From contig CANNHN010000004.1 in the NCBI GenBank assembly GCA_947504725.1, positions 21,090 to 85,089 on the forward strand: DNA of 64,000 bases, given 5' to 3'. The position numbers and the translations under genes are program-made. The DNA comes from Bacteroidota bacterium (GTDB lineage: Bacteria; Bacteroidota; Bacteroidia; 2-12-FULL-35-15). This document shows positions 1-64,000 of the stretch, piece after piece; the stretch's first letter is position 1, and each line of letters starts with the position of its first letter. The notes beneath the pieces are model-generated. The model was not told where the DNA came from. It was given only the letters and a program-made list of their open reading frames with translations, and did no database searches.

Positions 1-294
1 ATTTTCTTCCACTGTTTTAGAGTCAAACAATGCGCCTCCTTGAAACAACATTCCAATTTCTTTGCGGATATCTTTTTTTCCTGTGAAATCTAAGTTGTAA
101 AAATTTCTTCCATCAAATAATACTTCACCTTCATCAATCTCATTTAATCCAACCATGCATTTTAGCAAAGTTGTTTTTCCTGAGCCACTTTCTCCAATAA
201 TCATATTGGTTTTTCCTTGCTCAAAAGTGAACGTGATATCGTTCAGCACTTTTCGTTCTGAAAATGATTTTGATATATTGTTAACTTGTATCAA
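1..294 (-). CDS. mlaF: ABC transporter ATP-binding subunit, MlaF/Ttg2A type (N-terminal part; runs off the window)
   Basis: Manual translation from TTG at 294, overlapping the mlaE stop: MIQVNNISKSFSERKVLNDITFTFEQGKTNMIIGESGSGKTTLLKCMVGL...IGMLFQGGALFDSKTVEEN. Walker A and Q-loop present. Not in the ORF track because there is no stop in the window. Confidence 0.9.
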   Translation of the reverse strand, partial: MIQVNNISKSFSERKVLNDITFTFEQGKTNMIIGESGSGKTTLLKCMVGLNEIDEGEVLFDGRNFYNLDFTGKKDIRKEIGMLFQGGALFDSKTVEEN

Positions 295-1031
295 ACTAAT
301 AAAACTTGTGTTAAAATTAAATCGAAAGCAAGAATTAAAACGCTTGTATAAACAACACCTTTGGTACTAGAGCGACCTACTTCCAAAGCGCCACCTTTGG
401 TATAATAACCATGGTAGGCAGGAACAGAAGCGATTAGAAAAGCAAAGACACCTGTTTTTATCAACGCATAAATAACGTTAAACGGTCTGAACTGATAAGT
501 GATTCCGAGAATGTATTCGAAATCAGTCACCACTCCAGCCATCAAGCCGAAAACGTAACCGCCTAGAATACCTAAGAACATGGAGAATATAATTAAAATG
601 GGGTTGAATAGAACAGAAGCAATTATTTTAGGGACAATTAAATATCCGGCAGAGTTGATTCCCATGATCTCTAAAGCATCGATCTGCTCCGTAACACGCA
701 TTGTCCCTATCTCGGATGCAATGCTAGAGCCAATTTTACCAGCTAGGATCAAACTTACAATAGCGGGTGAAAACTCCAAAATCATTGTATCACGAACAGC
801 AACACCAACAGCGTAAGGAGGGATAAGCGGACTTTCAAAGTTAAAGGCCGTTTGAATAGTAATAACGGCACCCATAAAAACGGAGATGATGGCAACAATT
901 CCTAGCGATCCAACTCCAAGTGAATACATCTCTTCCATTATCCGATGGCGGTAAATGGAAAACTTTTCTGGCTTGCCGAAAGCCCGTTTCATCAGAATAT
1001 AATATTGACCGAAGTGAAAAAAGATATTCAT
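291..1031 (-). CDS. mlaE: MlaE-family ABC transporter permease
   Basis: Signature AGKIGSSIASEIGTMRVTEQIDALEIMG; multiple TM segments; adjacent to the MlaF-type ATPase. Confidence 0.93.
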   Translation of the reverse strand: MNIFFHFGQYYILMKRAFGKPEKFSIYRHRIMEEMYSLGVGSLGIVAIISVFMGAVITIQTAFNFESPLIPPYAVGVAVRDTMILEFSPAIVSLILAGKIGSSIASEIGTMRVTEQIDALEIMGINSAGYLIVPKIIASVLFNPILIIFSMFLGILGGYVFGLMAGVVTDFEYILGITYQFRPFNVIYALIKTGVFAFLIASVPAYHGYYTKGGALEVGRSSTKGVVYTSVLILAFDLILTQVLLV

Positions 1032-1137
1032 TTGTGGCTATGCCAATTTTGAAGTTGAATGCAGGGTAAAAATAAGAATAATTGACCACAAATGATATGT
1101 TTTGTTTTTGCTATCTTTGTATATCAACCTTTCGATC

Positions 1138-1287
1138 ATGCGACACGGTATCCGAACATCTTTAAAACTAATTGCAATCGTACTAGTGATTTCATTAGTC
1201 TCTAGTTGCTTTGCTACTCGTAAGAAAAACCGTTGTGGCGATTGCCCGAAATGGAAAATCGAATTCACTGATTTTCTGATTAAATAA
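1138..1287 (+). CDS. Small putative lipoprotein (49 aa) with CxxC
   Basis: MRHGIRTSLKLIAIVLVISLVSSC (basic n-region, h-region, lipobox) followed by KKNRCGDCPKW; TATCTTTG -7 motif at 1112-1119. Confidence 0.55.
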   Translation: MRHGIRTSLKLIAIVLVISLVSSCFATRKKNRCGDCPKWKIEFTDFLIK

Positions 1288-1372
1288 CGTTCAATTTCGT
1301 TTTAAAATACCACCTTTTAGGTATCCGTTTTGCTCAATAAATGGGTTAAAATGCGTACTTTTGCGAGTATAC

Positions 1373-1618
1373 ATGATAAAAGCGTTGAAAAATTTAGCAG
1401 AACTAAAAATAGGACAAAGTGCCATTATCGATTCGTTTACCGATCAAGATATGGCATTGAAACTATTGGAAATGGGCTGCACTCCTGGCGAAGTTGTAAA
1501 GCTCGACCGAATTGCTCCATTAGGTGACCCGATTGCTATTTCAGTTGCTGGATATTTGCTTAGTTTAAGAAAAGCAGAAGCTTCTACAGTTCTTGTATCT
1601 CTCATTCCAGCCAGCTAA
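1373..1618 (+). CDS. feoA: Ferrous iron transport protein A
   Basis: LLEMGCTPGEVVKLDRIAPLGDPIAISVAGYLLSLRKAEA FeoA signature; directly upstream of feoB; ATG at 1373 preferred. Confidence 0.95.
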   Translation: MIKALKNLAELKIGQSAIIDSFTDQDMALKLLEMGCTPGEVVKLDRIAPLGDPIAISVAGYLLSLRKAEASTVLVSLIPAS

Positions 1619-1629
1619 CCAATTTTGTT

Positions 1630-3771
1630 GTGGAGCCAAACGCATCTTTTGTTAATTTTTCTGATAAATCAACTTTAAAAGTTGCCCTCGTTGGAAATCC
1701 TAACAGTGGAAAATCTACTTTATTTAATGCACTTACTGGCCTTCACCAAAAGACAGGAAATTTTCCAGGTGTTACAGTAGATAAAAAATCAGGATTCGCT
1801 AAATTAAGTCCAACTGTTACTGCCGAATTTATTGATTTGCCTGGAACCTATAGTTTGTATCCAAAATCGCTAGATGAACGTGTAGCCTTTGAAGTGCTTT
1901 GCAACCATCAAAATTCCAATCATCCCGATGTTACCATTATAGTTGCTGATGCCAGTAATTTAAAACGAAATTTATTTCTGGTTTCTCAAATCATTGATTT
2001 AAAAATTCCAGTGATTTTAGTCTTGAACATGATGGATATGGTGGAGAAAGATGGTGATGTGATTGATGCAATTCGGCTTTCAGAAAAACTGGGAGTAAAG
2101 GTTGTTGGAATAAGTGCAAGAAATAATGAAGGCGTGGAGGTGTTGAAGCAGGCGTTGTTGCAACCTCTCTCTGTTCCTCAATACGATTTCATCGACATAA
2201 AAAAAATTGCTCCTGATGCAATTGAAAAAGTGAAATCTGTGATAAAGGTGAAAAGTGATTTTGCCGCTTTTCAAATTATAAATAATCTTTCTGATATTAA
2301 TTATTTGCAGAATAAAGAAACGCAAATCAAAATTACAGATGCGCTTAATACTTTAATTATTGATACCAATAAGCTTCAATCGCTCGAAAGTGTTGAACGA
2401 TATAAAGTCATCAATCGTATTGTTGAAGAATGCATCACGCATAAATCATCAATTAAAACAGAATCCTTTACTCATAAATTAGATGGTGTGTTAACACACC
2501 GCATTTGGGGCTACGCCATTTTTCTTTTGGTGTTATTTTTTATTTTTCAGACAATCTTTTTTCTAGCAGCCTTTCCAATGGAATGGATTGAAAGTTTGTT
2601 TGTTTTTATTTCTGAAGCAACAGCTAACGTTCTTCCTGCAGGAGAACTTAGCAATTTATTGGTAAACGGAATTATTGCAGGTTTGAGTGGAGTAGTAGTA
2701 TTTGTTCCGCAAATTGCATTGTTGTTTGCATTCATTGCCATTTTAGAAGATACAGGTTACATGGCAAGAGTGAGTTTTATCATGGATAAACTGATGCGAA
2801 AATTTGGATTAAACGGCCGTTCGGTTATCCCATTGATAAGCGGAGTTGCCTGTGCCGTTCCCGCAATCATGAGCGCACGCACTATCAGCAGCTGGAAAGA
2901 GCGTATCATTACTATTTTTGTAACACCGTTGATGAGTTGTTCGGCACGACTACCTGTGTATACCTTGTTGATTTCATTAGTTGTACCTCAAGATAAAAAT
3001 TCTGGATTTTTTAATTATCAAGGTTTGATATTGATGGCTTTGTATCTCATTGGATTTATTGCAGCGATTGGAGCTGCATGGGTGATGAAGTGGATTTTGA
3101 AAGCAAAGGAAAAAAGTTATTTCATTATGGAATTGCCGGTATACCGCAGTCCACAATGGCGAACAGTAGGGTTGACTATTTACGATAAAGTAAAAATGTT
3201 TTTGTTTGATGCAGGGAAAATCATTGTTGCGATTTCTATCATACTTTGGTTTTTATCCTCACATGCGCCAGGAAATAAATTTGCGGAGATTGATAAAAAA
3301 TATGAAGGAAATATTTTTTGGAAAGAAACACCTGATGAGATGGGTGCAAAAGTTGAGTCTGAAAAATTAGAAGCTTCGTATGCGGGAATGCTTGGAAAAT
3401 CAATAGAGCCAGCAATTAAACCTCTGGGCTTCGATTGGAAAATTGGAATTTCCTTAATCACTTCTTTTGCAGCACGTGAAGTTTTTGTTGGGACAATGGC
3501 AACAATTTACAGTGCAGGAAATACAGATAACACACAAACTATTCGTGAAAAAATGCTAGCAGAAAAAGATCCAGTAACTGGAAAAGCAAAGTATTCAATA
3601 GCAGTAGGATTTTCTTTGATGATTTTTTATGCCTTTGCCATGCAATGCATGAGTACACTTGCAGTTGTTTATCGCGAAACAAAAAGCTGGAAATGGCCAA
3701 CTGTTCAGTTTTTCTTCATGGGCGCACTTGCTTATCTTTCTAGTTTTATTACCTACCAGTTATTAAAGTAG
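1630..3771 (+). CDS. feoB: Ferrous iron transport protein B
   Basis: G1 GNPNSGKS, GNFPGVTV, DLPG, NMMD; membrane domain with LEDTGYMAR and CSARLPVY. Confidence 0.97.
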   Translation: MEPNASFVNFSDKSTLKVALVGNPNSGKSTLFNALTGLHQKTGNFPGVTVDKKSGFAKLSPTVTAEFIDLPGTYSLYPKSLDERVAFEVLCNHQNSNHPDVTIIVADASNLKRNLFLVSQIIDLKIPVILVLNMMDMVEKDGDVIDAIRLSEKLGVKVVGISARNNEGVEVLKQALLQPLSVPQYDFIDIKKIAPDAIEKVKSVIKVKSDFAAFQIINNLSDINYLQNKETQIKITDALNTLIIDTNKLQSLESVERYKVINRIVEECITHKSSIKTESFTHKLDGVLTHRIWGYAIFLLVLFFIFQTIFFLAAFPMEWIESLFVFISEATANVLPAGELSNLLVNGIIAGLSGVVVFVPQIALLFAFIAILEDTGYMARVSFIMDKLMRKFGLNGRSVIPLISGVACAVPAIMSARTISSWKERIITIFVTPLMSCSARLPVYTLLISLVVPQDKNSGFFNYQGLILMALYLIGFIAAIGAAWVMKWILKAKEKSYFIMELPVYRSPQWRTVGLTIYDKVKMFLFDAGKIIVAISIILWFLSSHAPGNKFAEIDKKYEGNIFWKETPDEMGAKVESEKLEASYAGMLGKSIEPAIKPLGFDWKIGISLITSFAAREVFVGTMATIYSAGNTDNTQTIREKMLAEKDPVTGKAKYSIAVGFSLMIFYAFAMQCMSTLAVVYRETKSWKWPTVQFFFMGALAYLSSFITYQLLK

Positions 3772-3810
3772 TTCATTGTTTTTTCTTTTTAACAATACTC
3801 TCTCGCGAAC

Positions 3811-3893
3811 GTCATCCCGTGCCCCGACACGGGATCTGCTTATTGTGTGCAGTGCTTCTAACAGGGAGATCCCGTGTCGTGGCACGGGATAAC
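3811..3893. repeat. REP/REPIN-like inverted pair of palindromes
   Basis: GTCATCCCGTGCCCCGACACGGGATCT ... AGATCCCGTGTCGTGGCACGGGATAAC: two self-complementary units in inverted orientation. Confidence 0.8.
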
Positions 3894-3943
3894 GGTTGAT
3901 AAAAAAGTAGACTTTCAACAAATTAGATTCGTAAATTTGTTTT

Positions 3944-4603
3944 GTGAATCAGCTCGAACGCAATCAATCCATCCTTCATAAATATATTCCTGAAAATGCG
4001 GTGCCTGTTATTTCCGAGTGGATTTATAAATTCGATTTCAAATTAAAAATTAAAAAAAGTCGTAGTTCAAAGTATGGTGATTATCGTCCTCCGTTTAGAG
4101 GAGAAAACCATTTGATCACGATTAATTACGATATGAACAAGTATGCATTTCTGATTACACTTGTTCATGAAATTGCTCATTTGTCAACGTATAATAAACA
4201 CAAAGACAATGTAAAACCGCATGGAGATGAGTGGAAGTTGCATTATAAATTATTGATGCAACAGTTTTTGATTCCAGATATTTTTCCTGTAGATGTGATA
4301 ACTGCTTTGCGGAAATACATGAACAATCCAGCGGCATCCAGTTGCTCGGATACCAACCTTTTACGAATCCTCAAAAACTACGATATTCGTGAAAATACAG
4401 TTCTTTTGGAAGATATTCCAGAAGGAGCAACCTTCTCGTATAATGATAATCGTCACTTCATAAAAGGCCCTCAATCCCGAAAACGCATCAAATGTATAGA
4501 TGTGAATAGCAAGGCGACCTACCTGTTTAACCCTATTACCGAAGTATTGGTAATTCATACTCCTTTGTTTGCCGAAAATAAGGCAAAAATCACCAATAAT
4601 TAA
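3944..4603 (+). CDS. SprT-like zinc metalloprotease domain protein
   Basis: TLVHEIAH (HExxH) plus KPHGDEWK, typical of SprT domains. Confidence 0.85.
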   Translation: MNQLERNQSILHKYIPENAVPVISEWIYKFDFKLKIKKSRSSKYGDYRPPFRGENHLITINYDMNKYAFLITLVHEIAHLSTYNKHKDNVKPHGDEWKLHYKLLMQQFLIPDIFPVDVITALRKYMNNPAASSCSDTNLLRILKNYDIRENTVLLEDIPEGATFSYNDNRHFIKGPQSRKRIKCIDVNSKATYLFNPITEVLVIHTPLFAENKAKITNN

Positions 4604-4636
4604 TCAACAAATAAGCACAAGGTATTGGGTTTTTGT

Positions 4637-4777
4637 TAAATTTGTTTCAGCAAGTAATTGCATTTGTTTTTTAATGCAATTATACTTGCTGAAATGCCGA
4701 TGCTACATATAAATAGGCTTATGCAATTAGACTATATTAGATGTGCTTTCGGTATTACAGCAAGATTTACCAATTAA
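4637..4777 (+). promoter_or_regulatory. Promoter (-7 TAAATTTG) followed by a structured leader with alternative hairpins
   Basis: Inverted repeat 4645-4664/4673-4694; alternative pairing 4685-4700 with 4749-4764. Confidence 0.45.
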
Positions 4778-4799
4778 TAACGCTTAAAATTTTCAAAAG

Positions 4800-6092
4800 A
4801 TGAGTGCAAATACAATGGAAAAAAACATCGATTTAAAAGTATCTAAACTGGCTCAAAATATTATTGGGTCGGAAATTATAAAATTGGCTGCTGAGGTAAA
4901 TGAAAAAATTAAGCAAGGTGAAAAAGTATATAATTTTACGATAGGTGATTTTAATCCAAAGTTGTTTCCTATTCCTGCAGAATTAAAAGCTGCAATTATT
5001 GCTGCGTATGAAGATGATCAAACAAATTATCCTGCTGCAGATGGAATGTTGGAATTGCGTCAATCGGTAGCGAAACTTTTGAAAGAACGTGGAGACTTAG
5101 ATTATAAAACAGATGAGATCGTAATTGCTGGTGGAGCTCGTCCAGTTATTTATGCGATTTTTAAAGCATTAGTAGATGAGGGAGATACTGTTGTATTTCC
5201 TGTTCCTTCTTGGAACAATAATCACTATACATATTTAAACAATGCTAAGCCAGTGTTGATAGAAACAACTCCTGAAAATAAATTTATGCCAACTGCGGCT
5301 GATTTTAAACCGTATGTTGGAGTAGCAAATTTATTCGCTTTGTGCTCACCTTTAAATCCAACAGGAACAACATTTCGTAAAAAAGATTTAGAAGAAATTT
5401 GCGATATGATTTTGGTTGAAAATGATAAACGTTTAGCAGAGAATAAAAAACCTTTGTATTTGATGTACGATCAAATTTATTGGGAATTAACTTTTGGAGA
5501 AACGAAGCATTATAATCCTGTTTCTCTTCGTCCAGCAATGAAAAATTATACCGTATTTGTGGATGGAATTTCTAAATCATTATCAGCAACAGGAGTAAGA
5601 GTTGGTTGGAGCATGGGTCCGAAAAAAATTATTGAAAAAATGAAATCCATTTTAACGCATGTTGGAGCTTGGGCTCCTAAGGCAGAACAAATGGCAACTG
5701 CAGTCTATCTGAATGATTTAAAAAACTACGAAGTATTTTTAAGTGATATCAAATCAAAGATCAACGACCGATTAGTTGGAATTTACAAAGGTTTCCAAAG
5801 TTTAAAAGCAGAAGGATTTAAAGTAGATGCTATCGCTCCGGAAGCAGCCATTTATTTAACCGTGCAGTTTGCATTGCATGGACAAACAAAAGCGGATGGA
5901 ACGGTTTTGAAAACAACTCAGGATGTTACCAAATATATTTTGGATGAAGCAAAAGTTGCATTGGTACCTTTTTATGCTTTTGGTGCGTCAGATGATTCAA
6001 ATTGGTATCGTTTGTCGGTTGGAACTTGCAAAGTAGAAGAAATAGAAGCAGTGATTGAAAGTTTGAGAAGTGCATTAAAAAAATTAAAATAA
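4800..6092 (+). CDS. PLP-dependent class I/II aminotransferase (aspartate aminotransferase-like)
   Basis: CSPLNPTG, MYDQIY, GISKSLSATGVRVGW (PLP lysine), YRLS. Confidence 0.92.
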   Translation: MSANTMEKNIDLKVSKLAQNIIGSEIIKLAAEVNEKIKQGEKVYNFTIGDFNPKLFPIPAELKAAIIAAYEDDQTNYPAADGMLELRQSVAKLLKERGDLDYKTDEIVIAGGARPVIYAIFKALVDEGDTVVFPVPSWNNNHYTYLNNAKPVLIETTPENKFMPTAADFKPYVGVANLFALCSPLNPTGTTFRKKDLEEICDMILVENDKRLAENKKPLYLMYDQIYWELTFGETKHYNPVSLRPAMKNYTVFVDGISKSLSATGVRVGWSMGPKKIIEKMKSILTHVGAWAPKAEQMATAVYLNDLKNYEVFLSDIKSKINDRLVGIYKGFQSLKAEGFKVDAIAPEAAIYLTVQFALHGQTKADGTVLKTTQDVTKYILDEAKVALVPFYAFGASDDSNWYRLSVGTCKVEEIEAVIESLRSALKKLK

Positions 6093-6097
6093 AATTT

Positions 6098-7186
6098 GTG
6101 AAGAATAATTATTGTGTGATAATGGCAGGTGGCGTTGGAAGCCGTTTTTGGCCGATGAGCAAAACATCTCATCCTAAACAGTTCATGGATATTTTAGGAA
6201 CCGGCAAAACACTTTTGCAACAAACCTATAATCGTTTTTTACGTCTTTGTCCGAAAGAAAACATTTACATTGTCACCAACGAAGCATATGTTGATTTGGT
6301 AAAAGAGCAAATCAAAGGAATTGCTTCTCAGAATATTTTGAGTGAACCGGCTCGTAAAAATACAGCTCCGTGTGTAGCATATGCCTGTTATAAAATTGCA
6401 CAAATGAATCCAGATGCATTAACAGTTGTTGCTCCTTCAGATCACTTGATTGTTAAAGAAGAAACGTTTGTAAAAGCAATAAAAGCTTGTTATTTAAAAG
6501 CAGCTTCGGAAGATTGTTTGGTAACTCTTGGAATTCGCCCAAGTCGACCAGATACTGGATACGGTTATATTCAGTTTGTTGAATCTGAATCAAAAGAAAA
6601 AGACAAACGAATTAAAAAAGTAAAAACATTTACTGAAAAGCCAGATTTAGAAATGGCAAAATTCTTTTTGCAGAGTGGCGATTTTTTATGGAATTCCGGT
6701 ATTTTTATTTGGAGTGTAAAAAGTGTCATCAAAGCTTTTGAACAACATTCTCCTGATATGGATGCAATTTTTAAAGAAGGAAATGATGTATATAATACTC
6801 CTAAAGAAGCAGAATTTATTGCTAAGGCATATTCCGGTTGTAAAAATATTTCTATCGATTATGCTATTATGGAAAAAGCAGAAAATGTGTATGTTCGTTC
6901 ATCCATAATTGGTTGGAGTGACTTAGGAACATGGGGCTCGTTGTATGATCACATCAAACAAGATGACAATAACAATGCTGTTGTTGGAAAAAATGTGATG
7001 TTGTACGATTCTAAAAATTGTATCGTAAATGTTTCAAAAGATAAATTGGTGGTGATGCAAGGTTTGGAAGATTACATTGTAGTTGAATCGGATGGAATCT
7101 TGTTAATCTGTAAAAAACAAGATGAACAGGAAATCAAAACATTTGTAAACGATGTTAAAGTTCACAAAGGTGATAAGTTTGTTTAA
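6098..7186 (+). CDS. Mannose-1-phosphate guanylyltransferase
   Basis: IMAGGVGSRFWPMS..PKQF, EPARKNTAP, PSDH, TGYGYI, FTEKP, WNSGIF, WSDLGTW. Confidence 0.95.
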   Translation: MKNNYCVIMAGGVGSRFWPMSKTSHPKQFMDILGTGKTLLQQTYNRFLRLCPKENIYIVTNEAYVDLVKEQIKGIASQNILSEPARKNTAPCVAYACYKIAQMNPDALTVVAPSDHLIVKEETFVKAIKACYLKAASEDCLVTLGIRPSRPDTGYGYIQFVESESKEKDKRIKKVKTFTEKPDLEMAKFFLQSGDFLWNSGIFIWSVKSVIKAFEQHSPDMDAIFKEGNDVYNTPKEAEFIAKAYSGCKNISIDYAIMEKAENVYVRSSIIGWSDLGTWGSLYDHIKQDDNNNAVVGKNVMLYDSKNCIVNVSKDKLVVMQGLEDYIVVESDGILLICKKQDEQEIKTFVNDVKVHKGDKFV

Positions 7187-7863
7187 TCCACAGCCTTTCC
7201 ATCAGTAAATTTTTTTCCTCTATACGCTCCTGAAAAATACACAATGAACTTCGCTCCGAAAATAGCTTGTTCTTGATTCAAGTCTGCAAAAAAAGTTAGA
7301 CCCGCTCCAACATCATAGGTGATTTTTTTTACTGCTTCAATTTGAGCATAAATACCTGGTTTGCTAAACGGTCGAGTATAAACAGTATCACCTACCTTGG
7401 CATATCCCGTTGAATAAGACAATCCAGCGAATCCTGCAAAGTGAATATCTTTGTCTTCATATCGTTTTCCGTATCCTGCATGGAATTGATAGTTGTCGTA
7501 AAATCCAAATGATTCTCCAGAGATAAAGGTTCCTAACTGAAAATAATGTTGTTTCAGATGAAAGTTGAAATCTAGGCCGCCAGCAAAACCAATTTTTCTT
7601 TTATATGTTAAATTCTGATTAAACCCACCACCGACAGTTAGCCAATTGTTGTAGTAGCGCAATTTTTTATTTTTTAAAACAAATGTGCTATCAACAGGAG
7701 GAAGGCGTTTTTTCTTTTTCCCAGTTATTGTCGTTTGTGTTTCTGGAGTTTCTTCAACTATTTTATAGCGCTTACCATTTATCACTGTATCGGTTTGCGA
7801 AAAAGCAGAAGTAGCAATAAAATTAATTGCTAAGAATATCAGAAAGTAAAAATGCTTTTTCAA
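7183..7863 (-). CDS. Hypothetical secreted / outer-membrane beta-barrel-like protein
   Basis: Signal peptide ending AFS-Q; alternating aromatic/Gly beta-strand pattern. Confidence 0.65.
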   Translation of the reverse strand: MKKHFYFLIFLAINFIATSAFSQTDTVINGKRYKIVEETPETQTTITGKKKKRLPPVDSTFVLKNKKLRYYNNWLTVGGGFNQNLTYKRKIGFAGGLDFNFHLKQHYFQLGTFISGESFGFYDNYQFHAGYGKRYEDKDIHFAGFAGLSYSTGYAKVGDTVYTRPFSKPGIYAQIEAVKKITYDVGAGLTFFADLNQEQAIFGAKFIVYFSGAYRGKKFTDGKAVD

Positions 7864-7946
7864 AATCGTAAAAGTAATATTAAAGGGGATGATTATTGTT
7901 AACGAAGATTGTCCTACTTATAGTGTGTTGTTTCTTATTCATGTTA

Positions 7947-8044
7947 GAGATTGCTTCTCTTCGCTCGCAATGGCGTTCTTTAAAAACGTATCATTGTATT
8001 GACCGTCATTGCGAGTCCCGCATTTTCGCGGGATGTGGCAATCT
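7947..8044. repeat. REP-like inverted palindrome pair (GTCATTGCGAG type)
   Basis: GAGATTGCTTC...CTCGCAATGGCG and CGTCATTGCGAG...GTGGCAATCT. Confidence 0.7.
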
Positions 8045-8064
8045 TCCCCATTAGAAAGAAAATG

Positions 8065-9462
8065 CTACTTCATTGATCCACACATATCTTCCGGTTTCAC
8101 CCATTCATCAAACTGTTCGTTGGTTACATAACCCAATTCAATAGCTGCTTCACGCAACGTTTTATTTGCTTTATGTGCTGTCTTTGCAATTTTCGCTGCT
8201 TTCTCGTAACCAATATGCGTGTTCAACGCTGTTACCAACATCAACGAATTTTCTAAATGTTGTTTTAACATTGGTAAGTTTGGTTCAATTCCTACCGCAC
8301 AATTATCGTTGAAAGAAACACAAGCATCACCAATCAAACGTGCCGACTGCAATACGTTTGCAGCAATCACTGGTTTAAAAACGTTCAATTCAAAATGTCC
8401 GTTCATTCCACCAATAGAAACAGCAACATCATTTCCCATTACCTGAGCACAAACCATTGTCAATGCTTCTGGTTGTGTAGGATTTACTTTTCCAGGCATA
8501 ATTGAAGAACCCGGTTCGTTATCTGGAATAATTAATTCTCCAATTCCTGAGCGCGGACCAGAAGACAACATTCTAATATCGTTTGCAATTTTCATTAATG
8601 AAACAGCTGTACGTTTTAATGCTCCTGATAATTCAACCATAGCATCATGTGCAGCAAGTGCTTCAAATTTATTTGGTGCAGTAACAAACGGTAAGCCTGT
8701 TAATTCTGCAATTTTTTTCGCAACTAAAACATCGTATCCTTTTGGTGTGTTCAATCCTGTTCCTACAGCTGTTCCGCCCAATGCTAATTCACGAACCATT
8801 TCCAAAGCATTTTTAATTGCACGGATGCCATTCGTTAATTGCTGTGCATATCCTCCAAACTCTTGTCCAAGTGTTAAAGGTGTTGCATCCATAAAGTGAG
8901 TACGACCCGTTTTTACAATATTTTTAAAGTCGTTTGATTTTTTTACTAATGTATCTCTTAGTTTTTCAACTCCAGGAAGTGTAATATCCACAACTTGTTT
9001 GTAAGATGCAATGTGCATTGCAGTTGGATAGGTATCGTTTGACGATTGTGATTTATTTACATCATCATTTGGATGCAATACTTTTTTCTCGTCTGCTAGT
9101 TTCCCACCACTCATTACATGTGCACGGTAGGCGATTACCTCATTCGCATTCATGTTGGATTGAGTTCCTGAACCCGTTTGCCAAATTACCAATGGAAACT
9201 GATCATCTAATTTCCCTGCAATAATTTCATCACAAGCTTTTGCAATAAGGTCTTTTTTATCAGCCGATAAAACACCCAATTCACAATTAGCCATTGCAGC
9301 CGCTTTTTTCAGATAACCGAATGCATATATAATTTCCTTCGGCATACTTGCTTCAGGTCCTATTTTAAAATTGTTGCGGGAACGTTCTGTTTGTGCTCCC
9401 CAATATTTGTCGGCAGGTACTTTTACCTCGCCCATTGTGTCTGTTTCGATTCTGTATTCCAT
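8065..9462 (-). CDS. fumC: Class II fumarate hydratase
   Basis: [34 protein letters not shown] signature. Confidence 0.98.
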
Positions 9463-9548
9463 AATAGTGATAGAGTGATAAGGTTATAATGTAATAGTGT
9501 TGATTAATTTAGATTCAAATTTAAGGTTTTTTTGATGAGGATTAGTAT

Positions 9549-9778
9549 GGGAACGCAGATTTCTTATGATGGTTATGATAAGGTATGATTTTAAGGGGTT
9601 TCTTGTAATCATAAGATACTCCATTCCCCTCTTGAGAGGAGCTAGGCCTGCCTGCCGGACAGGCAGGGGTGTGTATTGGTTAATTATAATTAAGATAAAA
9701 TATGTTTATATAAATCATAATTTATTTCACTATTGTTTTATCCTTTTAATCATAAAAATCATAAGAAATCTGCGTTCC
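9549..9778. repeat. Nested palindromic repeat element
   Basis: Outer inverted repeat GGAACGCAGATTTCTTATGAT (9550-) / ATCATAAGAAATCTGCGTTCC (-9778) encloses ATTCCCCTCTTGAGAGGAGCTAGG...GGGGTGTGT, which itself contains CCTGCCTGCCGGACAGGCAGG. Confidence 0.75.
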
Positions 9779-9823
9779 TATTCTCGCTTTCTGCGTATCA
9801 CTCTCAAACCAAAACCAAATTTC

Positions 9824-11125
9824 ATGAGACAAAAATATGATAGTTCTGTAGTATTTCTTTATGCTACTGGCAACGAAGCTTTACTTCCAAAAGAATTCAG
9901 GCAACAAATACCTTACACTACTATTTCTTCCTGGCGAAAGGCGGATTATAGTTCTTACATTGGAAATGAATTTCGGTATTTTTTTGATGAGGCTTTTGAA
10001 GGCGCTGAATTGAAATTTAATTACAGAAAACAAAAACGCGCTTTGATTGCTTTTGCCAGATCTTGGCTTACGCTTTCTGTTTTTCTTAAACCGGTATTGA
10101 AAAAGGCTGGAAAGGATAAAACACTTCGAAAAAAACTTCTTCATGCAATTGAATGCATGAAGGAACATTTAGGAACGGAGAAGACTATTAAATTATTAGG
10201 AATCACAAAATCCCAATATCGTCAGTGGATTTTGGAAGAACAGTTTTCATGTTTTGATTCTTCAACTGCACTTTGTGTGAAACGTTATCCGCACCAATTG
10301 GCAAATAAAGAAATTCAAAAAATAAAAAAAATGCTTCTTGATCCAGAGTTGGCTCATTGGCCTATTCTGTCCATCGCTGCGTTTGGCTTGCGCGAAGGAA
10401 AAATCATTGCGAGTTTGTACAGTTGGTATAAGTATGCTAAACTTTATGGTGTTACCCGACCGTTTTCCAGAAAGGATCAAAAGAAAATTGGTTTGATTGC
10501 AACTTATCCGAACGAATATTTACATGCAGACCTCACTGAATTAATTGTTGGTGGAAAGAAAGCTTATATGTCGGTGGTGATGGACAACTATTCGAAAATG
10601 ATTCTTGGATTTCATATCGGAAGAAGAAAAACTGCGCATCTCTCATTAGTAGCTTTACGTAAAGCGATTGAAGTGATACTTAAGCATCCAAATCACTCTC
10701 ATATTTTCTTAGTAACTGATGGCGGAAAAGAAAACCATAATAAGCTGATGGAAGAATTTATTAGGAAATCCAAGACACATAAACTCACTAAGATAAGAGC
10801 GCTGAAGGAAATTCAATTTTCGAATTCACCAGTTGAAGCAGTTCATAAGATTATGAAAGGGCGTTATCTCCCAAAACAGATATTCGCTACTATGAAAAGT
10901 TTAAAAGAATACCTCGATTGGGCCGTGCACGATTATAATGAGCTTCGACCTCACTATCGGCATAGTCCGAGAACTCCTTATGAAGCCTATTTCAATATTC
11001 CTTTAAAATTTGATCTTAAGAAGAGGAGAAGGAATGCGGTGGTAAAAAGAGTTAAAAAAAATTCCTGTTCGAAATGCATTCAGTGTAAATTGGGACCGAG
11101 ATTAAAAGACTGTTGTTCAGCATAA
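9824..11125 (+). mobile_element. DDE-type (rve/IS3-like core) integrase-transposase, 433 aa
   Basis: PNEYLHADLT (D1), VMDNYSKMILG, VTDGGKEN (D2), NSPVEAVHK (E), YNELRPH..RTPYE; C-terminal Cys cluster; ATG at 9824 preferred over 9566. Confidence 0.85.
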
Positions 11126-11143
11126 TAGTTTTTTTGACTATCT

Positions 11144-11187
11144 TAGACCTACGAATGAACGTAGTTTTACTTTCAGAAAAACCCGAA
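11144..11187. repeat. Left copy of 44-bp inverted repeat (partner at 22678-22721)
   Basis: Core AACGTAGTTTTACTTTCAGAAAAACC (11158-11183) is the exact reverse complement of 22682-22707; 39/44 matches overall. Confidence 0.9.
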
Positions 11188-11213
11188 ATGCAGTGGGAAA
11201 GGGTGAAAATTCA

Positions 11214-11237
11214 GGTTCGATCCCCCTACGGGCTACA
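11214..11237 (+). other. tRNA 3'-end remnant (T-loop plus acceptor strand, tRNA-Glu-like); att-like site
   Basis: GGTTCGATCCCCCTACGGGCTACA; no 5' half, D-arm or anticodon arm upstream; Glu identity is from recollection of Bacteroidota tRNA-Glu 3' ends. Confidence 0.7.
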
Positions 11238-11885
11238 GTGCTGATTATAATAAGTGGGGCTTTGCCATACAGCCCATTGTCTATCAATATTTGTATGATG
11301 AGCCCAAAATATCGGATCAAATGCCGCACGCGGCACAGAAGACATTTCACCACGATTTGCACCGCCTGCACCAACCCAAACATGAATGCTTCCGTGAGGT
11401 CCTTCTATTGCACTATTAAATGATTCATAAGTATTGTTCTTGTATGCCAGTTTAGCAGAATCACTTATACTTTTTAATTGTTCAACTCTCCCAGGAAATC
11501 TTTTTGTTTTTCTGCTTCGATCTTCAATCGGTCCATTATACAAGGAATTTTCCTCAGTTACTCCTGATTGTAAATTGTAAAACTGATCGTTATATCCATC
11601 TGGTATACCAGTCTGCAGGCTTTCCATTGAAGTCCAATCCCAATACGGTAAATTTACAGAGCTGTCAATTTTTTTTAGTTCTGATTCGAATTTGAAAATA
11701 TAGTATCTGTGCCATGGTAAAAATAAGAAACTTCCATGTGGACAAAGAGCTTTAGGGATCCCATGGTATCCGGCCATATCAATATAACTGAACTCTCCAA
11801 TTTTTTCCTGGAAAGTCTTCATTGCTATTCTCAATTTATTGAGTTCGTCTGAAGTGTAGTTTCTGATATCTTTTCTTATGTTCAT
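11226..11885 (-). CDS. Tyrosinase (type-3 dicopper) family protein, probably C-terminally truncated
   Basis: N-terminal IRKDIR; CuA GYHG/CPHG/FLPWHR; LPYWDW; CuB PHGSIHVWVG and DPIFWAHHTNIDRQWAVWQ; stop codon lies inside the tRNA remnant. Confidence 0.88.
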   Translation of the reverse strand: MNIRKDIRNYTSDELNKLRIAMKTFQEKIGEFSYIDMAGYHGIPKALCPHGSFLFLPWHRYYIFKFESELKKIDSSVNLPYWDWTSMESLQTGIPDGYNDQFYNLQSGVTEENSLYNGPIEDRSRKTKRFPGRVEQLKSISDSAKLAYKNNTYESFNSAIEGPHGSIHVWVGAGGANRGEMSSVPRAAFDPIFWAHHTNIDRQWAVWQSPTYYNQHCSP

Positions 11886-12004
11886 ATATCTAATTTTGAA
11901 ATTTCACATTTTATTTCTTCATTTCTGGTCCAACCAATTCTTAAACAATCAGAATCGATTGGTCCAGAGCAGAATTGCTGAACAGATCAACAGGCCCGTG
12001 AAGT

Positions 12005-12724
12005 TTATTTATGTTTATCTTTTGAGAAAGAAAAGTCGGGAGATGCCCAATTTAGATCTACATTTCCTGCGATGCCATTAACTGAACCTTTTTCTGACCA
12101 TTGCCACATAAGCCATTCAGTCCATCCTACTGGCAATGTTGGTTTTTGAGTTTGATAATGAGCCAACCACAATGGGTAATTCCCAAGCGTGTGGGTTGAA
12201 GGTAGATTGTCATTTAAAAAAGACGGACCTCCATAAATAATTAGAGGCTCAGTACTATATGTTTCAAACTCTGCTATAAAAGCAAGGATCCATTGTAAAT
12301 AGTCAGCTTTTTTTAATGCATCCTTATTTTTTTCCAAATCTAAAACATAAGCTTTTGCCAATGTTGGCTTTGGTAGTTTTCTAAGAGCCGCAATAAAATA
12401 TTTAGCTTCAGTAACTGCATCTCCTTCTTTGTTTTCCGGAAATGCAAAGTGATAATAACCAAAAGGTAAGCCGACTCTTTTAGCCTCTTTTGCATTCGTT
12501 TCTGCTTTGAGATCTGATATTGTCGCACCTTCTGTGGTTTTTATGTAAACAAAACGTATTGGTTCATTCGGAATAACAACTTTACTCACTTTGTCCCAAT
12601 CTATTGCCCCTTGATGATGGGAAACATCAATTCCTTTCTTAAAATTGTTTAAATCTATAAATTCAAGCTCTGTTTTAAGTAGTTTGTTTTTTGGTGCTTT
12701 GTTTTTTACTGCTGTTTTTTTCAT
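12005..12724 (-). CDS. Glycoside hydrolase family 25 muramidase (lysozyme)
   Basis: GIDVSHHQG, FVYIKTTEG, GYYHFA, VLDLE (DxE), LWLAHY, WQWSEKG..GIAGNVDLN; no signal peptide. Confidence 0.93.
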   Translation of the reverse strand: MKKTAVKNKAPKNKLLKTELEFIDLNNFKKGIDVSHHQGAIDWDKVSKVVIPNEPIRFVYIKTTEGATISDLKAETNAKEAKRVGLPFGYYHFAFPENKEGDAVTEAKYFIAALRKLPKPTLAKAYVLDLEKNKDALKKADYLQWILAFIAEFETYSTEPLIIYGGPSFLNDNLPSTHTLGNYPLWLAHYQTQKPTLPVGWTEWLMWQWSEKGSVNGIAGNVDLNWASPDFSFSKDKHK

Positions 12725-12736
12725 ATTATTTAGTTT

Positions 12737-15700
12737 TTAAATTGTGAAAACATTTGAAAGAACAATTCGACTGTTTTTGTTTTCGATTATATTATCATAA
12801 TTGGTATCATTATCATTACCCCAATCCTCTGTTTCAATAATTACAACCTGGTATTCAGTATTTGAATAGTTGATATAGTGTAGTTTTTCATTTTCTGCTC
12901 CGGGAAGATTCGATAGTTTTAAAAAGGCCGACCTATCATTCTCTTTTTCTTTATCTGCAACATCCCATTTTATTGTACCTGATTTTCTATGACGGACAAC
13001 TGCATAAAATTTTGAGAGATTTTCTGAAGGATCACCTTTCAAAGTTGTAATGTCGAATTGAAGCTTGGGCTGGATAAACCATTTCCCATAATCTATTGTT
13101 ATGGTTCTGCTACCCATGATATAAGCATACCGTGATTTAAATGTCTCGGAAATTCTGCAATCTTTGGAAATATCGTATTCTCCTTCAATATTATAATTAG
13201 ATGAGTTCTCCTGATAATGTACAAGGAAAAATTTCAGGAACGGACTATGCAATTCTTTTCCTGATGCATCATTAATGTCGAGTTGAGCATCCACATACCA
13301 AAGGTTAAGTGATTTATCAAACTTAGGAAGGTAGGTCATTATACCAAGTTCTTTAACATATTTTGGACTAAAATCTTCAAGATCCCCCAATTTATTACCT
13401 GCCATATCTGTTAAGTCAAACGGATCATTAATGTCGAAGTTAGATCTTGCCAATAATACTCCTTCATTTCTATTCAAGCCGTCATAAGGTTTTACCGTAT
13501 CTGACAAAACATCTCTTCCAACCATTGATACTAGGCCATTCCCAACAAAATAATCATTGTACTTGCTTTCTACTTCATTAACTACAAATCCAATTCTTTC
13601 TCCTTGTCCGGAAGTTAGTCTTCCTCGTTCAAAGAAAAATCTCAACCTGTTCATTGTGATTTTCCGTACATCTGAATTACCTTCTTTCCAATCTTCAATT
13701 ACAGAAACAAGTGTAATATTTTTATCTGCAATTATTGGAAGACCAGGTTTTTTGCTGTTTAATATTTTAACATGGAATGGTTCATATGACAACCTGTTAA
13801 AGGTTTCTGCTGATGATTCATAAGACGTTTGGAGTTTTATTTTGTTTTCCTTATTGTCTTCAATTACACCCCATGTTTTAGGATAATAAGCAGTAAACTT
13901 TGATTTATTTTTTATCCAGAATATTTTTTCAACAAATTTTGTTTCTTTGATATCATAATTCAGATTCACGGTTACGGAATAATTTTTTGAATCATTATTA
14001 TCATCTGCAATTTTATGAATGCTGCTTTCCCAAGTGCCGAGTTGCTTTTGAACATCAACGCTAGTTTCAAATATTGCGGGCATTTCGGTATGATCATTCA
14101 GGTTTGATTCAAAATGATCGAGATTAACTTTATTCACAGGGTTGAGAGGTGTCCAGCTATCGTTGACGGTGGTGACATGTTTAGGGTCATCCTTGTACTC
14201 TTCCCACTTTGCATAGATCTCGACATTTCCTGTAGGCATTGTTTCATCAATGAAACGAACAATTCCTGCTTCGTCTTTGTAAATATTTATTTGTTCCAAA
14301 TGGACCGCGCCTTCATAAGAGACAATTGTCTTGTCTTTTTGCTTAATACATTTAAGTGTATTCATGAATTTAGGGCGAACCAACGGACGTTGAATGGCAT
14401 GGATCATACTGAATTCAAGAGGTGGTGTTAACAGATCATTATTACCATATCTGGTAAAATCATTGTAGTTGCCGTATGTTTCAAATTCAGCCTCGTATTT
14501 TTCGTTCAGGATCGTTCTTGCAGTAACAAAAATTTCCTGTCCTTTTTCCAGATGGATTACAATTTCCTCTCCGACAGTATTAAAAGTCAGTAATTCTCTG
14601 TTAGTATGATCATAATCCTTCAAAATAATTTTCCAGGCATTTATGTTAGGATATTTCCCAGTGAAATAAAATTCAAGCTGCTCATACTTTTCATAGTTTT
14701 CAGCTTTGATAGTGCGTTCCTTGTTTTTATAAAATTCAAATCTGAATCCTTTACTTAAAGGATCCGGTAAATAATTTATATTACAATTGCCGGAATAAGC
14801 ATCTCTCATCCTTGTAGAACCCTTAATGGATTCTTCCAGATCATACTTCCAATATGTTGGTTCTTCACCAATTTTTTTAGGCTTTTCTTTTGGAACCCAG
14901 TTTCCGTTCATATCCGTGAACATAACGACTTCATCTTCGATTGCAGGGAAGTGATATTTCATGTACCAATTATATGATTCAATAAGATCCATCCCTGTTT
15001 TTCCGTCTTTCTTAAAAAGTTTATTATGCCAGAAAGCTTGCTGAAAAGAAATTGCAGGTGGCAAAATGTGTCTTACAGAAGTTTGAGTGGTTTTATATAT
15101 TTTGTCATTGTCAGCTCTACTGCAATTGCGAATAACAAGATGAGTCAAGGATTCACCTTCTCTTAAGCATTCAGGCTCTCCTTTTTCATTCACTAGTTTT
15201 TCCTGAAGATAAAGCTCAATGGGTTTAACCGGTTCATTTCTTTTAAAGGTGAAATCATCAACAACAATAAAATTTGATTGTATTTTCGTTAAAAACTTCG
15301 GGTCAATAGCAAAACCATTTTTGTATTCAGGAACAGCCAATATTTGAATGTTTTTTCCAAACAACAATTTTTTATTTTTAATATCAGAAGAAGAATATTC
15401 GAATAAAAGTGGAACAATTTTTTTGTTTGTGTTCAACTTAACAATTGCTTTTTTCTTTTCCGTTTCAGTTAGTGTATTTGTATATTCTACGCCTAACGTT
15501 TCATAATCCTCCATAAAAAATTTGCTCATTGATTCAAGAACAAGTTTAGTCGATGGAGTGGTAGAACCTTCATCAACTATAGCCTCAAAATTTTCCTCTT
15601 TTTCCTGGTTTGAAAAGGCACTTGGCATTCCAATGTTTTCACCTGACCAGGTTAATAACGCCTGGTCTAGGATTACTTTTTTCTTGAGTACTTCTTCTTT

Positions 15701-17137
15701 GGCACCAGTAGGTTTTGTTATTTCCTCTTTTAATATTGCATGACTTCCTGCATCGGTATTGATAGCAAATTCTTGTTTTGTAAATTCCTTTGGCAGCAAC
15801 GCATTTAATTCTGCACCTAGGCTGCCTTTTAAAGTAACAGCTCTGGTTCCAAGGGGCAGAAACTGACTTTTTTCGCTTTTTGCAAAAAACCGGTATCCTC
15901 TGGTAATTCTGTAGAGATAGTTGCTTTTCAAATTTCCTGCTTCAACTTGCTCTTCAGCTTTCAGTACTTCCGACAGATTACTATTGTACATGCTCATTCC
16001 CGTGGTTAAAGCGGCTGTATCAACAGATAGTAATTGTTTTATAATGGCATTTCGTTCAGATTCTTTTTTTGAAGGATCTTTTAGTTGTTCAATATAATTT
16101 TTGTATTTTTCTTCAACTGTTTTTAATCCCACCAACTTGCCGCCAATATCATGATTCTTCGCCTGGTATTGTTTTACCACATTTTGGATTGGGGCTGCTT
16201 CCTCTACGACCAAAACATTAAGTTCGCGATAAATTTTCATTGGAGTCTCAAGGTGTTCCCAATTTAAATTTGCTATTTCAGGAATAGATTCAGGAAAATC
16301 AAAAACGATTCCAAACGCATCAATTCCCTCAGGTAAAGAATCCTCTAAAACTTTCTTTGGTATTTCAAAATCAATCGTTTTCCCAGATAATCTTTGCAAT
16401 AATATATTTGAATCCAATACAGACCAGAAGTCCAAAATAGTATCGATGGTATCCAAAATATCCTTTAGTTGCAATTCGTCAGCAAGATGCAATGCTTTAT
16501 ATTCTTGCGTATTTGTTTCATCCGAAAAAAGTGTAATTCCATTCAATTTGTCGTTAAACGCATGGATGTCGGTTTTTAAGTCAGCACTGAAAACATTATC
16601 TATTTTTGCTGCACCAACAATTTTTAACTGTTTACTCTTGATTGTGGCGAATGCTTCAATCGCTTTTTTTCGTGGCTGATCAGTATCAGGTAAGCTGTTT
16701 TTACCAAACAAAGATGTTGTTGAATTTGCACTAAGGTCAAAACTTGGGGCAAAATTTTTAATTTTATCGCTGCGTTTATCGGTTCTTTTAGGGAGACTTT
16801 TATTTAACTCATTCCATACAGTAGGGACTTTATCTGATAAGCTCTGAAAACACAATTGTGAAACACTTATTGCCTTTTGCCCTTGCACTATTTTAACCTT
16901 TAAATTTTTTATGAGTTTTTCATGAACAGATTTGTTTTCTATTCCGAAAGTCTTAATAAATTCCTGAAGCGCCACTAAGGAAGGAACTAGCAATTTATCG
17001 TCTCCTTCTGAAGGGAAATTAGGGTTAATATCTATGCATAAAGAAAATCTATACCATAAATTGGTTGATTCATCAGTTCTAGTTCCGAAAGGCAAAATGC
17101 TTGTGCGGATGTGTTTAAAATCTTCCATATTAATCAA
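12737..17137 (-). CDS. Large hypothetical protein (1466 aa), beta-rich, no signal peptide
   Basis: Long uninterrupted ORF overlapping the upstream gene stop (alternative ATG at 17128); no recognisable catalytic motif. Confidence 0.85.
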   Translation of the reverse strand: MINMEDFKHIRTSILPFGTRTDESTNLWYRFSLCIDINPNFPSEGDDKLLVPSLVALQEFIKTFGIENKSVHEKLIKNLKVKIVQGQKAISVSQLCFQSLSDKVPTVWNELNKSLPKRTDKRSDKIKNFAPSFDLSANSTTSLFGKNSLPDTDQPRKKAIEAFATIKSKQLKIVGAAKIDNVFSADLKTDIHAFNDKLNGITLFSDETNTQEYKALHLADELQLKDILDTIDTILDFWSVLDSNILLQRLSGKTIDFEIPKKVLEDSLPEGIDAFGIVFDFPESIPEIANLNWEHLETPMKIYRELNVLVVEEAAPIQNVVKQYQAKNHDIGGKLVGLKTVEEKYKNYIEQLKDPSKKESERNAIIKQLLSVDTAALTTGMSMYNSNLSEVLKAEEQVEAGNLKSNYLYRITRGYRFFAKSEKSQFLPLGTRAVTLKGSLGAELNALLPKEFTKQEFAINTDAGSHAILKEEITKPTGAKEEVLKKKVILDQALLTWSGENIGMPSAFSNQEKEENFEAIVDEGSTTPSTKLVLESMSKFFMEDYETLGVEYTNTLTETEKKKAIVKLNTNKKIVPLLFEYSSSDIKNKKLLFGKNIQILAVPEYKNGFAIDPKFLTKIQSNFIVVDDFTFKRNEPVKPIELYLQEKLVNEKGEPECLREGESLTHLVIRNCSRADNDKIYKTTQTSVRHILPPAISFQQAFWHNKLFKKDGKTGMDLIESYNWYMKYHFPAIEDEVVMFTDMNGNWVPKEKPKKIGEEPTYWKYDLEESIKGSTRMRDAYSGNCNINYLPDPLSKGFRFEFYKNKERTIKAENYEKYEQLEFYFTGKYPNINAWKIILKDYDHTNRELLTFNTVGEEIVIHLEKGQEIFVTARTILNEKYEAEFETYGNYNDFTRYGNNDLLTPPLEFSMIHAIQRPLVRPKFMNTLKCIKQKDKTIVSYEGAVHLEQINIYKDEAGIVRFIDETMPTGNVEIYAKWEEYKDDPKHVTTVNDSWTPLNPVNKVNLDHFESNLNDHTEMPAIFETSVDVQKQLGTWESSIHKIADDNNDSKNYSVTVNLNYDIKETKFVEKIFWIKNKSKFTAYYPKTWGVIEDNKENKIKLQTSYESSAETFNRLSYEPFHVKILNSKKPGLPIIADKNITLVSVIEDWKEGNSDVRKITMNRLRFFFERGRLTSGQGERIGFVVNEVESKYNDYFVGNGLVSMVGRDVLSDTVKPYDGLNRNEGVLLARSNFDINDPFDLTDMAGNKLGDLEDFSPKYVKELGIMTYLPKFDKSLNLWYVDAQLDINDASGKELHSPFLKFFLVHYQENSSNYNIEGEYDISKDCRISETFKSRYAYIMGSRTITIDYGKWFIQPKLQFDITTLKGDPSENLSKFYAVVRHRKSGTIKWDVADKEKENDRSAFLKLSNLPGAENEKLHYINYSNTEYQVVIIETEDWGNDNDTNYDNIIENKNSRIVLSNVFTI

Positions 17138-20100
17138 TATAAGAGTTAATAAAAATTTCCCATTGTAATCGTGTCAGTGGTTTAACTTTTCGTTCAACGG
17201 GATTTGTTATTGTTTTCAAAACAGCACTATATTTTGTTTTGTCATGAACATCCTCGGCCGATAACAGCTTGAGTGTGTTGTATTTTTGAACTGCAAGCAA
17301 CATACTTCCCGACTGGCTATTTCCAGGAGTTGCGCCTGCAAGTTTTTTATAATATGTTGCCGAAAAAGATCTCTTAAAGAATCTGCCCAAGCGTATCTCA
17401 TAAGAAACGGTACATCTGCCTTCCACATATGCGCCCTGACTTCTTACTCCCATATAGAACCTTGCAGTAATCATAATAAACCAGAGCTTCACTCTTCCTT
17501 CGCAAAGGAAATAGCCTTCTATAACAACTCCCGTTCTATCCTTTTTATAGTACAGTCCTACAACAAGTTTTACTTCGCCTCTTAGTGGGCCTAGATTCAA
17601 CCCGAAATACCCTCCGAATTCAATACTTACCTCTATTGTTGTGATTCCCTCTTTTGGATTACCAATAACAATAAAATAAAATAAACCGGTGTAGATACCA
17701 ACAGATAATTTCGTTCTGTTTTCAGGTGTGCCAATTCCGACACCTAACTCCATTGGTTTTTTATCGAAATATAAGGTATATACTATTTTAAACAGTATAT
17801 CTTTAAAACCGAAGGAAGGTGCCCCTGCATAAGCTATTGGAAGCAAATATTGGATTTCAACATTTTGAGGAGAAATTCTTACAGAGAAATTATCACCGAG
17901 CAGTTTTTTAAATAATGCTTCAAGTGCCTGCACAAAAGAAAATGCACCAGCAAACTGGACATCCCTGATCTTAACTTCAAATTTTGATTTTTGATTGGTG
18001 CCTGCAACAAAACTTACCTCATTGAAATTAATTATGATTGCTTTCAAAAGGCTGATTCCGAAATTATTAAGTCTGTTTTCTGCGCTAGACTCAACCTTGC
18101 TTATGACGGCAGGAAATTTATTTGGTTGAAAGAAAATGGTGTTCTTTACTTTAACAGAAAGTGAGGTCTTTGGATTTTCAGATGCTAAAAAACTAACAAT
18201 ACCAAAATCTGCATTTTTAAAGGAAGAGGTTTGCCAGTTATAATTTATTTCTTTTTTGGATAAAGAGGAAAGAATATTATACAACTCTTTTCCTTTTATT
18301 ACTGCATCTATAAGCGCTTTATTATCAGGGTCATTTAATAATTCATTTTCTTTATCTTTAACTTTCTGAATTACCAATTCTACAATGTTTTTGCCTGCAG
18401 CAATCTGATTTTTTGTGAACTCTTCAAAAATCTTTAATGCCTTGATTTGTTTTTGTATCTCAGCCTTTAGTTCATCCTCCTTTATTCTTATCTGTTCTTT
18501 AAAATCTTTAAACCCATTTTGTGGGATTTTCATGATTTCTTCAATTCTATCGACACCTATGCTTTTGGTATAGGCGGCAATAGAAGTTTTACTTTCTAAA
18601 ACAAGAGTGTCAAAATTGTCTTTTAAAATATCATATTTAAGTTTTTTTAAAGTAGGAGTGATTTGTATCTCTTCTAAATAAAATGCTTCAAGCTTTTTTC
18701 TTTCGTTCTGAACTGATGCTATAAAGTCTTTATGTTCTACACGATTAATAATAGAATCAATAGCATTGCCTAAAAGAAATTCATTCGGTTTTAATTTAGA
18801 CTTGAACGTATTAATGTCTTTCATAGCCTTATCATACATGTTTATATAATAAGGCAGGTTAATCGTTTCAAGGATTTCAGTTAGTTTAAAAACAGATTTT
18901 TGTACGGATACAATAGCAGGTTCATATTCTTTTATCAATGCAAAATCTGTCGGGTATTTTTTTAATTCAGTTAATAACTTAAATACGTCTGATTTGGCGG
19001 ATTGAATTTTTTCTATCTCCTGGTCATATTTTTCCTTAGAATCAAGTGCAGTTTTTTTAATAGCAAGATATTTATTGTAATTAACTGAGGTTTGTTGCTG
19101 AATGTACAAATTGTATGCTGTTACCTCCTTACCTATATCCTCCGAATACTTTTTATATAGCGTGTAGAAGCTCGTAACTTTATTGCTTATTGATAAATGA
19201 ATCTGAGAATATTCTCTGATGATCTTATCTTTTGAAGGTGCTGCAAGGTTGATGAGAATCTGATCATCGTTCAAAAAATTCTTTACAAAATTATTGATAA
19301 GGGTCTTTGTTTCAGGACCAAGATTGGGTGTTTTTGCTAGTGTATCGAATGAGTCTTTGGCATCCTTTAAAGCTTGATAATAAGGATAAATAGCTTCTGT
19401 ACGGCTGATTAATTCTGCAGCGAAGTAATTAACAATCTCATTCATCTGCGTGGTGCCAAATGTTACAATCTCATTTTGGACTTGGAGGAATCTTATTTTA
19501 TGTTTAGAAACAGCACTTTCCACCAGTTTCTCAATTTCAGAAGCAAGGTAGCCTATGTTAAATTTGTCTTTATATTCTTTAAGAGTATTTTGATAAGTAG
19601 CTATTGTATTACTTATAGCTTCAATATCATCCAGATAATTTTTTATAGTATCATTAATAGTACGCAGATCTCCTTCTATTTCAAGGTAGATGGAATTATT
19701 AAGAAACTCGTCTCTGATAGCTTCTATTTTTGAACTGATATTCTTTATCTCATTCAAAGGTGCTTCATAATCAGGGAAAACTTCCTGCAGAATATCTAAT
19801 AAGCTTATTCCGTTAAAGATCTCAGGCGCTTGTCTTAAAAGATCTGAAGGATTGAATTCTTTAATTTCGTCAACAATATTTACAGCATTCTCATATTTTT
19901 TATTAATATCTTTTCCAACAGCAATACTTTGTTTGACTAGCCCAATTGATTGAATATCAAAATCAGGGTTAACCATTCCTCCAATTGTTTCTCCTGCACC
20001 TCCGAATGCTTCTTTGATTTTCTTATAACCACTATCTGCTTTTTCCTGCCATTTGCCATTTATATTCTCCAGTACAGTTTCTCCTTTCTTAATAAAACTG

Positions 20101-22454
20101 TCTGTATGATTAAAAATAAGTCTTGCTTTATTATATATGTTTTCTACTGGCTGTCCTTTTTCATTGATCCGGATAAGTGTTTTTCCGCTTTTGTCTCTTA
20201 CTTTACCTGCGTAGCCGTAATTAATAAAATCATCATTATATTCAACAATCGAGGCGATAGGTTCCGGAGTATAACTTTGAATATTTTCTACATACAGTTG
20301 AGCTTTTTTCGCTTGAGGATAAAGCGGAAATGCTCTTTCATTAAAAATGGAACTTTGGCCAACAGCAATCTCAGCGTCAGTAGGAATCAGCACCGTTCCA
20401 GTTTCGGTCTTTACAGAACGTGTAGGTTCCAAACAAATACTGAAATAGTATTCCAGGAAATCGGTTTTGGCTATGTTGGTTTTATTTGGTACAGAACCTT
20501 TTATTTCAGGGTCGGTTGGAATAAAGTCAGGAGTAAAGGCTATGCTCTGATCAATGAATCTGATAGCTCTTCTATCGAATTTCTGGTTTATAAAACCAAG
20601 TTTACTGTCGCTGTATAGATTCTCATAGATTTTTTGTTCCCCGGTTTGACATTCAATGATTTTTTTTCTGATAAAAAGAAAAGTGCTTGAAAATTTGATC
20701 TCCTTATCATTCCAATCAAAACCAATAAAATCTAGATAACAGTCATTGTCTGCATCCTTTATCTGATTTTCTTTTACCGGCCAAAAAAAAGTTGCACAAT
20801 CGCAACCTGGTGCTGCATAGCTACGGGCCTCCGGATCTGTCGAGTTTATGCGGGGAGTTATAAAAGTTACCGATTTGACTTTTTTAAACGGCCATCGTTT
20901 ATAATTTGTGTGCCAGTTTTTTTTCTGATCGGTATAAGGGTGCTCTGGAAGATAATCCTTTATAGCCCATATAACCGAATCTCTGTAAGTATTGTCCGTT
21001 TCTTTATCAAGAAGATCAATGCTATGAATAATTGCATCCGGCTTTGGAGGTTTTCTGTTATCATTATAAGTATAATAAACCGGAGGGTATTTTCTCGCGT
21101 GAATATAATTTTGAGGCTCTTTAGGATTGAGGTCTCCGGGTATAAATAAGTTATTGTCGAAATACGTGAGTTCTTTCTGTATGATCTCAATGTATTCATA
21201 GAATTCCATATAACTGATCCCGTTCCTGATTTTCCTTTCTCCAATATAAACGTGTAAAGCTTTTTGACCTGTTACGGAAATAACACCGATCCTTGCTACT
21301 TTTATATATTCATCACGGCCCATTGTTATGTGATGTTCATATTCTGCAAGATCTGTCCCGTCAGGAGGACTGAAATTTTTATAATGAAGTTTTGTTATGG
21401 CTCCAAGTCCTGTAAATGTTAATCCTTTTGTTTCTATGTTCCATTCATTATCTGAATTAAGGTTTCTACCCAGGCTGGTTAAAAAAACAAGTTCGTTCTT
21501 ATCAAGTAGAGTAGGAAGATATGTTATCTCTTCAACAGGACATTCGCCATCATCTCTCAGACCCTCCTTGACGCCCCGAGGGAGAAAACCGACAGCCCTC
21601 AAAGAAGGACTTTTGATGCCATCCGCGGTTTCGAAAAACATTTGTGCCGACCAGATTTCTTCAACTGTTCGCGTCACTTTTCTATTTGCATTATTATATA
21701 AAAACCTTTTTTTGGGAATCCTATACGTTTCCATATAGGTTCTTGTGCCTTCTTTGTTATAAGGGGATAATAATAATCCTTCAGGTATTTCAAGAAGGGT
21801 CATCGGATAATTACCGCCCTTAAATAATTTTTCGCAGATCGATTGGTAGAGCTTAATGATATAGCCTTTGGTTGGTTTTTTGTCGACATCCACAATCCTT
21901 GCCTCATCTCCTTTTTCAAAGTCAGACCACTTCTGTTTTTTAAATTTTATATAATCTGCTTCATTTGGAATTATAAGCTTATAGTATAATGGATTATTCC
22001 AGGCTAATAAATTTTCTATTTTGCTTAGATCAATGTATGTGATCTTTTTACCTTTAGGGGTGGGTTTAACAGCGGGAGGGAAAAGTTCGAAAGCTAAAAA
22101 GGAAAAGCCTGAGATTTCGGATGTTGTTCTTTTATTTGTATTTAAATATTCAGACTCAAACTTTGCATTTCTCAATAGCAATTCCGAAATATGCTGTTGT
22201 GGAAGCTTAACTATCATATAGCTTTTTGAATTGATATCAGACTTTACGATACAGTCAACTTTAATTTCCGCATTAATAAAATAGAAATGTAAATTGGTCA
22301 GATTGTTATCAAAATAATGAAAATCAGTTGAGATCATTGCTTCGTCAAGAGCATCCGGCAGAATATTCAAAAGCTTTGATAATGCATCAATAGTTGGAAG
22401 GGATGCAAAAGCAGTAAAAAGCATTTTTTGAGCAAATGAACGTCTTGATTCCAT
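17130..22454 (-). CDS. Giant hypothetical protein (1774 aa): Tat-like N-terminus, central helical/coiled-coil region, amphipathic beta-strand C-terminus
   Basis: Starts MESRRSFAQK; K/E/I/L-rich helical stretch at about aa 900-1400; Gly/aromatic alternating strands in the last ~300 aa. Confidence 0.85.
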   Translation of the reverse strand: MESRRSFAQKMLFTAFASLPTIDALSKLLNILPDALDEAMISTDFHYFDNNLTNLHFYFINAEIKVDCIVKSDINSKSYMIVKLPQQHISELLLRNAKFESEYLNTNKRTTSEISGFSFLAFELFPPAVKPTPKGKKITYIDLSKIENLLAWNNPLYYKLIIPNEADYIKFKKQKWSDFEKGDEARIVDVDKKPTKGYIIKLYQSICEKLFKGGNYPMTLLEIPEGLLLSPYNKEGTRTYMETYRIPKKRFLYNNANRKVTRTVEEIWSAQMFFETADGIKSPSLRAVGFLPRGVKEGLRDDGECPVEEITYLPTLLDKNELVFLTSLGRNLNSDNEWNIETKGLTFTGLGAITKLHYKNFSPPDGTDLAEYEHHITMGRDEYIKVARIGVISVTGQKALHVYIGERKIRNGISYMEFYEYIEIIQKELTYFDNNLFIPGDLNPKEPQNYIHARKYPPVYYTYNDNRKPPKPDAIIHSIDLLDKETDNTYRDSVIWAIKDYLPEHPYTDQKKNWHTNYKRWPFKKVKSVTFITPRINSTDPEARSYAAPGCDCATFFWPVKENQIKDADNDCYLDFIGFDWNDKEIKFSSTFLFIRKKIIECQTGEQKIYENLYSDSKLGFINQKFDRRAIRFIDQSIAFTPDFIPTDPEIKGSVPNKTNIAKTDFLEYYFSICLEPTRSVKTETGTVLIPTDAEIAVGQSSIFNERAFPLYPQAKKAQLYVENIQSYTPEPIASIVEYNDDFINYGYAGKVRDKSGKTLIRINEKGQPVENIYNKARLIFNHTDSFIKKGETVLENINGKWQEKADSGYKKIKEAFGGAGETIGGMVNPDFDIQSIGLVKQSIAVGKDINKKYENAVNIVDEIKEFNPSDLLRQAPEIFNGISLLDILQEVFPDYEAPLNEIKNISSKIEAIRDEFLNNSIYLEIEGDLRTINDTIKNYLDDIEAISNTIATYQNTLKEYKDKFNIGYLASEIEKLVESAVSKHKIRFLQVQNEIVTFGTTQMNEIVNYFAAELISRTEAIYPYYQALKDAKDSFDTLAKTPNLGPETKTLINNFVKNFLNDDQILINLAAPSKDKIIREYSQIHLSISNKVTSFYTLYKKYSEDIGKEVTAYNLYIQQQTSVNYNKYLAIKKTALDSKEKYDQEIEKIQSAKSDVFKLLTELKKYPTDFALIKEYEPAIVSVQKSVFKLTEILETINLPYYINMYDKAMKDINTFKSKLKPNEFLLGNAIDSIINRVEHKDFIASVQNERKKLEAFYLEEIQITPTLKKLKYDILKDNFDTLVLESKTSIAAYTKSIGVDRIEEIMKIPQNGFKDFKEQIRIKEDELKAEIQKQIKALKIFEEFTKNQIAAGKNIVELVIQKVKDKENELLNDPDNKALIDAVIKGKELYNILSSLSKKEINYNWQTSSFKNADFGIVSFLASENPKTSLSVKVKNTIFFQPNKFPAVISKVESSAENRLNNFGISLLKAIIINFNEVSFVAGTNQKSKFEVKIRDVQFAGAFSFVQALEALFKKLLGDNFSVRISPQNVEIQYLLPIAYAGAPSFGFKDILFKIVYTLYFDKKPMELGVGIGTPENRTKLSVGIYTGLFYFIVIGNPKEGITTIEVSIEFGGYFGLNLGPLRGEVKLVVGLYYKKDRTGVVIEGYFLCEGRVKLWFIMITARFYMGVRSQGAYVEGRCTVSYEIRLGRFFKRSFSATYYKKLAGATPGNSQSGSMLLAVQKYNTLKLLSAEDVHDKTKYSAVLKTITNPVERKVKPLTRLQWEIFINSYID

Positions 22455-22677
22455 AAATTATTCTCTAAAATTGTTTGTATAAAAATTGTTTTGCTTCTTC
22501 AAATAGGGAATCATTCAAACTACCCCAATGAAAATACTGATGTTTTCATGCGATTAAAATAATATTTGAGGGAGTAGCTCGGAGCGAAAATATATATTGT
22601 TTCAAGAAAAGCAAAGGCTGGTTACTTCCCGATACAAAATCTACAAAATATCCTATACAATAAGTCATCATTCAATA

Positions 22678-22721
22678 TTCCGGTTTTTCTGAAAGTAAAA
22701 CTACGTTGTATCGTAGGTGTA
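22678..22721. repeat. Right copy of 44-bp inverted repeat (partner at 11144-11187)
   Basis: TTCCGGTTTTTCTGAAAGTAAAACTACGTTGTATCGTAGGTGTA. Confidence 0.9.
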
Positions 22722-22754
22722 CCAAATGTAGTGAAATTTAACAGGGGAGGAAAG

Positions 22755-23162
22755 TTATTTCAAAAACTCCAGCACTTTTTCCGGTGGCCTGCCTATAATG
22801 GCTTTCTTCCCTTTAACAACAATAGGGCGCTCAATAAGAATAGGGTTTTGAGCCATAGCTTTTATCCATTGCGCTTCAGTTAAATTCTTTCCTTCATACT
22901 TTTCCAAAAATATTGGCTCTTTCTTTCGCACTAAATCTACAGCTTTCAATCCAAGCATTTTTAAAAGCTCTTTTATTTCAGCTTGAGTAAGTGGTGTTTT
23001 TAAATATTCAACAATCTCGGTTTTAACTTTCTTTTTTTCTAAGATAGTACAAACGTCTCTGCTTTTGGAGCAACGGGTGTTGTGGTATAACCTCACCCCG
23101 GCCCTCTCCAAAGGAGAGAGAGTTGTCTCCGTTTTTGTTTTAGTAGTTTTTGTCTTTATCAT
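22755..23162 (-). CDS. arsC: ArsC/Spx-family (glutaredoxin-type arsenate reductase) protein
   Basis: YHNTRCSKSR, EYLKTP, NPILIERPIV, IGRPPE; N-terminal extension partly encoded by a palindromic repeat. Confidence 0.9.
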   Translation of the reverse strand: MIKTKTTKTKTETTLSPLERAGVRLYHNTRCSKSRDVCTILEKKKVKTEIVEYLKTPLTQAEIKELLKMLGLKAVDLVRKKEPIFLEKYEGKNLTEAQWIKAMAQNPILIERPIVVKGKKAIIGRPPEKVLEFLK

Positions 23163-23221
23163 GTTTTCAATTTTTTGTTTCGGAGTAATCCCCTTTCCTT
23201 TGGAGAGGTTTAGGGGCGAGG
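23091..23221. repeat. REPIN-like inverted pair straddling the arsC start
   Basis: CCTCACCCCGGCCCTCTCCAAAGGAGAGAG (23091-23120) and CCCCTTTCCTTTGGAGAGGTTTAGGGGCGAGG (23190-23221). Confidence 0.8.
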
Positions 23222-23222
23222 T

Positions 23223-24312
23223 CTACGAATTACCATACTCCATCAAATAAGCTTTTATAAAGTCTTTTAAATCGCCATCCATTACGGCTTGAATGTTTGA
23301 TGTTTCGTGTCCAGTTCTTACATCTTTAATTAACTTATACGGATGAAAAACATAGTTTCGAATTTGTGAACCCCATTCAATTTTCTTTTTATTTCCTTCA
23401 ATTACATTTATTGCTTCACGTTGTTTTCTTAATTCAATTTCAAACAATTGTGATTTTAATAATTTGATTGCATTTTCTTTATTCTGCAATTGTGAACGTG
23501 ATTCTTGATTTTTAATGATGATTCCAGAAGGCTTGTGATACAAGCGCACTGCTGTTTCTACCTTGTTTACATTTTGTCCGCCTGCACCGCCAGCTCTAAA
23601 TGTTTCAAATTCTAAATCACCAGGATTCACATCAATTTCAATTGTATCATCAATTAATGGATATGCATAAACAGAAGCAAAAGAAGTATGACGTTTAGCA
23701 TTTGAATCGAAAGGAGAAATACGCACCAAACGATGAACTCCGTTTTCACCTTTTAAATATCCGAAAGCATAATCGCCTTCAAATTCTAAAGTAACAGATT
23801 TTATTCCTGCTGCATCACCATCTGTTCTATCTGTTTCTTTTACTTTATAGCCATTTTTACTCCCCCACATCATGTACATACGCATGAGCATTTCTGCCCA
23901 ATCACAACTTTCAGTTCCACCAGCTCCGGCATTTATTTGTACAACACAACTTAAAATATCCTCTTTTCCGCTGAGCATATTTTTGAATTCAATTTCTTCC
24001 AACAATTGAATGGTTGTTTGATATTGTTGTTCAACATCTTGCTCAGTTGCTTCACCTTGCTTAAAATAATCATACAGCAAAGCAAGGTCATCCACATTGC
24101 TTTGTGCTTTAGCAAATGACAGGGTCCAATTCTTTTTTAATTTGGTTTGTTTTAGCAGTTCTTCTGCTTTTTTTGGGTCGTCCCAGAAATTCGGTGCGAG
24201 TGCTTTCTCTTCTTCTTCAGCTATTTCGCGAAGCTTACGATCGATGTCAAAGATGCCCCCTTAACGCACTGGTGCGCTCCCGAAGGTCTTTTAGTTGGTC
24301 TGTAGTAATCAT
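23223..24312 (-). CDS. prfB: Peptide chain release factor 2, with programmed +1 frameshift
   Basis: ATG 24312 [21 protein letters not shown], then CTT TGA C (24252-24246) preceded by AGGGGG; the +1 frame continues [13 protein letters not shown] into the ORF carrying SPF and GGQ motifs. Confidence 0.97.
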
Positions 24313-24366
24313 AGTGCGAAGTTAATAAATATTGGGAATTTGAGAGAGAAATAAGAGTATTTTTGT

Positions 24367-24390
24367 ACTTCGACTTCGCTCAGTAAGACA
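24367..24390 (-). repeat. Single REP-like unit (TGTC..CTGAGCGAAGTCGAAG type)
   Basis: Reverse complement TGTCTTACTGAGCGAAGTCGAAGT resembles 35785-35809. Confidence 0.55.
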
Positions 24391-24412
24391 AGCAAGGAAT
24401 AAAGGATTTTAT

Positions 24413-24889
24413 ATGAAGCCTACTAAATATTTTAGAACAACAACCGGAGAATATTGCCATATCAGTGATGATACCGTTTTTATATTCAATACTAAAGAAC
24501 CAACTCGTATTCCTTTAGAACATGAAGTAAGCGATGCTTGGGGAATTAAGAGTGTGTTGAATTATATTTTCTTTGCTTTTATTCTTTTCTATACCATGTT
24601 TTCACTTTCTTATTATGGGGTAAATTTCTTTAAGCATATTCTTAATTACGGAGCGTTACTTTTATTAGTCCTTTCGTTTATTCAAATAAAAGAAGCATTT
24701 GTGAGTAGTAGCACACCAACTATTAAAAGAAATAAAATAAAAAATGTACATTTTAAAACTCCCATGTTTTCTTACCCGCGAGTTTTGATTTATTTTGAAG
24801 GACCGGAAGGAAAAATTTTACGAAGAAGCATTTCTGTAAAGTATAAACAGGAGGGGTTGGCGGTTTTGAAAGAAACAGGATTAGATTAA
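24413..24889 (+). CDS. Hypothetical membrane protein (2 TM)
   Basis: 158-aa ORF with two hydrophobic segments. Confidence 0.7.
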   Translation: MKPTKYFRTTTGEYCHISDDTVFIFNTKEPTRIPLEHEVSDAWGIKSVLNYIFFAFILFYTMFSLSYYGVNFFKHILNYGALLLLVLSFIQIKEAFVSSSTPTIKRNKIKNVHFKTPMFSYPRVLIYFEGPEGKILRRSISVKYKQEGLAVLKETGLD

Positions 24890-24954
24890 AGTTAGAAAGT
24901 TCAAAGTTGAACTATGCTAATTAACAAACACAGAACTTTCCAACTTTGAACTTC

Positions 24955-25443
24955 CTAACTTTCTAACTGCTTTAGCACGTCCCAAATCAAATCTCCTTCA
25001 AATCCTCTTGACATTGCATACTGTGCTGCTTTGTAATTCCTTACTTGCTGTTTGCCTTTTGGATTTTCTTTTAATTTCTTTGTAAGAATATCTTTTAGTG
25101 TTTTAATATAATCGATATCGTCAATTTCCTGCATCGCTTTTTTTATACAATAGTCTGATATTTTTCTCCTTTTTAATTCTATTTTAATTTTTATTCTTCC
25201 CCATTTTTTTATTCTGAATTTTCCACCAGCATAAGCTTTTGCAAATCGTTCTTCATTTAAAAAATTGTCAGAAATTAAATTGGCGATAATATTTTCGACA
25301 TCGTTACTATATAAACCCCATTCATAGAGTTTGTCTCGCATTTCTTGCTGGCAACGTTCTTGATAAGCACAGGAATTCTGTGCTTTGACCGTTGCCTGGT
25401 TGGGTGTGAGTTTTTTCTTGGGTTTTTTATCGTCCTCGTACAT
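24955..25443 (-). CDS. recX: RecX-family regulator
   Basis: CAYQERCQQE, FLNEERFA, KWGRIKI, SRGF. Confidence 0.92.
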   Translation of the reverse strand: MYEDDKKPKKKLTPNQATVKAQNSCAYQERCQQEMRDKLYEWGLYSNDVENIIANLISDNFLNEERFAKAYAGGKFRIKKWGRIKIKIELKRRKISDYCIKKAMQEIDDIDYIKTLKDILTKKLKENPKGKQQVRNYKAAQYAMSRGFEGDLIWDVLKQLES

Positions 25444-25480
25444 ATTTACCTAATCACTTTCAAAATCTTGTAGACTTCTG

Positions 25481-25843
25481 TTACTTCAAAAAGATAAGCA
25501 ACAACGCAACCAACGGAAGAAACCCTTGAAACATAAATATTTTCTTATCTGCAGTTAGTGCCCCATAAATTCCAGCAACCAAAACGCATCCTAGAAAAAA
25601 AATAGAAATATTTTCTGACCACATATCATTTTTGATTATCAACGACCAAATTAATCCAGCCGCTAAAAATCCATTGTACAAGCCTTGATTGGCAGCTAAT
25701 GCTTTAGTTGGTTCAAATAAGTGTTCTGGAAAATTTTTGAATGTTTTTTTTCCTCTTGTTGTCCATGCAAACATTTCTAACCACAAAATATATATGTGAA
25801 TGATTGCTACTAATCCGATTATGATTTTGATTACGATTGTCAT
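25481..25843 (-). CDS. DUF1304-type membrane protein
   Basis: HIYILWLEMF and LAANQGLYNGFLAAGL signature. Confidence 0.88.
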   Translation of the reverse strand: MTIVIKIIIGLVAIIHIYILWLEMFAWTTRGKKTFKNFPEHLFEPTKALAANQGLYNGFLAAGLIWSLIIKNDMWSENISIFFLGCVLVAGIYGALTADKKIFMFQGFLPLVALLLIFLK

Positions 25844-25846
25844 TTT

Positions 25847-27736
25847 TTACTTCTTAAGAATCGGCAACAAAATGCTAGATGCATTGGTTGCATCATGATA
25901 AATCTTAATAGTCGATTTAATAAAATCTTTTTCATCACAATGATAGATGTCTAAGAATTGTTGTGGATTTCTATCTACTAGTGGAAACCAAGAGCTTTGT
26001 ATTTGAATCATCAACTTGTGTCCTTTCTGAAATGTATGAGCTACATCGGGCAATTCAAAACTAACTTCTGTTACTTTTCCTGGAACAAAAGGCTCTGGAT
26101 TTTTCCCAATCGAATCTCCAGGGATAAAACTATTTCTGAATTTTCCTCTTAATACTTCTCCGCGAACCAACATTTGGTAACCGCCCATTGGATATTTATC
26201 GTTTTCCGAATATTTAAAATCATTTGGAAAAACATCAATCAGTTTTACAACAAAATCGGCATCCGTTGTAGAAATGCTAGCTAGTAAGTTTGCTATAACT
26301 GGACCTGCCAATGTAATATCTTCAGTTAAAATTTCAGTTGAAAAAACCAAAACATCTGTTCTGCGTGCAGCAAAACGTTGGTCGTCTATCATGTATTCAC
26401 GCGTGCGGTGTAAATGTACATCTTCTGTATATGGAACTGGTTTCGCAGGATCACTCACATAATCTGTAAAACTATTCGCTGTTGTTGATTTTGTAAACGA
26501 CAAGCCACCATTTTCTTTTAAATAAATAGGTTTTGTTTCCACATTTTTTGGTGGCCATTCCGTAAATGTTGACCATTTATTTTCTCCTGAAATAAATATT
26601 GTTGCCTCAGCAATTTTGCTTGCATCGCCTTCACCTTTTAAATAATAATTAAAAAAAGGCATTTCAATATTTTTATAATAGTATTCTGAATTTCCTTTTC
26701 CGAATTGGATGTTCCCTAAATAACTTCCATCTGTTTTTGCCCATCCACCGTGAACCCAAGGACCCATTACAATTTTGTTATTTGTTTTTGGACTGTTCTT
26801 TTCAATTACTTTATATGTGTTCCAAGCTCCCCAAACGTCTTCTGCATCAAACAGTCCACCCGTTGTTAAAATTGCTGGTTTAATATCTTTTAAATGATAG
26901 GTAACAGCTCTCGCTTTCCAAAATGCATCGTAATTTCCATGATTCATTTCTTCGTTCCAAAATTTCATGGAGTCACCCATGTATAATTTGGTTAAGTTTT
27001 TTAATGTTCCAACTTTTAAAAAGAAATCATAATTATCAGGAGTAGGATATTTAAAATCAGGACCATCTTTAGTAGTTGGTTTTGGGCGTGGAACACCGAA
27101 TGAATAGTCGAAATCAAAATCATCCATTACAAAAAATGCACCTTTGTGGTGAACGTCATCTCCAATGAACCAATCAGTAACAGGGGCTTGCGGCCCTACA
27201 GCTTTTAATGCTGGATGTCCACTTAATGCAGCCATCGTTGAATAAAATCCAGGATAGGAAATTCCACTTACTCCTACATTTCCATTATTAGTAGGAATGT
27301 TTTTTATCATCCAATCAATTGCATCGTACGTATCACTTGCTTCGTCAACATCTTTTTTAGATTTTTTATTTGGGTTGAACGGACGAACATCTTCGTATAC
27401 ACCTTCACTCATATACGCACCACGTACATCCTGTAGCACTACAATATAATTCTGCTTAAAATATTCTTTAGTATTTCTTGTCCAGAATGCTCTAAATTTA
27501 TTTTCTCCATAAGGGGCACATGAGTATGGTGAGCGCGTCATCATAATCGGATACTTTTTTGAAGCATCTTTTGGAATATAAATAGCAGTAAACAACTTTA
27601 CTCCGTCACGCATTGGGATGCTGCGCTCAATCTTGTAATAGTTGGTCACAATGTATACAGAATCGGGGTTAGTAACTTGTGCGTGGATTGTACTAAATAG
27701 AAATAGTACTAGTATTATTGCGATAGTTTTATTCAT
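25847..27736 (-). CDS. CocE/NonD-family serine hydrolase, secreted
   Basis: PMRDGVKL, QDVRG..SEG, GISYPG nucleophile, GPWVHG; signal peptide from ATG 27736. Confidence 0.92.
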   Translation of the reverse strand: MNKTIAIILVLFLFSTIHAQVTNPDSVYIVTNYYKIERSIPMRDGVKLFTAIYIPKDASKKYPIMMTRSPYSCAPYGENKFRAFWTRNTKEYFKQNYIVVLQDVRGAYMSEGVYEDVRPFNPNKKSKKDVDEASDTYDAIDWMIKNIPTNNGNVGVSGISYPGFYSTMAALSGHPALKAVGPQAPVTDWFIGDDVHHKGAFFVMDDFDFDYSFGVPRPKPTTKDGPDFKYPTPDNYDFFLKVGTLKNLTKLYMGDSMKFWNEEMNHGNYDAFWKARAVTYHLKDIKPAILTTGGLFDAEDVWGAWNTYKVIEKNSPKTNNKIVMGPWVHGGWAKTDGSYLGNIQFGKGNSEYYYKNIEMPFFNYYLKGEGDASKIAEATIFISGENKWSTFTEWPPKNVETKPIYLKENGGLSFTKSTTANSFTDYVSDPAKPVPYTEDVHLHRTREYMIDDQRFAARRTDVLVFSTEILTEDITLAGPVIANLLASISTTDADFVVKLIDVFPNDFKYSENDKYPMGGYQMLVRGEVLRGKFRNSFIPGDSIGKNPEPFVPGKVTEVSFELPDVAHTFQKGHKLMIQIQSSWFPLVDRNPQQFLDIYHCDEKDFIKSTIKIYHDATNASSILLPILKK

Positions 27737-27773
27737 TGTGTTTAACTTAATTAATATAAAGTTGACTAAAACC

Positions 27774-27804
27774 AAAAACGCCTCAATTTCTCAAGGCGTT
27801 TTTT
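27774..27804 (-). terminator. Intrinsic terminator after the RNase E/G gene
   Basis: AAAAACGCCT-loop-AGGCGTTTTTT. Confidence 0.7.
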
Positions 27805-27814
27805 AGTTTAATTT

Positions 27815-29368
27815 CTAAATTTTAATTTCATCCTCATTTTTATTCAGGAAATGGTATTCCATAAAAGTATAAGATGAAACAGCCCGTACTTTGAATTTAC
27901 GGCCATATTTTTTCCCCCATTTACCTTTTAACGATGAGAAAAATCCTTTTGTGATAAAAGCTTCAACATAAGGATGTACACAAAGTGTCACATCTTTTTC
28001 GTTTTGTTCTTTTAAAATATAACGCAAATTGTTTTCAATCTGATCTATCAAAATAATGCTAGCTTGAATTTCACCGCTTCCGTTACATGTGGGGCATTTT
28101 TCTACAGTTACAATATTCATCTCTGGACGAACACGTTGACGAGTAATTTGGATAAGTCCGAATTTACTTGGAGGAAGTATATTGTGCTTCGCTCTGTCTT
28201 TCGCCATTTCATCACGAATTTTTTCGTAAAGTAATTTGCGATTTTCGGCTGAATGTAAATCGATAAAATCGACTACGATAATTCCGCCCATATCGCGCAA
28301 GCGTAACTGACGAGCAACTTCAACGGCTGCTTCTAAGTTTACTTCCAGCGCATTTGATTCTTGTGAATTGTCTGATTTTGCACGATTACCGCTGTTTACG
28401 TCAATTACGTGTAAAGCTTCTGTATGTTCTACAATTAAGTAACCACCACTTTTCATGGTCACTGTTTTTCCAAACAGTCCTTTGATTTGTCTATCAACTC
28501 CAAAATTATCGAAGATAGGAGTTGTGCCTTTGTAAAGTTTTAAGATACTTTCTTTATCAGGAGCAATTGCATGTAAATACGTTTTTGTTTCGTCATACAA
28601 TGCTTGGTCGTTTACGTGAATGCTGTTGAAACTTGCATTTAGCAAATCGCGCAATATTGCAGATGTTCGATCTAATTCTCCTAATACTTTTTGTGGTGGT
28701 TGTGCTGTTTTTAATGCTTCAAAACAGATGTCCCACTTTTTAACCAAGTCGTTTAAATCCGTATCTAAATCTGCTACACTTTTTCCTTCAGCAACGGTAC
28801 GGATGATCACACCAAAGTTTTTTGGTTTGATGCTCGCGATGAGTTTTTTTAAACGTGTTTTCTCATCGTTGGTTTTAATTTTTTGAGAAACGGATATTTT
28901 ATCTGAAAATGGAATCAGAACTAAATAGCGTCCTGCTAAAGAAATTTCGGTAGTGATTCTTGGACCTTTTGTAGAAATAGGTTCCTTGGCAATCTGAATT
29001 AAGATTTGCTGATTGGAATTAATGATGGTTCCAATTTTGCCATCTTTAGGAATATCATTTTCAAACTTAAAATACATTAAGTTGGAAGTAGTTTGTTTCC
29101 CTGTTTGCACCAATTTGGTGTACTTCCCGAATGATGCGGCCTGAGGCCCCAAATCCAGGTAATGCAAAAATGCATCTTTTTCGTATCCAACATCCACGAA
29201 GGCAGCATTTAAACCAGGCATCACTTTTTTAACGCGTCCTAGGTAAATGTCACCTACTGAAAAGTTATTGTTGCTTTTTTCTCGATTAAGTTCTACTAAT
29301 CGTTTGTCATTTAATAATGCAATAACAACTTCTGAGGGTTTGGAATCAATGATTAATTCGCTGTTCAC
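27815..29368 (-). CDS. Rne/Rng-family ribonuclease (RNase E/G)
   Basis: S1 domain AAFVDVG, VIDVNSG, RQLRLRDMGGIIVVDFID, CPTCNGSG. Confidence 0.96.
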   Translation of the reverse strand: MNSELIIDSKPSEVVIALLNDKRLVELNREKSNNNFSVGDIYLGRVKKVMPGLNAAFVDVGYEKDAFLHYLDLGPQAASFGKYTKLVQTGKQTTSNLMYFKFENDIPKDGKIGTIINSNQQILIQIAKEPISTKGPRITTEISLAGRYLVLIPFSDKISVSQKIKTNDEKTRLKKLIASIKPKNFGVIIRTVAEGKSVADLDTDLNDLVKKWDICFEALKTAQPPQKVLGELDRTSAILRDLLNASFNSIHVNDQALYDETKTYLHAIAPDKESILKLYKGTTPIFDNFGVDRQIKGLFGKTVTMKSGGYLIVEHTEALHVIDVNSGNRAKSDNSQESNALEVNLEAAVEVARQLRLRDMGGIIVVDFIDLHSAENRKLLYEKIRDEMAKDRAKHNILPPSKFGLIQITRQRVRPEMNIVTVEKCPTCNGSGEIQASIILIDQIENNLRYILKEQNEKDVTLCVHPYVEAFITKGFFSSLKGKWGKKYGRKFKVRAVSSYTFMEYHFLNKNEDEIKI

Positions 29369-29584
29369 TCTAAAGTTTTTAAATAATACAATATCCGCAG
29401 CACTCCTCTATTGGGAGCCTGTGGACTTTTTTAATAAGTTGATTGAGCTTAATTTCTCCCGAATTTATCGGAACGAAAAGAAAACAAACAGACGTGTGCT
29501 AATAAACAGAATAGAAAATTGAATTTCTATTCTGTAAAATGACGCTGCTAATCACACAATTAAAAATAATCCCCCGAGGAGGAA

Positions 29585-29674
29585 TTATTTTTTCTTATGT
29601 CTGTTTTTTCTCAAACGCTTTTTGCGTTTGTGAGTAGCCATTTTATGTCTTTTTCTTTTTTTACCGCTTGGCAT
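29585..29674 (-). CDS. 30S ribosomal protein bS22 (AURKAIP1/COX24-like basic peptide), 29 aa
   Basis: MPSGKKRKRHKMATHKRKKRLRKNRHKKK*; below the ORF-track length cut-off. Confidence 0.88.
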   Translation of the reverse strand: MPSGKKRKRHKMATHKRKKRLRKNRHKKK

Positions 29675-29708
29675 GACTTAAAAATTTAATGTTTATAAAA
29701 TCTGTTTA

Positions 29709-30557
29709 CTATTTGTGACCAGGAGTTTCCTCAGTGGTTAATTTATTTATATAATCTTGTACTTCTGCTTTGATTGTTACGTCATCTACTAACGAAACAT
29801 ATTTTTTTAAACTCTCAATTGCTTTTGCTTTATCCCCCTTTTGTTGATATGCATCCGCTAAATGCAAATAGGCCTCAATAAAATCAGGTTGAATCTTCAA
29901 CACTTTTTCAAATCGTGCAATCGCTTTATCCCATTGTCCTGATCGTTCCGAAAAAAATGCAAAATTCAATTGCAAGTTTATATTGTTCGAATCTGTCTTT
30001 TCAATCTCTCTCAACATTCCAATTCCTTTCATCGGATCTGGACTGCCTTCTACATAACACGAAGCTAAATTAATTTTCGCTTCCACGTTTTTAGGATTCA
30101 ATTCTAACACATGACCAAAACAATCAATTGCTTTGTTGAATAAAAGCGGACGAGCTGCTTCTTCTACAAAACGGGTAGCGGCATAATAACGATTCGCTGC
30201 TTCCATCCAATTGCTTTCAGTAGGAGAAGCTGCTGCTGCTAGCTCCATATAATAAGCTGCAACCGAAGGGTTTCTCAAACTGTCCCACATGCTAATCATG
30301 TTTTCGAAAGCTAGTTTTTTATCGGGTGAAGATTTGATGGCTTCCTCCAATTTTTGAACTGCTGTTTTTTCGTTAGCTCCCAAACTGTTAATTGCAGCTT
30401 GTACCATGTTGGTAAATTCTGCACTTCCGGAATGGTTGTGTTCTGCTACTGGGGCTTCTTCTTTTTTAGGAAGAAGTTTTGTGTTTGCAAATAATAAAAG
30501 AACGATAAGTAATAATGCACCTGAAATGACTGCTATTTGAGTTTTATTCAGTTTCAT
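29709..30557 (-). CDS. Membrane-anchored tetratricopeptide repeat protein
   Basis: N-terminal TM segment and several TPR-like repeats. Confidence 0.85.
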   Translation of the reverse strand: MKLNKTQIAVISGALLLIVLLLFANTKLLPKKEEAPVAEHNHSGSAEFTNMVQAAINSLGANEKTAVQKLEEAIKSSPDKKLAFENMISMWDSLRNPSVAAYYMELAAAASPTESNWMEAANRYYAATRFVEEAARPLLFNKAIDCFGHVLELNPKNVEAKINLASCYVEGSPDPMKGIGMLREIEKTDSNNINLQLNFAFFSERSGQWDKAIARFEKVLKIQPDFIEAYLHLADAYQQKGDKAKAIESLKKYVSLVDDVTIKAEVQDYINKLTTEETPGHK

Positions 30558-30628
30558 TTTTTTATTAATGATTTAGGAATTATGATTTAGGATTTATTAT
30601 TAATCCTAAACCCCGCAATCCTAAATGT

Positions 30629-30928
30629 TTATGCTGGTATTTCTTTTTTAACGTTTTTCTTTACTTTCTCAGCAAAAGTCTTAGCCGGTTTAAATGCCGG
30701 AATGTAATGAGCTGGGATAATAATAGTTGTGTTCTTAGAAATGTTTCTTCCTGTTTTTTCAGCTCGTCTTTTTACGATGAAACTTCCAAATCCTCTCAAA
30801 TAAACATTTTCTCCACTCACCATTGAGTTTCTAACCGATTTCATAAATGCTTCTACGCTTGCCTGAACTGCTACTTTTTCAATTCCTGTTTTTTCTGCAA
30901 TGTCGTTAATGATGTCTGCCTTTGTCAT
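30629..30928 (-). CDS. HU/IHF-family DNA-binding protein
   Basis: MTKADII, VYLRGFGSF, RAEKTGRN, PAFKP. Confidence 0.95.
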   Translation of the reverse strand: MTKADIINDIAEKTGIEKVAVQASVEAFMKSVRNSMVSGENVYLRGFGSFIVKRRAEKTGRNISKNTTIIIPAHYIPAFKPAKTFAEKVKKNVKKEIPA

Positions 30929-31070
30929 ACTTCTATAAACTATTTATAATCAAACAATTAATACAATAATAATTTTTCGGGAGGCAAAGATAGTATTTTA
31001 ATATTCAAACAAAAATTTAAATCGTATTTTCGAGCTACTTTTGATTAAAATCGAGCAGTAAAGCCCTAAA

Positions 31071-32123
31071 ATGAAGCATTTTTCTACAAAAATAATTACT
31101 TGGTACAATCAAAATAAGCGTGATTTACCCTGGCGGAATACAAAAGATGCTTATTTAATATGGCTTTCGGAGATTATTTTGCAACAAACCCGTGTAGAAC
31201 AAGGAATGGCATACTATTTAAAGTTTGCAGAGCATTTTCCTACCGTAAAACATCTGGCTCAGGCTGATAATGATAAGGTGATGAAACTCTGGCAAGGATT
31301 AGGTTATTATTCCCGTGCTCGAAATTTGCATACAACTGCTAAAACCATTTATACTATTTATAAAGGTAAATTTCCTGATTCCCATGAAGAGATTCTTACT
31401 CTAAAAGGTGTTGGAGATTATACCGCAGCAGCAATCGCTTCTTTTGCGTTTAATAAACCACATGCTGTAGTGGATGGAAATGTATATCGTGTGCTTTCAA
31501 GAATATTTGGAATTGAAACTCCGATTGATAGTTCTGTAGGTAAAAAGGAGTTTTATAAATTAGCCAACGAACTCATCGATATAAAAAATCCTGGTCTTCA
31601 CAACCAAGCTATAATGGAATTTGGTTCCATGCAATGCAAACCCGTGAATCCCGATTGTTCGGTTTGTCCCTTAAACACCAATTGTTACGCTTTCGCGAAG
31701 AAGGTGGTTGCCGATTTGCCGATTAAGGAAAAGAAAACGAAAGTGCGAAACCGTTATTTTAATTATATGGTATTTCGTAACAAAGGAACAATTGCCATTC
31801 ATAAACGCACAGCAAAAGACATTTGGATTAATCTCCACGATTTTCCATTGATTGAAACGACTAATGAATTATCCGAAGAGCAATTGATTAAATCGCCTGA
31901 ATGGAAAAAAATGTTGGGCAAAACAAAGTATTCGATCAAATCGATTTCCACTTCTTACAAACATATTTTGAGTCATCAAAAAATTTTTGCGCGATTTATA
32001 GAAATTGATTGCAAAGAATCGCTAAAAACATTTTTACCGAATGACATTCTTATTATAAAGGAAAGTGAAATTCAAAAATATGCTGTTCCGAGGTTGGTGG
32101 AGTTGTATTTAGAAAGATTGTAG
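31071..32123 (+). CDS. mutY: A/G-specific adenine glycosylase
   Basis: RDLPWR, SEIILQQT, GLGYYSRARN, HhH LKGVGDYTA, VDGNV, 4Fe-4S CxxxxxxCxxCxxxxxC. Confidence 0.97.
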   Translation: MKHFSTKIITWYNQNKRDLPWRNTKDAYLIWLSEIILQQTRVEQGMAYYLKFAEHFPTVKHLAQADNDKVMKLWQGLGYYSRARNLHTTAKTIYTIYKGKFPDSHEEILTLKGVGDYTAAAIASFAFNKPHAVVDGNVYRVLSRIFGIETPIDSSVGKKEFYKLANELIDIKNPGLHNQAIMEFGSMQCKPVNPDCSVCPLNTNCYAFAKKVVADLPIKEKKTKVRNRYFNYMVFRNKGTIAIHKRTAKDIWINLHDFPLIETTNELSEEQLIKSPEWKKMLGKTKYSIKSISTSYKHILSHQKIFARFIEIDCKESLKTFLPNDILIIKESEIQKYAVPRLVELYLERL

Positions 32124-32145
32124 TATCCAGGATAATTTTTAGAGC

Positions 32146-32312
32146 TGTCATTTCGAGTATCCCTTCCAAATGCTTTTTAGAATATCCTCTCGACCGAAGT
32201 GGAGAGAACTAACCAATTATAAATTTGACTATAAATAATGTTGGTAAGGTTTCTCGCCCTTCGATAGTGTCTGCTTCAACGCAGAATGCTCAGGGTGACA
32301 GCTCGAAATGAC
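32146..32312. repeat. REP-like nested palindromic element (TGTCATTTCGAG...CTCGAAATGAC)
   Basis: Terminal inverted repeat with internal palindromic sub-units; related ends at 40082-40210. Confidence 0.7.
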
Positions 32313-32385
32313 TTACTACAATGATTTCGTCTTTGGATTTAAAACGATTTTTTCTTATATTTGTTAAATAGATAAATTTTCAAAA

Positions 32386-32790
32386 ATGGCAGGCGTTAAT
32401 AAAGTAATATTGGTTGGTAATTTGGGTAAAGACCCTGAAGTTCGACACTTAGAAGGTGGTACCGCTGTTGCAAGTTTTTCTATTGCAACTACAGAAGTGT
32501 ATAAAGATAAAACAGGTGCGCGTCAGGAACAAACCGAATGGCATAATATAGTTGTATGGAGAGGGCTTGCAGAAATTGCAGAGAAGTATTTAAAAAAGGG
32601 AATGACGATATACATAGAAGGAAAACTGAGAACGCGTTCTTGGGATGATAAAGAAGGTCATAAACGTTATTCGACTGAAGTGGTGGGCGACACGTTTACG
32701 ATTTTAAGTAAAAAAGAAAATCAGTCGACTGGAAACAATGAGCAAAGCGACAATTCTGGCCCTAAAACAGCCGATGATTTACCATTTTAA
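32386..32790 (+). CDS. ssb: Single-stranded DNA-binding protein
   Basis: [20 protein letters not shown]-terminal DDLPF. Confidence 0.97.
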
Positions 32791-32850
32791 TGTGTTTGTT
32801 TACAAAGCACTATCTTTGCGTTTATATAAGTTTAACTAATACCAAAAATT

Positions 32851-34203
32851 TTGGCCGTCACGAGTACCAGTCTCCTTTTTAATCCTTCGCTTTTAAGCAT
32901 TGTTGTAAATCCTTTTTCCTTTAGCATTTTACTGGCAGTTATCATCATGTTTGTTTTATTGCTGATTGTTGCATTGGTTTCTGCTGCCGAATCAGCTTTT
33001 TTCTCTCTAACTCCAAACGATATGGATGAATTAAAAACATCCGATTCTAAATCCGACCAAAAAATTCTTGAACTTATTGAAGCTCCTAAGCGATTGTTAG
33101 CAACGGTTTTAATAAGTATTAACTTTATTAATATTGCTATAGTTATAATAAATGCTTCTTTTATTTTTGGTGCCGAAGGGTGGTTTGATTTTCCTGGTAG
33201 TCCAACCTTAGGTTTCCTCATCCAAGTAATTGCTGTTACCTTTTTGATTTTATTGATAGGTGAAGTGACTCCTAAAATTTATGCTACTCAAAATCCATTG
33301 AAAGTATCTCGTAAGCTTATTTATTTTGTACTCGTTTTGCAACGAATTTTTTATCCTATTAGCTCATTTTTAATTTTTACAACTTCTTTGTTGGATAAAT
33401 TAATTAAACCCAAATCGCATAATATTTCAGTAGATGAATTGTCTCAAGCTTTGGATTTAACTTCTGATGAGGACATTCCTGTAGAAGATCACAAGATTTT
33501 AAAAGGGATTGTTAAATTTGGAAATACTGATGTGAAACAAATTATGCAATCGCGCACACATGTAACTGCATTTGAATATAAAATTGGTTACACAAAACTG
33601 TTGGCAGACATAACAGCTTTTGGTTTTTCTCGGGTTCCTATTTATAAAGATACATTGGATAATATAGCAGGTGTGCTTTATACAAAAGATTTGTTGCAAT
33701 ATATTAATGAGAAGGATAGTTTTAATTGGCAAGCAATTGTTCGTCCACCATTTTTTGTTCCTGAGAATAAAAAGATAGATGATTTATTGCGAGAATTTCA
33801 ACATGAAAAAATTCACCTAGCTGTTGTTGTAGATGAATACGGTGGTACATCTGGAATTGTTACTTTAGAAGATGTAATTGAAGAAATTGTAGGAGAAATT
33901 AATGACGAATTTGATGACGATGATTTGGTTTATTCCAAATTAGACAATAATAATTTCGTATTTGAAGGGAAAGCAGCCTTAAATGATGTTGCCAGAATTT
34001 TGGAAATTGACCGTGTCGATTTTGAAGAATCAAAAGGGGAGTCGGATAGTTTAGCTGGATTGATTATTGAAGTTGAAAGAAGAATCCCTACTAAAAATGA
34101 AAAAATTGTGTTTAAAAATTTAACCTTTACAATTGAATCGGCTGATAACAGGAAAATAAAACGCGTAAAAATTACAATTGAAAGACCGAACGATGAAGAA
34201 TAA
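32851..34203 (+). CDS. gldE: Gliding motility-associated GldE (CNNM/CBS/CorC domains)
   Basis: SAAESAFFSL, GEVTPK, FSRVP, VVVDEYGGTSGIVTLEDVIEEIVG; mutY-ssb-gldE-gldD synteny. Confidence 0.88.
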   Translation: MAVTSTSLLFNPSLLSIVVNPFSFSILLAVIIMFVLLLIVALVSAAESAFFSLTPNDMDELKTSDSKSDQKILELIEAPKRLLATVLISINFINIAIVIINASFIFGAEGWFDFPGSPTLGFLIQVIAVTFLILLIGEVTPKIYATQNPLKVSRKLIYFVLVLQRIFYPISSFLIFTTSLLDKLIKPKSHNISVDELSQALDLTSDEDIPVEDHKILKGIVKFGNTDVKQIMQSRTHVTAFEYKIGYTKLLADITAFGFSRVPIYKDTLDNIAGVLYTKDLLQYINEKDSFNWQAIVRPPFFVPENKKIDDLLREFQHEKIHLAVVVDEYGGTSGIVTLEDVIEEIVGEINDEFDDDDLVYSKLDNNNFVFEGKAALNDVARILEIDRVDFEESKGESDSLAGLIIEVERRIPTKNEKIVFKNLTFTIESADNRKIKRVKITIERPNDEE

Positions 34204-34843
34204 AGTATCAAGTATCAGGTATCAAGTATCAGGCATTTTTGTCTTGATACTTTTGTCTTGCATCTTGTTCCCTGCTTGCGGAGGCGATGATGATGAAACC
34301 ATTGCTCCGAAACCAAGAGCATATTTTCGATTAGCGCTTCCTGAAAAAAAATATATTTCCTACGATTCTGTTTGTCCGTTCACATGTGAAATTCCTGCTT
34401 ACACAAAAATGGAAAACGATAAAAATTATCGTGCTGAGCCGTGTTGGTTAAATCTTGAGTTTACTTCTTTGAATGGAACGCTTCACTTAACGTATCATCC
34501 ATTAAATGGCGATATCAATGAATATTTGGATGAAACCAATGAGCTTGCTTCTAAACATCAGATAAAGGCTTCGGGGATAGAAGAGAAGCTAGTTTCAAAA
34601 GATTCAAGTAAAGTTTACGGATTAATTTATGAGATTGGTGGAAATGCCGCTTCATCTATCCAGTTTTTTTTAACAGATAGCACCAACCATTTTTTAAGAG
34701 GCGCATTGTATTTTAATGTTGCGCCTAATACGGATTCTATCTCGCCTGTAATTGATTTTGTTAGAAAAGATATCTATCACTTGATAGAAACATTTGAATG
34801 GAAACAGGCCACAAAAACTATTTCCTTACCACCTTCAAAATAA
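34193..34843 (+). CDS. gldD: Gliding motility lipoprotein GldD
   Basis: Lipobox FPAC, PKPRAYFRLALP, GNAASSIQFFLTDSTNHFLRGALYF. Confidence 0.92.
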   Translation: MKNKVSSIRYQVSGIFVLILLSCILFPACGGDDDETIAPKPRAYFRLALPEKKYISYDSVCPFTCEIPAYTKMENDKNYRAEPCWLNLEFTSLNGTLHLTYHPLNGDINEYLDETNELASKHQIKASGIEEKLVSKDSSKVYGLIYEIGGNAASSIQFFLTDSTNHFLRGALYFNVAPNTDSISPVIDFVRKDIYHLIETFEWKQATKTISLPPSK

Positions 34844-35768
34844 TTAAAAATTGCAAAGCGTAAGCAAAGCATGCCAGCAATAAGTGAATAGGTTGTAATG
34901 CTGCGGGCAATGCAAAGCGGTTTAAGATAATTCCTGCTAATAATTCTGCAATTAAAATTAGCCCTAAGGTTTTCGATAATTTTTTCAAAGTATCTGTCGC
35001 ACCACTTTTTACAATTTTATAAATCATAAAAAGATTGACCAGCATTATTGCAATAGAAAAACTCCTGTGTACCTTAAAAGAGATCCCAAGGTTTTCAACA
35101 ATATCGCCCCTGAAATTGGCGTCAAAATTCTTCAGTAAAACATCTACTTCTTCACGAACTTGTGTGCCCAACATTATTTGAACGATGGTGAAAAAGAAAA
35201 CAATAGCACTTAATTGTATGATTACTGGTTGAGCTTTTTTTTCAGAACTAACAGAAATTAATTTTTTAGCACGATAAATAATTGCAACGGCAACAGCTAG
35301 TATCAGTAAAGCCATCACCATATGAATCGTAATTTTCATCGGAGCTAAATTGCTACTAACGACTTTTGCTCCCAACCAACCTTGAAATCCAATCATAAAA
35401 AAAGACAATGCCGACATTACAAAAATGCGATTGTCGTATTTTCTGATTTTTATGGATAATAACAGTTGGATAAAAACAAATACTCCTAAAATTGCGCCTG
35501 CTAATCTGTTTAAATATTCAGTCCATGTATTTAAAGCATTGAATTCTGCAACTGCATGGTGTTCGCCTGCATACAATTCTTTATAGTTGGAAGGTAATTG
35601 AGAAACATCGGTTGGTGGGACCCAAGAACCGAAACATTTTGGCCAATCCGGACAGCCCATTCCGGAGCCCGTAGCACGTACTACTGAACCTGCTATGATT
35701 ACAATGAAAATTAATATCAATGTAATTTGTGCAATCAGAATAAAACGATGTATGCTTTTTGGTTCCAT
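34818..35768 (-). CDS. COX15/CtaA-family heme A synthase
   Basis: VRATGSGMGCPDWPKC, EYLNR, QGWLG, conserved TM histidines. Confidence 0.88.
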   Translation of the reverse strand: MEPKSIHRFILIAQITLILIFIVIIAGSVVRATGSGMGCPDWPKCFGSWVPPTDVSQLPSNYKELYAGEHHAVAEFNALNTWTEYLNRLAGAILGVFVFIQLLLSIKIRKYDNRIFVMSALSFFMIGFQGWLGAKVVSSNLAPMKITIHMVMALLILAVAVAIIYRAKKLISVSSEKKAQPVIIQLSAIVFFFTIVQIMLGTQVREEVDVLLKNFDANFRGDIVENLGISFKVHRSFSIAIMLVNLFMIYKIVKSGATDTLKKLSKTLGLILIAELLAGIILNRFALPAALQPIHLLLACFAYALQFLIILKVVRK

Positions 35769-35784
35769 AAAATTTCAAATCCAT

Positions 35785-35809
35785 TGTCATCCTGAACGGA
35801 GTCGAAGGA
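35785..35809 (+). repeat. Single REP-like unit
   Basis: TGTCATCCTGAACGGAGTCGAAGGA. Confidence 0.55.
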
Positions 35810-35963
35810 CAAAATTACTAAATGTTTAGGCTCGCGCTATGATTATTGTCATTAAGTTAGATTAACCTATCATTTAGAATCATTTACCTCTATTCAAAAA
35901 GGTTACAACAATAATTAAGTAACGCCAATTGTTTTACACCTATAAACTAAAAACAATATCCCC

Positions 35964-36611
35964 ATGAACAAGATAATTCTAATTGCTTTGCTTCTTCCAG
36001 TGATGGGCATAGCGCAAGAACAGCTCGATAAAGAAAGTGGTTATTTTCAATTAGGAGTTAGAAATGTGATGAGTACATTTAGTGAAGACGGAGCCAATGG
36101 TTTTGGTATGGGAGGTCAATTTCGTATCAGAGTGTTGAATAGAATAAATACCGATTGGTATGCCGATTTTATCACTACAGATATCGGTGGATTGGCAAAA
36201 AGAGAAGATGTGCACATAGGTTGGTCGGTTTTAGCTTATCCTTTTAATTACCATACAACAAAAGGAAAAATTACACCCTACATTTTAGCTGGTCATTGTT
36301 TTGATTATTCTAAAGTGACTAGTAATAAAGATGGTTTTTACTTAGATAAATTAAGTAGTGCCGTTCAGTTAGGATTGGGTGCACATTATAACATTACTGA
36401 TAGAACGGATATTTCGTTGACTGCACAATATATGATGCATATGGGAAAAGACATTCATGCACACATTGCAGATCATGACGGTAATAAGCATGTGCACATT
36501 GAAAAAACTCAAGTGCGAGGCATCGAAGGTCATATGCTTATAAATCTTAGTTTAAATGTTCGGTTATTCGATATGTGGGATCAACATCATAAAAGAAAGA
36601 AAACTGCTTAA
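35964..36611 (+). CDS. Putative small outer-membrane beta-barrel protein with a His-rich loop
   Basis: Signal peptide; strand pattern; HMGKDIHAHIADHDGNKHVH. Confidence 0.7.
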   Translation: MNKIILIALLLPVMGIAQEQLDKESGYFQLGVRNVMSTFSEDGANGFGMGGQFRIRVLNRINTDWYADFITTDIGGLAKREDVHIGWSVLAYPFNYHTTKGKITPYILAGHCFDYSKVTSNKDGFYLDKLSSAVQLGLGAHYNITDRTDISLTAQYMMHMGKDIHAHIADHDGNKHVHIEKTQVRGIEGHMLINLSLNVRLFDMWDQHHKRKKTA

Positions 36612-36658
36612 TTTTTTTCTTAACTCAATTGCTAACGAATTTTTTTAAAATAGAAATT

Positions 36659-37294
36659 ATGAAAACGAAGAATCTAATTTTAGTATTTGTATGTTTTTAT
36701 AGTGTTGTTTTTGCTCAGCAAGAAAATACTCAATACATACACAAACATTTGATGCGTGCTACAGCTTCAGTTGTTGCTGGATCTTTATTCAAAGAAGGAA
36801 TGAAAACTGTTCATATAGATGGAAGTGCTGAATATTATTTGGATAATAAAATATCTGTACGAGGTTCTGCTAGTTATATGTTAGGGAGTTCTGGAATAAC
36901 AAAAGACTCAATGGGTTTGAAAGATTTTCATTCCATCTATTTAGGAGCTGCGTATCATTTTCCAACAAAAGGACATTTCGATCCGTATTTTATTTTTCAA
37001 CCAGGATTGGCTTATACTTCTTCTTATAAAAGTGGCCCTCCTCTGTTGACAGCAGAAGAAGAACAAGTCAGAAAGTTCTATCCAGGAACAGTGAGTCCGA
37101 TTGCTACAGCGGGTGTTGGGTTCAATTATTACTTTCAACGATTTGCTCATTTGTTTGTGGAAACTCGATATGTATATGGAATGCATTTGTCTCAAGCTCC
37201 TAGTCCTATTTCTTTGCAAGAGTTGAGAGTTACATTCGGACTTGGCTTCAATTTGTTTATAATAAAAGAAAAGAAAAAAATCCCTACTGCCTAA
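36659..37294 (+). CDS. Putative small outer-membrane beta-barrel protein
   Basis: Signal peptide VFA-Q; YLGAAYHF, GVGFNYYF, VTFGLGFN strands. Confidence 0.7.
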   Translation: MKTKNLILVFVCFYSVVFAQQENTQYIHKHLMRATASVVAGSLFKEGMKTVHIDGSAEYYLDNKISVRGSASYMLGSSGITKDSMGLKDFHSIYLGAAYHFPTKGHFDPYFIFQPGLAYTSSYKSGPPLLTAEEEQVRKFYPGTVSPIATAGVGFNYYFQRFAHLFVETRYVYGMHLSQAPSPISLQELRVTFGLGFNLFIIKEKKKIPTA

Positions 37295-37298
37295 AAAA

Positions 37299-37348
37299 AT
37301 CGATTCCGTTTTTGTGAAAGAACTATCACAGAAACGGAATCGGATTTT
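37299..37348. terminator. Bidirectional terminator-like hairpin between convergent genes
   Basis: CGATTCCGTTTTTGTGA...TCACAGAAACGGAATCG flanked by A- and T-tracts. Confidence 0.7.
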
Positions 37349-37360
37349 TATAAAAATTAA

Positions 37361-38158
37361 TTACTCAAACAAATCGTATTCTTCAATTTCTTTTTTCTTT
37401 GCATTGCTCGCAGCATCTCTTTCTTTGCGGTCGTCAATTTTATTTTGTTTACGGTTCATTTCCCATTTGTATTCTTTTGTAGTGATGACTACAACACCGC
37501 CAGTGCAATCGCCATAAGAAGCTGGAACACCACCTGTTAATATTTCCATTCCTGCAATTCCCATTCCAGGTACATCTGGAACGTCCATCGTTCTGTTTCC
37601 ATCTACGTAGTAGATAGTGCTTCCTCTTCTGGAACCTCTAACGTAAATATCTTTTCCATCAGGCGTTGCTAATACGCCAGGAGTAACCATTGTAATTAAT
37701 CCGATAATATCAGTTTTGCCAACTGCAGCATTTTCGATTTGATCAATTGAAATTGATGTAAGGGCCGTAAATTCAGGATCAACTACTGGCTGTCTAAATT
37801 TTTCTGAAACAATAACAGTTCCTAAATTTGTAGCAGACAAAACCATATTTACATTTAAATACGTTGTTTTGTTTGGGCGAATAATTACTTTTTCTCGCAA
37901 GTGAATGTTGTAACTTGTTGCATATACTTTTACGTTGTATTTGCCTGCAGTGATATCTTTAAATGTAAATTCTCCATTTTCATCCGCTTGTTTACTAGCT
38001 ATCAGTGTTGAGTCTTGTAAAATAGCTATTTGCGTAAAAGGTAATGGCAAACTTCTTTCATCTAGAACAGTTCCTTTAATTGTTCCTTCGCTTTGTGCGA
38101 AAATGTTACCTGAAAGCATCAATGCACTCAAGATTAAAATTGATTTTAGAGTCTTCAT
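37361..38158 (-). CDS. Secreted protein with carboxypeptidase-regulatory-like domain and TonB-receptor plug-like domain (no barrel)
   Basis: Signal peptide; GTIKGTVLD..ADENGEF; VRGSR..YYVDG; EILTGGVPASYGDCTGGVVVITTK; ends soon after the plug. Confidence 0.8.
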   Translation of the reverse strand: MKTLKSILILSALMLSGNIFAQSEGTIKGTVLDERSLPLPFTQIAILQDSTLIASKQADENGEFTFKDITAGKYNVKVYATSYNIHLREKVIIRPNKTTYLNVNMVLSATNLGTVIVSEKFRQPVVDPEFTALTSISIDQIENAAVGKTDIIGLITMVTPGVLATPDGKDIYVRGSRRGSTIYYVDGNRTMDVPDVPGMGIAGMEILTGGVPASYGDCTGGVVVITTKEYKWEMNRKQNKIDDRKERDAASNAKKKEIEEYDLFE

Positions 38159-38221
38159 ATGTTTAAGTTTTAAAAGGTTTATGTATTTTGATGTTGCGCT
38201 TTTTTGCTCTGTTTGCTGATA

Positions 38222-38248
38222 AGACGTATTGCTGATTTGGTTTCCATA
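38222..38248 (-). promoter_or_regulatory. Putative ECF sigma promoter for the plug-domain gene
   Basis: TATGGAAAC-N8-CAATACGTCT on the minus strand; twin of 38346-38372. Confidence 0.65.
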
Positions 38249-38345
38249 AATAATAAATTTAACCATTTAGCGCATTGCCATTTAATCACAAAACCTGCCG
38301 TTTACTCATTCCAACAAACTAATCTTTAAAATGGTGGTTTAACTA

Positions 38346-38372
38346 TATGGAATCTGATACTCCAATACGTCT
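38346..38372 (+). promoter_or_regulatory. Putative autoregulatory ECF sigma promoter
   Basis: TATGGAATC-N8-CAATACGTCT, 44 bp upstream of the ECF start codon. Confidence 0.65.
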
Positions 38373-38416
38373 AACTATCAAGCACCGATTCCGGATCATT
38401 TTAAAAACATCGGATT

Positions 38417-38989
38417 ATGAGTTACTCTACTTCAAATCAAAGCCATTTAACCGATAATGAATTGGTAAAACAGTACAAAATTACTGGGGATAAAATTTAT
38501 GTGGGAGAATTGTACAAAAGATATACGCATTTGGTTCTTGGAATGTGTATCAACTATTTTAAAGATAGAGATGTTGCAAAAGATATGACGCTTCAAATTT
38601 TCGAAAAATTGTTTGATGAATTAAAAAAACGGGAAGTGGAAAATTTTAAAGCATGGTTAACATTTGTTGTTCGCAATTATTGCATTTCCGAGTTAAGAAA
38701 AATGCAAACACAATTAAATCGCGATATACAATATCAATACGAATTAAAATCTCAACAACATGAAGATGATACTGAAAAATCGGTTCAGGAAGAGCAAAAA
38801 CTGGAGGCTTTGGAAAAAGCGATGGAAAGTTTAAATCCATTTCAAAAAAAATGCATTGAATTGTTTTACCTGAAAAACATGAGCTACACTCAAATAGTTG
38901 AAATGACTGGCTATTCGGTAAATGAAGTGAAAAGCTATATTCAGAATGGTAAAAGAAATTTAAAAATGATAATCACAAATATTAAATAA
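38417..38989 (+). CDS. ECF sigma-70 factor
   Basis: Region 2 FKAWLTFVVRNYC; region 4 MSYTQIVEMTGYSVNEVKSYIQNGKRNL. Confidence 0.92.
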   Translation: MSYSTSNQSHLTDNELVKQYKITGDKIYVGELYKRYTHLVLGMCINYFKDRDVAKDMTLQIFEKLFDELKKREVENFKAWLTFVVRNYCISELRKMQTQLNRDIQYQYELKSQQHEDDTEKSVQEEQKLEALEKAMESLNPFQKKCIELFYLKNMSYTQIVEMTGYSVNEVKSYIQNGKRNLKMIITNIK

Positions 38990-38997
38990 CCGTCCCC

Positions 38998-40068
38998 ATG
39001 AACACGAACTACATCAACTGTTTATCTTTCGAGCAACTTCAATCATACTCGCTTCATAAAAGTGATAAAGAAGAACACGCTCATTTATATATGCACATTT
39101 CTACGTGTGAATTGTGCGCTTGTGCGGTTAACGGATTTACTGCCATTTCTTTTACTTCTGCTGATGTTGACGCCATCGATCATCAGATTGACATGAAAAC
39201 AAATGCTATACACGCAAATCCGTTAACCTTTGCACATGTTTTGATTGCTTGTGTTTCTATAGCCACGATTTTTGGATTTTATTTTTTCGCCAATTCTTTT
39301 TCAGATAACAAATCAACATTAGCTGTTTTAGAAAATGTAAAGCCAATCACATTGCCTTTGGTTGAAGAAATTATAATAGTTGTTGAACCTGAAGTGGTTT
39401 CTGTTCCCAAAGAAAATTTTAAAAATGAAACAGTTGTAGAAAATGAAGTAGTAGAAAAATTAAATATTCTTGTTGAGCCAATGGAAAGTATTACACCTGA
39501 TTTAATTCACAACTCTGTAAAAACTTCCGATGTATTCGTTGAAAATGTTTTTAATGCAAATGTTATTTACATATATGATTTGAAAGTAACCAATTACAAT
39601 GCACTTTATTTTAATTATCAGATAAATATATTCGAAATTAAGGGTCACACGCCTCCTAATAAGGAAAATAAAGAAAGTGCGAACACTTTTTTTGAAAAAG
39701 ATTTTGAACAAACTATTGCAGCTGATAAGGTGTTAAAGGCCGGATTAACGCACTTCAATAAAGGGAAATACGAAAAAGCATTAGGAGAGTTTCAAATCTT
39801 GTTAGACGCAAATCCTAACGATATCAACTCCTTGTTTTACAGCGCGGTTTCTTACTATCACATTGGAAAATATGATCGCAGTATAAAAAATTTAGAAGCA
39901 GTTTTAAAATCGGCTAACAATACGTTTCATCCGGAAGCAAAATGGAATTTAGCTTTGTCTAATCTAAAAATTGGTGAAAAAGCAAAAGCAAAACAATTTT
40001 TGATTGAAATTGTAAATGAAAAAGGATTTTATTCTAAGAGAGCATTAGACAAGTTGAAAGGGCTGTAA
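38998..40068 (+). CDS. Putative anti-sigma factor: zinc-binding HxxxCxxC, TM helix, C-terminal TPR
   Basis: HISTCELC motif; hydrophobic segment at about aa 78-97; TPR-like repeats; directly follows the ECF gene. Confidence 0.75.
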   Translation: MNTNYINCLSFEQLQSYSLHKSDKEEHAHLYMHISTCELCACAVNGFTAISFTSADVDAIDHQIDMKTNAIHANPLTFAHVLIACVSIATIFGFYFFANSFSDNKSTLAVLENVKPITLPLVEEIIIVVEPEVVSVPKENFKNETVVENEVVEKLNILVEPMESITPDLIHNSVKTSDVFVENVFNANVIYIYDLKVTNYNALYFNYQINIFEIKGHTPPNKENKESANTFFEKDFEQTIAADKVLKAGLTHFNKGKYEKALGEFQILLDANPNDINSLFYSAVSYYHIGKYDRSIKNLEAVLKSANNTFHPEAKWNLALSNLKIGEKAKAKQFLIEIVNEKGFYSKRALDKLKGL

Positions 40069-40081
40069 TTATTAAATCAAA

Positions 40082-40210
40082 TGTCACTTCGAGTGATTCT
40101 TCGACAAAGGAGAAGAATTGTATCGAGAAGTATTTGTAAATTAGAATAGGCTTCGCAATCAGTTCTCGATACATTTCTTTCGTTTCACTTTAGAAACACT
40201 TGAAGTGACA
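40082..40210. repeat. REP-like inverted palindrome pair
   Basis: TGTCACTTCGAGTG..TGTATCGAGAA / TTCTCGATACA..CACTTGAAGTGACA. Confidence 0.75.
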
Positions 40211-40275
40211 GCATTTTTGTATTGTAGCTTTCTAACCAACAATTCTAATATCTTTGTCGCACTAAAATTATAATA

Positions 40276-41166
40276 GTGAACACAAAGGCTATCAACTGGA
40301 TTATTTTAATTGCATTAGCACTTACTTGGGGAAGCTCATTTATTCTGATGAAAAGAGGAATGGATGTTTATTCTAGTGAAGAAGTTGCGGCCTTGCGAAT
40401 ATTTATTGCTTTTCTTTTTTTATCTCCACTTATTTTCAAGTATGTTAAAAAGCCTTTGCTCAAACATTGGAAAGGATTTTTAGGAATGGGCGTGCTTGGC
40501 AATTTAATTCCCGCATTCTTATTTACAAAAGCAGAAACAGGAATCAGTAGTTCGTTAACTGGAATGCTGAATTCACTCACTCCGTTATTTACTTTGTTGT
40601 TGGGTGTATTGTTATTCAAATCAAAAACAAAATGGATAAATGTGGTTGGAATTTTAATAGGATTTGTTGGAGCAATTGGTTTATTATTAGTTGGTAAATC
40701 CGAAGACATGACTAATAATTTGTTTTTTGGATTTTATGTGGTTTTGGCAACTGTATGTTATGCGTTAAGTGTAAACATCATCAAAAAAGATTTAAACGAA
40801 GTTAATTCAATTGCAGCTACCGTTTGGGCGATGATGTTTATTGGTCCGTTTGCTGGAATCTACCTCTTTGGGTTCACCGATTTTACAACCAAACTAAGCT
40901 CCAATCCAATGGCATATAGTAGTTTAGGGTATATTGTGATTTTGGCAGTTTTCGGAACAGCCCTTTCGGTAATAATTTTTAATGTTCTTATTCGTAATAC
41001 AAATGCCTTATTTGCCTCATCCGTTACCTACTTAATTCCAATTGTAGCATTAATGTGGGGTATTTTAGATGGAGAATACGTTCAACTTCTTCATTTTGTG
41101 TGGATTACAATAATTTTGTTGGGGGTTTATTTGGTCAACAAAAAGGCTCCTACCTCCAAAAAATAA
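40276..41166 (+). CDS. EamA/DMT-family transporter
   Basis: TWGSSFILMK, LNSLTPLFT, SVTYLIPIVA; about 10 TM segments. Confidence 0.92.
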   Translation: MNTKAINWIILIALALTWGSSFILMKRGMDVYSSEEVAALRIFIAFLFLSPLIFKYVKKPLLKHWKGFLGMGVLGNLIPAFLFTKAETGISSSLTGMLNSLTPLFTLLLGVLLFKSKTKWINVVGILIGFVGAIGLLLVGKSEDMTNNLFFGFYVVLATVCYALSVNIIKKDLNEVNSIAATVWAMMFIGPFAGIYLFGFTDFTTKLSSNPMAYSSLGYIVILAVFGTALSVIIFNVLIRNTNALFASSVTYLIPIVALMWGILDGEYVQLLHFVWITIILLGVYLVNKKAPTSKK

Positions 41167-41278
41167 GGTTTTTTTAGGAAAATTACCCTAAAACCTTTGC
41201 CACATTCAAATAAATTCTTAATTTCGTGCCCCCAAGAAAATAATGTCTTGGAATTATAAACAAATAAAACCCTATACA

Positions 41279-41761
41279 ATGTATGCAATCGTAGAAATAG
41301 CAGGGCAACAATTTAAGGTTGAACGTGGAGTTAAAGTTTACGTACACCGCCTAGATGCTAACGAAGGGGCTAAAGTTGAATTCGACAAAGTTTTGTTGGT
41401 TGACAATGGCGGAAAAGTTCAAATTGGAACTCCTTCAATTGATGGTGCAAAAGTGGCTGCAACAGTCCTTTCACACTTAAAAGGTGACAAAGTCATCGTA
41501 TTTAAAAAGAAACGCAGAAAAGGTTACCAAAAATCAAATGGTCACCGTCAGCAATTAACTCAAATTCTTGTACAAGGAATTTTAGGAAAAGGCGAAACGT
41601 TGAAAGATGAGATTAAGGTAGAGAAAAAAGCGCCAAAAGCAGATGCTCCAGTAGTAGAAGCAAAAAAGGCAGCTCCTAAAAAAGCAGCAGCTAAGTCTGA
41701 AGAGGCTCCTGCAAAAAAGAAAGCAGCTCCTAAAAAAGCAGCTAAGAAAACAGAAGAGTAA
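41279..41761 (+). CDS. rplU: 50S ribosomal protein L21 with Ala/Lys/Pro-rich tail
   Basis: [27 protein letters not shown]. Confidence 0.97.
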
Positions 41762-41828
41762 TTTTTAATAATATTTTAAAGCCTAGAAGTACTTTAACTT
41801 TTAAACTTTAAACTTTAAACTTAAAAAA

Positions 41829-42095
41829 ATGGCACATAAAAAAGGTGCGGGTAGTTCTAAGAACGGTCGCGAATCTCATAGCAAACGCCTAGGCGTTAAA
41901 ATTTTTGGTGGTCAATTAGCTATCTCTGGTAACATCATTGTTCGCCAAAGAGGTACTAAACACAATCCAGGTGAAAACGTGGGTATTGGTAAAGACCATA
42001 CTTTATTTGCATTGGTAGATGGTACAGTGGAATTCAAAAGAAAACGTAATGATAGATCATATGTTTCGATTGTTCCATTTTCTACTGAAGCATAA
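41829..42095 (+). CDS. rpmA: 50S ribosomal protein L27
   Basis: [24 protein letters not shown]. Confidence 0.98.
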
Positions 42096-42116
42096 TAGGA
42101 AATATAATTTATAATT

Positions 42117-42155
42117 ATCTCCCGGCTTCCAACGAGGTTCGGGAGATTTTTATTT
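42117..42155 (+). terminator. Intrinsic terminator after rpmA
   Basis: TCTCCCG...CGGGAGA followed by TTTTTATTT. Confidence 0.65.
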
Positions 42156-42210
42156 AATTCAAGTGAATATTACATCTTCCATCTAACATCATACATTTTA
42201 CATCTCATTT

Positions 42211-43482
42211 ATGTTACAACTTAATTATATCCGTGAAAATAAAGACGAAGCAATTGCTCGTTTAGCAATCAAAAATTTTGACGCAAAAAACATTCTAGAA
42301 AATGTTCTAGAAATGGATGTTACACGCAAAAAAATTCAAAATGAATTGGATGCTATCTTAAATGAAGCAAACGTTCTTGCTAAACAAGTAGGTGATTTAT
42401 ACAAGCAAGGAAAAAAAGCGGAAGGCGATGATTTAAAAAGTAAAAGCGCACAGCTAAAAGAAAATTCTAAAAAATTAGAAGAGCAGTTAACAATCATTGA
42501 AAAAGAGCAACACGATTTATTAGTTCAAGTTCCGAATGCGCCAAGTACAAAAGTTCCAAAAGGAAAAACTCCGGAAGACAATGAGAATGTTTATGAAGAA
42601 GGAGAAATTCCAAAACTATACGATGGAGCAAAACCACATTGGGAACTTACTACAAAATATGATTTGATTGATTTTGAATTGGGAGTTAAATTAACTGGTG
42701 CTGGGTTTCCCGTATACAAAGGAAAAGGAGCTCGTTTACAAAGAGCATTGATTAATTTCTTTTTAGACAGAGCAACTGCTGCTGGATATTTAGAAATTCA
42801 ACCACCCATTTTAGTAAACGAAGCATCAGGTTATGCAACAGGACAACTTCCGGATAAGGAAGGACAAATGTATCATTCAACAATTGATAATTTATATTTG
42901 ATTCCTACTGCTGAAGTTCCCATCACAAATATTTACCGTGATGTCATTTTAAAAGCGGATCAATTGCCGATTAAAAATTGTGGTTACACTCCTTGTTTCA
43001 GAAGAGAAGCAGGAAGTTACGGAGCACATGTACGTGGATTAAATCGTTTACATCAATTTGATAAAGTAGAAATTGTACAAATTGCTCATCCTGATAAATC
43101 TTATGAAACATTGGAAGATATGCGTAATTATGTTGCAGGATTATTGCGTGAATTGGAATTGCCTTTCAGAATATTGAAACTATGCGGAGGTGATATGAGT
43201 TTTGCTTCTGCATTAACATACGATTTCGAAACATATTCTACAGCGCAACAAAAATGGTTGGAAGTAAGTTCTGTTTCTAATTTCGAAACTTTCCAAAGTA
43301 ATAGATTGAAATTACGTTTCAAAGATGGTGATGCAAAGCCTGTATTGGCGCATACTCTAAACGGAAGTGCATTGGCATTACCAAGAATTGTTGCAACGAT
43401 GTTAGAAAATAATCAAACAGCAGAAGGAATTAAAATTCCGAAAGTGTTGGTTCCTTATTGTGGGTTTGATATGATAAAGTAA
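42211..43482 (+). CDS. serS: Serine--tRNA ligase
   Basis: LIPTAEVP, CFRREAGS, RLHQFDKVE, EVSSVSN, HTLNGSALA. Confidence 0.98.
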   Translation: MLQLNYIRENKDEAIARLAIKNFDAKNILENVLEMDVTRKKIQNELDAILNEANVLAKQVGDLYKQGKKAEGDDLKSKSAQLKENSKKLEEQLTIIEKEQHDLLVQVPNAPSTKVPKGKTPEDNENVYEEGEIPKLYDGAKPHWELTTKYDLIDFELGVKLTGAGFPVYKGKGARLQRALINFFLDRATAAGYLEIQPPILVNEASGYATGQLPDKEGQMYHSTIDNLYLIPTAEVPITNIYRDVILKADQLPIKNCGYTPCFRREAGSYGAHVRGLNRLHQFDKVEIVQIAHPDKSYETLEDMRNYVAGLLRELELPFRILKLCGGDMSFASALTYDFETYSTAQQKWLEVSSVSNFETFQSNRLKLRFKDGDAKPVLAHTLNGSALALPRIVATMLENNQTAEGIKIPKVLVPYCGFDMIK

Positions 43483-43499
43483 AATTTGAAAGTTTTAAA

Positions 43500-43715
43500 T
43501 CATTTGCCCAGGAATTCAAACCTGGGCATTTTTTTTCCTTCTATCTCAACTTCTTCTAAAAACATTTCCAAAGGTCGCACCCACAAACTTTCTCCTTCTG
43601 TCTGATACAAGGCTTTGTAAACAACTAATTCTTCTAGTGTTTCGCTGTGGAGTGCAATTCCTATTACTTCGTATTGTTTGCCTTTGTAGTGTTTGTATTT
43701 TCCGAGTTTGATCAT
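43500..43715 (-). CDS. DUF1653-type protein
   Basis: [31 protein letters not shown]. Confidence 0.9.
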
Positions 43716-43860
43716 CTTTTTAATATTGGTTGGATTTACTAACAATGATAGTCATCATCCCCCTGCCCCCTTCAAAGGGGGAATGGATCCGTCTTACATC
43801 AAAATACTAGTCAAAATATAAAATTTTATCTGTGAAAATCTGTGTAATCTGTGGTGAAAA

Positions 43861-44499
43861 TTATGTCAAAAACGGATTATGCTTTTTCTCAAAACCAATC
43901 GTAGTTGGTTGCCCATGCCCGCTATACACTTTAAAATCATCTCCCAGTGGAAATAATTTTGTTTTAATGTTATTAATTAACGTTTCATGATTTCCTCCAG
44001 GTAAATCGGTTCTTCCAATGCTGCCGTAAAATAAAACATCACCCGCAATCATAAATTTTTCTTCCCGATTATAGAATGTAATGCTTCCAGGTGAATGTCC
44101 AGGTGTAAATAAAATTTCCAATTTCGAGTTTCCGAATTCAATAAGATCTCCTTCTTCTAAAAAAACAGAAGGTTGAGGTGAAGGGTCGCAATTCATTCCG
44201 TAAAGGTCACAAGTCATCTGAAAAGCATCCAAAATGCGCTGGTCATTCTTGTTCATTTCCAGTTTCAACTTATACGTATCCGCCACAAATCGATTTCCGA
44301 AAATATGGTCCAAATGACAGTGGGTATTTAGTAGTTTTACAGGTTTTAGTCCCTTATCAGCTATGAATTTTGCCAAAATAGCCCTTTCCGAATCGTCATA
44401 ACAACCTGGGTCAATGATAATACAGTCCTTGGTTTCGTCCCAAAGGAGATACATGTTTTCTTGAATTGGATTAAATGTGAACGAATGGATTGAAATCAT
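43861..44499 (-). CDS. MBL-fold metallo-hydrolase (glyoxalase II-like)
   Basis: THCHLDH, TPGHSPG, GDVLF, GRTDLPGG, SGHG. Confidence 0.93.
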   Translation of the reverse strand: MISIHSFTFNPIQENMYLLWDETKDCIIIDPGCYDDSERAILAKFIADKGLKPVKLLNTHCHLDHIFGNRFVADTYKLKLEMNKNDQRILDAFQMTCDLYGMNCDPSPQPSVFLEEGDLIEFGNSKLEILFTPGHSPGSITFYNREEKFMIAGDVLFYGSIGRTDLPGGNHETLINNIKTKLFPLGDDFKVYSGHGQPTTIGFEKKHNPFLT

Positions 44500-44602
44500 A
44501 ATAAAGTCGTTAAAATTACGTTTCAAAAGTAGCAAAAATACAGGTTTGTCCCTTGTTATTGCCTTCATTATTTAGTAATTTAGCATTCTAATCAGATTTT
44601 AC

Positions 44603-47600
44603 GTGAGTTCGATTTTTACCTCTACATATAAAAAAGGATTTCTAAAGCTTATCTTGGTATTCGTTGTTTTTTCGAATACAAATCTATCTGCACAATTTTA
44701 CAGTGGTTCCCAAACCGATTTCGGAAAAAATCGTGTTAAATACGATAACTATTTCTGGACCTATTATTCTTATCCTAAATACGAAGTTTATTTTTACGAG
44801 CAAGGGAGAGAATTGTCTAACTATGTTTCTGTTTCTGCAAAAACACAGATGGAAAAAGTAGAAAAACTATTTGATTATTCGTTTGAAGATAAAGTTCAAT
44901 TTATCGTTTACAATAAACAATCTGATTACAAACAAAGTAACATCGGACTTTCCTCTGAAGAAGATTATAATACAGGTGGTGTCACACGAGTGGTTGGCTC
45001 AAAGGTGATTTTGTTTTACGAGGGAGACCATGCGAAACTTGATGCACAAATTCGTTCAGGATTGGCAGAGGTGCTAATTAATGAAATGATGTACGGTGGG
45101 AATGTGCGTGAGATGGTGAAAAATAGCACGCTTTTAAATTTACCAGATTGGTATATTAAAGGTTTAGTAGATTATGTTGCTTGTGATTGGAATTCAGATA
45201 TTGATAGTCGGGTTAGAGATGGAATTACAAGTGGAAGATATAAAAACATTAATCGTTTGGAAGGTAACGATGCGAAGTATGCTGGACATGCATTGTGGAA
45301 ACATATAGCTGATAATTATGGAGAAGCTGTTATCTCCAATATTTTGTACATGACAAAAGTTAGTCGAAACATTGATAATTCTTCATTGTTTGTTTTGGGA
45401 ATCTCGGTGAAAAACCTTTGGAGTGAATGCTACGATTCTTATACAGGTAAATATGTAGAGAGAGATACTGCTTCCACAATGCCGAAACAAATTCCTTTAA
45501 AAGTTAAAAAACCGAAGGCAGCGCGTGTATATGGTCAAATGAAATTGAGTCCAGATGGTAATTATGTTTTATATACAACTAATGAAATGGGACAATACAA
45601 AATTTGGTTGTATGATATTCAAAAAAACAAAGCAAAACGAATTTTAAAATCAGGACAAAAAATTGATCGTCCGAGTGACTATTCTTTTCCATTAGTGGCA
45701 TGGCATCCAAGTGGAAAATTATTTTCCTATATCATTGAGCGAAAAAGTTATTTGGTTTTAACAACATATGAATTAGAGACAAAGGACCGGACAGAACGTA
45801 ACATTACGGGTTTCGAAAAAATATTGGATTATTCGTATAACAATGAAGGTAAAAAGTTTGTAATGTCTGCAGTTAAAAAGGGGCAGACTGACATTTTTGT
45901 TTTTATTGCAGCATCTAGTGGTTACGATCAAATCACAAATGATATTTATGATGATCTAACACCTCGTTTTGTACATAATTCAAAAGAAATTGTTTTCTCT
46001 TCTAATCGCCCATTGGATACTTTGTTTTATGATCCAAAAAGAAAATCAGAACCAGCAATGGCCAATAAAGATTTGTTTGTCTTTGACAATGTCGCTAAAT
46101 CCAGAGTTTTGAAACGTGTCACGAATACGCCATATATAGATGAAATTTACCCTGCTGACTATGATAGCACTCACATTTCTTATCTGAGTGATTTGAATGG
46201 TATACGTAATCGATATATTGCTCGTTTTGATAGTGTAATTGCTTTTGTGGATACATCAGAGCATTATCGCACGGTTGTATCTTCTTATCCGATCACAAAT
46301 TACAAACGCAATATTATTGAGCAGGATGTAAACTCGATTGGGAATAAGTATTCAGAAATAATTTTTGAAAATGGGAAGTATAAATTATATGTAGCTCCGT
46401 TAATTCCATCTGATCAAGTTACAAAACTTAAACTTAAGAATACATCATATCGTGATTACAAAAATAGAATTGAGCATAAAGAAGAAGTTGAAGCGCAGAC
46501 AAAAGATAAAAATTTAAAGGAAACTCCTAAAGCTGAAAATGTAAAAATTGTAATCAGCATAAGTGAGCCAGTTAAAAAGAAAGATTCTACTGAAGTAGAT
46601 ATTAATAACTACACGTTTGAAAACGAACAACCGAAAGTAGGCAAAGATGGTATTGTTCAGCCACCTTTAAATGTTGACACATCTAGCAAAGCAATAGCAA
46701 ACCCAAGTGCAGATTTTGTTTTATCTAAACAAAAAAATTATAACATTAATTATTCTGTTGATTATGTTGTTTCGCAAATCGACAATTCTTTTTTAAACGC
46801 AAACTATCAAAAATTTGCTGGTGGCGGAAGCCCGATTTATTTGAATCCAGGTATCAATGCTTTTTTTAAAGTAGGGGTAAGTGATTTATTTGAGGATTAT
46901 AGAATTGTTGGTGGTGTTCGATTTTCTGGCGATTTAAATAGTAATGAATTCTTTTTAAGTCGCGAGAATAGGATAAAAAATATTGACAAGCAAGTTGTCT
47001 TACATCGTCAATCATTATTAGATATAGTTGATAATAGTTCACTTGTTAAAATATACACGCATGGGGCTAAATTCATTTTGAAATATCCATTCAATGAGGT
47101 GACTAGTTTGCGTGGAAGTTTGAACTATCGTAATGATAAAATTGTTTACACAGGGACTGATTTAAATAATTTACAACGAAAGAATTCGTATGAAAATTGG
47201 GGGTCATTAAAATTGGAATGGATTTTTGATAATACTATTAAAAAAGGATTGAATCTATTTAATGGCACTCGAGCAAAAGTATTTGGTGAATATTATAATC
47301 GTGTGGATAGATTAGTAAAGGCTTACTATTTGAAAGAAGTTCCAAAAGTAGATTTCTTTGTTTTAGGGTTAGATGTTCGTAATTACAAGAAAATACATCG
47401 TGATTTAATTTGGGCTAATCGATTAGCTGCTAGTACTTCTTTCGGAAATAATAAATTGATTTATTACATGGGCGGAGTTGATAATTGGTTCAACCCTAAA
47501 TTTGATAATACAACTAATATTGCGACAGATCAAAACTATACTTATCAAACGTTAGCAACGAACATGCGAGGATTTTTTCAGAACGCAAGAAACGGGAACA

Positions 47601-47962
47601 GCTTTGTCGTACTAAATAGTGAATTGCGTTTCCCGATTTTTAAATATTTTTTTAAGAGACCAATTCGTTCCGATTTTATTCAGAATTTCCAGGTAATTGG
47701 ATTTGGTGATTTGGGAACTGCATGGACTGGCAACTCACCATATTCAGAAAACAATGCTTTGAACACCACAATCGTTGGTAGTTCAATCACTCCATTAATT
47801 ATTACTCTAAAAAATCAACACAATCCAATAGTGGGAGGTTATGGTTGGGGTGTAAGAAGTAGAGTATTCGGTTATTTTATTCGCGTAGACAGAGCTTGGG
47901 GTGTACAAGATGGAATTGTACTCAAGCCAATTTGGTATTTATCGCTCTCACTTGATTTCTAA
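44603..47962 (+). CDS. Large outer-membrane protein: TolB/PD40-like propeller plus C-terminal Omp85-like barrel
   Basis: Signal peptide; LSPDGNY, WHPSGK, IVFSSNR propeller motifs; NMRGF, ELRFP, FGDLGTAW; C-terminal YLSLSLDF. Confidence 0.7.
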   Translation: MSSIFTSTYKKGFLKLILVFVVFSNTNLSAQFYSGSQTDFGKNRVKYDNYFWTYYSYPKYEVYFYEQGRELSNYVSVSAKTQMEKVEKLFDYSFEDKVQFIVYNKQSDYKQSNIGLSSEEDYNTGGVTRVVGSKVILFYEGDHAKLDAQIRSGLAEVLINEMMYGGNVREMVKNSTLLNLPDWYIKGLVDYVACDWNSDIDSRVRDGITSGRYKNINRLEGNDAKYAGHALWKHIADNYGEAVISNILYMTKVSRNIDNSSLFVLGISVKNLWSECYDSYTGKYVERDTASTMPKQIPLKVKKPKAARVYGQMKLSPDGNYVLYTTNEMGQYKIWLYDIQKNKAKRILKSGQKIDRPSDYSFPLVAWHPSGKLFSYIIERKSYLVLTTYELETKDRTERNITGFEKILDYSYNNEGKKFVMSAVKKGQTDIFVFIAASSGYDQITNDIYDDLTPRFVHNSKEIVFSSNRPLDTLFYDPKRKSEPAMANKDLFVFDNVAKSRVLKRVTNTPYIDEIYPADYDSTHISYLSDLNGIRNRYIARFDSVIAFVDTSEHYRTVVSSYPITNYKRNIIEQDVNSIGNKYSEIIFENGKYKLYVAPLIPSDQVTKLKLKNTSYRDYKNRIEHKEEVEAQTKDKNLKETPKAENVKIVISISEPVKKKDSTEVDINNYTFENEQPKVGKDGIVQPPLNVDTSSKAIANPSADFVLSKQKNYNINYSVDYVVSQIDNSFLNANYQKFAGGGSPIYLNPGINAFFKVGVSDLFEDYRIVGGVRFSGDLNSNEFFLSRENRIKNIDKQVVLHRQSLLDIVDNSSLVKIYTHGAKFILKYPFNEVTSLRGSLNYRNDKIVYTGTDLNNLQRKNSYENWGSLKLEWIFDNTIKKGLNLFNGTRAKVFGEYYNRVDRLVKAYYLKEVPKVDFFVLGLDVRNYKKIHRDLIWANRLAASTSFGNNKLIYYMGGVDNWFNPKFDNTTNIATDQNYTYQTLATNMRGFFQNARNGNSFVVLNSELRFPIFKYFFKRPIRSDFIQNFQVIGFGDLGTAWTGNSPYSENNALNTTIVGSSITPLIITLKNQHNPIVGGYGWGVRSRVFGYFIRVDRAWGVQDGIVLKPIWYLSLSLDF

Positions 47963-47995
47963 GTTTTAAGACTCTTGAAAAAATCTGAATTACAT

Positions 47996-48358
47996 ATGAC
48001 AACAATAATTATTTTGCTGTGCCTCGGCTTAGTTGCAGGTATGTTAAGCGGTTTGGTGGGTATTGGTGGAGGGATTGTTATTGTTCCCGCGTTAGTTTAT
48101 TTTTTAGGATATTCTCAGCATCAAGCACAAGGAACAGTTTTGTTTATGTTTTTGTTGCCAATCGGAATTTTAGGTGTTTTTAATTATTATCAAGCAGGTC
48201 ATATTGAGTGGAAAACTGCATTTATAATTGCAAGTACATTTTTAATCGGTAGTTATTTCGGCTCTAAAATTTCTATTGCAATTGACCAAACAACGTTGAA
48301 AAAAGTATTCGGAGTAATTATTTTATTACTCTCTTTAAAAATGATTTTTGGTAAATAG
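47996..48358 (+). CDS. TauE/SafE (TSUP) family membrane protein, half-size
   Basis: SGLVGIGGGIVIVPAL, QHQAQGT. Confidence 0.88.
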   Translation: MTTIIILLCLGLVAGMLSGLVGIGGGIVIVPALVYFLGYSQHQAQGTVLFMFLLPIGILGVFNYYQAGHIEWKTAFIIASTFLIGSYFGSKISIAIDQTTLKKVFGVIILLLSLKMIFGK

Positions 48359-48367
48359 AAAACGACT

Positions 48368-49579
48368 GTGAAAGAAAAAATAAAATCTCTTGCCAAATCT
48401 TCATTGTCTGAAGTAATTGCTATTCGTAGGCATTTACATGCCAATCCCGAACTTTCCTTCGAGGAAATTAACACTTCAAATTATATTGCATCTAAACTTA
48501 AAGAATACAATATTCCTTTTCAACAAGGAATTGTAAAAACAGGAATTGTTGCATTGATTGAAGGGAAAAATCCCTCTAAGAAAGTAGTTGCTTTACGTGG
48601 AGATATGGATGCACTTCCTATTCTTGAAAAAAATACGGTCGATTATAAGTCAAAAAATGAAGGGGTTATGCATGCTTGTGGGCACGATGTTCACAGTTCT
48701 TCATTGTTAGGTGTTGCGAAAATATTGAATGAATTAAAAGGAGAGTTTGAAGGAACCATTAAATTGATTTTTCAACCAGGAGAAGAAAAATTACCTGGTG
48801 GTGCCTCTTTAATGATTAAAGAAGGTGTTCTAGAAAATCCAAAACCAACAAGTATTTTTGCTCAACATGTTTTTCCAAGTATGGAAGTCGGCAAAGTTGG
48901 TTTTAGAACAGGAATGTACATGGCTAGTACAGATGAAATTTATGTGACTGTAAAAGGCAAAGGGGGGCATGCTGCGATGTCCAATGAATACAATAACCCT
49001 TTATTAATCGCTTCTGCAATTTTAATAGAGTTAAATAAGGCATTCATGATTCAGGCTCCTTCATTTTCTACTTTAGAGGGAGACAATGAAAGACCACCAA
49101 GAGTTTTAGCATTTGGTAAAATTATTGGGAACGGAGCGACAAATGTGATTCCTGATGAAGTTAAGCTGGAAGGGACTTTTAGAACCATGGATGAAGTGTG
49201 GAGAAAAGAAGCACACATAAAAATGAAATCAATTGCGGAAGAGGTTGCAAAAAATATGGGCGGATCGTGTGATTTTGTTGTTGAACATGGTTACCCTTTT
49301 TTAGTGAATGACGAAGCAACTACAAAAAAAGCTATAGCGGCTGCGGAAGATTATTTAGGTAAAGAAAATGTAGAAGAATTGCCATTGCGAATGACAGCAG
49401 AAGATTTTGCGTTTTTCTCACAACAAATACCTGCTTGTTTTTATCGATTAGGGACAGGCAATAAATCAAAAGGAATTACAAGTGGTGTTCATACTGCCAC
49501 CTTTGATATCGATGAACAAGCCTTGGAAATTGGCGTTGGTTTAATGGCTTGGTTGGCTGTAAATGAATTGAAAAGCTAA
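48368..49579 (+). CDS. M20 family amidohydrolase
   Basis: RRHLHANPELSFEE, RGDMDALP, MHACGHDVH, FQPGEE, AEDF. Confidence 0.95.
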   Translation: MKEKIKSLAKSSLSEVIAIRRHLHANPELSFEEINTSNYIASKLKEYNIPFQQGIVKTGIVALIEGKNPSKKVVALRGDMDALPILEKNTVDYKSKNEGVMHACGHDVHSSSLLGVAKILNELKGEFEGTIKLIFQPGEEKLPGGASLMIKEGVLENPKPTSIFAQHVFPSMEVGKVGFRTGMYMASTDEIYVTVKGKGGHAAMSNEYNNPLLIASAILIELNKAFMIQAPSFSTLEGDNERPPRVLAFGKIIGNGATNVIPDEVKLEGTFRTMDEVWRKEAHIKMKSIAEEVAKNMGGSCDFVVEHGYPFLVNDEATTKKAIAAAEDYLGKENVEELPLRMTAEDFAFFSQQIPACFYRLGTGNKSKGITSGVHTATFDIDEQALEIGVGLMAWLAVNELKS

Positions 49580-49582
49580 ATA

Positions 49583-49808
49583 TTTCCAACCTTCAAAAAA
49601 TGATTATATGATTAATTATCGGGTCGATAATCTGGAAGCAATGTTGAAAAAGTTAAAAGCAAACAAAGTAACAGTGCTTGATACAATTGAAACTTACGAC
49701 TACGGAAAATTTCTTTACATACTAGATTGCGATAGCAATAAAGTAGTGCTTTGGGAGCCTGTTGATGGGTCTTTTACAAAGTTGTATGAAGGAAAAACGA
49801 CAAAATAA
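49583..49808 (+). pseudogene. C-terminal remnant of a VOC/glyoxalase-family gene
   Basis: FQPSKNDYMINYRVDNLEAML...YDYGKF..ILD..NKVVLWEP; N-terminal half missing, begins right after the amidohydrolase stop. Confidence 0.6.
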
Positions 49809-49838
49809 AAAAAGCCTCTCAGTTACGAGAGGCTTTTT
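49807..49838. terminator. Bidirectional intrinsic terminator
   Basis: AAAAAAAGCCTCTC-AGTTAC-GAGAGGCTTTTT between convergent genes. Confidence 0.85.
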
Positions 49839-49857
49839 AATTATTCACAAACAAAAA

Positions 49858-52068
49858 TTAATTTCCGAATTCGCTCATAAATTTAATGTGCATCAATCGA
49901 ACTTCTTCTTCAGTATATTCATCTTCTCCCAATTCTTTTAAGGCATCAGCAATTGAATCTGAATTTGATTCTTTGAAATAAGCCATTGCTTCTTCCTGTT
50001 TGTCGTCATCTATAATATCATTTATATAATAACTGATATTGACTTTTGTTCCAGAGTGAACAATACTTTCAATCTCCATTATTAAATCCGACAAACTCAA
50101 GCCTTTTGCTTTTGCAACATCCTCTAAAGGCAGCTTTCTGTCGATGTTTTGAATGATATATACTTTTAATCCTGATTTGTTAACGATTGATTTCACTACC
50201 ATATCCAATGGTCGTTCAATTTCGTTTTCTTCTACATATTTAGAAATTAAATCAAGAAATGCTTTTCCAAATTTTTGTGCTTTTCCTTGACCAACACCAG
50301 TAATGTTTACCAATTCATCCATTTTAATTGGATATTGAATCGCCATTTCTTCTAAAGAAACTTCTTGGAAAATTACGTAAGGAGGTAATTTTAATTTGTT
50401 GGCAGTTTGTTTTAACAAATCTTTTAATGCAGAAAACAAAACTGCATCTGCTCCTGATCCACCTTTTCCACCGCCTCCAGCTCCGTCATCATCATCTGTT
50501 TCCGTACCTTCGTAATCGTGATCTTTGGTTACCATCATACTATATGGTTTGTCCAAAAACTTTTCTCCTTCTTTGGTCACTTTCAATAATCCGTAATTTT
50601 CTACGTCTTTTGACATTAATCCAGAAACCAATGCTTGACGGAAAATAGCATTCCAATATTTTTCGTTCTTATCGTCCTCAGTTCCTTTTCCGAAACATTC
50701 TAATTCATTTTGTTTGTATGCTTTTACTGTAGATGTAATATTGCCTAATAGAATATTGATAACATCTTTTGTTTTGAATTTCTCTTTTACATCGGTAACC
50801 ACTTCAATTGCCAATGCAATGTCATCCATTCCATCAAATTTTTGTTTCGGGTTACGACAGTTGTCGCACATGCCACCACATCCTTTTTCATCAAACTCTT
50901 CACCGAAGTAATGCAATAAAAATTTTCTTCTGCAGCTAGATGTTTCAGCGTATGAAACCGTTTCAGTTAATAATTGCTTTCCAATTTCTTGCTCAGCAAC
51001 AGGTTTGCCTTTCATAAACTTCTCTAATTTCACAATATCATCATGACTGTAAAAAGTAACACAATTTCCTTCTCCACCATCTCTTCCGCCACGACCAGTT
51101 TCTTGATAATAACCTTCCAATGATTTTGGTATATCGTGGTGAATAACAAAACGAACATCGGGCTTGTCGATTCCCATTCCGAATGCAATGGTTGCAACAA
51201 TTACGTCAATATCTTCCATTAAGAAAGCATCTTGTGTTTTTGCTCTTTCTTTGGCTTCAAGTCCCGCGTGATAAGGCAATGCTTTAATTCCGTTTACTTG
51301 TAATGTTTGTGCAAGCTCTTCAACTTTCTTTCTGCTCAAACAATATACAATTCCCGATTTGCCTTGTTGTGTTTTTACGTATTTAATAATCTCTTTAATC
51401 ACATTTACTTTCGGACGAACTTCATAATACAAGTTGGAGCGGTTGAAAGATGATTTAAAAAGATTGGCACTGCTCATGCCTAAATTTTTCTGAATGTCTT
51501 GTTGAACTTTTGGAGTTGCAGTTGCAGTTAATGCAATGATTGGAACCTTCCCTATTTCTTCAATGATTGGTCTTAGTCTTCTGTACTCGGGACGGAAATC
51601 ATGTCCCCATTCTGAAATACAATGTGCTTCGTCAATCGCAAAAAAGGAAATTTTTATTTCGTTGAAAAATGCAATGTTATCTTCTTTGGTTAAACTTTCG
51701 GGAGCAACATATAAAAGTTTTGTTTTTCCGTCAGTAATATCTTTTTTCACTTTCGTGATTTCAGCTTTTGTAAGAGATGAATTTAAAAAGTGTGCAATAC
51801 CTTCTTCGTTTCCGAAATTGCGTAAAGCATCTACTTGATTTTTCATTAAAGCAATTAGTGGAGAAATAATAATTGCAGTTCCTTCGCTAACTAAAGCCGG
51901 TAATTGGTAGCATAATGATTTGCCACCACCAGTCGGCATAATTACAAAGGTGTCTTTTCCTTCCATCAAACTTGCTATAATAGCTTCTTGAGGTCCTTTG
52001 AATTTTTTGAATCCAAAATATTTCTGTAAGCAGTCTAGAAGAGATGTTTCAACATCGAGCGTTTTCAA
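49858..52068 (-). CDS. recQ: DNA helicase RecQ
   Basis: [44 protein letters not shown]; Zn/RQC and HRDC regions. Confidence 0.97.
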
Positions 52069-52244
52069 TTCCTGTTTTTTTTAATTAATGATTATAATGA
52101 GATTATCTTTAAAATGTACTATTTTTATACCTTTATATATAGAAATCAACAAACAATCGTTTTCTAAATATCTAATGTAAATATATAATAAAAAATTGTT
52201 ACACAGACAAACATTTCTCTACTTTATTTTAAATACCCTACGAA

Positions 52245-53213
52245 GTGAATAAATCTATCGATAAAATAAAAGACCTAGCTATAACTACCTTAAATATTGA
52301 GGCAGATTCGGTTAGAAACCTCCAAAAATACATCAATGACGATTTTGTAGCTACCGTAAAGCTTATTTATGAGTCTAAAGGAAGAGTAGTTGTGACTGGC
52401 ATTGGAAAGAGCGCAATTATTGCTCAAAAAATTGTAGCAACAATGAATTCAACAGGTACTCCATCCATTTTTATGCATGCTGCGGATGCCATTCATGGTG
52501 ATTTAGGGACGATACAAAAAGAGGATGTAGTTATTTGCATTTCTAAGAGTGGAAATACACCCGAAATAAAAGTGCTCGTTCCTTTATTAAAAACGGGTGG
52601 CAACAAATTAATTGCTTTGGTTGGAAATATGGATTCATATTTAGCAAAGCAATCGGATTATGTTTTAAATTCTACTGTAGAAAAAGAAGCTTGTCCGAAC
52701 AACTTAGCGCCAACTTCCAGCACAACAGCTCAACTCGCAATGGGTGATGCATTGGCTGTTTGTTTATTGGATTGCAGAGATTTTACCAGTAGCGATTTTG
52801 CAAAATATCATCCAGGTGGAGCACTCGGAAAAAAACTATATTTGAAAGTAGGGGACATAGCATCACAAAATCAAAAACCAGTTGTGAAGCCAGATGATTC
52901 AATAAAGACAGTTATTATGGAGATTTCTTCTAAGCGATTGGGTGCGACTGCAGTAGTTGACAATGGAATTCTAGTTGGTGTAATTACAGATGGAGATTTG
53001 CGTAGAATGCTTGAAAAAACAGATGCAATTAGCTCTTTGAAAGCATCCGATATTATGAATAAAACTCCTAAACAAATCGAAGCAGGAGAATTGGCAGTAA
53101 ATGCAATGCAATTATTGGAGCAATATAATATTACACAACTTATAGTTACCGACAAAGGCAAATACCATGGCTTTGTTCATTTGCATGATTTGTTGAAAGA
53201 AGGAATTATCTAG
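52245..53213 (+). CDS. kdsD: KpsF/GutQ-family arabinose-5-phosphate isomerase
   Basis: GIGKS, HGDLG, SKSGNT, EACPNNLAPTSST, HPGGALG, two CBS domains. Confidence 0.92.
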   Translation: MNKSIDKIKDLAITTLNIEADSVRNLQKYINDDFVATVKLIYESKGRVVVTGIGKSAIIAQKIVATMNSTGTPSIFMHAADAIHGDLGTIQKEDVVICISKSGNTPEIKVLVPLLKTGGNKLIALVGNMDSYLAKQSDYVLNSTVEKEACPNNLAPTSSTTAQLAMGDALAVCLLDCRDFTSSDFAKYHPGGALGKKLYLKVGDIASQNQKPVVKPDDSIKTVIMEISSKRLGATAVVDNGILVGVITDGDLRRMLEKTDAISSLKASDIMNKTPKQIEAGELAVNAMQLLEQYNITQLIVTDKGKYHGFVHLHDLLKEGII

Positions 53214-53312
53214 AAGTTATAAGGTTAGAAAGTTGAAATGTTTAAAGGTTAAAACTAATCAGAATATTAATGCAACTTTCGAACCTTTCAACCTTACAAC
53301 TTTAAAACAAAA

Positions 53313-54029
53313 ATGAACCATATAGCAGCAATAGTCCCCGCTTATAATGAAGAGAAGGCAATTACAGCTGTTGTAAATGATATTCTTCAAACTGCTCAAT
53401 CACAAAATCTATCCATCACCGTTATTGTTGTCAACGATTGCTCTAAAGATTCTACTTTCGAAATTATTTCTAAATTAAATTGTATTGCATTGGACTTGCC
53501 AGTGAATTTAGGTATTGGCGGTGCTGTGCAGACAGGATTCAAATATGCTTTTGAAAATGGATTTGATTATGCTATTCAAATTGACGGTGACGGACAACAT
53601 CCTGCATCAGAGATTCCAAAACTTATAAACGCGGCAAAAGAAAATAATTTAGATGTTGTAATTGGTTCGCGATTTATTTCTAAAGAAGGGTTTCAATCTT
53701 CGGCAGTCAGACGAATGGGAATAAATTATTTTAAATGGCTGAATCGTTTTTTGGTGGGTGTTACTGTAAATGATAGTACTTCGGGCTTTCGGCTAATCAA
53801 TAAAAAAGTTTTGGAAATAGTGAGCGACTATTACCCCGATGAATATCCGGAGCCGGAAGCAATCATTTTATATTCATTGAACAAATTAAAAATTGGAGAA
53901 GTTTCTGTAAGTATGAGAGAGCGCCAAGGGGGTGTTTCTTCTATTGGTGCAACATCTTCTATTTATTATATGTTTAAAGTTTCGTTGGCAATTTTTTATA
54001 CATTTATAAGAATCAAATTCAAAAAATAA
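53313..54029 (+). CDS. Glycosyltransferase family 2 (DPM-synthase-like)
   Basis: VPAYNEE, VNDCSKD, NLGIGGAVQTG, DGDGQH, DSTSGFR. Confidence 0.93.
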   Translation: MNHIAAIVPAYNEEKAITAVVNDILQTAQSQNLSITVIVVNDCSKDSTFEIISKLNCIALDLPVNLGIGGAVQTGFKYAFENGFDYAIQIDGDGQHPASEIPKLINAAKENNLDVVIGSRFISKEGFQSSAVRRMGINYFKWLNRFLVGVTVNDSTSGFRLINKKVLEIVSDYYPDEYPEPEAIILYSLNKLKIGEVSVSMRERQGGVSSIGATSSIYYMFKVSLAIFYTFIRIKFKK

Positions 54030-54033
54030 AATC

Positions 54034-54372
54034 ATGGCTAGAATTCAGATCATCGCAATTGCAATCAGTATATTGTTTTTGTTTTATATCGTCAGACTGA
54101 TCATTAAAGGGAAGCTTCGTGAAGAATATTCTATAGTATGGATTGTGTGTACAGTTATTCTGGTACTCTTTTCTTTTTGGAGAGATGGCTTGGAAGTAGT
54201 TTCCAACTTGGTAGGAATTTTATCACCACCAAATTTGGTTTTTACTGCTGCGATTTTCGCCATCTTTATTTATTTACTTCACTTGAGTGTAGTGGTTTCT
54301 AAACTGCATTCACAGAATAAACAATTAGCGCAGGATATTGCTTTATTGAAGGAGAAAATGGAGAAAAAGTGA
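54034..54372 (+). CDS. DUF2304-type membrane protein
   Basis: LREEYSIVW, VGILSPPN, LAQDIALL; usual partner of this GT2 type. Confidence 0.85.
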   Translation: MARIQIIAIAISILFLFYIVRLIIKGKLREEYSIVWIVCTVILVLFSFWRDGLEVVSNLVGILSPPNLVFTAAIFAIFIYLLHLSVVVSKLHSQNKQLAQDIALLKEKMEKK

Positions 54373-54422
54373 ATATGAAAATTTCTTTTTAATGAAAATT
54401 CTTGGATGTAATAATTAATTTA

Positions 54423-54713
54423 TTAAATTAGAACATCAACAATCCTTCTGATAGGTATGAAAATTCCTGCTTTCAAAACAATATTCTTTTCACATGTTGC
54501 CCAAATTGTTGTTTCCACAACTTTTAATTCTTCCGAATCTCTGAAAAAGATCCGACATTTAATCTTCTCCATATTTCCAAGAATAGTTGCAACCTTTAAT
54601 TTAATCAATAAATTACTCACCTCCGTAGTTGATAATTGAATTTTTTCATTTGGAAACTTGCAATCTTTAATTGCATGTTTATCGACTAATGTTGCTTGAA
54701 TTTCTTTTGTCAT
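54423..54713 (-). CDS. Small conserved hypothetical protein
   Basis: ATILGNMEKIKCRIFF..VETTIWA..LKAGIFIPI pattern; ATG at 54713. Confidence 0.7.
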   Translation of the reverse strand: MTKEIQATLVDKHAIKDCKFPNEKIQLSTTEVSNLLIKLKVATILGNMEKIKCRIFFRDSEELKVVETTIWATCEKNIVLKAGIFIPIRRIVDVLI

Positions 54714-54773
54714 AATTATAAGAATTTGTTTAAAGTTCCAATAGGTGATCAATAAAATATGCAATTGCTATCT

Positions 54774-54896
54774 TTAAAGAATATGAAAAACATACCGGCA
54801 ACTAAAAGCGACAAGAGTAATAACCACCACTACAATACCAGCATAGCCAGTCATTTTTAAATCTGATTCCTTATTTTTTTTGATTGAAGTTTTCAT
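54774..54896 (-). CDS. Putative 40-aa single-TM peptide
   Basis: MKTSIKKNKESDLKMTGYAGIVVVVITLVAFSCRYVFHIL*; A-rich sequence before the ATG. Confidence 0.45.
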   Translation of the reverse strand: MKTSIKKNKESDLKMTGYAGIVVVVITLVAFSCRYVFHIL

Positions 54897-55021
54897 GATA
54901 TTTTGTTTTTAAGGTTTATACACCTAGTTAAACGCAACAAAATATCAGAATTATAGAAATTCGAAGAAAGTATTCAAAATAGGGCAAAAAGAAAGAAAAA
55001 TGTAGACGAACGGAAATAATG

Positions 55022-55711
55022 CTACATAATATTTAACCGTTTATAAACTTCACTTTTATATGTTTTACCAATAGGTACAAGCTTTTCTCCAAAAGCGATA
55101 GTATCATCTTCAATGTCCTCAATTGCATCAAAACGAATAATATAAGACCGGTGAACCCTAATATAGTCAGGGTCTTTAAATCTATTTTCCATTTCCTTCA
55201 TTGTCGAATGAACAATATATTTTTTCCCATTACAATAAAGCGTTACATAATCGCCAATGCACTCAATAAGTTTTATTTCCTTTAGTAGGATTTTGACAAT
55301 AGTTTTTCCATCTTTTACGAAAACTATATTATCATTAAATTTAATTGTACTTTCTGTTGATGTTTTGTTTAAAACCTTTTTAACGGCAAGTGAAAAGTTT
55401 TCAAAATTGATCGGTTTAACTAAATACCCTGAAACATTATATTTGAATGCTTCAATAGCGAAATCTTTGTGTGAGGTTGTAAGTATAACCTTAGGTAGTT
55501 TTTCAGCAAAGTAAGTGATGAATTCTATTCCTGTCATTTGAGGCATTTCAACGTCAAGAAATATCAAATCAATTTTATTCAATTTCAGAAATGAAATAGC
55601 CTCTGTTGCGTTTTCGAAGGAGTTTATTAGAGCTAGTCCCGGAAATTTTGCAATCAATTGTTGCAGAATATCCCTGGCCATTTTCTCATCATCTATAATT
55701 ATACATTTCAT
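55022..55711 (-). CDS. LytTR-family response regulator
   Basis: REC IIDDE, FLDVEMP, YLVKP; LytTR IRVHRSYII, VPIGKTYK. Confidence 0.95.
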   Translation of the reverse strand: MKCIIIDDEKMARDILQQLIAKFPGLALINSFENATEAISFLKLNKIDLIFLDVEMPQMTGIEFITYFAEKLPKVILTTSHKDFAIEAFKYNVSGYLVKPINFENFSLAVKKVLNKTSTESTIKFNDNIVFVKDGKTIVKILLKEIKLIECIGDYVTLYCNGKKYIVHSTMKEMENRFKDPDYIRVHRSYIIRFDAIEDIEDDTIAFGEKLVPIGKTYKSEVYKRLNIM

Positions 55712-55715
55712 ATTT

Positions 55716-58118
55716 TTATTTTTTTAATTCTGTTTTCAATTCGGAATAGGCCAACTCACAGCTAAATTCAAGTTCAGTAACCATTTCTGGTAATAAATTT
55801 AAATGTTGCTTTTTTAGGCAATTTGATTCTATTTCCGTAACTTTTTTAATAAATAGTGGAGTGCCTATAAATGAGATTCGCCCTTTTAATTTGTGAGCAG
55901 ATTCACTCATTTTTGGCCAGTCACCTTTATGCATTTCACGTTTTAGTTGACTTATAATTTCTGGAGTCTGTATCAGGAACTCTTCAATTAATTTTTCGAA
56001 AAAAGGTGTATCGCCTGAGGCAACAGATTTAAGATAGGCCAAATCAATTACAGACACTCTTTCTGCATTGTTCTTAACTAATAAATCTTTAATTTTCTCT
56101 AATAATTCATTTTCTTGGAAAGGTTTGCTTAAGTATGCGTTCATTCCGATTTCAATGCATTTTTCTTTTTCTCCATTTAAAATATTTGCTGTCACTGCAA
56201 TTATTGGCGTTTTTGAATTCGTACCTAATTTATTTTTTCTGATTGCCTCTGTTGTTTTATATCCATCTAAAATAGGCATTTGTAGATCCATTAGAATTAG
56301 GTCGTAGGAATTTGTTTTTAATTTTTCAAGTGCAATTTTACCATTATCAGCTGTTTCAGTTTGGGCGCCATATTTCTCAAGCATTGAATTAGTGATCATT
56401 TGATTGAATTTGTCGTCTTCAACAACAAGTATCTTCTTTGATTTTAAGTCTACAGGAGTTGATTTTGAAATCTGGATTGCTGGTTTTTCGATATGTTCAA
56501 TTATTTCGTAAGGAATAGTTACGAAAAATGTTGTCCCCAAACCTTCCTTACTCTTTACCTTTATTGTCCCTTTCTGAAGCTCAACCAAGTTTTTTACAAT
56601 GGTTAATCCCAATCCGGTTCCTGCTGAAAAATTACTAGTTTCTGAATTAACCTGAGAATATCTGTTGAAGATATTTGTTAGATTTTCTTCGGAAATTCCA
56701 ATTCCGGTATCTTTAATTTCGATATTAATAAATTTTATCATCCCACTATTTTCCTCCATTGTTATCTTTATATCTATGTTGCCAGATTCGGTAAATTTTA
56801 TTGCGTTATTTACTAAGTTGAAAAGGATTTGCTTCAATCTGAAAGGATCTCCCGCAACATGATGTGTTTTTAAGAAATCATCTGTTCTTAAATTAAGTTT
56901 AAGATTTTTGTTTTCAGCCAAGTATTTCATTGAGTTGTAAACTTCATTTACAACTTTAAAAATGTCAAAAGGTAAAATTTGAAATTTAATTTTTTTTGCC
57001 TGAATTTTTTCGAAATCGAGAATGTCATTTACGAGATAGAGCAGATTTTCTGACGCAGTTTTAATAATCCCTAAGTATTCATTTTGTTTCCCTGATAAGT
57101 TTGTTTCAGCCAATAATCCTGTGATACCGGTTATAATATTTATTGGATTTCGTAATTCATGGCTCATATTCGCTAAGAACTGTTCTTTAGTTTTTTTAGA
57201 AATGATTGCTTCTTCTTTTGCATTTATTAGCTCAATTTCATTTTTCTTTCTTTGTGTAATATTTCTGTAAATCCATAAATGCCCATTATATTCATTGTCG
57301 GAAAAAATTGGAACAAAATCGCGTTCTAAGAAATCTCCATTTGCCAATTCTAATTCTTCATTCAAGACAAGGTCCTTGTTTGTCAGCGTTTTTTCTAATT
57401 GTTTTACAAATAAATTAGGATTTTTAAAGTTATGTTTTGATTCCTCTGCAGATTTCTTGCAATCATAACCGATTAGTTGTTCTGGCTTCACTGGAATGTT
57501 CAATAATTCACAAAATATTTTATTTGTTAATACAATTTTTCGTTCTTTATTTTCAAGCAAAATTCCACTTTGCATGTTTTGAATGAGTGCTGAAAATCTT
57601 TTATTGCTATACTTTAATTCATATTCGGATTTTTCAATTTCTAATTTCTGTTTTTTGAGATTCTCAACAAGAGATAAAATGTCTTTCGACATGATTTCTT
57701 TATTGTTGATTAGCTGAATCATATCTGTAGTAGAGTCGTGAATTGCAAAATCTGGAATTGTGAGATTGAATTTAAGCAAGTCTTCAGGAGTGGTAATCCA
57801 TGGACTACCTATAAATATGATGTTATCGTTGCTTGATTTCAATATTTGGCCTCTGAATAGTATATCAGGGACTTTTTTTGAAATTAAAATTATTACTTGG
57901 TTACAATATTCTTGTATTGAATTAAATGTATAGGATACACTGAACGGTCTCTTAAACTCAAATTCATTTTTGAAATCGGAATTGACAATATTCGGAATAA
58001 GTTTTAAAATGCTATTTCCTGCAGAAACAATTTTCAGAGAATTATTAATTGCGAAATAAAATGGAAATAGTAGTGTTATTTCCGAATTATTAAAGGATAT
58101 TTTATTTTGTTCACTCAT
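55716..58118 (-). CDS. Hybrid histidine kinase: HNOBA-like PAS, PAS, HisKA/HATPase, REC, Hpt
   Basis: LFPFYF...RGQI..FIGSPW..DFAIHDSTTD; FLANMSHELRNP; NLVNNAIKFT; DTGIGI; GTGLGL; LMDLQMP; AHKLKG. Confidence 0.93.
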   Translation of the reverse strand: MSEQNKISFNNSEITLLFPFYFAINNSLKIVSAGNSILKLIPNIVNSDFKNEFEFKRPFSVSYTFNSIQEYCNQVIILISKKVPDILFRGQILKSSNDNIIFIGSPWITTPEDLLKFNLTIPDFAIHDSTTDMIQLINNKEIMSKDILSLVENLKKQKLEIEKSEYELKYSNKRFSALIQNMQSGILLENKERKIVLTNKIFCELLNIPVKPEQLIGYDCKKSAEESKHNFKNPNLFVKQLEKTLTNKDLVLNEELELANGDFLERDFVPIFSDNEYNGHLWIYRNITQRKKNEIELINAKEEAIISKKTKEQFLANMSHELRNPINIITGITGLLAETNLSGKQNEYLGIIKTASENLLYLVNDILDFEKIQAKKIKFQILPFDIFKVVNEVYNSMKYLAENKNLKLNLRTDDFLKTHHVAGDPFRLKQILFNLVNNAIKFTESGNIDIKITMEENSGMIKFINIEIKDTGIGISEENLTNIFNRYSQVNSETSNFSAGTGLGLTIVKNLVELQKGTIKVKSKEGLGTTFFVTIPYEIIEHIEKPAIQISKSTPVDLKSKKILVVEDDKFNQMITNSMLEKYGAQTETADNGKIALEKLKTNSYDLILMDLQMPILDGYKTTEAIRKNKLGTNSKTPIIAVTANILNGEKEKCIEIGMNAYLSKPFQENELLEKIKDLLVKNNAERVSVIDLAYLKSVASGDTPFFEKLIEEFLIQTPEIISQLKREMHKGDWPKMSESAHKLKGRISFIGTPLFIKKVTEIESNCLKKQHLNLLPEMVTELEFSCELAYSELKTELKK

Positions 58119-58121
58119 AAT

Positions 58122-58667
58122 TTAGGACCAACTAACCCGAAAGATGTCATTATATGCTCCGTCCGTTTTCAAAGCTTTTACTTCAATCTTTGTTTCTACT
58201 TTATACATTTTTCCTAATCCTTGAAGTAAGCCATACATAAAATAGTGAAGGCCATTTCTTGTAGAAAAATAGTGCACATCCAAAGAGTTTTCTTCAATAT
58301 TACTGATTTTGAATTCTGGTGGTGTAAGGTTTGGATATATGAGCATTACACGGCTATGGAAGTTCGGAAGATTTATAAGGAAAGATTTTAAATTTTCACC
58401 ACCAGCTTTCATTAATGCACCATAACTTTCTTGTCCTGTTTTTAAAACCCAGTACTCGCCAAATGAAATTAAAACATCTTTCAGTTCTATTTTTAAGATT
58501 TCAGATGCTGCAATGGCTAAATCAAAAGTTGTTTGATCTGGGTAAGGTTCGTTGCTGAGAAATCCATCAACTGAAACACCACTTTGTTTTTTTATTTTTT
58601 CCCAGGAATCCAATCCAAAATTTTCGATTACTAATCCCTGGATTGCTTTATTTACTATTCCGTACAT
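58122..58667 (-). CDS. H-NOX (heme NO-binding) protein
   Basis: MYGIVN start, proximal His in NLPNFHSRV, PPEF, YxSxR motif (YFSTR). Confidence 0.95.
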   Translation of the reverse strand: MYGIVNKAIQGLVIENFGLDSWEKIKKQSGVSVDGFLSNEPYPDQTTFDLAIAASEILKIELKDVLISFGEYWVLKTGQESYGALMKAGGENLKSFLINLPNFHSRVMLIYPNLTPPEFKISNIEENSLDVHYFSTRNGLHYFMYGLLQGLGKMYKVETKIEVKALKTDGAYNDIFRVSWS

Positions 58668-58810
58668 ATATTTAATATTTTTATTTATACTGAGTTATAC
58701 GATTATTTAATTAAAAGGTTCTTACTATTTTCGTCCTAAGATAATTTAATTTTTTGAGCTTCCATTTGTGAGTTTAGTTCAAATATCATCTATTATCAAT
58801 ATGTCGATTT

Positions 58811-58842
58811 CCGTTCTTCGATAAATTCGCCTCCTTTATCGA
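58811..58842 (+). promoter_or_regulatory. Putative LytTR direct-repeat site
   Basis: CCGTTCTTCGA and TCCTTTATCGA, 21 bp apart. Confidence 0.5.
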
Positions 58843-58921
58843 AAATATTACAATTTCTAAGTATTAGACGTTTAAGAATATATAAACAACGGTTTTGTAT
58901 TCATTCTCAAAGTGTTGTACC

Positions 58922-59134
58922 ATGAAAAATTCTTTAAAAGCTCTAAAAGTATTAATGGAAAGGTTTAGTTTCTTATCCTCTAGTTCAGTTCAAGCAGAAG
59001 ATATAGGTATTGCTGAAGGTACTGTGCAAACTTATAAATGGTTGAAAGACTTTGGGGCATTAAAGGATATAGTATTTTCATTGATTATTTCCTCTGTTTT
59101 TTGTTCGTTTTTATACCTTGCTATAAATTCCTGA
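58922..59134 (+). CDS. Putative 70-aa protein with a C-terminal TM helix
   Basis: MKNSLKALK...IVFSLIISSVFCSFLYLAINS*; downstream of a LytTR-like repeat. Confidence 0.45.
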   Translation: MKNSLKALKVLMERFSFLSSSSVQAEDIGIAEGTVQTYKWLKDFGALKDIVFSLIISSVFCSFLYLAINS

Positions 59135-59309
59135 TTTTTTCTACACCAGATTGGTCAATCCGTATTTCCTTCCTATCCTTACTACACCTCTTCAAGCAAA
59201 CTCTGCCTTATTTATTATTGTTTTTGCGATTTAAATTTCCTTCAATCGAACCTTTTCCACTCTTGGTTTACATTGTTTGGCTGGCTATACAACTTAATAT
59301 TCGACATTT

Positions 59310-59341
59310 CCATTCTCCGTCCAAAAAGCGCCATTCTTCGA
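59310..59341 (+). promoter_or_regulatory. Putative LytTR direct-repeat site
   Basis: CCATTCTCCG and CCATTCTTCG, 21 bp apart, about 80 bp before the large surface-protein ATG. Confidence 0.55.
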
Positions 59342-59421
59342 AAGTTTCTTAACGCGTTATTTTTCTCCGTTAAACTAAGAAGTTAACAGGTATTTATTAT
59401 TAAAAGAAAGGGCTACTCTGT

Positions 59422-62400
59422 ATGAAAAAAAATCTACAAATTCAGAAACTTTGTAATTCAATTTTAAAATTATTGGATTTCGGTTCAAATGTGAATGTTA
59501 ATTCACCAGAAGAAATGAAAAATAAAAATAAAAAAATCGAAATACATTATTTACGAAAAGTCTGGTTTGCCGCTCTGCGTCTTTCCTTAATTTTTATTTT
59601 CTCTGGAAATTTCAAAGCAACCGCACAAAATACTTGTGCGGCACCGCAGGTTATAGCCGCTTTGCCTTACACGCTGGCCTCAGGTACTACATGTGGAACA
59701 GTTAATAATTACACCACAACAATTGGAGGGAGTACATCGTATCTTTCCGGTGAGGACAGAATCTTTAGATTTGTACCTTCTACATCCGGAAGTATTACAA
59801 TTTCTGTGACTCAACCTACCGGTGCATACTTAGGAATGTATTTGTACACAGGTTGCCCCTTCACTGCTTACATAGGAGGAGTTCAAAATAACACGGCTAC
59901 AAAGAGTTTTACTGCAACAGTTACTGCAGGAGCAACATATTTTCTAATGTTGGATACTTGGGCAGCACCTTCGTGTACTGCTTTTACAAATTTGACTATT
60001 ACGGCACCAGCAGCAGCTTACAACCCTTGTACAACTATCCCTACATTAACTTGCGGTGCTGCTGCTACTACCTATAGTATGGCTGCATCTGCAGGGGCTT
60101 GGAATACTTATGGTGGTACATTTAGTGTACCAGGTCAGGAAAAATTATTTCAGTTCACCCCTACAGTTACTGGTTCTTATGCCGTAACAATGTCGGTATC
60201 AACTGGCTATAACGACTTTTTCTGGAAAGCTGCATCCGTTGGATGTAATTCAACTAGTTGGACGTATGTTAACGATATCTTTGGTACAGGAGAAACCTGG
60301 AATGTTAATTTAACTGCGGGTGTAGCATATTATTTTATGATGGATGATGAAGATATTTCAGCAAATACTGGAACAATAAGAGTTGCTTGTATATCAGCAG
60401 CTCCTGGGAATGACTTAGTAGCCAATGCTCCACTCATTTCGTGTGGTTCAAATACAGCTGGAACAACTATTGGAGCAACATTGTCGGGGACCTATGAGGG
60501 CTTAACTTGTGGAACTGCACAAACTCAGCCTGGAGTATGGTATAAGGTTAATGGCGATGGATCCACTATGACAGCTTCCTTATGTGCAACTGCATGGGAT
60601 AGTAAAATAAATGTTTATCAAGGAGCAACTTCGTCATCTTTAGTTTGTGTTGGTGGAATAGATGATGACGGCCCAGCTTGCCTTAGTTCATCCGCATCTT
60701 ACTCATGGGCTTCTGTTTCGGGTCAAATTTATTGGATATGCGTTAGTGGTTTTAATTCAAATGCTGCTTTTAATATTGCATTAACGTGTGTTGCACCAGC
60801 TTGTGCAGGATCACCAAGTGCTCTTGCTTCTTCTGCAGTTTCAGCTTCAGCCGCAACAATTTCTTGGACAGCAGGTTCTCCTGCTCCGGCTAGCGGTTAT
60901 CAGTATTATTTGTCAACATCAGCTACTGCGCCAATTTCAACAACTGTCCCTACCGGAAGTGTTAGTGCTGGAGTTCTATCAGCAAGCCTAACAGGTCTAT
61001 TAGCAAATACAACCTATTATTTTTGGGTTCGATCAAATTGCGGTGCCTCACAACTAGGTTGGATAGGTTCAGGATCGTTTTTAACTTTATGTAATTCATC
61101 AACTGTAAGTACAAGTGCTTTTGTAACTGAAACCATGAATACTACCTCGTCTTCCATTGGATGTTGGCGTTTGCAAGGTTCCGGCATTAGTCTGGAAACT
61201 GCTGGAACGTTTCCAACTTGCGCCACTCAAGAAGGGGATAGAATGATACAATTTAATTCATATAATTTATCGGCAGGTACAACTGCTAGATTGTTTTCTA
61301 TGCCATTGAATACAATTGGAACAACAGGATTAGCAGTAGATTTTTATTGGTTAAATGAGAATAGTCCTTTATATACGATGACAACCGAAGGTGTTCAAGT
61401 TCAATATTCATTAGATGGTGGAACAACGTGGACAAATAGTGGAAGTTTTTTTCCTAGACAAGATGCAACCCTTGCTTCTGGAGCAATTCAATGGAATTTG
61501 AAAACTGTTGAAATAGGAAGTGCTGCAGTTGGTGCGAATGTTTTGGTAGGATTTTTATTTACCTCTCAATATGGAGATAATTGTTTCTTGGATAATTTAA
61601 AAATACGACAAGCGAAACCTATTATTTCAAGCTTTTCACCAACTTCAATTTGCTCTGGTTCAACAATTACAATAAATGGTTCTCACTTCCTAAATACTAC
61701 AGCTGTTCAGTTCAATGGAATAAATGCTGCAAGCTTTTCAATTGTTAGCTCTACACAATTAACAGCAGTTGTGCCTTCAGGTAGCGCTTCCGGAACAATA
61801 TCGGTAACTACATTAACCGGTGGCACAGGAACAAGTACCACTTCTCTTACTGTGAATCCGCTTCCAATAATTAGTTGCCCTTCAAACATTATTGTTAGTG
61901 CAACAAGTGGTTCATGCAGCGCGATTGTAACTTATAGCGCAAGTTCATCAACAATACCTTTACCAACAATAACTTATTCTCAAGCATCTGGGTCTTCTTT
62001 TAATATCGGAACTACTATCGTAACAGCAACTGCAACAACTAGTGGTGGTTGTACTACTTCATGTACATTTTCTGTAACTGTGAATTCATCTGGAACAAGT
62101 AATTGGTTAGGAAGTATTAGTACTGATTGGTTTAACTCAGGCAACTGGTGTGGAGGAATTCCTACTTCAACTTCAGATGTGGTTATTTCTACAGGCGCTT
62201 CTTATATGCCAATCATTTCGAGTGCAGGAGCAATTGCAAAAAACATTACAATCAACTCTGGCGCTAGCTTAACCATGAACGGAAATGGATATTTAACAGT
62301 TGTTGGTAATTGGATAAATAATGGAACATTTGTAGCCACCGGAGGCGATGTGAATTTTAATGGGAGTTCTTCGCAAACGATTGCGGGGGTGACAACTTTC

Positions 62401-64000
62401 TTTAACCTAAATTTAAATAATCCAAGTGGACTAACAATAAATTCAAATGTAAATGTAAATGGGGGGTGCCAATTGGTTTCAGGAATCCTTACCACTGGTT
62501 CAAATGTTTTACAGATAACAAACGGTGCCTCCCTTTCATATTTTGCAGGTTATGTAAATGGGTATTTAAAGAAATATGTTGATGCACTTAACCCATTTGT
62601 AATTTTTGAGATTGGAAATTTAAGTGGATTTACTCCCGCTAATATTTATTTCAATAGTGTTATAACTGATGGATATTTAACTGTAAATACAATTTCGAAT
62701 GATCATCCTTCTATTGCTTCATCTGGGTTAGATTCAACGAAGACAATAAACCGCTATTGGAATTTGGTGGGCAGCGGATTAACATTTGATTATTATAGTT
62801 TGGATTTGGAATTTGTTAATTCTGATAAAGATCTTGGATTTAATGAAGTTTATGCCGGTGCTAAAGTATTTTCTGGATCTTCATGGGTAAATACTGATCA
62901 AGGATCTTACAACAATAATATTTTATCAGTAGAAAATATTTCAACCTTTGGCGCTGTTCAAATTGGAATTTTCAATCCAACTCCGTTAGCAATTTCTCTT
63001 TCTCCTAATTATGGATATATTGGATTAACATCAACTGTTGTTTTTAGTGGAAGAGGATTTATCAGCGGAGCAACCAGTGTAAATTCTGTTGCAGGTGTAA
63101 CTATAAATTCAACAACAATTAATAATGACAGCACTTTGACACTTAATGTTTCTGTCAGTTCAACAGCTATAGCAGGAATAAGAAAATTTGCTATTACTAA
63201 CGTTGTAAATGCCCCGGGATTAGGTGGCACAAGTTATGATTCTTTATCATTTGAAATTAGAAATCCGCCAGTTGCCAGTTTTTTTCCAAGTGCTACAACG
63301 CTAATTTGCAATGTGAGTGGAAGTATAATGTTTCATAATTATTCAACTGGTGGCGTTTCTTATTTATGGAATTTTGGCGCTGGAGCTTCCCCTGCAACTT
63401 CAACTAGCTCGGGATCTCAAACAGTAAGCTATTCTACAACAGGGACAAAAATAATTAAATTACTTGTTTTTAGTCCAGCAGGTAATGATTCAATTATAAA
63501 AAGTATTGTAGTTACTGCAAATCCACCTTCTAAACCAGCGTCTATAAGTGGGCCCTTAAATTTGACTTGTACTTCATCCATTGTAACAGGTGTTTATACT
63601 GCACCACTACTAACGGATGTGTCTTATAATTGGACAGTTCCTTCTGGAGCAACAATAACAAGTGGTTTAGGAACAAGAACAATTGTTGTTTCTTTTAGTG
63701 GAACATTTACAACAGGTGTAATTTCATTAACTGAATCAAACGGCTGTGGAACGAGTTTAGCACGAACAATTACCGTTACAACAGCACCTCTTGCTCCATC
63801 TTTAATTTCAGGTAGTACAATTATTTGTGGGCTTACTTCCACAACATATACTGCTGCCGCTGTACCTGGTGCCACTTCCTATACATGGACATTGCCTGCA
63901 GGTGTTACATCAACAGTGGGTCTTTCACCAATAACAACAGTGGGGGCTTCTTTAACAGTAAATTTTGCTTCAACATTTAATAGTGGTTCAATTTCAGTAA
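59422..64000 (+). CDS. Very large secreted surface/adhesin-like protein with FN3, IPT/TIG, HYR and PKD modules; likely T9SS cargo; runs off the window
   Basis: Frame +1 appears open from ATG 59422 (or 59515) to the window end. Signal peptide ends KATA-Q. FN3 LTGLLANTTYYFWVRSNC; IPT PIISSFSPTSICSGSTITING; HYR ISCPSNI..FNIGTTIVT; PKD YLWNFGAGASP. C-terminal sorting domain not visible. Confidence 0.88.
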   Translation, partial: MKKNLQIQKLCNSILKLLDFGSNVNVNSPEEMKNKNKKIEIHYLRKVWFAALRLSLIFIFSGNFKATAQNTCAAPQVIAALPYTLASGTTCGTVNNYTTTIGGSTSYLSGEDRIFRFVPSTSGSITISVTQPTGAYLGMYLYTGCPFTAYIGGVQNNTATKSFTATVTAGATYFLMLDTWAAPSCTAFTNLTITAPAAAYNPCTTIPTLTCGAAATTYSMAASAGAWNTYGGTFSVPGQEKLFQFTPTVTGSYAVTMSVSTGYNDFFWKAASVGCNSTSWTYVNDIFGTGETWNVNLTAGVAYYFMMDDEDISANTGTIRVACISAAPGNDLVANAPLISCGSNTAGTTIGATLSGTYEGLTCGTAQTQPGVWYKVNGDGSTMTASLCATAWDSKINVYQGATSSSLVCVGGIDDDGPACLSSSASYSWASVSGQIYWICVSGFNSNAAFNIALTCVAPACAGSPSALASSAVSASAATISWTAGSPAPASGYQYYLSTSATAPISTTVPTGSVSAGVLSASLTGLLANTTYYFWVRSNCGASQLGWIGSGSFLTLCNSSTVSTSAFVTETMNTTSSSIGCWRLQGSGISLETAGTFPTCATQEGDRMIQFNSYNLSAGTTARLFSMPLNTIGTTGLAVDFYWLNENSPLYTMTTEGVQVQYSLDGGTTWTNSGSFFPRQDATLASGAIQWNLKTVEIGSAAVGANVLVGFLFTSQYGDNCFLDNLKIRQAKPIISSFSPTSICSGSTITINGSHFLNTTAVQFNGINAASFSIVSSTQLTAVVPSGSASGTISVTTLTGGTGTSTTSLTVNPLPIISCPSNIIVSATSGSCSAIVTYSASSSTIPLPTITYSQASGSSFNIGTTIVTATATTSGGCTTSCTFSVTVNSSGTSNWLGSISTDWFNSGNWCGGIPTSTSDVVISTGASYMPIISSAGAIAKNITINSGASLTMNGNGYLTVVGNWINNGTFVATGGDVNFNGSSSQTIAGVTTFFNLNLNNPSGLTINSNVNVNGGCQLVSGILTTGSNVLQITNGASLSYFAGYVNGYLKKYVDALNPFVIFEIGNLSGFTPANIYFNSVITDGYLTVNTISNDHPSIASSGLDSTKTINRYWNLVGSGLTFDYYSLDLEFVNSDKDLGFNEVYAGAKVFSGSSWVNTDQGSYNNNILSVENISTFGAVQIGIFNPTPLAISLSPNYGYIGLTSTVVFSGRGFISGATSVNSVAGVTINSTTINNDSTLTLNVSVSSTAIAGIRKFAITNVVNAPGLGGTSYDSLSFEIRNPPVASFFPSATTLICNVSGSIMFHNYSTGGVSYLWNFGAGASPATSTSSGSQTVSYSTTGTKIIKLLVFSPAGNDSIIKSIVVTANPPSKPASISGPLNLTCTSSIVTGVYTAPLLTDVSYNWTVPSGATITSGLGTRTIVVSFSGTFTTGVISLTESNGCGTSLARTITVTTAPLAPSLISGSTIICGLTSTTYTAAAVPGATSYTWTLPAGVTSTVGLSPITTVGASLTVNFASTFNSGSISV

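Follow-up and report, generated by a model that had tools for sequence, protein, structure and literature searches.

Genes A and B, which encode two giant proteins, form a strictly conserved adjacent pair that is, on sequence comparison, widespread and so far unnamed. In the stretch of Bacteroidota DNA analysed here (the window, 64,000 nucleotides), the pair is followed by a GH25 muramidase gene and a tyrosinase gene; comparison of related loci indicates that the conserved unit is A plus B, that the hydrolase is accessory and that the tyrosinase lies outside the unit. Our tentatively preferred reading, which falls short of an even chance, is that A and B form an envelope complex exported by Tat, with an accessory enzyme to open the wall. 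The features concerned, in window coordinates, are as follows.

9463..22756, no strand: 13.3-kb insertion holding the transposase and the four genes, flanked by genes for fumarase and an ArsC-family protein
9566..11125, plus strand: rve-family transposase inside the insertion (Pfam rve 2.7e-09, rve_3 1.1e-07)
11144..11187, plus strand: left arm (44 nt) of an inverted repeat, a terminator-like hairpin with conserved tail
11213..11237, plus strand: 25-mer resembling a tRNA-Glu 3′ end, 23/25 identical, remnant of an integration site
11226..11885, minus strand: tyrosinase-type copper oxidase gene, 219 aa, Pfam PF00264, probably 3′-truncated
12005..12724, minus strand: GH25 muramidase gene, 239 aa, Pfam PF01183
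12737..17137, minus strand: gene B, 1466 aa from TTG or 1463 aa from ATG at 17128, 168.4 kDa
17130..22454, minus strand: gene A, 1774 aa, ATG start, 203.5 kDa
17133..18302, minus strand: C-terminal domain of A (residues 1385-1774), from the AF2 model and profile
18303..19814, minus strand: helical/coiled-coil region of A (~residues 880-1385), of variable length, from profile matches
19815..22349, minus strand: conserved N-terminal region of A (residues 36-880), the globular part, from conserved alignment blocks
22350..22454, minus strand: Tat signal region of A (residues 1-35, MESRRSFAQK plus h-region), from motif conservation
22678..22721, minus strand: right arm (44 nt) of the inverted repeat

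All four genes lie on the minus strand in one orientation, and the open reading frame listing agrees with the layout given in the initial annotation: an 8-nt overlap of A and B (17130-17137, taking the longest ORF of B), 12 nt from the B stop to the GH25 start, and 119 nt (given there as ~120 bp) between GH25 and tyrosinase. The ESM Atlas record of B begins at residue 4, read as the methionine of the ATG at 17128, one base past the A stop codon (17130-17132). Because this ATG adjoins the A stop, A and B are tightly coupled with either B start. In genomes G005 and G044 of the same genus, the ArsC-family gene and prfB come straight after fumarase, with no insertion in between; the insertion junctions are bridged by contigs from two studies. 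The arms of the inverted repeat are 89% complementary, with the four genes exactly between them, and its 24-nt core occurs in 4 copies in the genome. The 25-mer matches the 3′ end of the genome’s tRNA-Glu(TTC), and ARAGORN found no whole tRNA at that site. The window neighbours of the cluster are housekeeping genes, with no known secretion-system genes flanking it.

The last codons of the tyrosinase gene run into the tRNA-Glu remnant. Its product matches Pfam PF00264 at 1.5e-40, but the alignment to solved tyrosinases stops at residue ~209-213, where those proteins continue for ~50 residues, and a tyrosinase was found in 0/25 related loci. The gene is a passenger outside the module, probably broken by 3′ truncation. 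The initial annotation had proposed a cargo or cross-linker role, which is not supported, on these three grounds: absence from the related loci, early end of homology, and termination in the tRNA remnant.

B is the next gene after A in all loci having downstream sequence, namely the window, 24 genome loci, 13/13 loci from an independent sample of the phylum (hmmsearch E<=1e-125) and 7/7 plasmid loci inspected, from 19 plasmid hits. Blastp clustering in the first set placed B next to A at 22 of 26 places; tblastn supports B after A in L006 and L020, a B-sized ORF follows A in L011, and L019 has no downstream sequence. A and B are fused in one protein, P0045 (3362 aa), whose N-terminus retains a TRRSFIK motif. 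The phylum sample contains the pair in 13 of 400 genomes (3%); searches of 24 genomes from the same genus and 16 from the same class found no A. The initial annotation’s likening to paired giants in other phyla is verified by the genome, phylum-sample and plasmid loci, and the three segments it quoted fall in conserved alignment blocks of A and B. As to gene neighbourhoods, the homologues are paired in every locus with downstream sequence; the expected link with cell-wall hydrolases was seen in 12/22 nearer loci and in 0/13 distant ones.

None of 31 A homologues is functionally named, their labels being ‘hypothetical/uncharacterized protein’ or, once, ‘coiled-coil domain-containing protein’. 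A has no family match in Pfam, NCBIfam, PADLOC, PHROG or PDB, and B no credible one in Pfam, NCBIfam, PADLOC, PHROGs or PDB, its sole PADLOC match being to a TIR model (E = 0.03). For both proteins, searches for NTPase and nuclease domains and for phage matches were negative; Pfam is empty for both, in line with the first impression that the giants bear no recognised catalytic motif. A profile of the N-terminal region of A returned nothing below E = 0.36 against PDB sequences. The helical region shows low conservation and low occupancy in the alignment, and the A1 profile matches only coiled-coil or amphipathic-helix proteins there (ApoA-IV at 1.3e-05, spectrin, SMC). Protein lengths and domain positions suggest that this region is long in diderm A, and that the ~1000-aa A of monoderms leaves little room for it. 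The C-terminal domain, glycine- and aromatic-rich, is the most conserved part of A. Its AF2 model (pLDDT 77.5, pTM 0.45) has long beta-hairpins followed by three helices and no Foldseek match in PDB at E<=1e-3; the highest-probability matches, not significant at TM 0.2-0.3, are outer-membrane beta-barrels, and the fold matches, none significant, include trimeric SlpA, LptD and, at low probability, lipid-transfer proteins.

A begins with MESRRSFAQK and a mildly hydrophobic stretch. By eye and in Kyte-Doolittle windows, no hydrophobic N-terminus was present on B, GH25 or tyrosinase; GH25 has no signal peptide, and neither signal nor transmembrane segment was seen on any B protein examined. The earlier assignment of an export signal to the first protein only is borne out. 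The motif (S/T)RRxF(L/I)K plus hydrophobic stretch occurs in 19/22 full-length relatives and in 10/12 A N-termini of the phylum sample, and is also found on the fused P0045 and in Ruegeria; conservation reaches 90% or more at residues R4, R5 and F7, and TatC is encoded in the host genome (223 bits). However, A and B of monoderm relatives (Bacillus, Streptomyces, Kitasatospora) have no signal and so do not support an extracytoplasmic role for the whole family.

Residues 267-1466 of B (AF2; pLDDT 84.2, pTM 0.69) model as an array of Ig/FN3/MG-like beta-sandwiches, which on the strength of the model we take to be probably extracytoplasmic in character. Foldseek matches, at TM ~0.1, include the Ig-like domains of PrgB (1.7e-07), complement C5/C3 and E. 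coli alpha-2-macroglobulin (4rtd). As a large (~1500 aa), periplasm-type protein of MG/Ig-like beta-sandwiches, with these fold matches and an adjacent peptidoglycan (PG) enzyme, B recalls the bacterial alpha-2-macroglobulins (ECAM/YfhM, encoded with PBP1c). However, it lacks the CxEQ thioester motif, a lipoprotein signal and sequence similarity to them, and since TM is only ~0.1 the likeness is at single-domain level.

The gene after B is variable. In the window it encodes a GH25 enzyme (Glyco_hydro_25, PF01183, at 1.1e-43; PHROG endolysin families down to 8.5e-49) that clusters in blastp with the GH+SLT genes at the same position in L001 and L008. In 12/22 nearer loci with downstream sequence, B is followed by a PG-hydrolase or PG-binding gene, above the Pfam cut-off in eight (the window, L001, L003, L005, L010, L012, L021, L023), by blastp cluster in L004, L007 and L008, and weakly in L024. 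Families include GH25, Amidase_6, SLT, M23, TseH-like (5.3e-27) and Amidase_3, which attack glycan, amide bond or peptide depending on the family; papain-like C70/C39_2 was also seen, and in 7/22 the third gene has no family assignment. Many third-gene enzymes have, by eye, their own Sec or lipoprotein-type N-terminus, and such enzymes would consequently sit in the producer’s periplasm. No PG hydrolase was found in the 13 loci of the unbiased phylum sample, so the hydrolase is not required for core function. The initial association of cell-wall hydrolases with the pair holds in the nearest clades, where a hydrolase is common, but is not constant. Among nearby enzymes, patatin-like phospholipase (two proteobacterial loci), GDSL lipase (Streptomyces) and M35 protease (Ruegeria) suit weapons better than wall-openers, a point against the wall-opening reading.

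In the reading that we tentatively prefer, A of diderm hosts, the present one included, would be made and folded in the cytoplasm and would there probably be bound by B, which has no signal of its own. The twin-arginine signal of A would then take both proteins, via Tat, to the periplasmic side, where the complex would act at the envelope. The helical region of A may be the spacer, and its beta-hairpin domain, rich in glycine and aromatic residues, may face the membrane or wall; the beta-sandwich array of B would be an arm for binding or scaffolding. Binding and co-export of A and B, the final location of the complex, its task and the wall that the enzyme cuts are inferences. The gene after B would supply an enzyme that cuts an envelope polymer; here a signal-less, endolysin-type GH25, close-coupled to B, most likely opens the producer’s own sacculus locally for passage or assembly of a pre-folded complex of >200 kDa. 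The conserved pair, Tat signal and wall hydrolase of the initial interpretation are retained in this reading, and the role given to the tyrosinase is not.

Such an opening would follow the logic known from type 10 secretion and from the lytic enzymes dedicated to other trans-envelope machines. In type 10 secretion the wall is a barrier removed by an enzyme, according to PMC13284979, PMC10109510, PMC9527704 and PMC12150058. Its holin/PG-hydrolase-dependent examples (Serratia ChiWXYZ, Salmonella TtsA with typhoid toxin, C. difficile TcdE) share with the island a signal-less, phage-endolysin-type wall hydrolase encoded beside large exported proteins, export here being predicted. In contrast, the island has no holin or spanin that we could find, A has its own Tat signal, the hydrolase is dispensable, varies in family by locus and often bears a signal itself, and neither A nor B is related to a known T10SS cargo. 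A and B also resemble Tat hitch-hiker complexes (HybO-HybC, DmsAB, Streptomyces MelC1-MelC2, and PaoABC, PMC4273604), in that one partner has an SRRxFLK-type signal and the other is signal-less and translationally coupled. Unlike these, A-B has no cofactor-binding domain that we could find, and A alone (203.5 kDa) and A+B (372 kDa) exceed the upper cargo size of ~150 kDa quoted in section 8 of PMC6708511; compared with MelC1-MelC2, there is no MelC1-like caddie, and the tyrosinase is truncated and not conserved. This size excess, the 0/13 hydrolase count, the signal-less monoderm relatives, the 7/22 unassigned third genes, a GH25 with neither signal nor holin, and a C-terminal model of A at pTM 0.45 with no significant fold match all count against the preferred reading.

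The strongest competitor, which we hold to be unlikely though still worth weighing, makes A-B a delivery or potentiating device, or a membrane-active toxin, against other bacteria, with the variable enzymes (PG hydrolases, phospholipases, a protease) as payload or co-effectors that would break down the envelope of the target. The enzymes after B (TseH-like, M23, amidases, muramidase/SLT, papain-like C70/C39_2, patatin) mirror interbacterial effectors such as the T6SS envelope effectors Tae/Tge/TseH/Tle, and the third gene switches family between close relatives, A-B staying constant. In L013 and L015 the third-gene products share ~50 N-terminal residues and differ C-terminally; this point is weak, and the shared stretch takes in the signal peptide. 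Patchiness and mobility also fit (an island in the window, plasmids in other hosts, 13/400 phylum genomes, 0/24 genus genomes), and the glycine/aromatic-rich domain of A, with its barrel-like best-probability matches, would fit a membrane-active protein. However, no further co-oriented gene that could encode immunity was found in the window, L004, L005, L007, L010, L013, L015, L017 or L018, at least nine three-gene loci, the gene after GH25 in the window being only the truncated tyrosinase remnant. Sec or lipoprotein signals on many of the enzymes also count against this reading, and like the lack of an immunity candidate they favour a helper role; the enzyme is missing from 13/13 distant loci, and no Hcp, VgrG, PAAR or other T6SS genes adjoin the window cluster.

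Less probable still is a place for A-B in envelope structure or lipid handling, as a SlpA/OmpM-like tether or spacer or a lipid-binding bridge, with the wall and lipid enzymes encoded nearby acting in remodelling. The order of A (globular N-terminal part, long coiled coil, beta-rich C-terminal domain) is that of SlpA/OmpM tethers, its fold matches include SlpA, LptD and lipid-transfer proteins, the helical region seems long in diderms and short of room in monoderms, and lipid-related neighbours occur (SRPBCC+GyrI-like membrane protein in L050-L052, patatin, GDSL lipase). Yet the pair is accessory and mobile, present in 3% of sampled phylum genomes, unlike a core envelope part; Pfam finds no SLH, AsmA or TamB domains; the signal is Tat rather than Sec; monoderms have the pair without a signal; and the beta-domain of A is followed by ~70 further, partly helical residues, the SlpA match (TM 0.19) not being significant.

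We regard as improbable that A and B are cytoplasmic giant toxins freed by a phage-derived muramidase, as in type 10 secretion or at the large clostridial toxin locus, the RR motif being no working signal. The GH25 does match phage endolysin families and lacks a signal, as do monoderm A and B, and PMC13284979, PMC10109510 and PMC12150058 describe T10SS cases pairing secreted virulence proteins with endolysin-like hydrolases; however, a dead signal is unlikely because RR motif and h-region are conserved in 29/34 relatives, the island has no holin, many partner hydrolases have their own signals, and neither A nor B matches phage. Just as improbable is a chance neighbourhood in which the GH25, like the tyrosinase, is an unrelated island passenger and the pair is unconnected with the cell wall: the tyrosinase clearly is a passenger and distant loci carry no hydrolase, but in 12/22 nearer loci, drawn from three A subclades, the PG-related gene keeps its place and direction, most gaps being 2-83 nt (12 nt in the window), and at least six enzyme families are represented.

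Least likely of all is a module for phage defence, with the envelope-degrading enzyme killing the infected cell. This reading would suit the accessory, mobile and patchy pair, patatin (an effector type known from defence systems) and the defence-type neighbours in Bacillus (HNH nucleases, helicase, HD protein) and Agrobacterium (dpdE) but conflicts with the periplasm-directed signal and Ig-like array, which do not fit cytoplasmic sensing, the housekeeping neighbours in the window, and A and B having neither a credible PADLOC match nor an NTPase or nuclease domain. A profile of the C-terminal domain of A collects 3,894 cluster representatives at E<=1e-3.

ORF calling and translation recover four ORFs, all on the minus strand, and with Pfam matches to GH25 and tyrosinase they bear out the four co-oriented genes of the initial annotation:

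17130..22454, minus strand, A, giant protein of 1774 aa
12737..17137, minus strand, B, adjoining giant protein of 1466 aa if a TTG start is used
12005..12724, minus strand, GH25 muramidase (Pfam Glyco_hydro_25, 1.1e-43)
11226..11885, minus strand, tyrosinase (Pfam Tyrosinase, 1.5e-40)

The more likely start of B is the ATG at 17128, one base past the stop codon of A, which is also where the protein starts in its ESM Atlas record. B and GH25 are separated by 12 nt, GH25 and tyrosinase by 119 nt, and the GH25 protein matches a PHROG endolysin at 8.5e-49. A promoter and terminator scan (52 vs 46.9 and 11 vs 8.1 in shuffles) was no different from chance.

The conserved unit is the pair of A and B. 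Among 5.8 billion proteins, A has 31 and B 33 homologues, none with a functional name; those that a source names are hypothetical or uncharacterized proteins with one exception ("coiled-coil domain-containing protein"), and locus tags adjoin where they are shown (EZ428_10715/10710, LZG74_11250/11245). A scan at one genome per species gave 25 loci, or 26 places with the window, and a co-oriented B directly follows A in 22 of the 26 by blastp clustering. L006, whose contig stops inside B, and L020 still match B by tblastn; an ORF of B size sits in B's place in L011, and L019 is a 4.7-kb contig with no sequence downstream of A. In L020 (9050-18509, a Bacteroidetes MAG), A and B are each found in several ORFs, reflecting a decayed module or sequencing errors. 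The pairing of the giants was also upheld in a phylum sample of 400 other genomes, evenly drawn and independent of the first scan: the A C-terminal domain occurs in 13 (14/401 including the window's genome; 10/179 genera), and in 13/13 an ORF of 1363-1540 aa comes straight after A and matches the B profile at E<=1e-125. Plasmid matches by tblastn comprise 19 records (Bacillus cereus group 7, Rhizobium 4, Cupriavidus 2, Streptomyces 2, and one each from Ruegeria, Agrobacterium, Sinorhizobium and Diaphorobacter); a B-profile match follows the A-like gene in all seven plasmid loci inspected, with B divided between two ORFs on the Agrobacterium plasmid. In one representative, P0045 (3362 aa), A and B are fused. 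Among 1.84 billion, a profile of the last 390 residues of A retrieves 3,894 representatives (clusters at 50% identity) at E<=1e-3, and 2,425 when the threshold is E<=1e-30. When their profiles are compared by hhalign, A and B show no relation. Isolates with the two families belong to Bacteroidota, Pseudomonadota, Bacillota and Actinomycetota, and MAGs with them are labelled Acidobacteriota, Nitrospina and Cyanobium. Alphaproteobacterial A-like proteins exceed 3000 aa, about twice the window's A: 3311 aa with an SRRTFLG motif on a Ruegeria plasmid (L044 79-10014), and 3039 aa on an Agrobacterium plasmid (L072 973-10092).

The claim that A alone of the pair carries an export signal also stood. 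As expected of a Tat substrate, the N-terminus of A, MESRRSFAQKMLFTAFASLPT, has an S/T-R-R-x-F-L-K-type motif followed by a moderately hydrophobic h-region (hydropathy peak 1.28 at residue 11, 19-residue window), and TatC (PF00902) is found in the window's own genome at 223 bits. In the first set, (S/T)RRxF(L/I)K plus a hydrophobic stretch begins 19 of the 22 full-length A ORFs, the motif being absent in Marinifilum L011 and actinobacterial L023 and L025; in the phylum sample a twin-arginine motif opens 10/12 A N-termini, and both the P0045 fusion and the 3311-aa Ruegeria protein begin with one. The Bacillus and Streptomyces A proteins (~1000 aa) have no such motif, and none was seen in Cupriavidus at the ORF start as read. 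B has neither a signal nor a hydrophobic segment at any locus (hydropathy, by eye). A Leu-x-Gly-Cys lipobox-like motif follows the h-region of A in L001, L003 and L007. Judged by its conservation, the predicted Tat signal of A is real. A is 203.5 kDa and B 168.4 kDa, compared with ~150 kDa for the largest Tat cargo as quoted in a review (PMC6708511, section 8); if A is truly Tat-exported, the size range of the pathway extends well past that figure.

In keeping with the initial annotation, neither giant maps end-to-end to a characterised family: A and B have no Pfam, NCBIfam, PADLOC or PHROGs family, with nothing credible among the matches, and single-protein sequence searches of the PDB gave no match for either. 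Among 20 B relatives Pfam produced a single stray match, the ESM Atlas returned unnamed clusters only, and tblastn found no phage relatives of the A and B C-termini among 50,697 phage records. Both families have thousands of members, yet neither has a relative in Pfam, NCBIfam or the PDB. Full-text searching of the literature turned up no account of the pair; an earlier one is possible, because supplements and most subscription journals lay outside the scope.

The N-terminal 850 residues of A have no PDB relative by profile. The sole PDB matches of profiles A1, A3 and A6 are coiled-coil proteins, in the middle part of A, and over residues ~870-1360 the A profile matches only coiled-coil or amphipathic-helix proteins (apolipoprotein A-IV 1.3e-05, spectrin, SMC). 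This helical region is the least conserved part of A and varies in length; judging from their lengths, the ~1000-aa Bacillus and Streptomyces proteins have little room for it between their N-terminal part and C-terminal domain. Conservation is highest in the C-terminal domain, where glycines and aromatics are invariant; the predicted model shows successive beta-hairpins of 14-19 residues and then three helices (pLDDT 77.5, pTM 0.45). Foldseek gave no match for it at E<=1e-3; the highest-probability matches are outer-membrane barrels (V. cholerae OmpT 0.99, Omp32, LptD, FhaC, PelB; TM 0.2-0.3), and these barrel/porin-type matches have E>=1.8e-3. The beta part is followed by ~70 more residues, and the domain is also present in monoderms. 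Residues 267-1466 of B are modelled as a chain of beta-sandwiches (pLDDT 84.2, pTM 0.69), with generic Ig/FN3/MG arrays as fold matches, TM ~0.1 throughout; these include PrgB Ig-like domains (1.7e-07), complement C5/C3, E. coli alpha-2-macroglobulin, an S-layer protein, and phage FN3 and tail-fibre proteins. A complex prediction of the A C-terminal domain with B residues 1-600 scored 0.00, which counts neither way. In wide alignments of both giants, conservation falls mostly on Gly, Pro and aromatic residues and neither shows a catalytic signature, in agreement with the lack of a recognisable catalytic motif reported at the outset. A candidate motif in the 'EYEHH' block of A was dropped, as only R380 and D381 stay conserved in the wider alignment. 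In view of the models and the lack of a catalytic signature, A and B look like structural or binding proteins rather than enzymes.

The gene right after B in the same orientation, here termed the third gene, was compared at the 22 first-set places with sequence past B (window, L001-L005, L007-L018, L021, L023-L025). It encodes a peptidoglycan (PG) hydrolase or binder in 12 of these, eight of them over the Pfam cut-off:

Third genes with a family assignment
Window: GH25, over Pfam cut-off
L001: Amidase_6 + Rv2525c-like GH+SLT, over Pfam cut-off
L003: TseH-like, over Pfam cut-off
L005, L010, L012: M23, over Pfam cut-off
L021: DUF5675 + Amidase_3, over Pfam cut-off
L023: PG_binding_1, over Pfam cut-off
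L004, L007, L008: PG-related, assigned via blastp clusters
L024: M23, weak match of 23.9 bits, below cut-off
L015, L018: papain-like C70/C39_2 peptidases, beyond the 12

The window GH25 also matches the L008 product at 2e-37. Seven third genes have no family (L002, L009, L011, L013, L014, L016, L017), and L025 has no co-oriented gene after B. Many third-gene products have Sec or lipoprotein-type N-termini by eye; the window GH25, the short M23 proteins and the GH+SLT proteins do not. The products of L013:18573-19376 and L015:19208-19852 share their first ~50 residues (BLASTP 9e-06), a signal peptide plus 'V.F.K..Y', and differ in their C-terminal parts, a likeness that may point to a shared N-terminal module carried by variable enzymes. 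The link to cell-wall hydrolases is not a general rule: a recognisable wall hydrolase follows B in 0/13 phylum-sample loci, 7/13 of which have no co-oriented gene there, and the remaining third genes encode SRPBCC+GyrI-like proteins (L050-L052), a Crp regulator, unknown proteins, an AAA ATPase and asparagine synthase. In L050-L052 (one family, three genomes) it is a membrane-anchored SRPBCC (Polyketide_cyc2) + GyrI-like protein of 333-335 aa that replaces the hydrolase and may be a lipid or small-molecule binder. Further afield, a patatin-like phospholipase lies just downstream in Cupriavidus, which has SLT too, and Rhizobium; two PG_binding_1 proteins and a GDSL lipase lie nearby in Streptomyces L023, and an M35 protease in Ruegeria. 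Because PG hydrolases, patatin, lipase and protease are found at these loci, the accessory slot tends to be filled by enzymes that cleave polymers of the envelope, and is optional and clade-dependent. A later co-oriented immunity-type gene is absent at the window's own locus, L004, L005, L007, L010, L013, L015, L017 and L018; past GH25, only a truncated tyrosinase remnant remains co-oriented in the window.

The tyrosinase does not belong to the system, contrary to its initial inclusion. It occurs in 0/25 related loci, and its alignments to solved tyrosinases stop at residue ~209-213, where those proteins continue for ~50 residues (1wx2: 49-209 vs 53-228 of 281). All six copper histidines are present by eye. 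Its best PDB sequence matches are mollusc hemocyanin functional units (e.g., 6r83, 8 stretches) rather than bacterial tyrosinases, and the hemocyanin match takes in the N-terminal 40 residues. A tRNA-Glu(TTC)-like remnant at window 11180-11237 matches the 3′ end of the genome's tRNA-Glu over its 3′ 25 nt (23/25 identical), with weaker likeness upstream and no anticodon arm; it adjoins a repeat arm, and the last codons of the tyrosinase ORF run into it. By analogy, the remnant would be the kind of scar integrative elements leave. In Rfam, the tyrosinase region matched nothing beyond one chance miRNA. The gene looks cut at its 3′ end, and because of the 0/25 count, the shortened homology and the end inside the tRNA remnant, the tyrosinase is a passenger of the island.

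Two same-genus genomes (G005, G044) have an ArsC-family gene and prfB (window 22757 onward) directly after the fumarase gene (window 8065-9462). Because the fumarase and ArsC-family genes adjoin there, window 9463-22756 is extra, although inspection of its ends by eye for a target-site duplication did not fix the exact junctions; it contains an rve transposase and the four genes. A was found in 0/24 same-genus and 0/16 same-class genomes. The insertion is not an assembly artefact, since a 20,246-nt contig from run X1 (possibly the source sample) covers 9418-24000 with no difference and an 898-nt contig from another study (X2) spans the right junction; other contigs part at 9463, as expected of strains without the insert. 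A 44-nt inverted repeat, 89% complementary, with arms as inverted copies at window 11144-11187 and 22678-22721, frames exactly the four genes. The element consists of a short GC hairpin plus a TTTTACTTTCAGAAAAACC tail and has four copies in the genome (further copies G000:C4:400-423 and G000:C16:31081-31104), and one copy (L026) has 97 nt in common with window 22622-22718. The core of the element resembles a terminator hairpin; possible identities are a terminator module, a MITE-like repeat and the two ends of a mobile unit of 11.6 kb. A separate 36-nt inverted repeat (89%; window 9544-9579/9749-9784) is located where the rve transposase gene starts. Contigs of three runs skip 9578-9744, so this segment may be variable or form a hairpin. 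Beyond the insertion (window 23223-24348), the prfB ORF encodes only 290 aa from a GTG start without the first 64 positions of the PCRF domain; upstream of it, homology to relatives runs on to 24348, as expected of the programmed +1 frameshift of release factor 2.

Compared with known systems, the cluster works most like the type 10 secretion system (T10SS) and Tat hitch-hiking, and is a member of neither, because it has no holin, no cofactor domain and no known cargo family. The GH25 gene 12 nt after B corresponds to the endolysin-type PG hydrolase beside T10SS cargo; a holin (small, 2-3 TM) is missing from the window cluster, where no small co-oriented ORF with hydrophobic segments lies between or beside the four genes. 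Unlike the MelC1/MelC2 operon, the cluster has no caddie-like (MelC1-type) ORF, and its tyrosinase is truncated after CuB. Nor is it a T6SS locus, a Tc toxin, AsmA/TamB, alpha-2-macroglobulin or a listed defence system. Tc (ABC) toxin domains (VRP1, TcdB mid/N, RHS/YD shell) are absent from A and B in Pfam and NCBIfam, with no Tc match in 20 B relatives or in PDB sequence and fold searches, and neither giant has an AsmA/TamB/DUF Pfam match. As to the lipid-conduit role first put forward, lipid-transfer proteins are found only at low probability (0.13-0.23) among the fold matches of the A C-terminal domain. An alpha-2-macroglobulin or thioester reading was rejected, as neither giant has CxEQ and the likeness is at the domain-fold level only. 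Among anti-phage systems, the sole PADLOC match for B is a TIR model at E = 0.03, with none for A, GH25 or tyrosinase.

Overall, the two giants make up a large and mobile module that has no name and whose envelope-cutting partner is optional. A folded particle >200 kDa should not cross an intact sacculus. As a tentative working model, A would fold in the cytoplasm and bind B there, A-B would be carried through Tat by the signal of A, and the complex would act at the envelope, where the accessory enzyme would open a polymer barrier. Binding and co-export via Tat are proposed because only one signal is present, the genes are tightly coupled, a fused form exists and B has a fold of extracytoplasmic type. 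The favoured target is the producer's own wall, because the enzyme is dispensable, any wall bond seems to serve, the enzymes often carry their own periplasmic targeting, and no immunity gene lies alongside. The main rival, that the enzymes after B are payload against other bacteria, answers the last point, as a diderm producer would need no immunity against an enzyme working from outside; the enzyme families resemble an effector list, the patatin and lipase cases fit, and the distribution is mobile and patchy. This payload reading is rated somewhat less probable than the own-wall model. Less probable again is a bolder reading, in which A-B would be an unrecognised phylum-spanning envelope machine and the largest natural Tat cargo known (~370 kDa pair), whose beta-hairpin domain would insert into a membrane and whose Ig-like arm would hold a target while swappable wall- or lipid-cutting enzymes breach another cell's envelope, giving a self-contained killing or secretion route unrelated to types I-XI. 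A structural or lipid-handling role, release by lysis, defence and a chance neighbourhood are further rivals, all given less weight. Of the overall interpretation offered initially, the conserved pair and the Tat motif on A are retained; the tyrosinase is not, and the hydrolase is not constant.

If the linked enzymes are helpers, as in the model of own-wall opening, the module would add a new example of a cell that opens its own wall for the passage of a giant protein; should they be payload, the module would instead be a new interbacterial weapon. The pair occurs in cultivable relatives, namely Pedobacter frigiditerrae (EZ428_10715/10710), whose hydrolase is of the M23 family, Dyadobacter sp. 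CY327 (LZG74_11250/11245) and Cupriavidus metallidurans CH34. Away from the cluster, window 59422-63999 holds a further very long ORF, of at least 1526 aa, that runs out of the window end.
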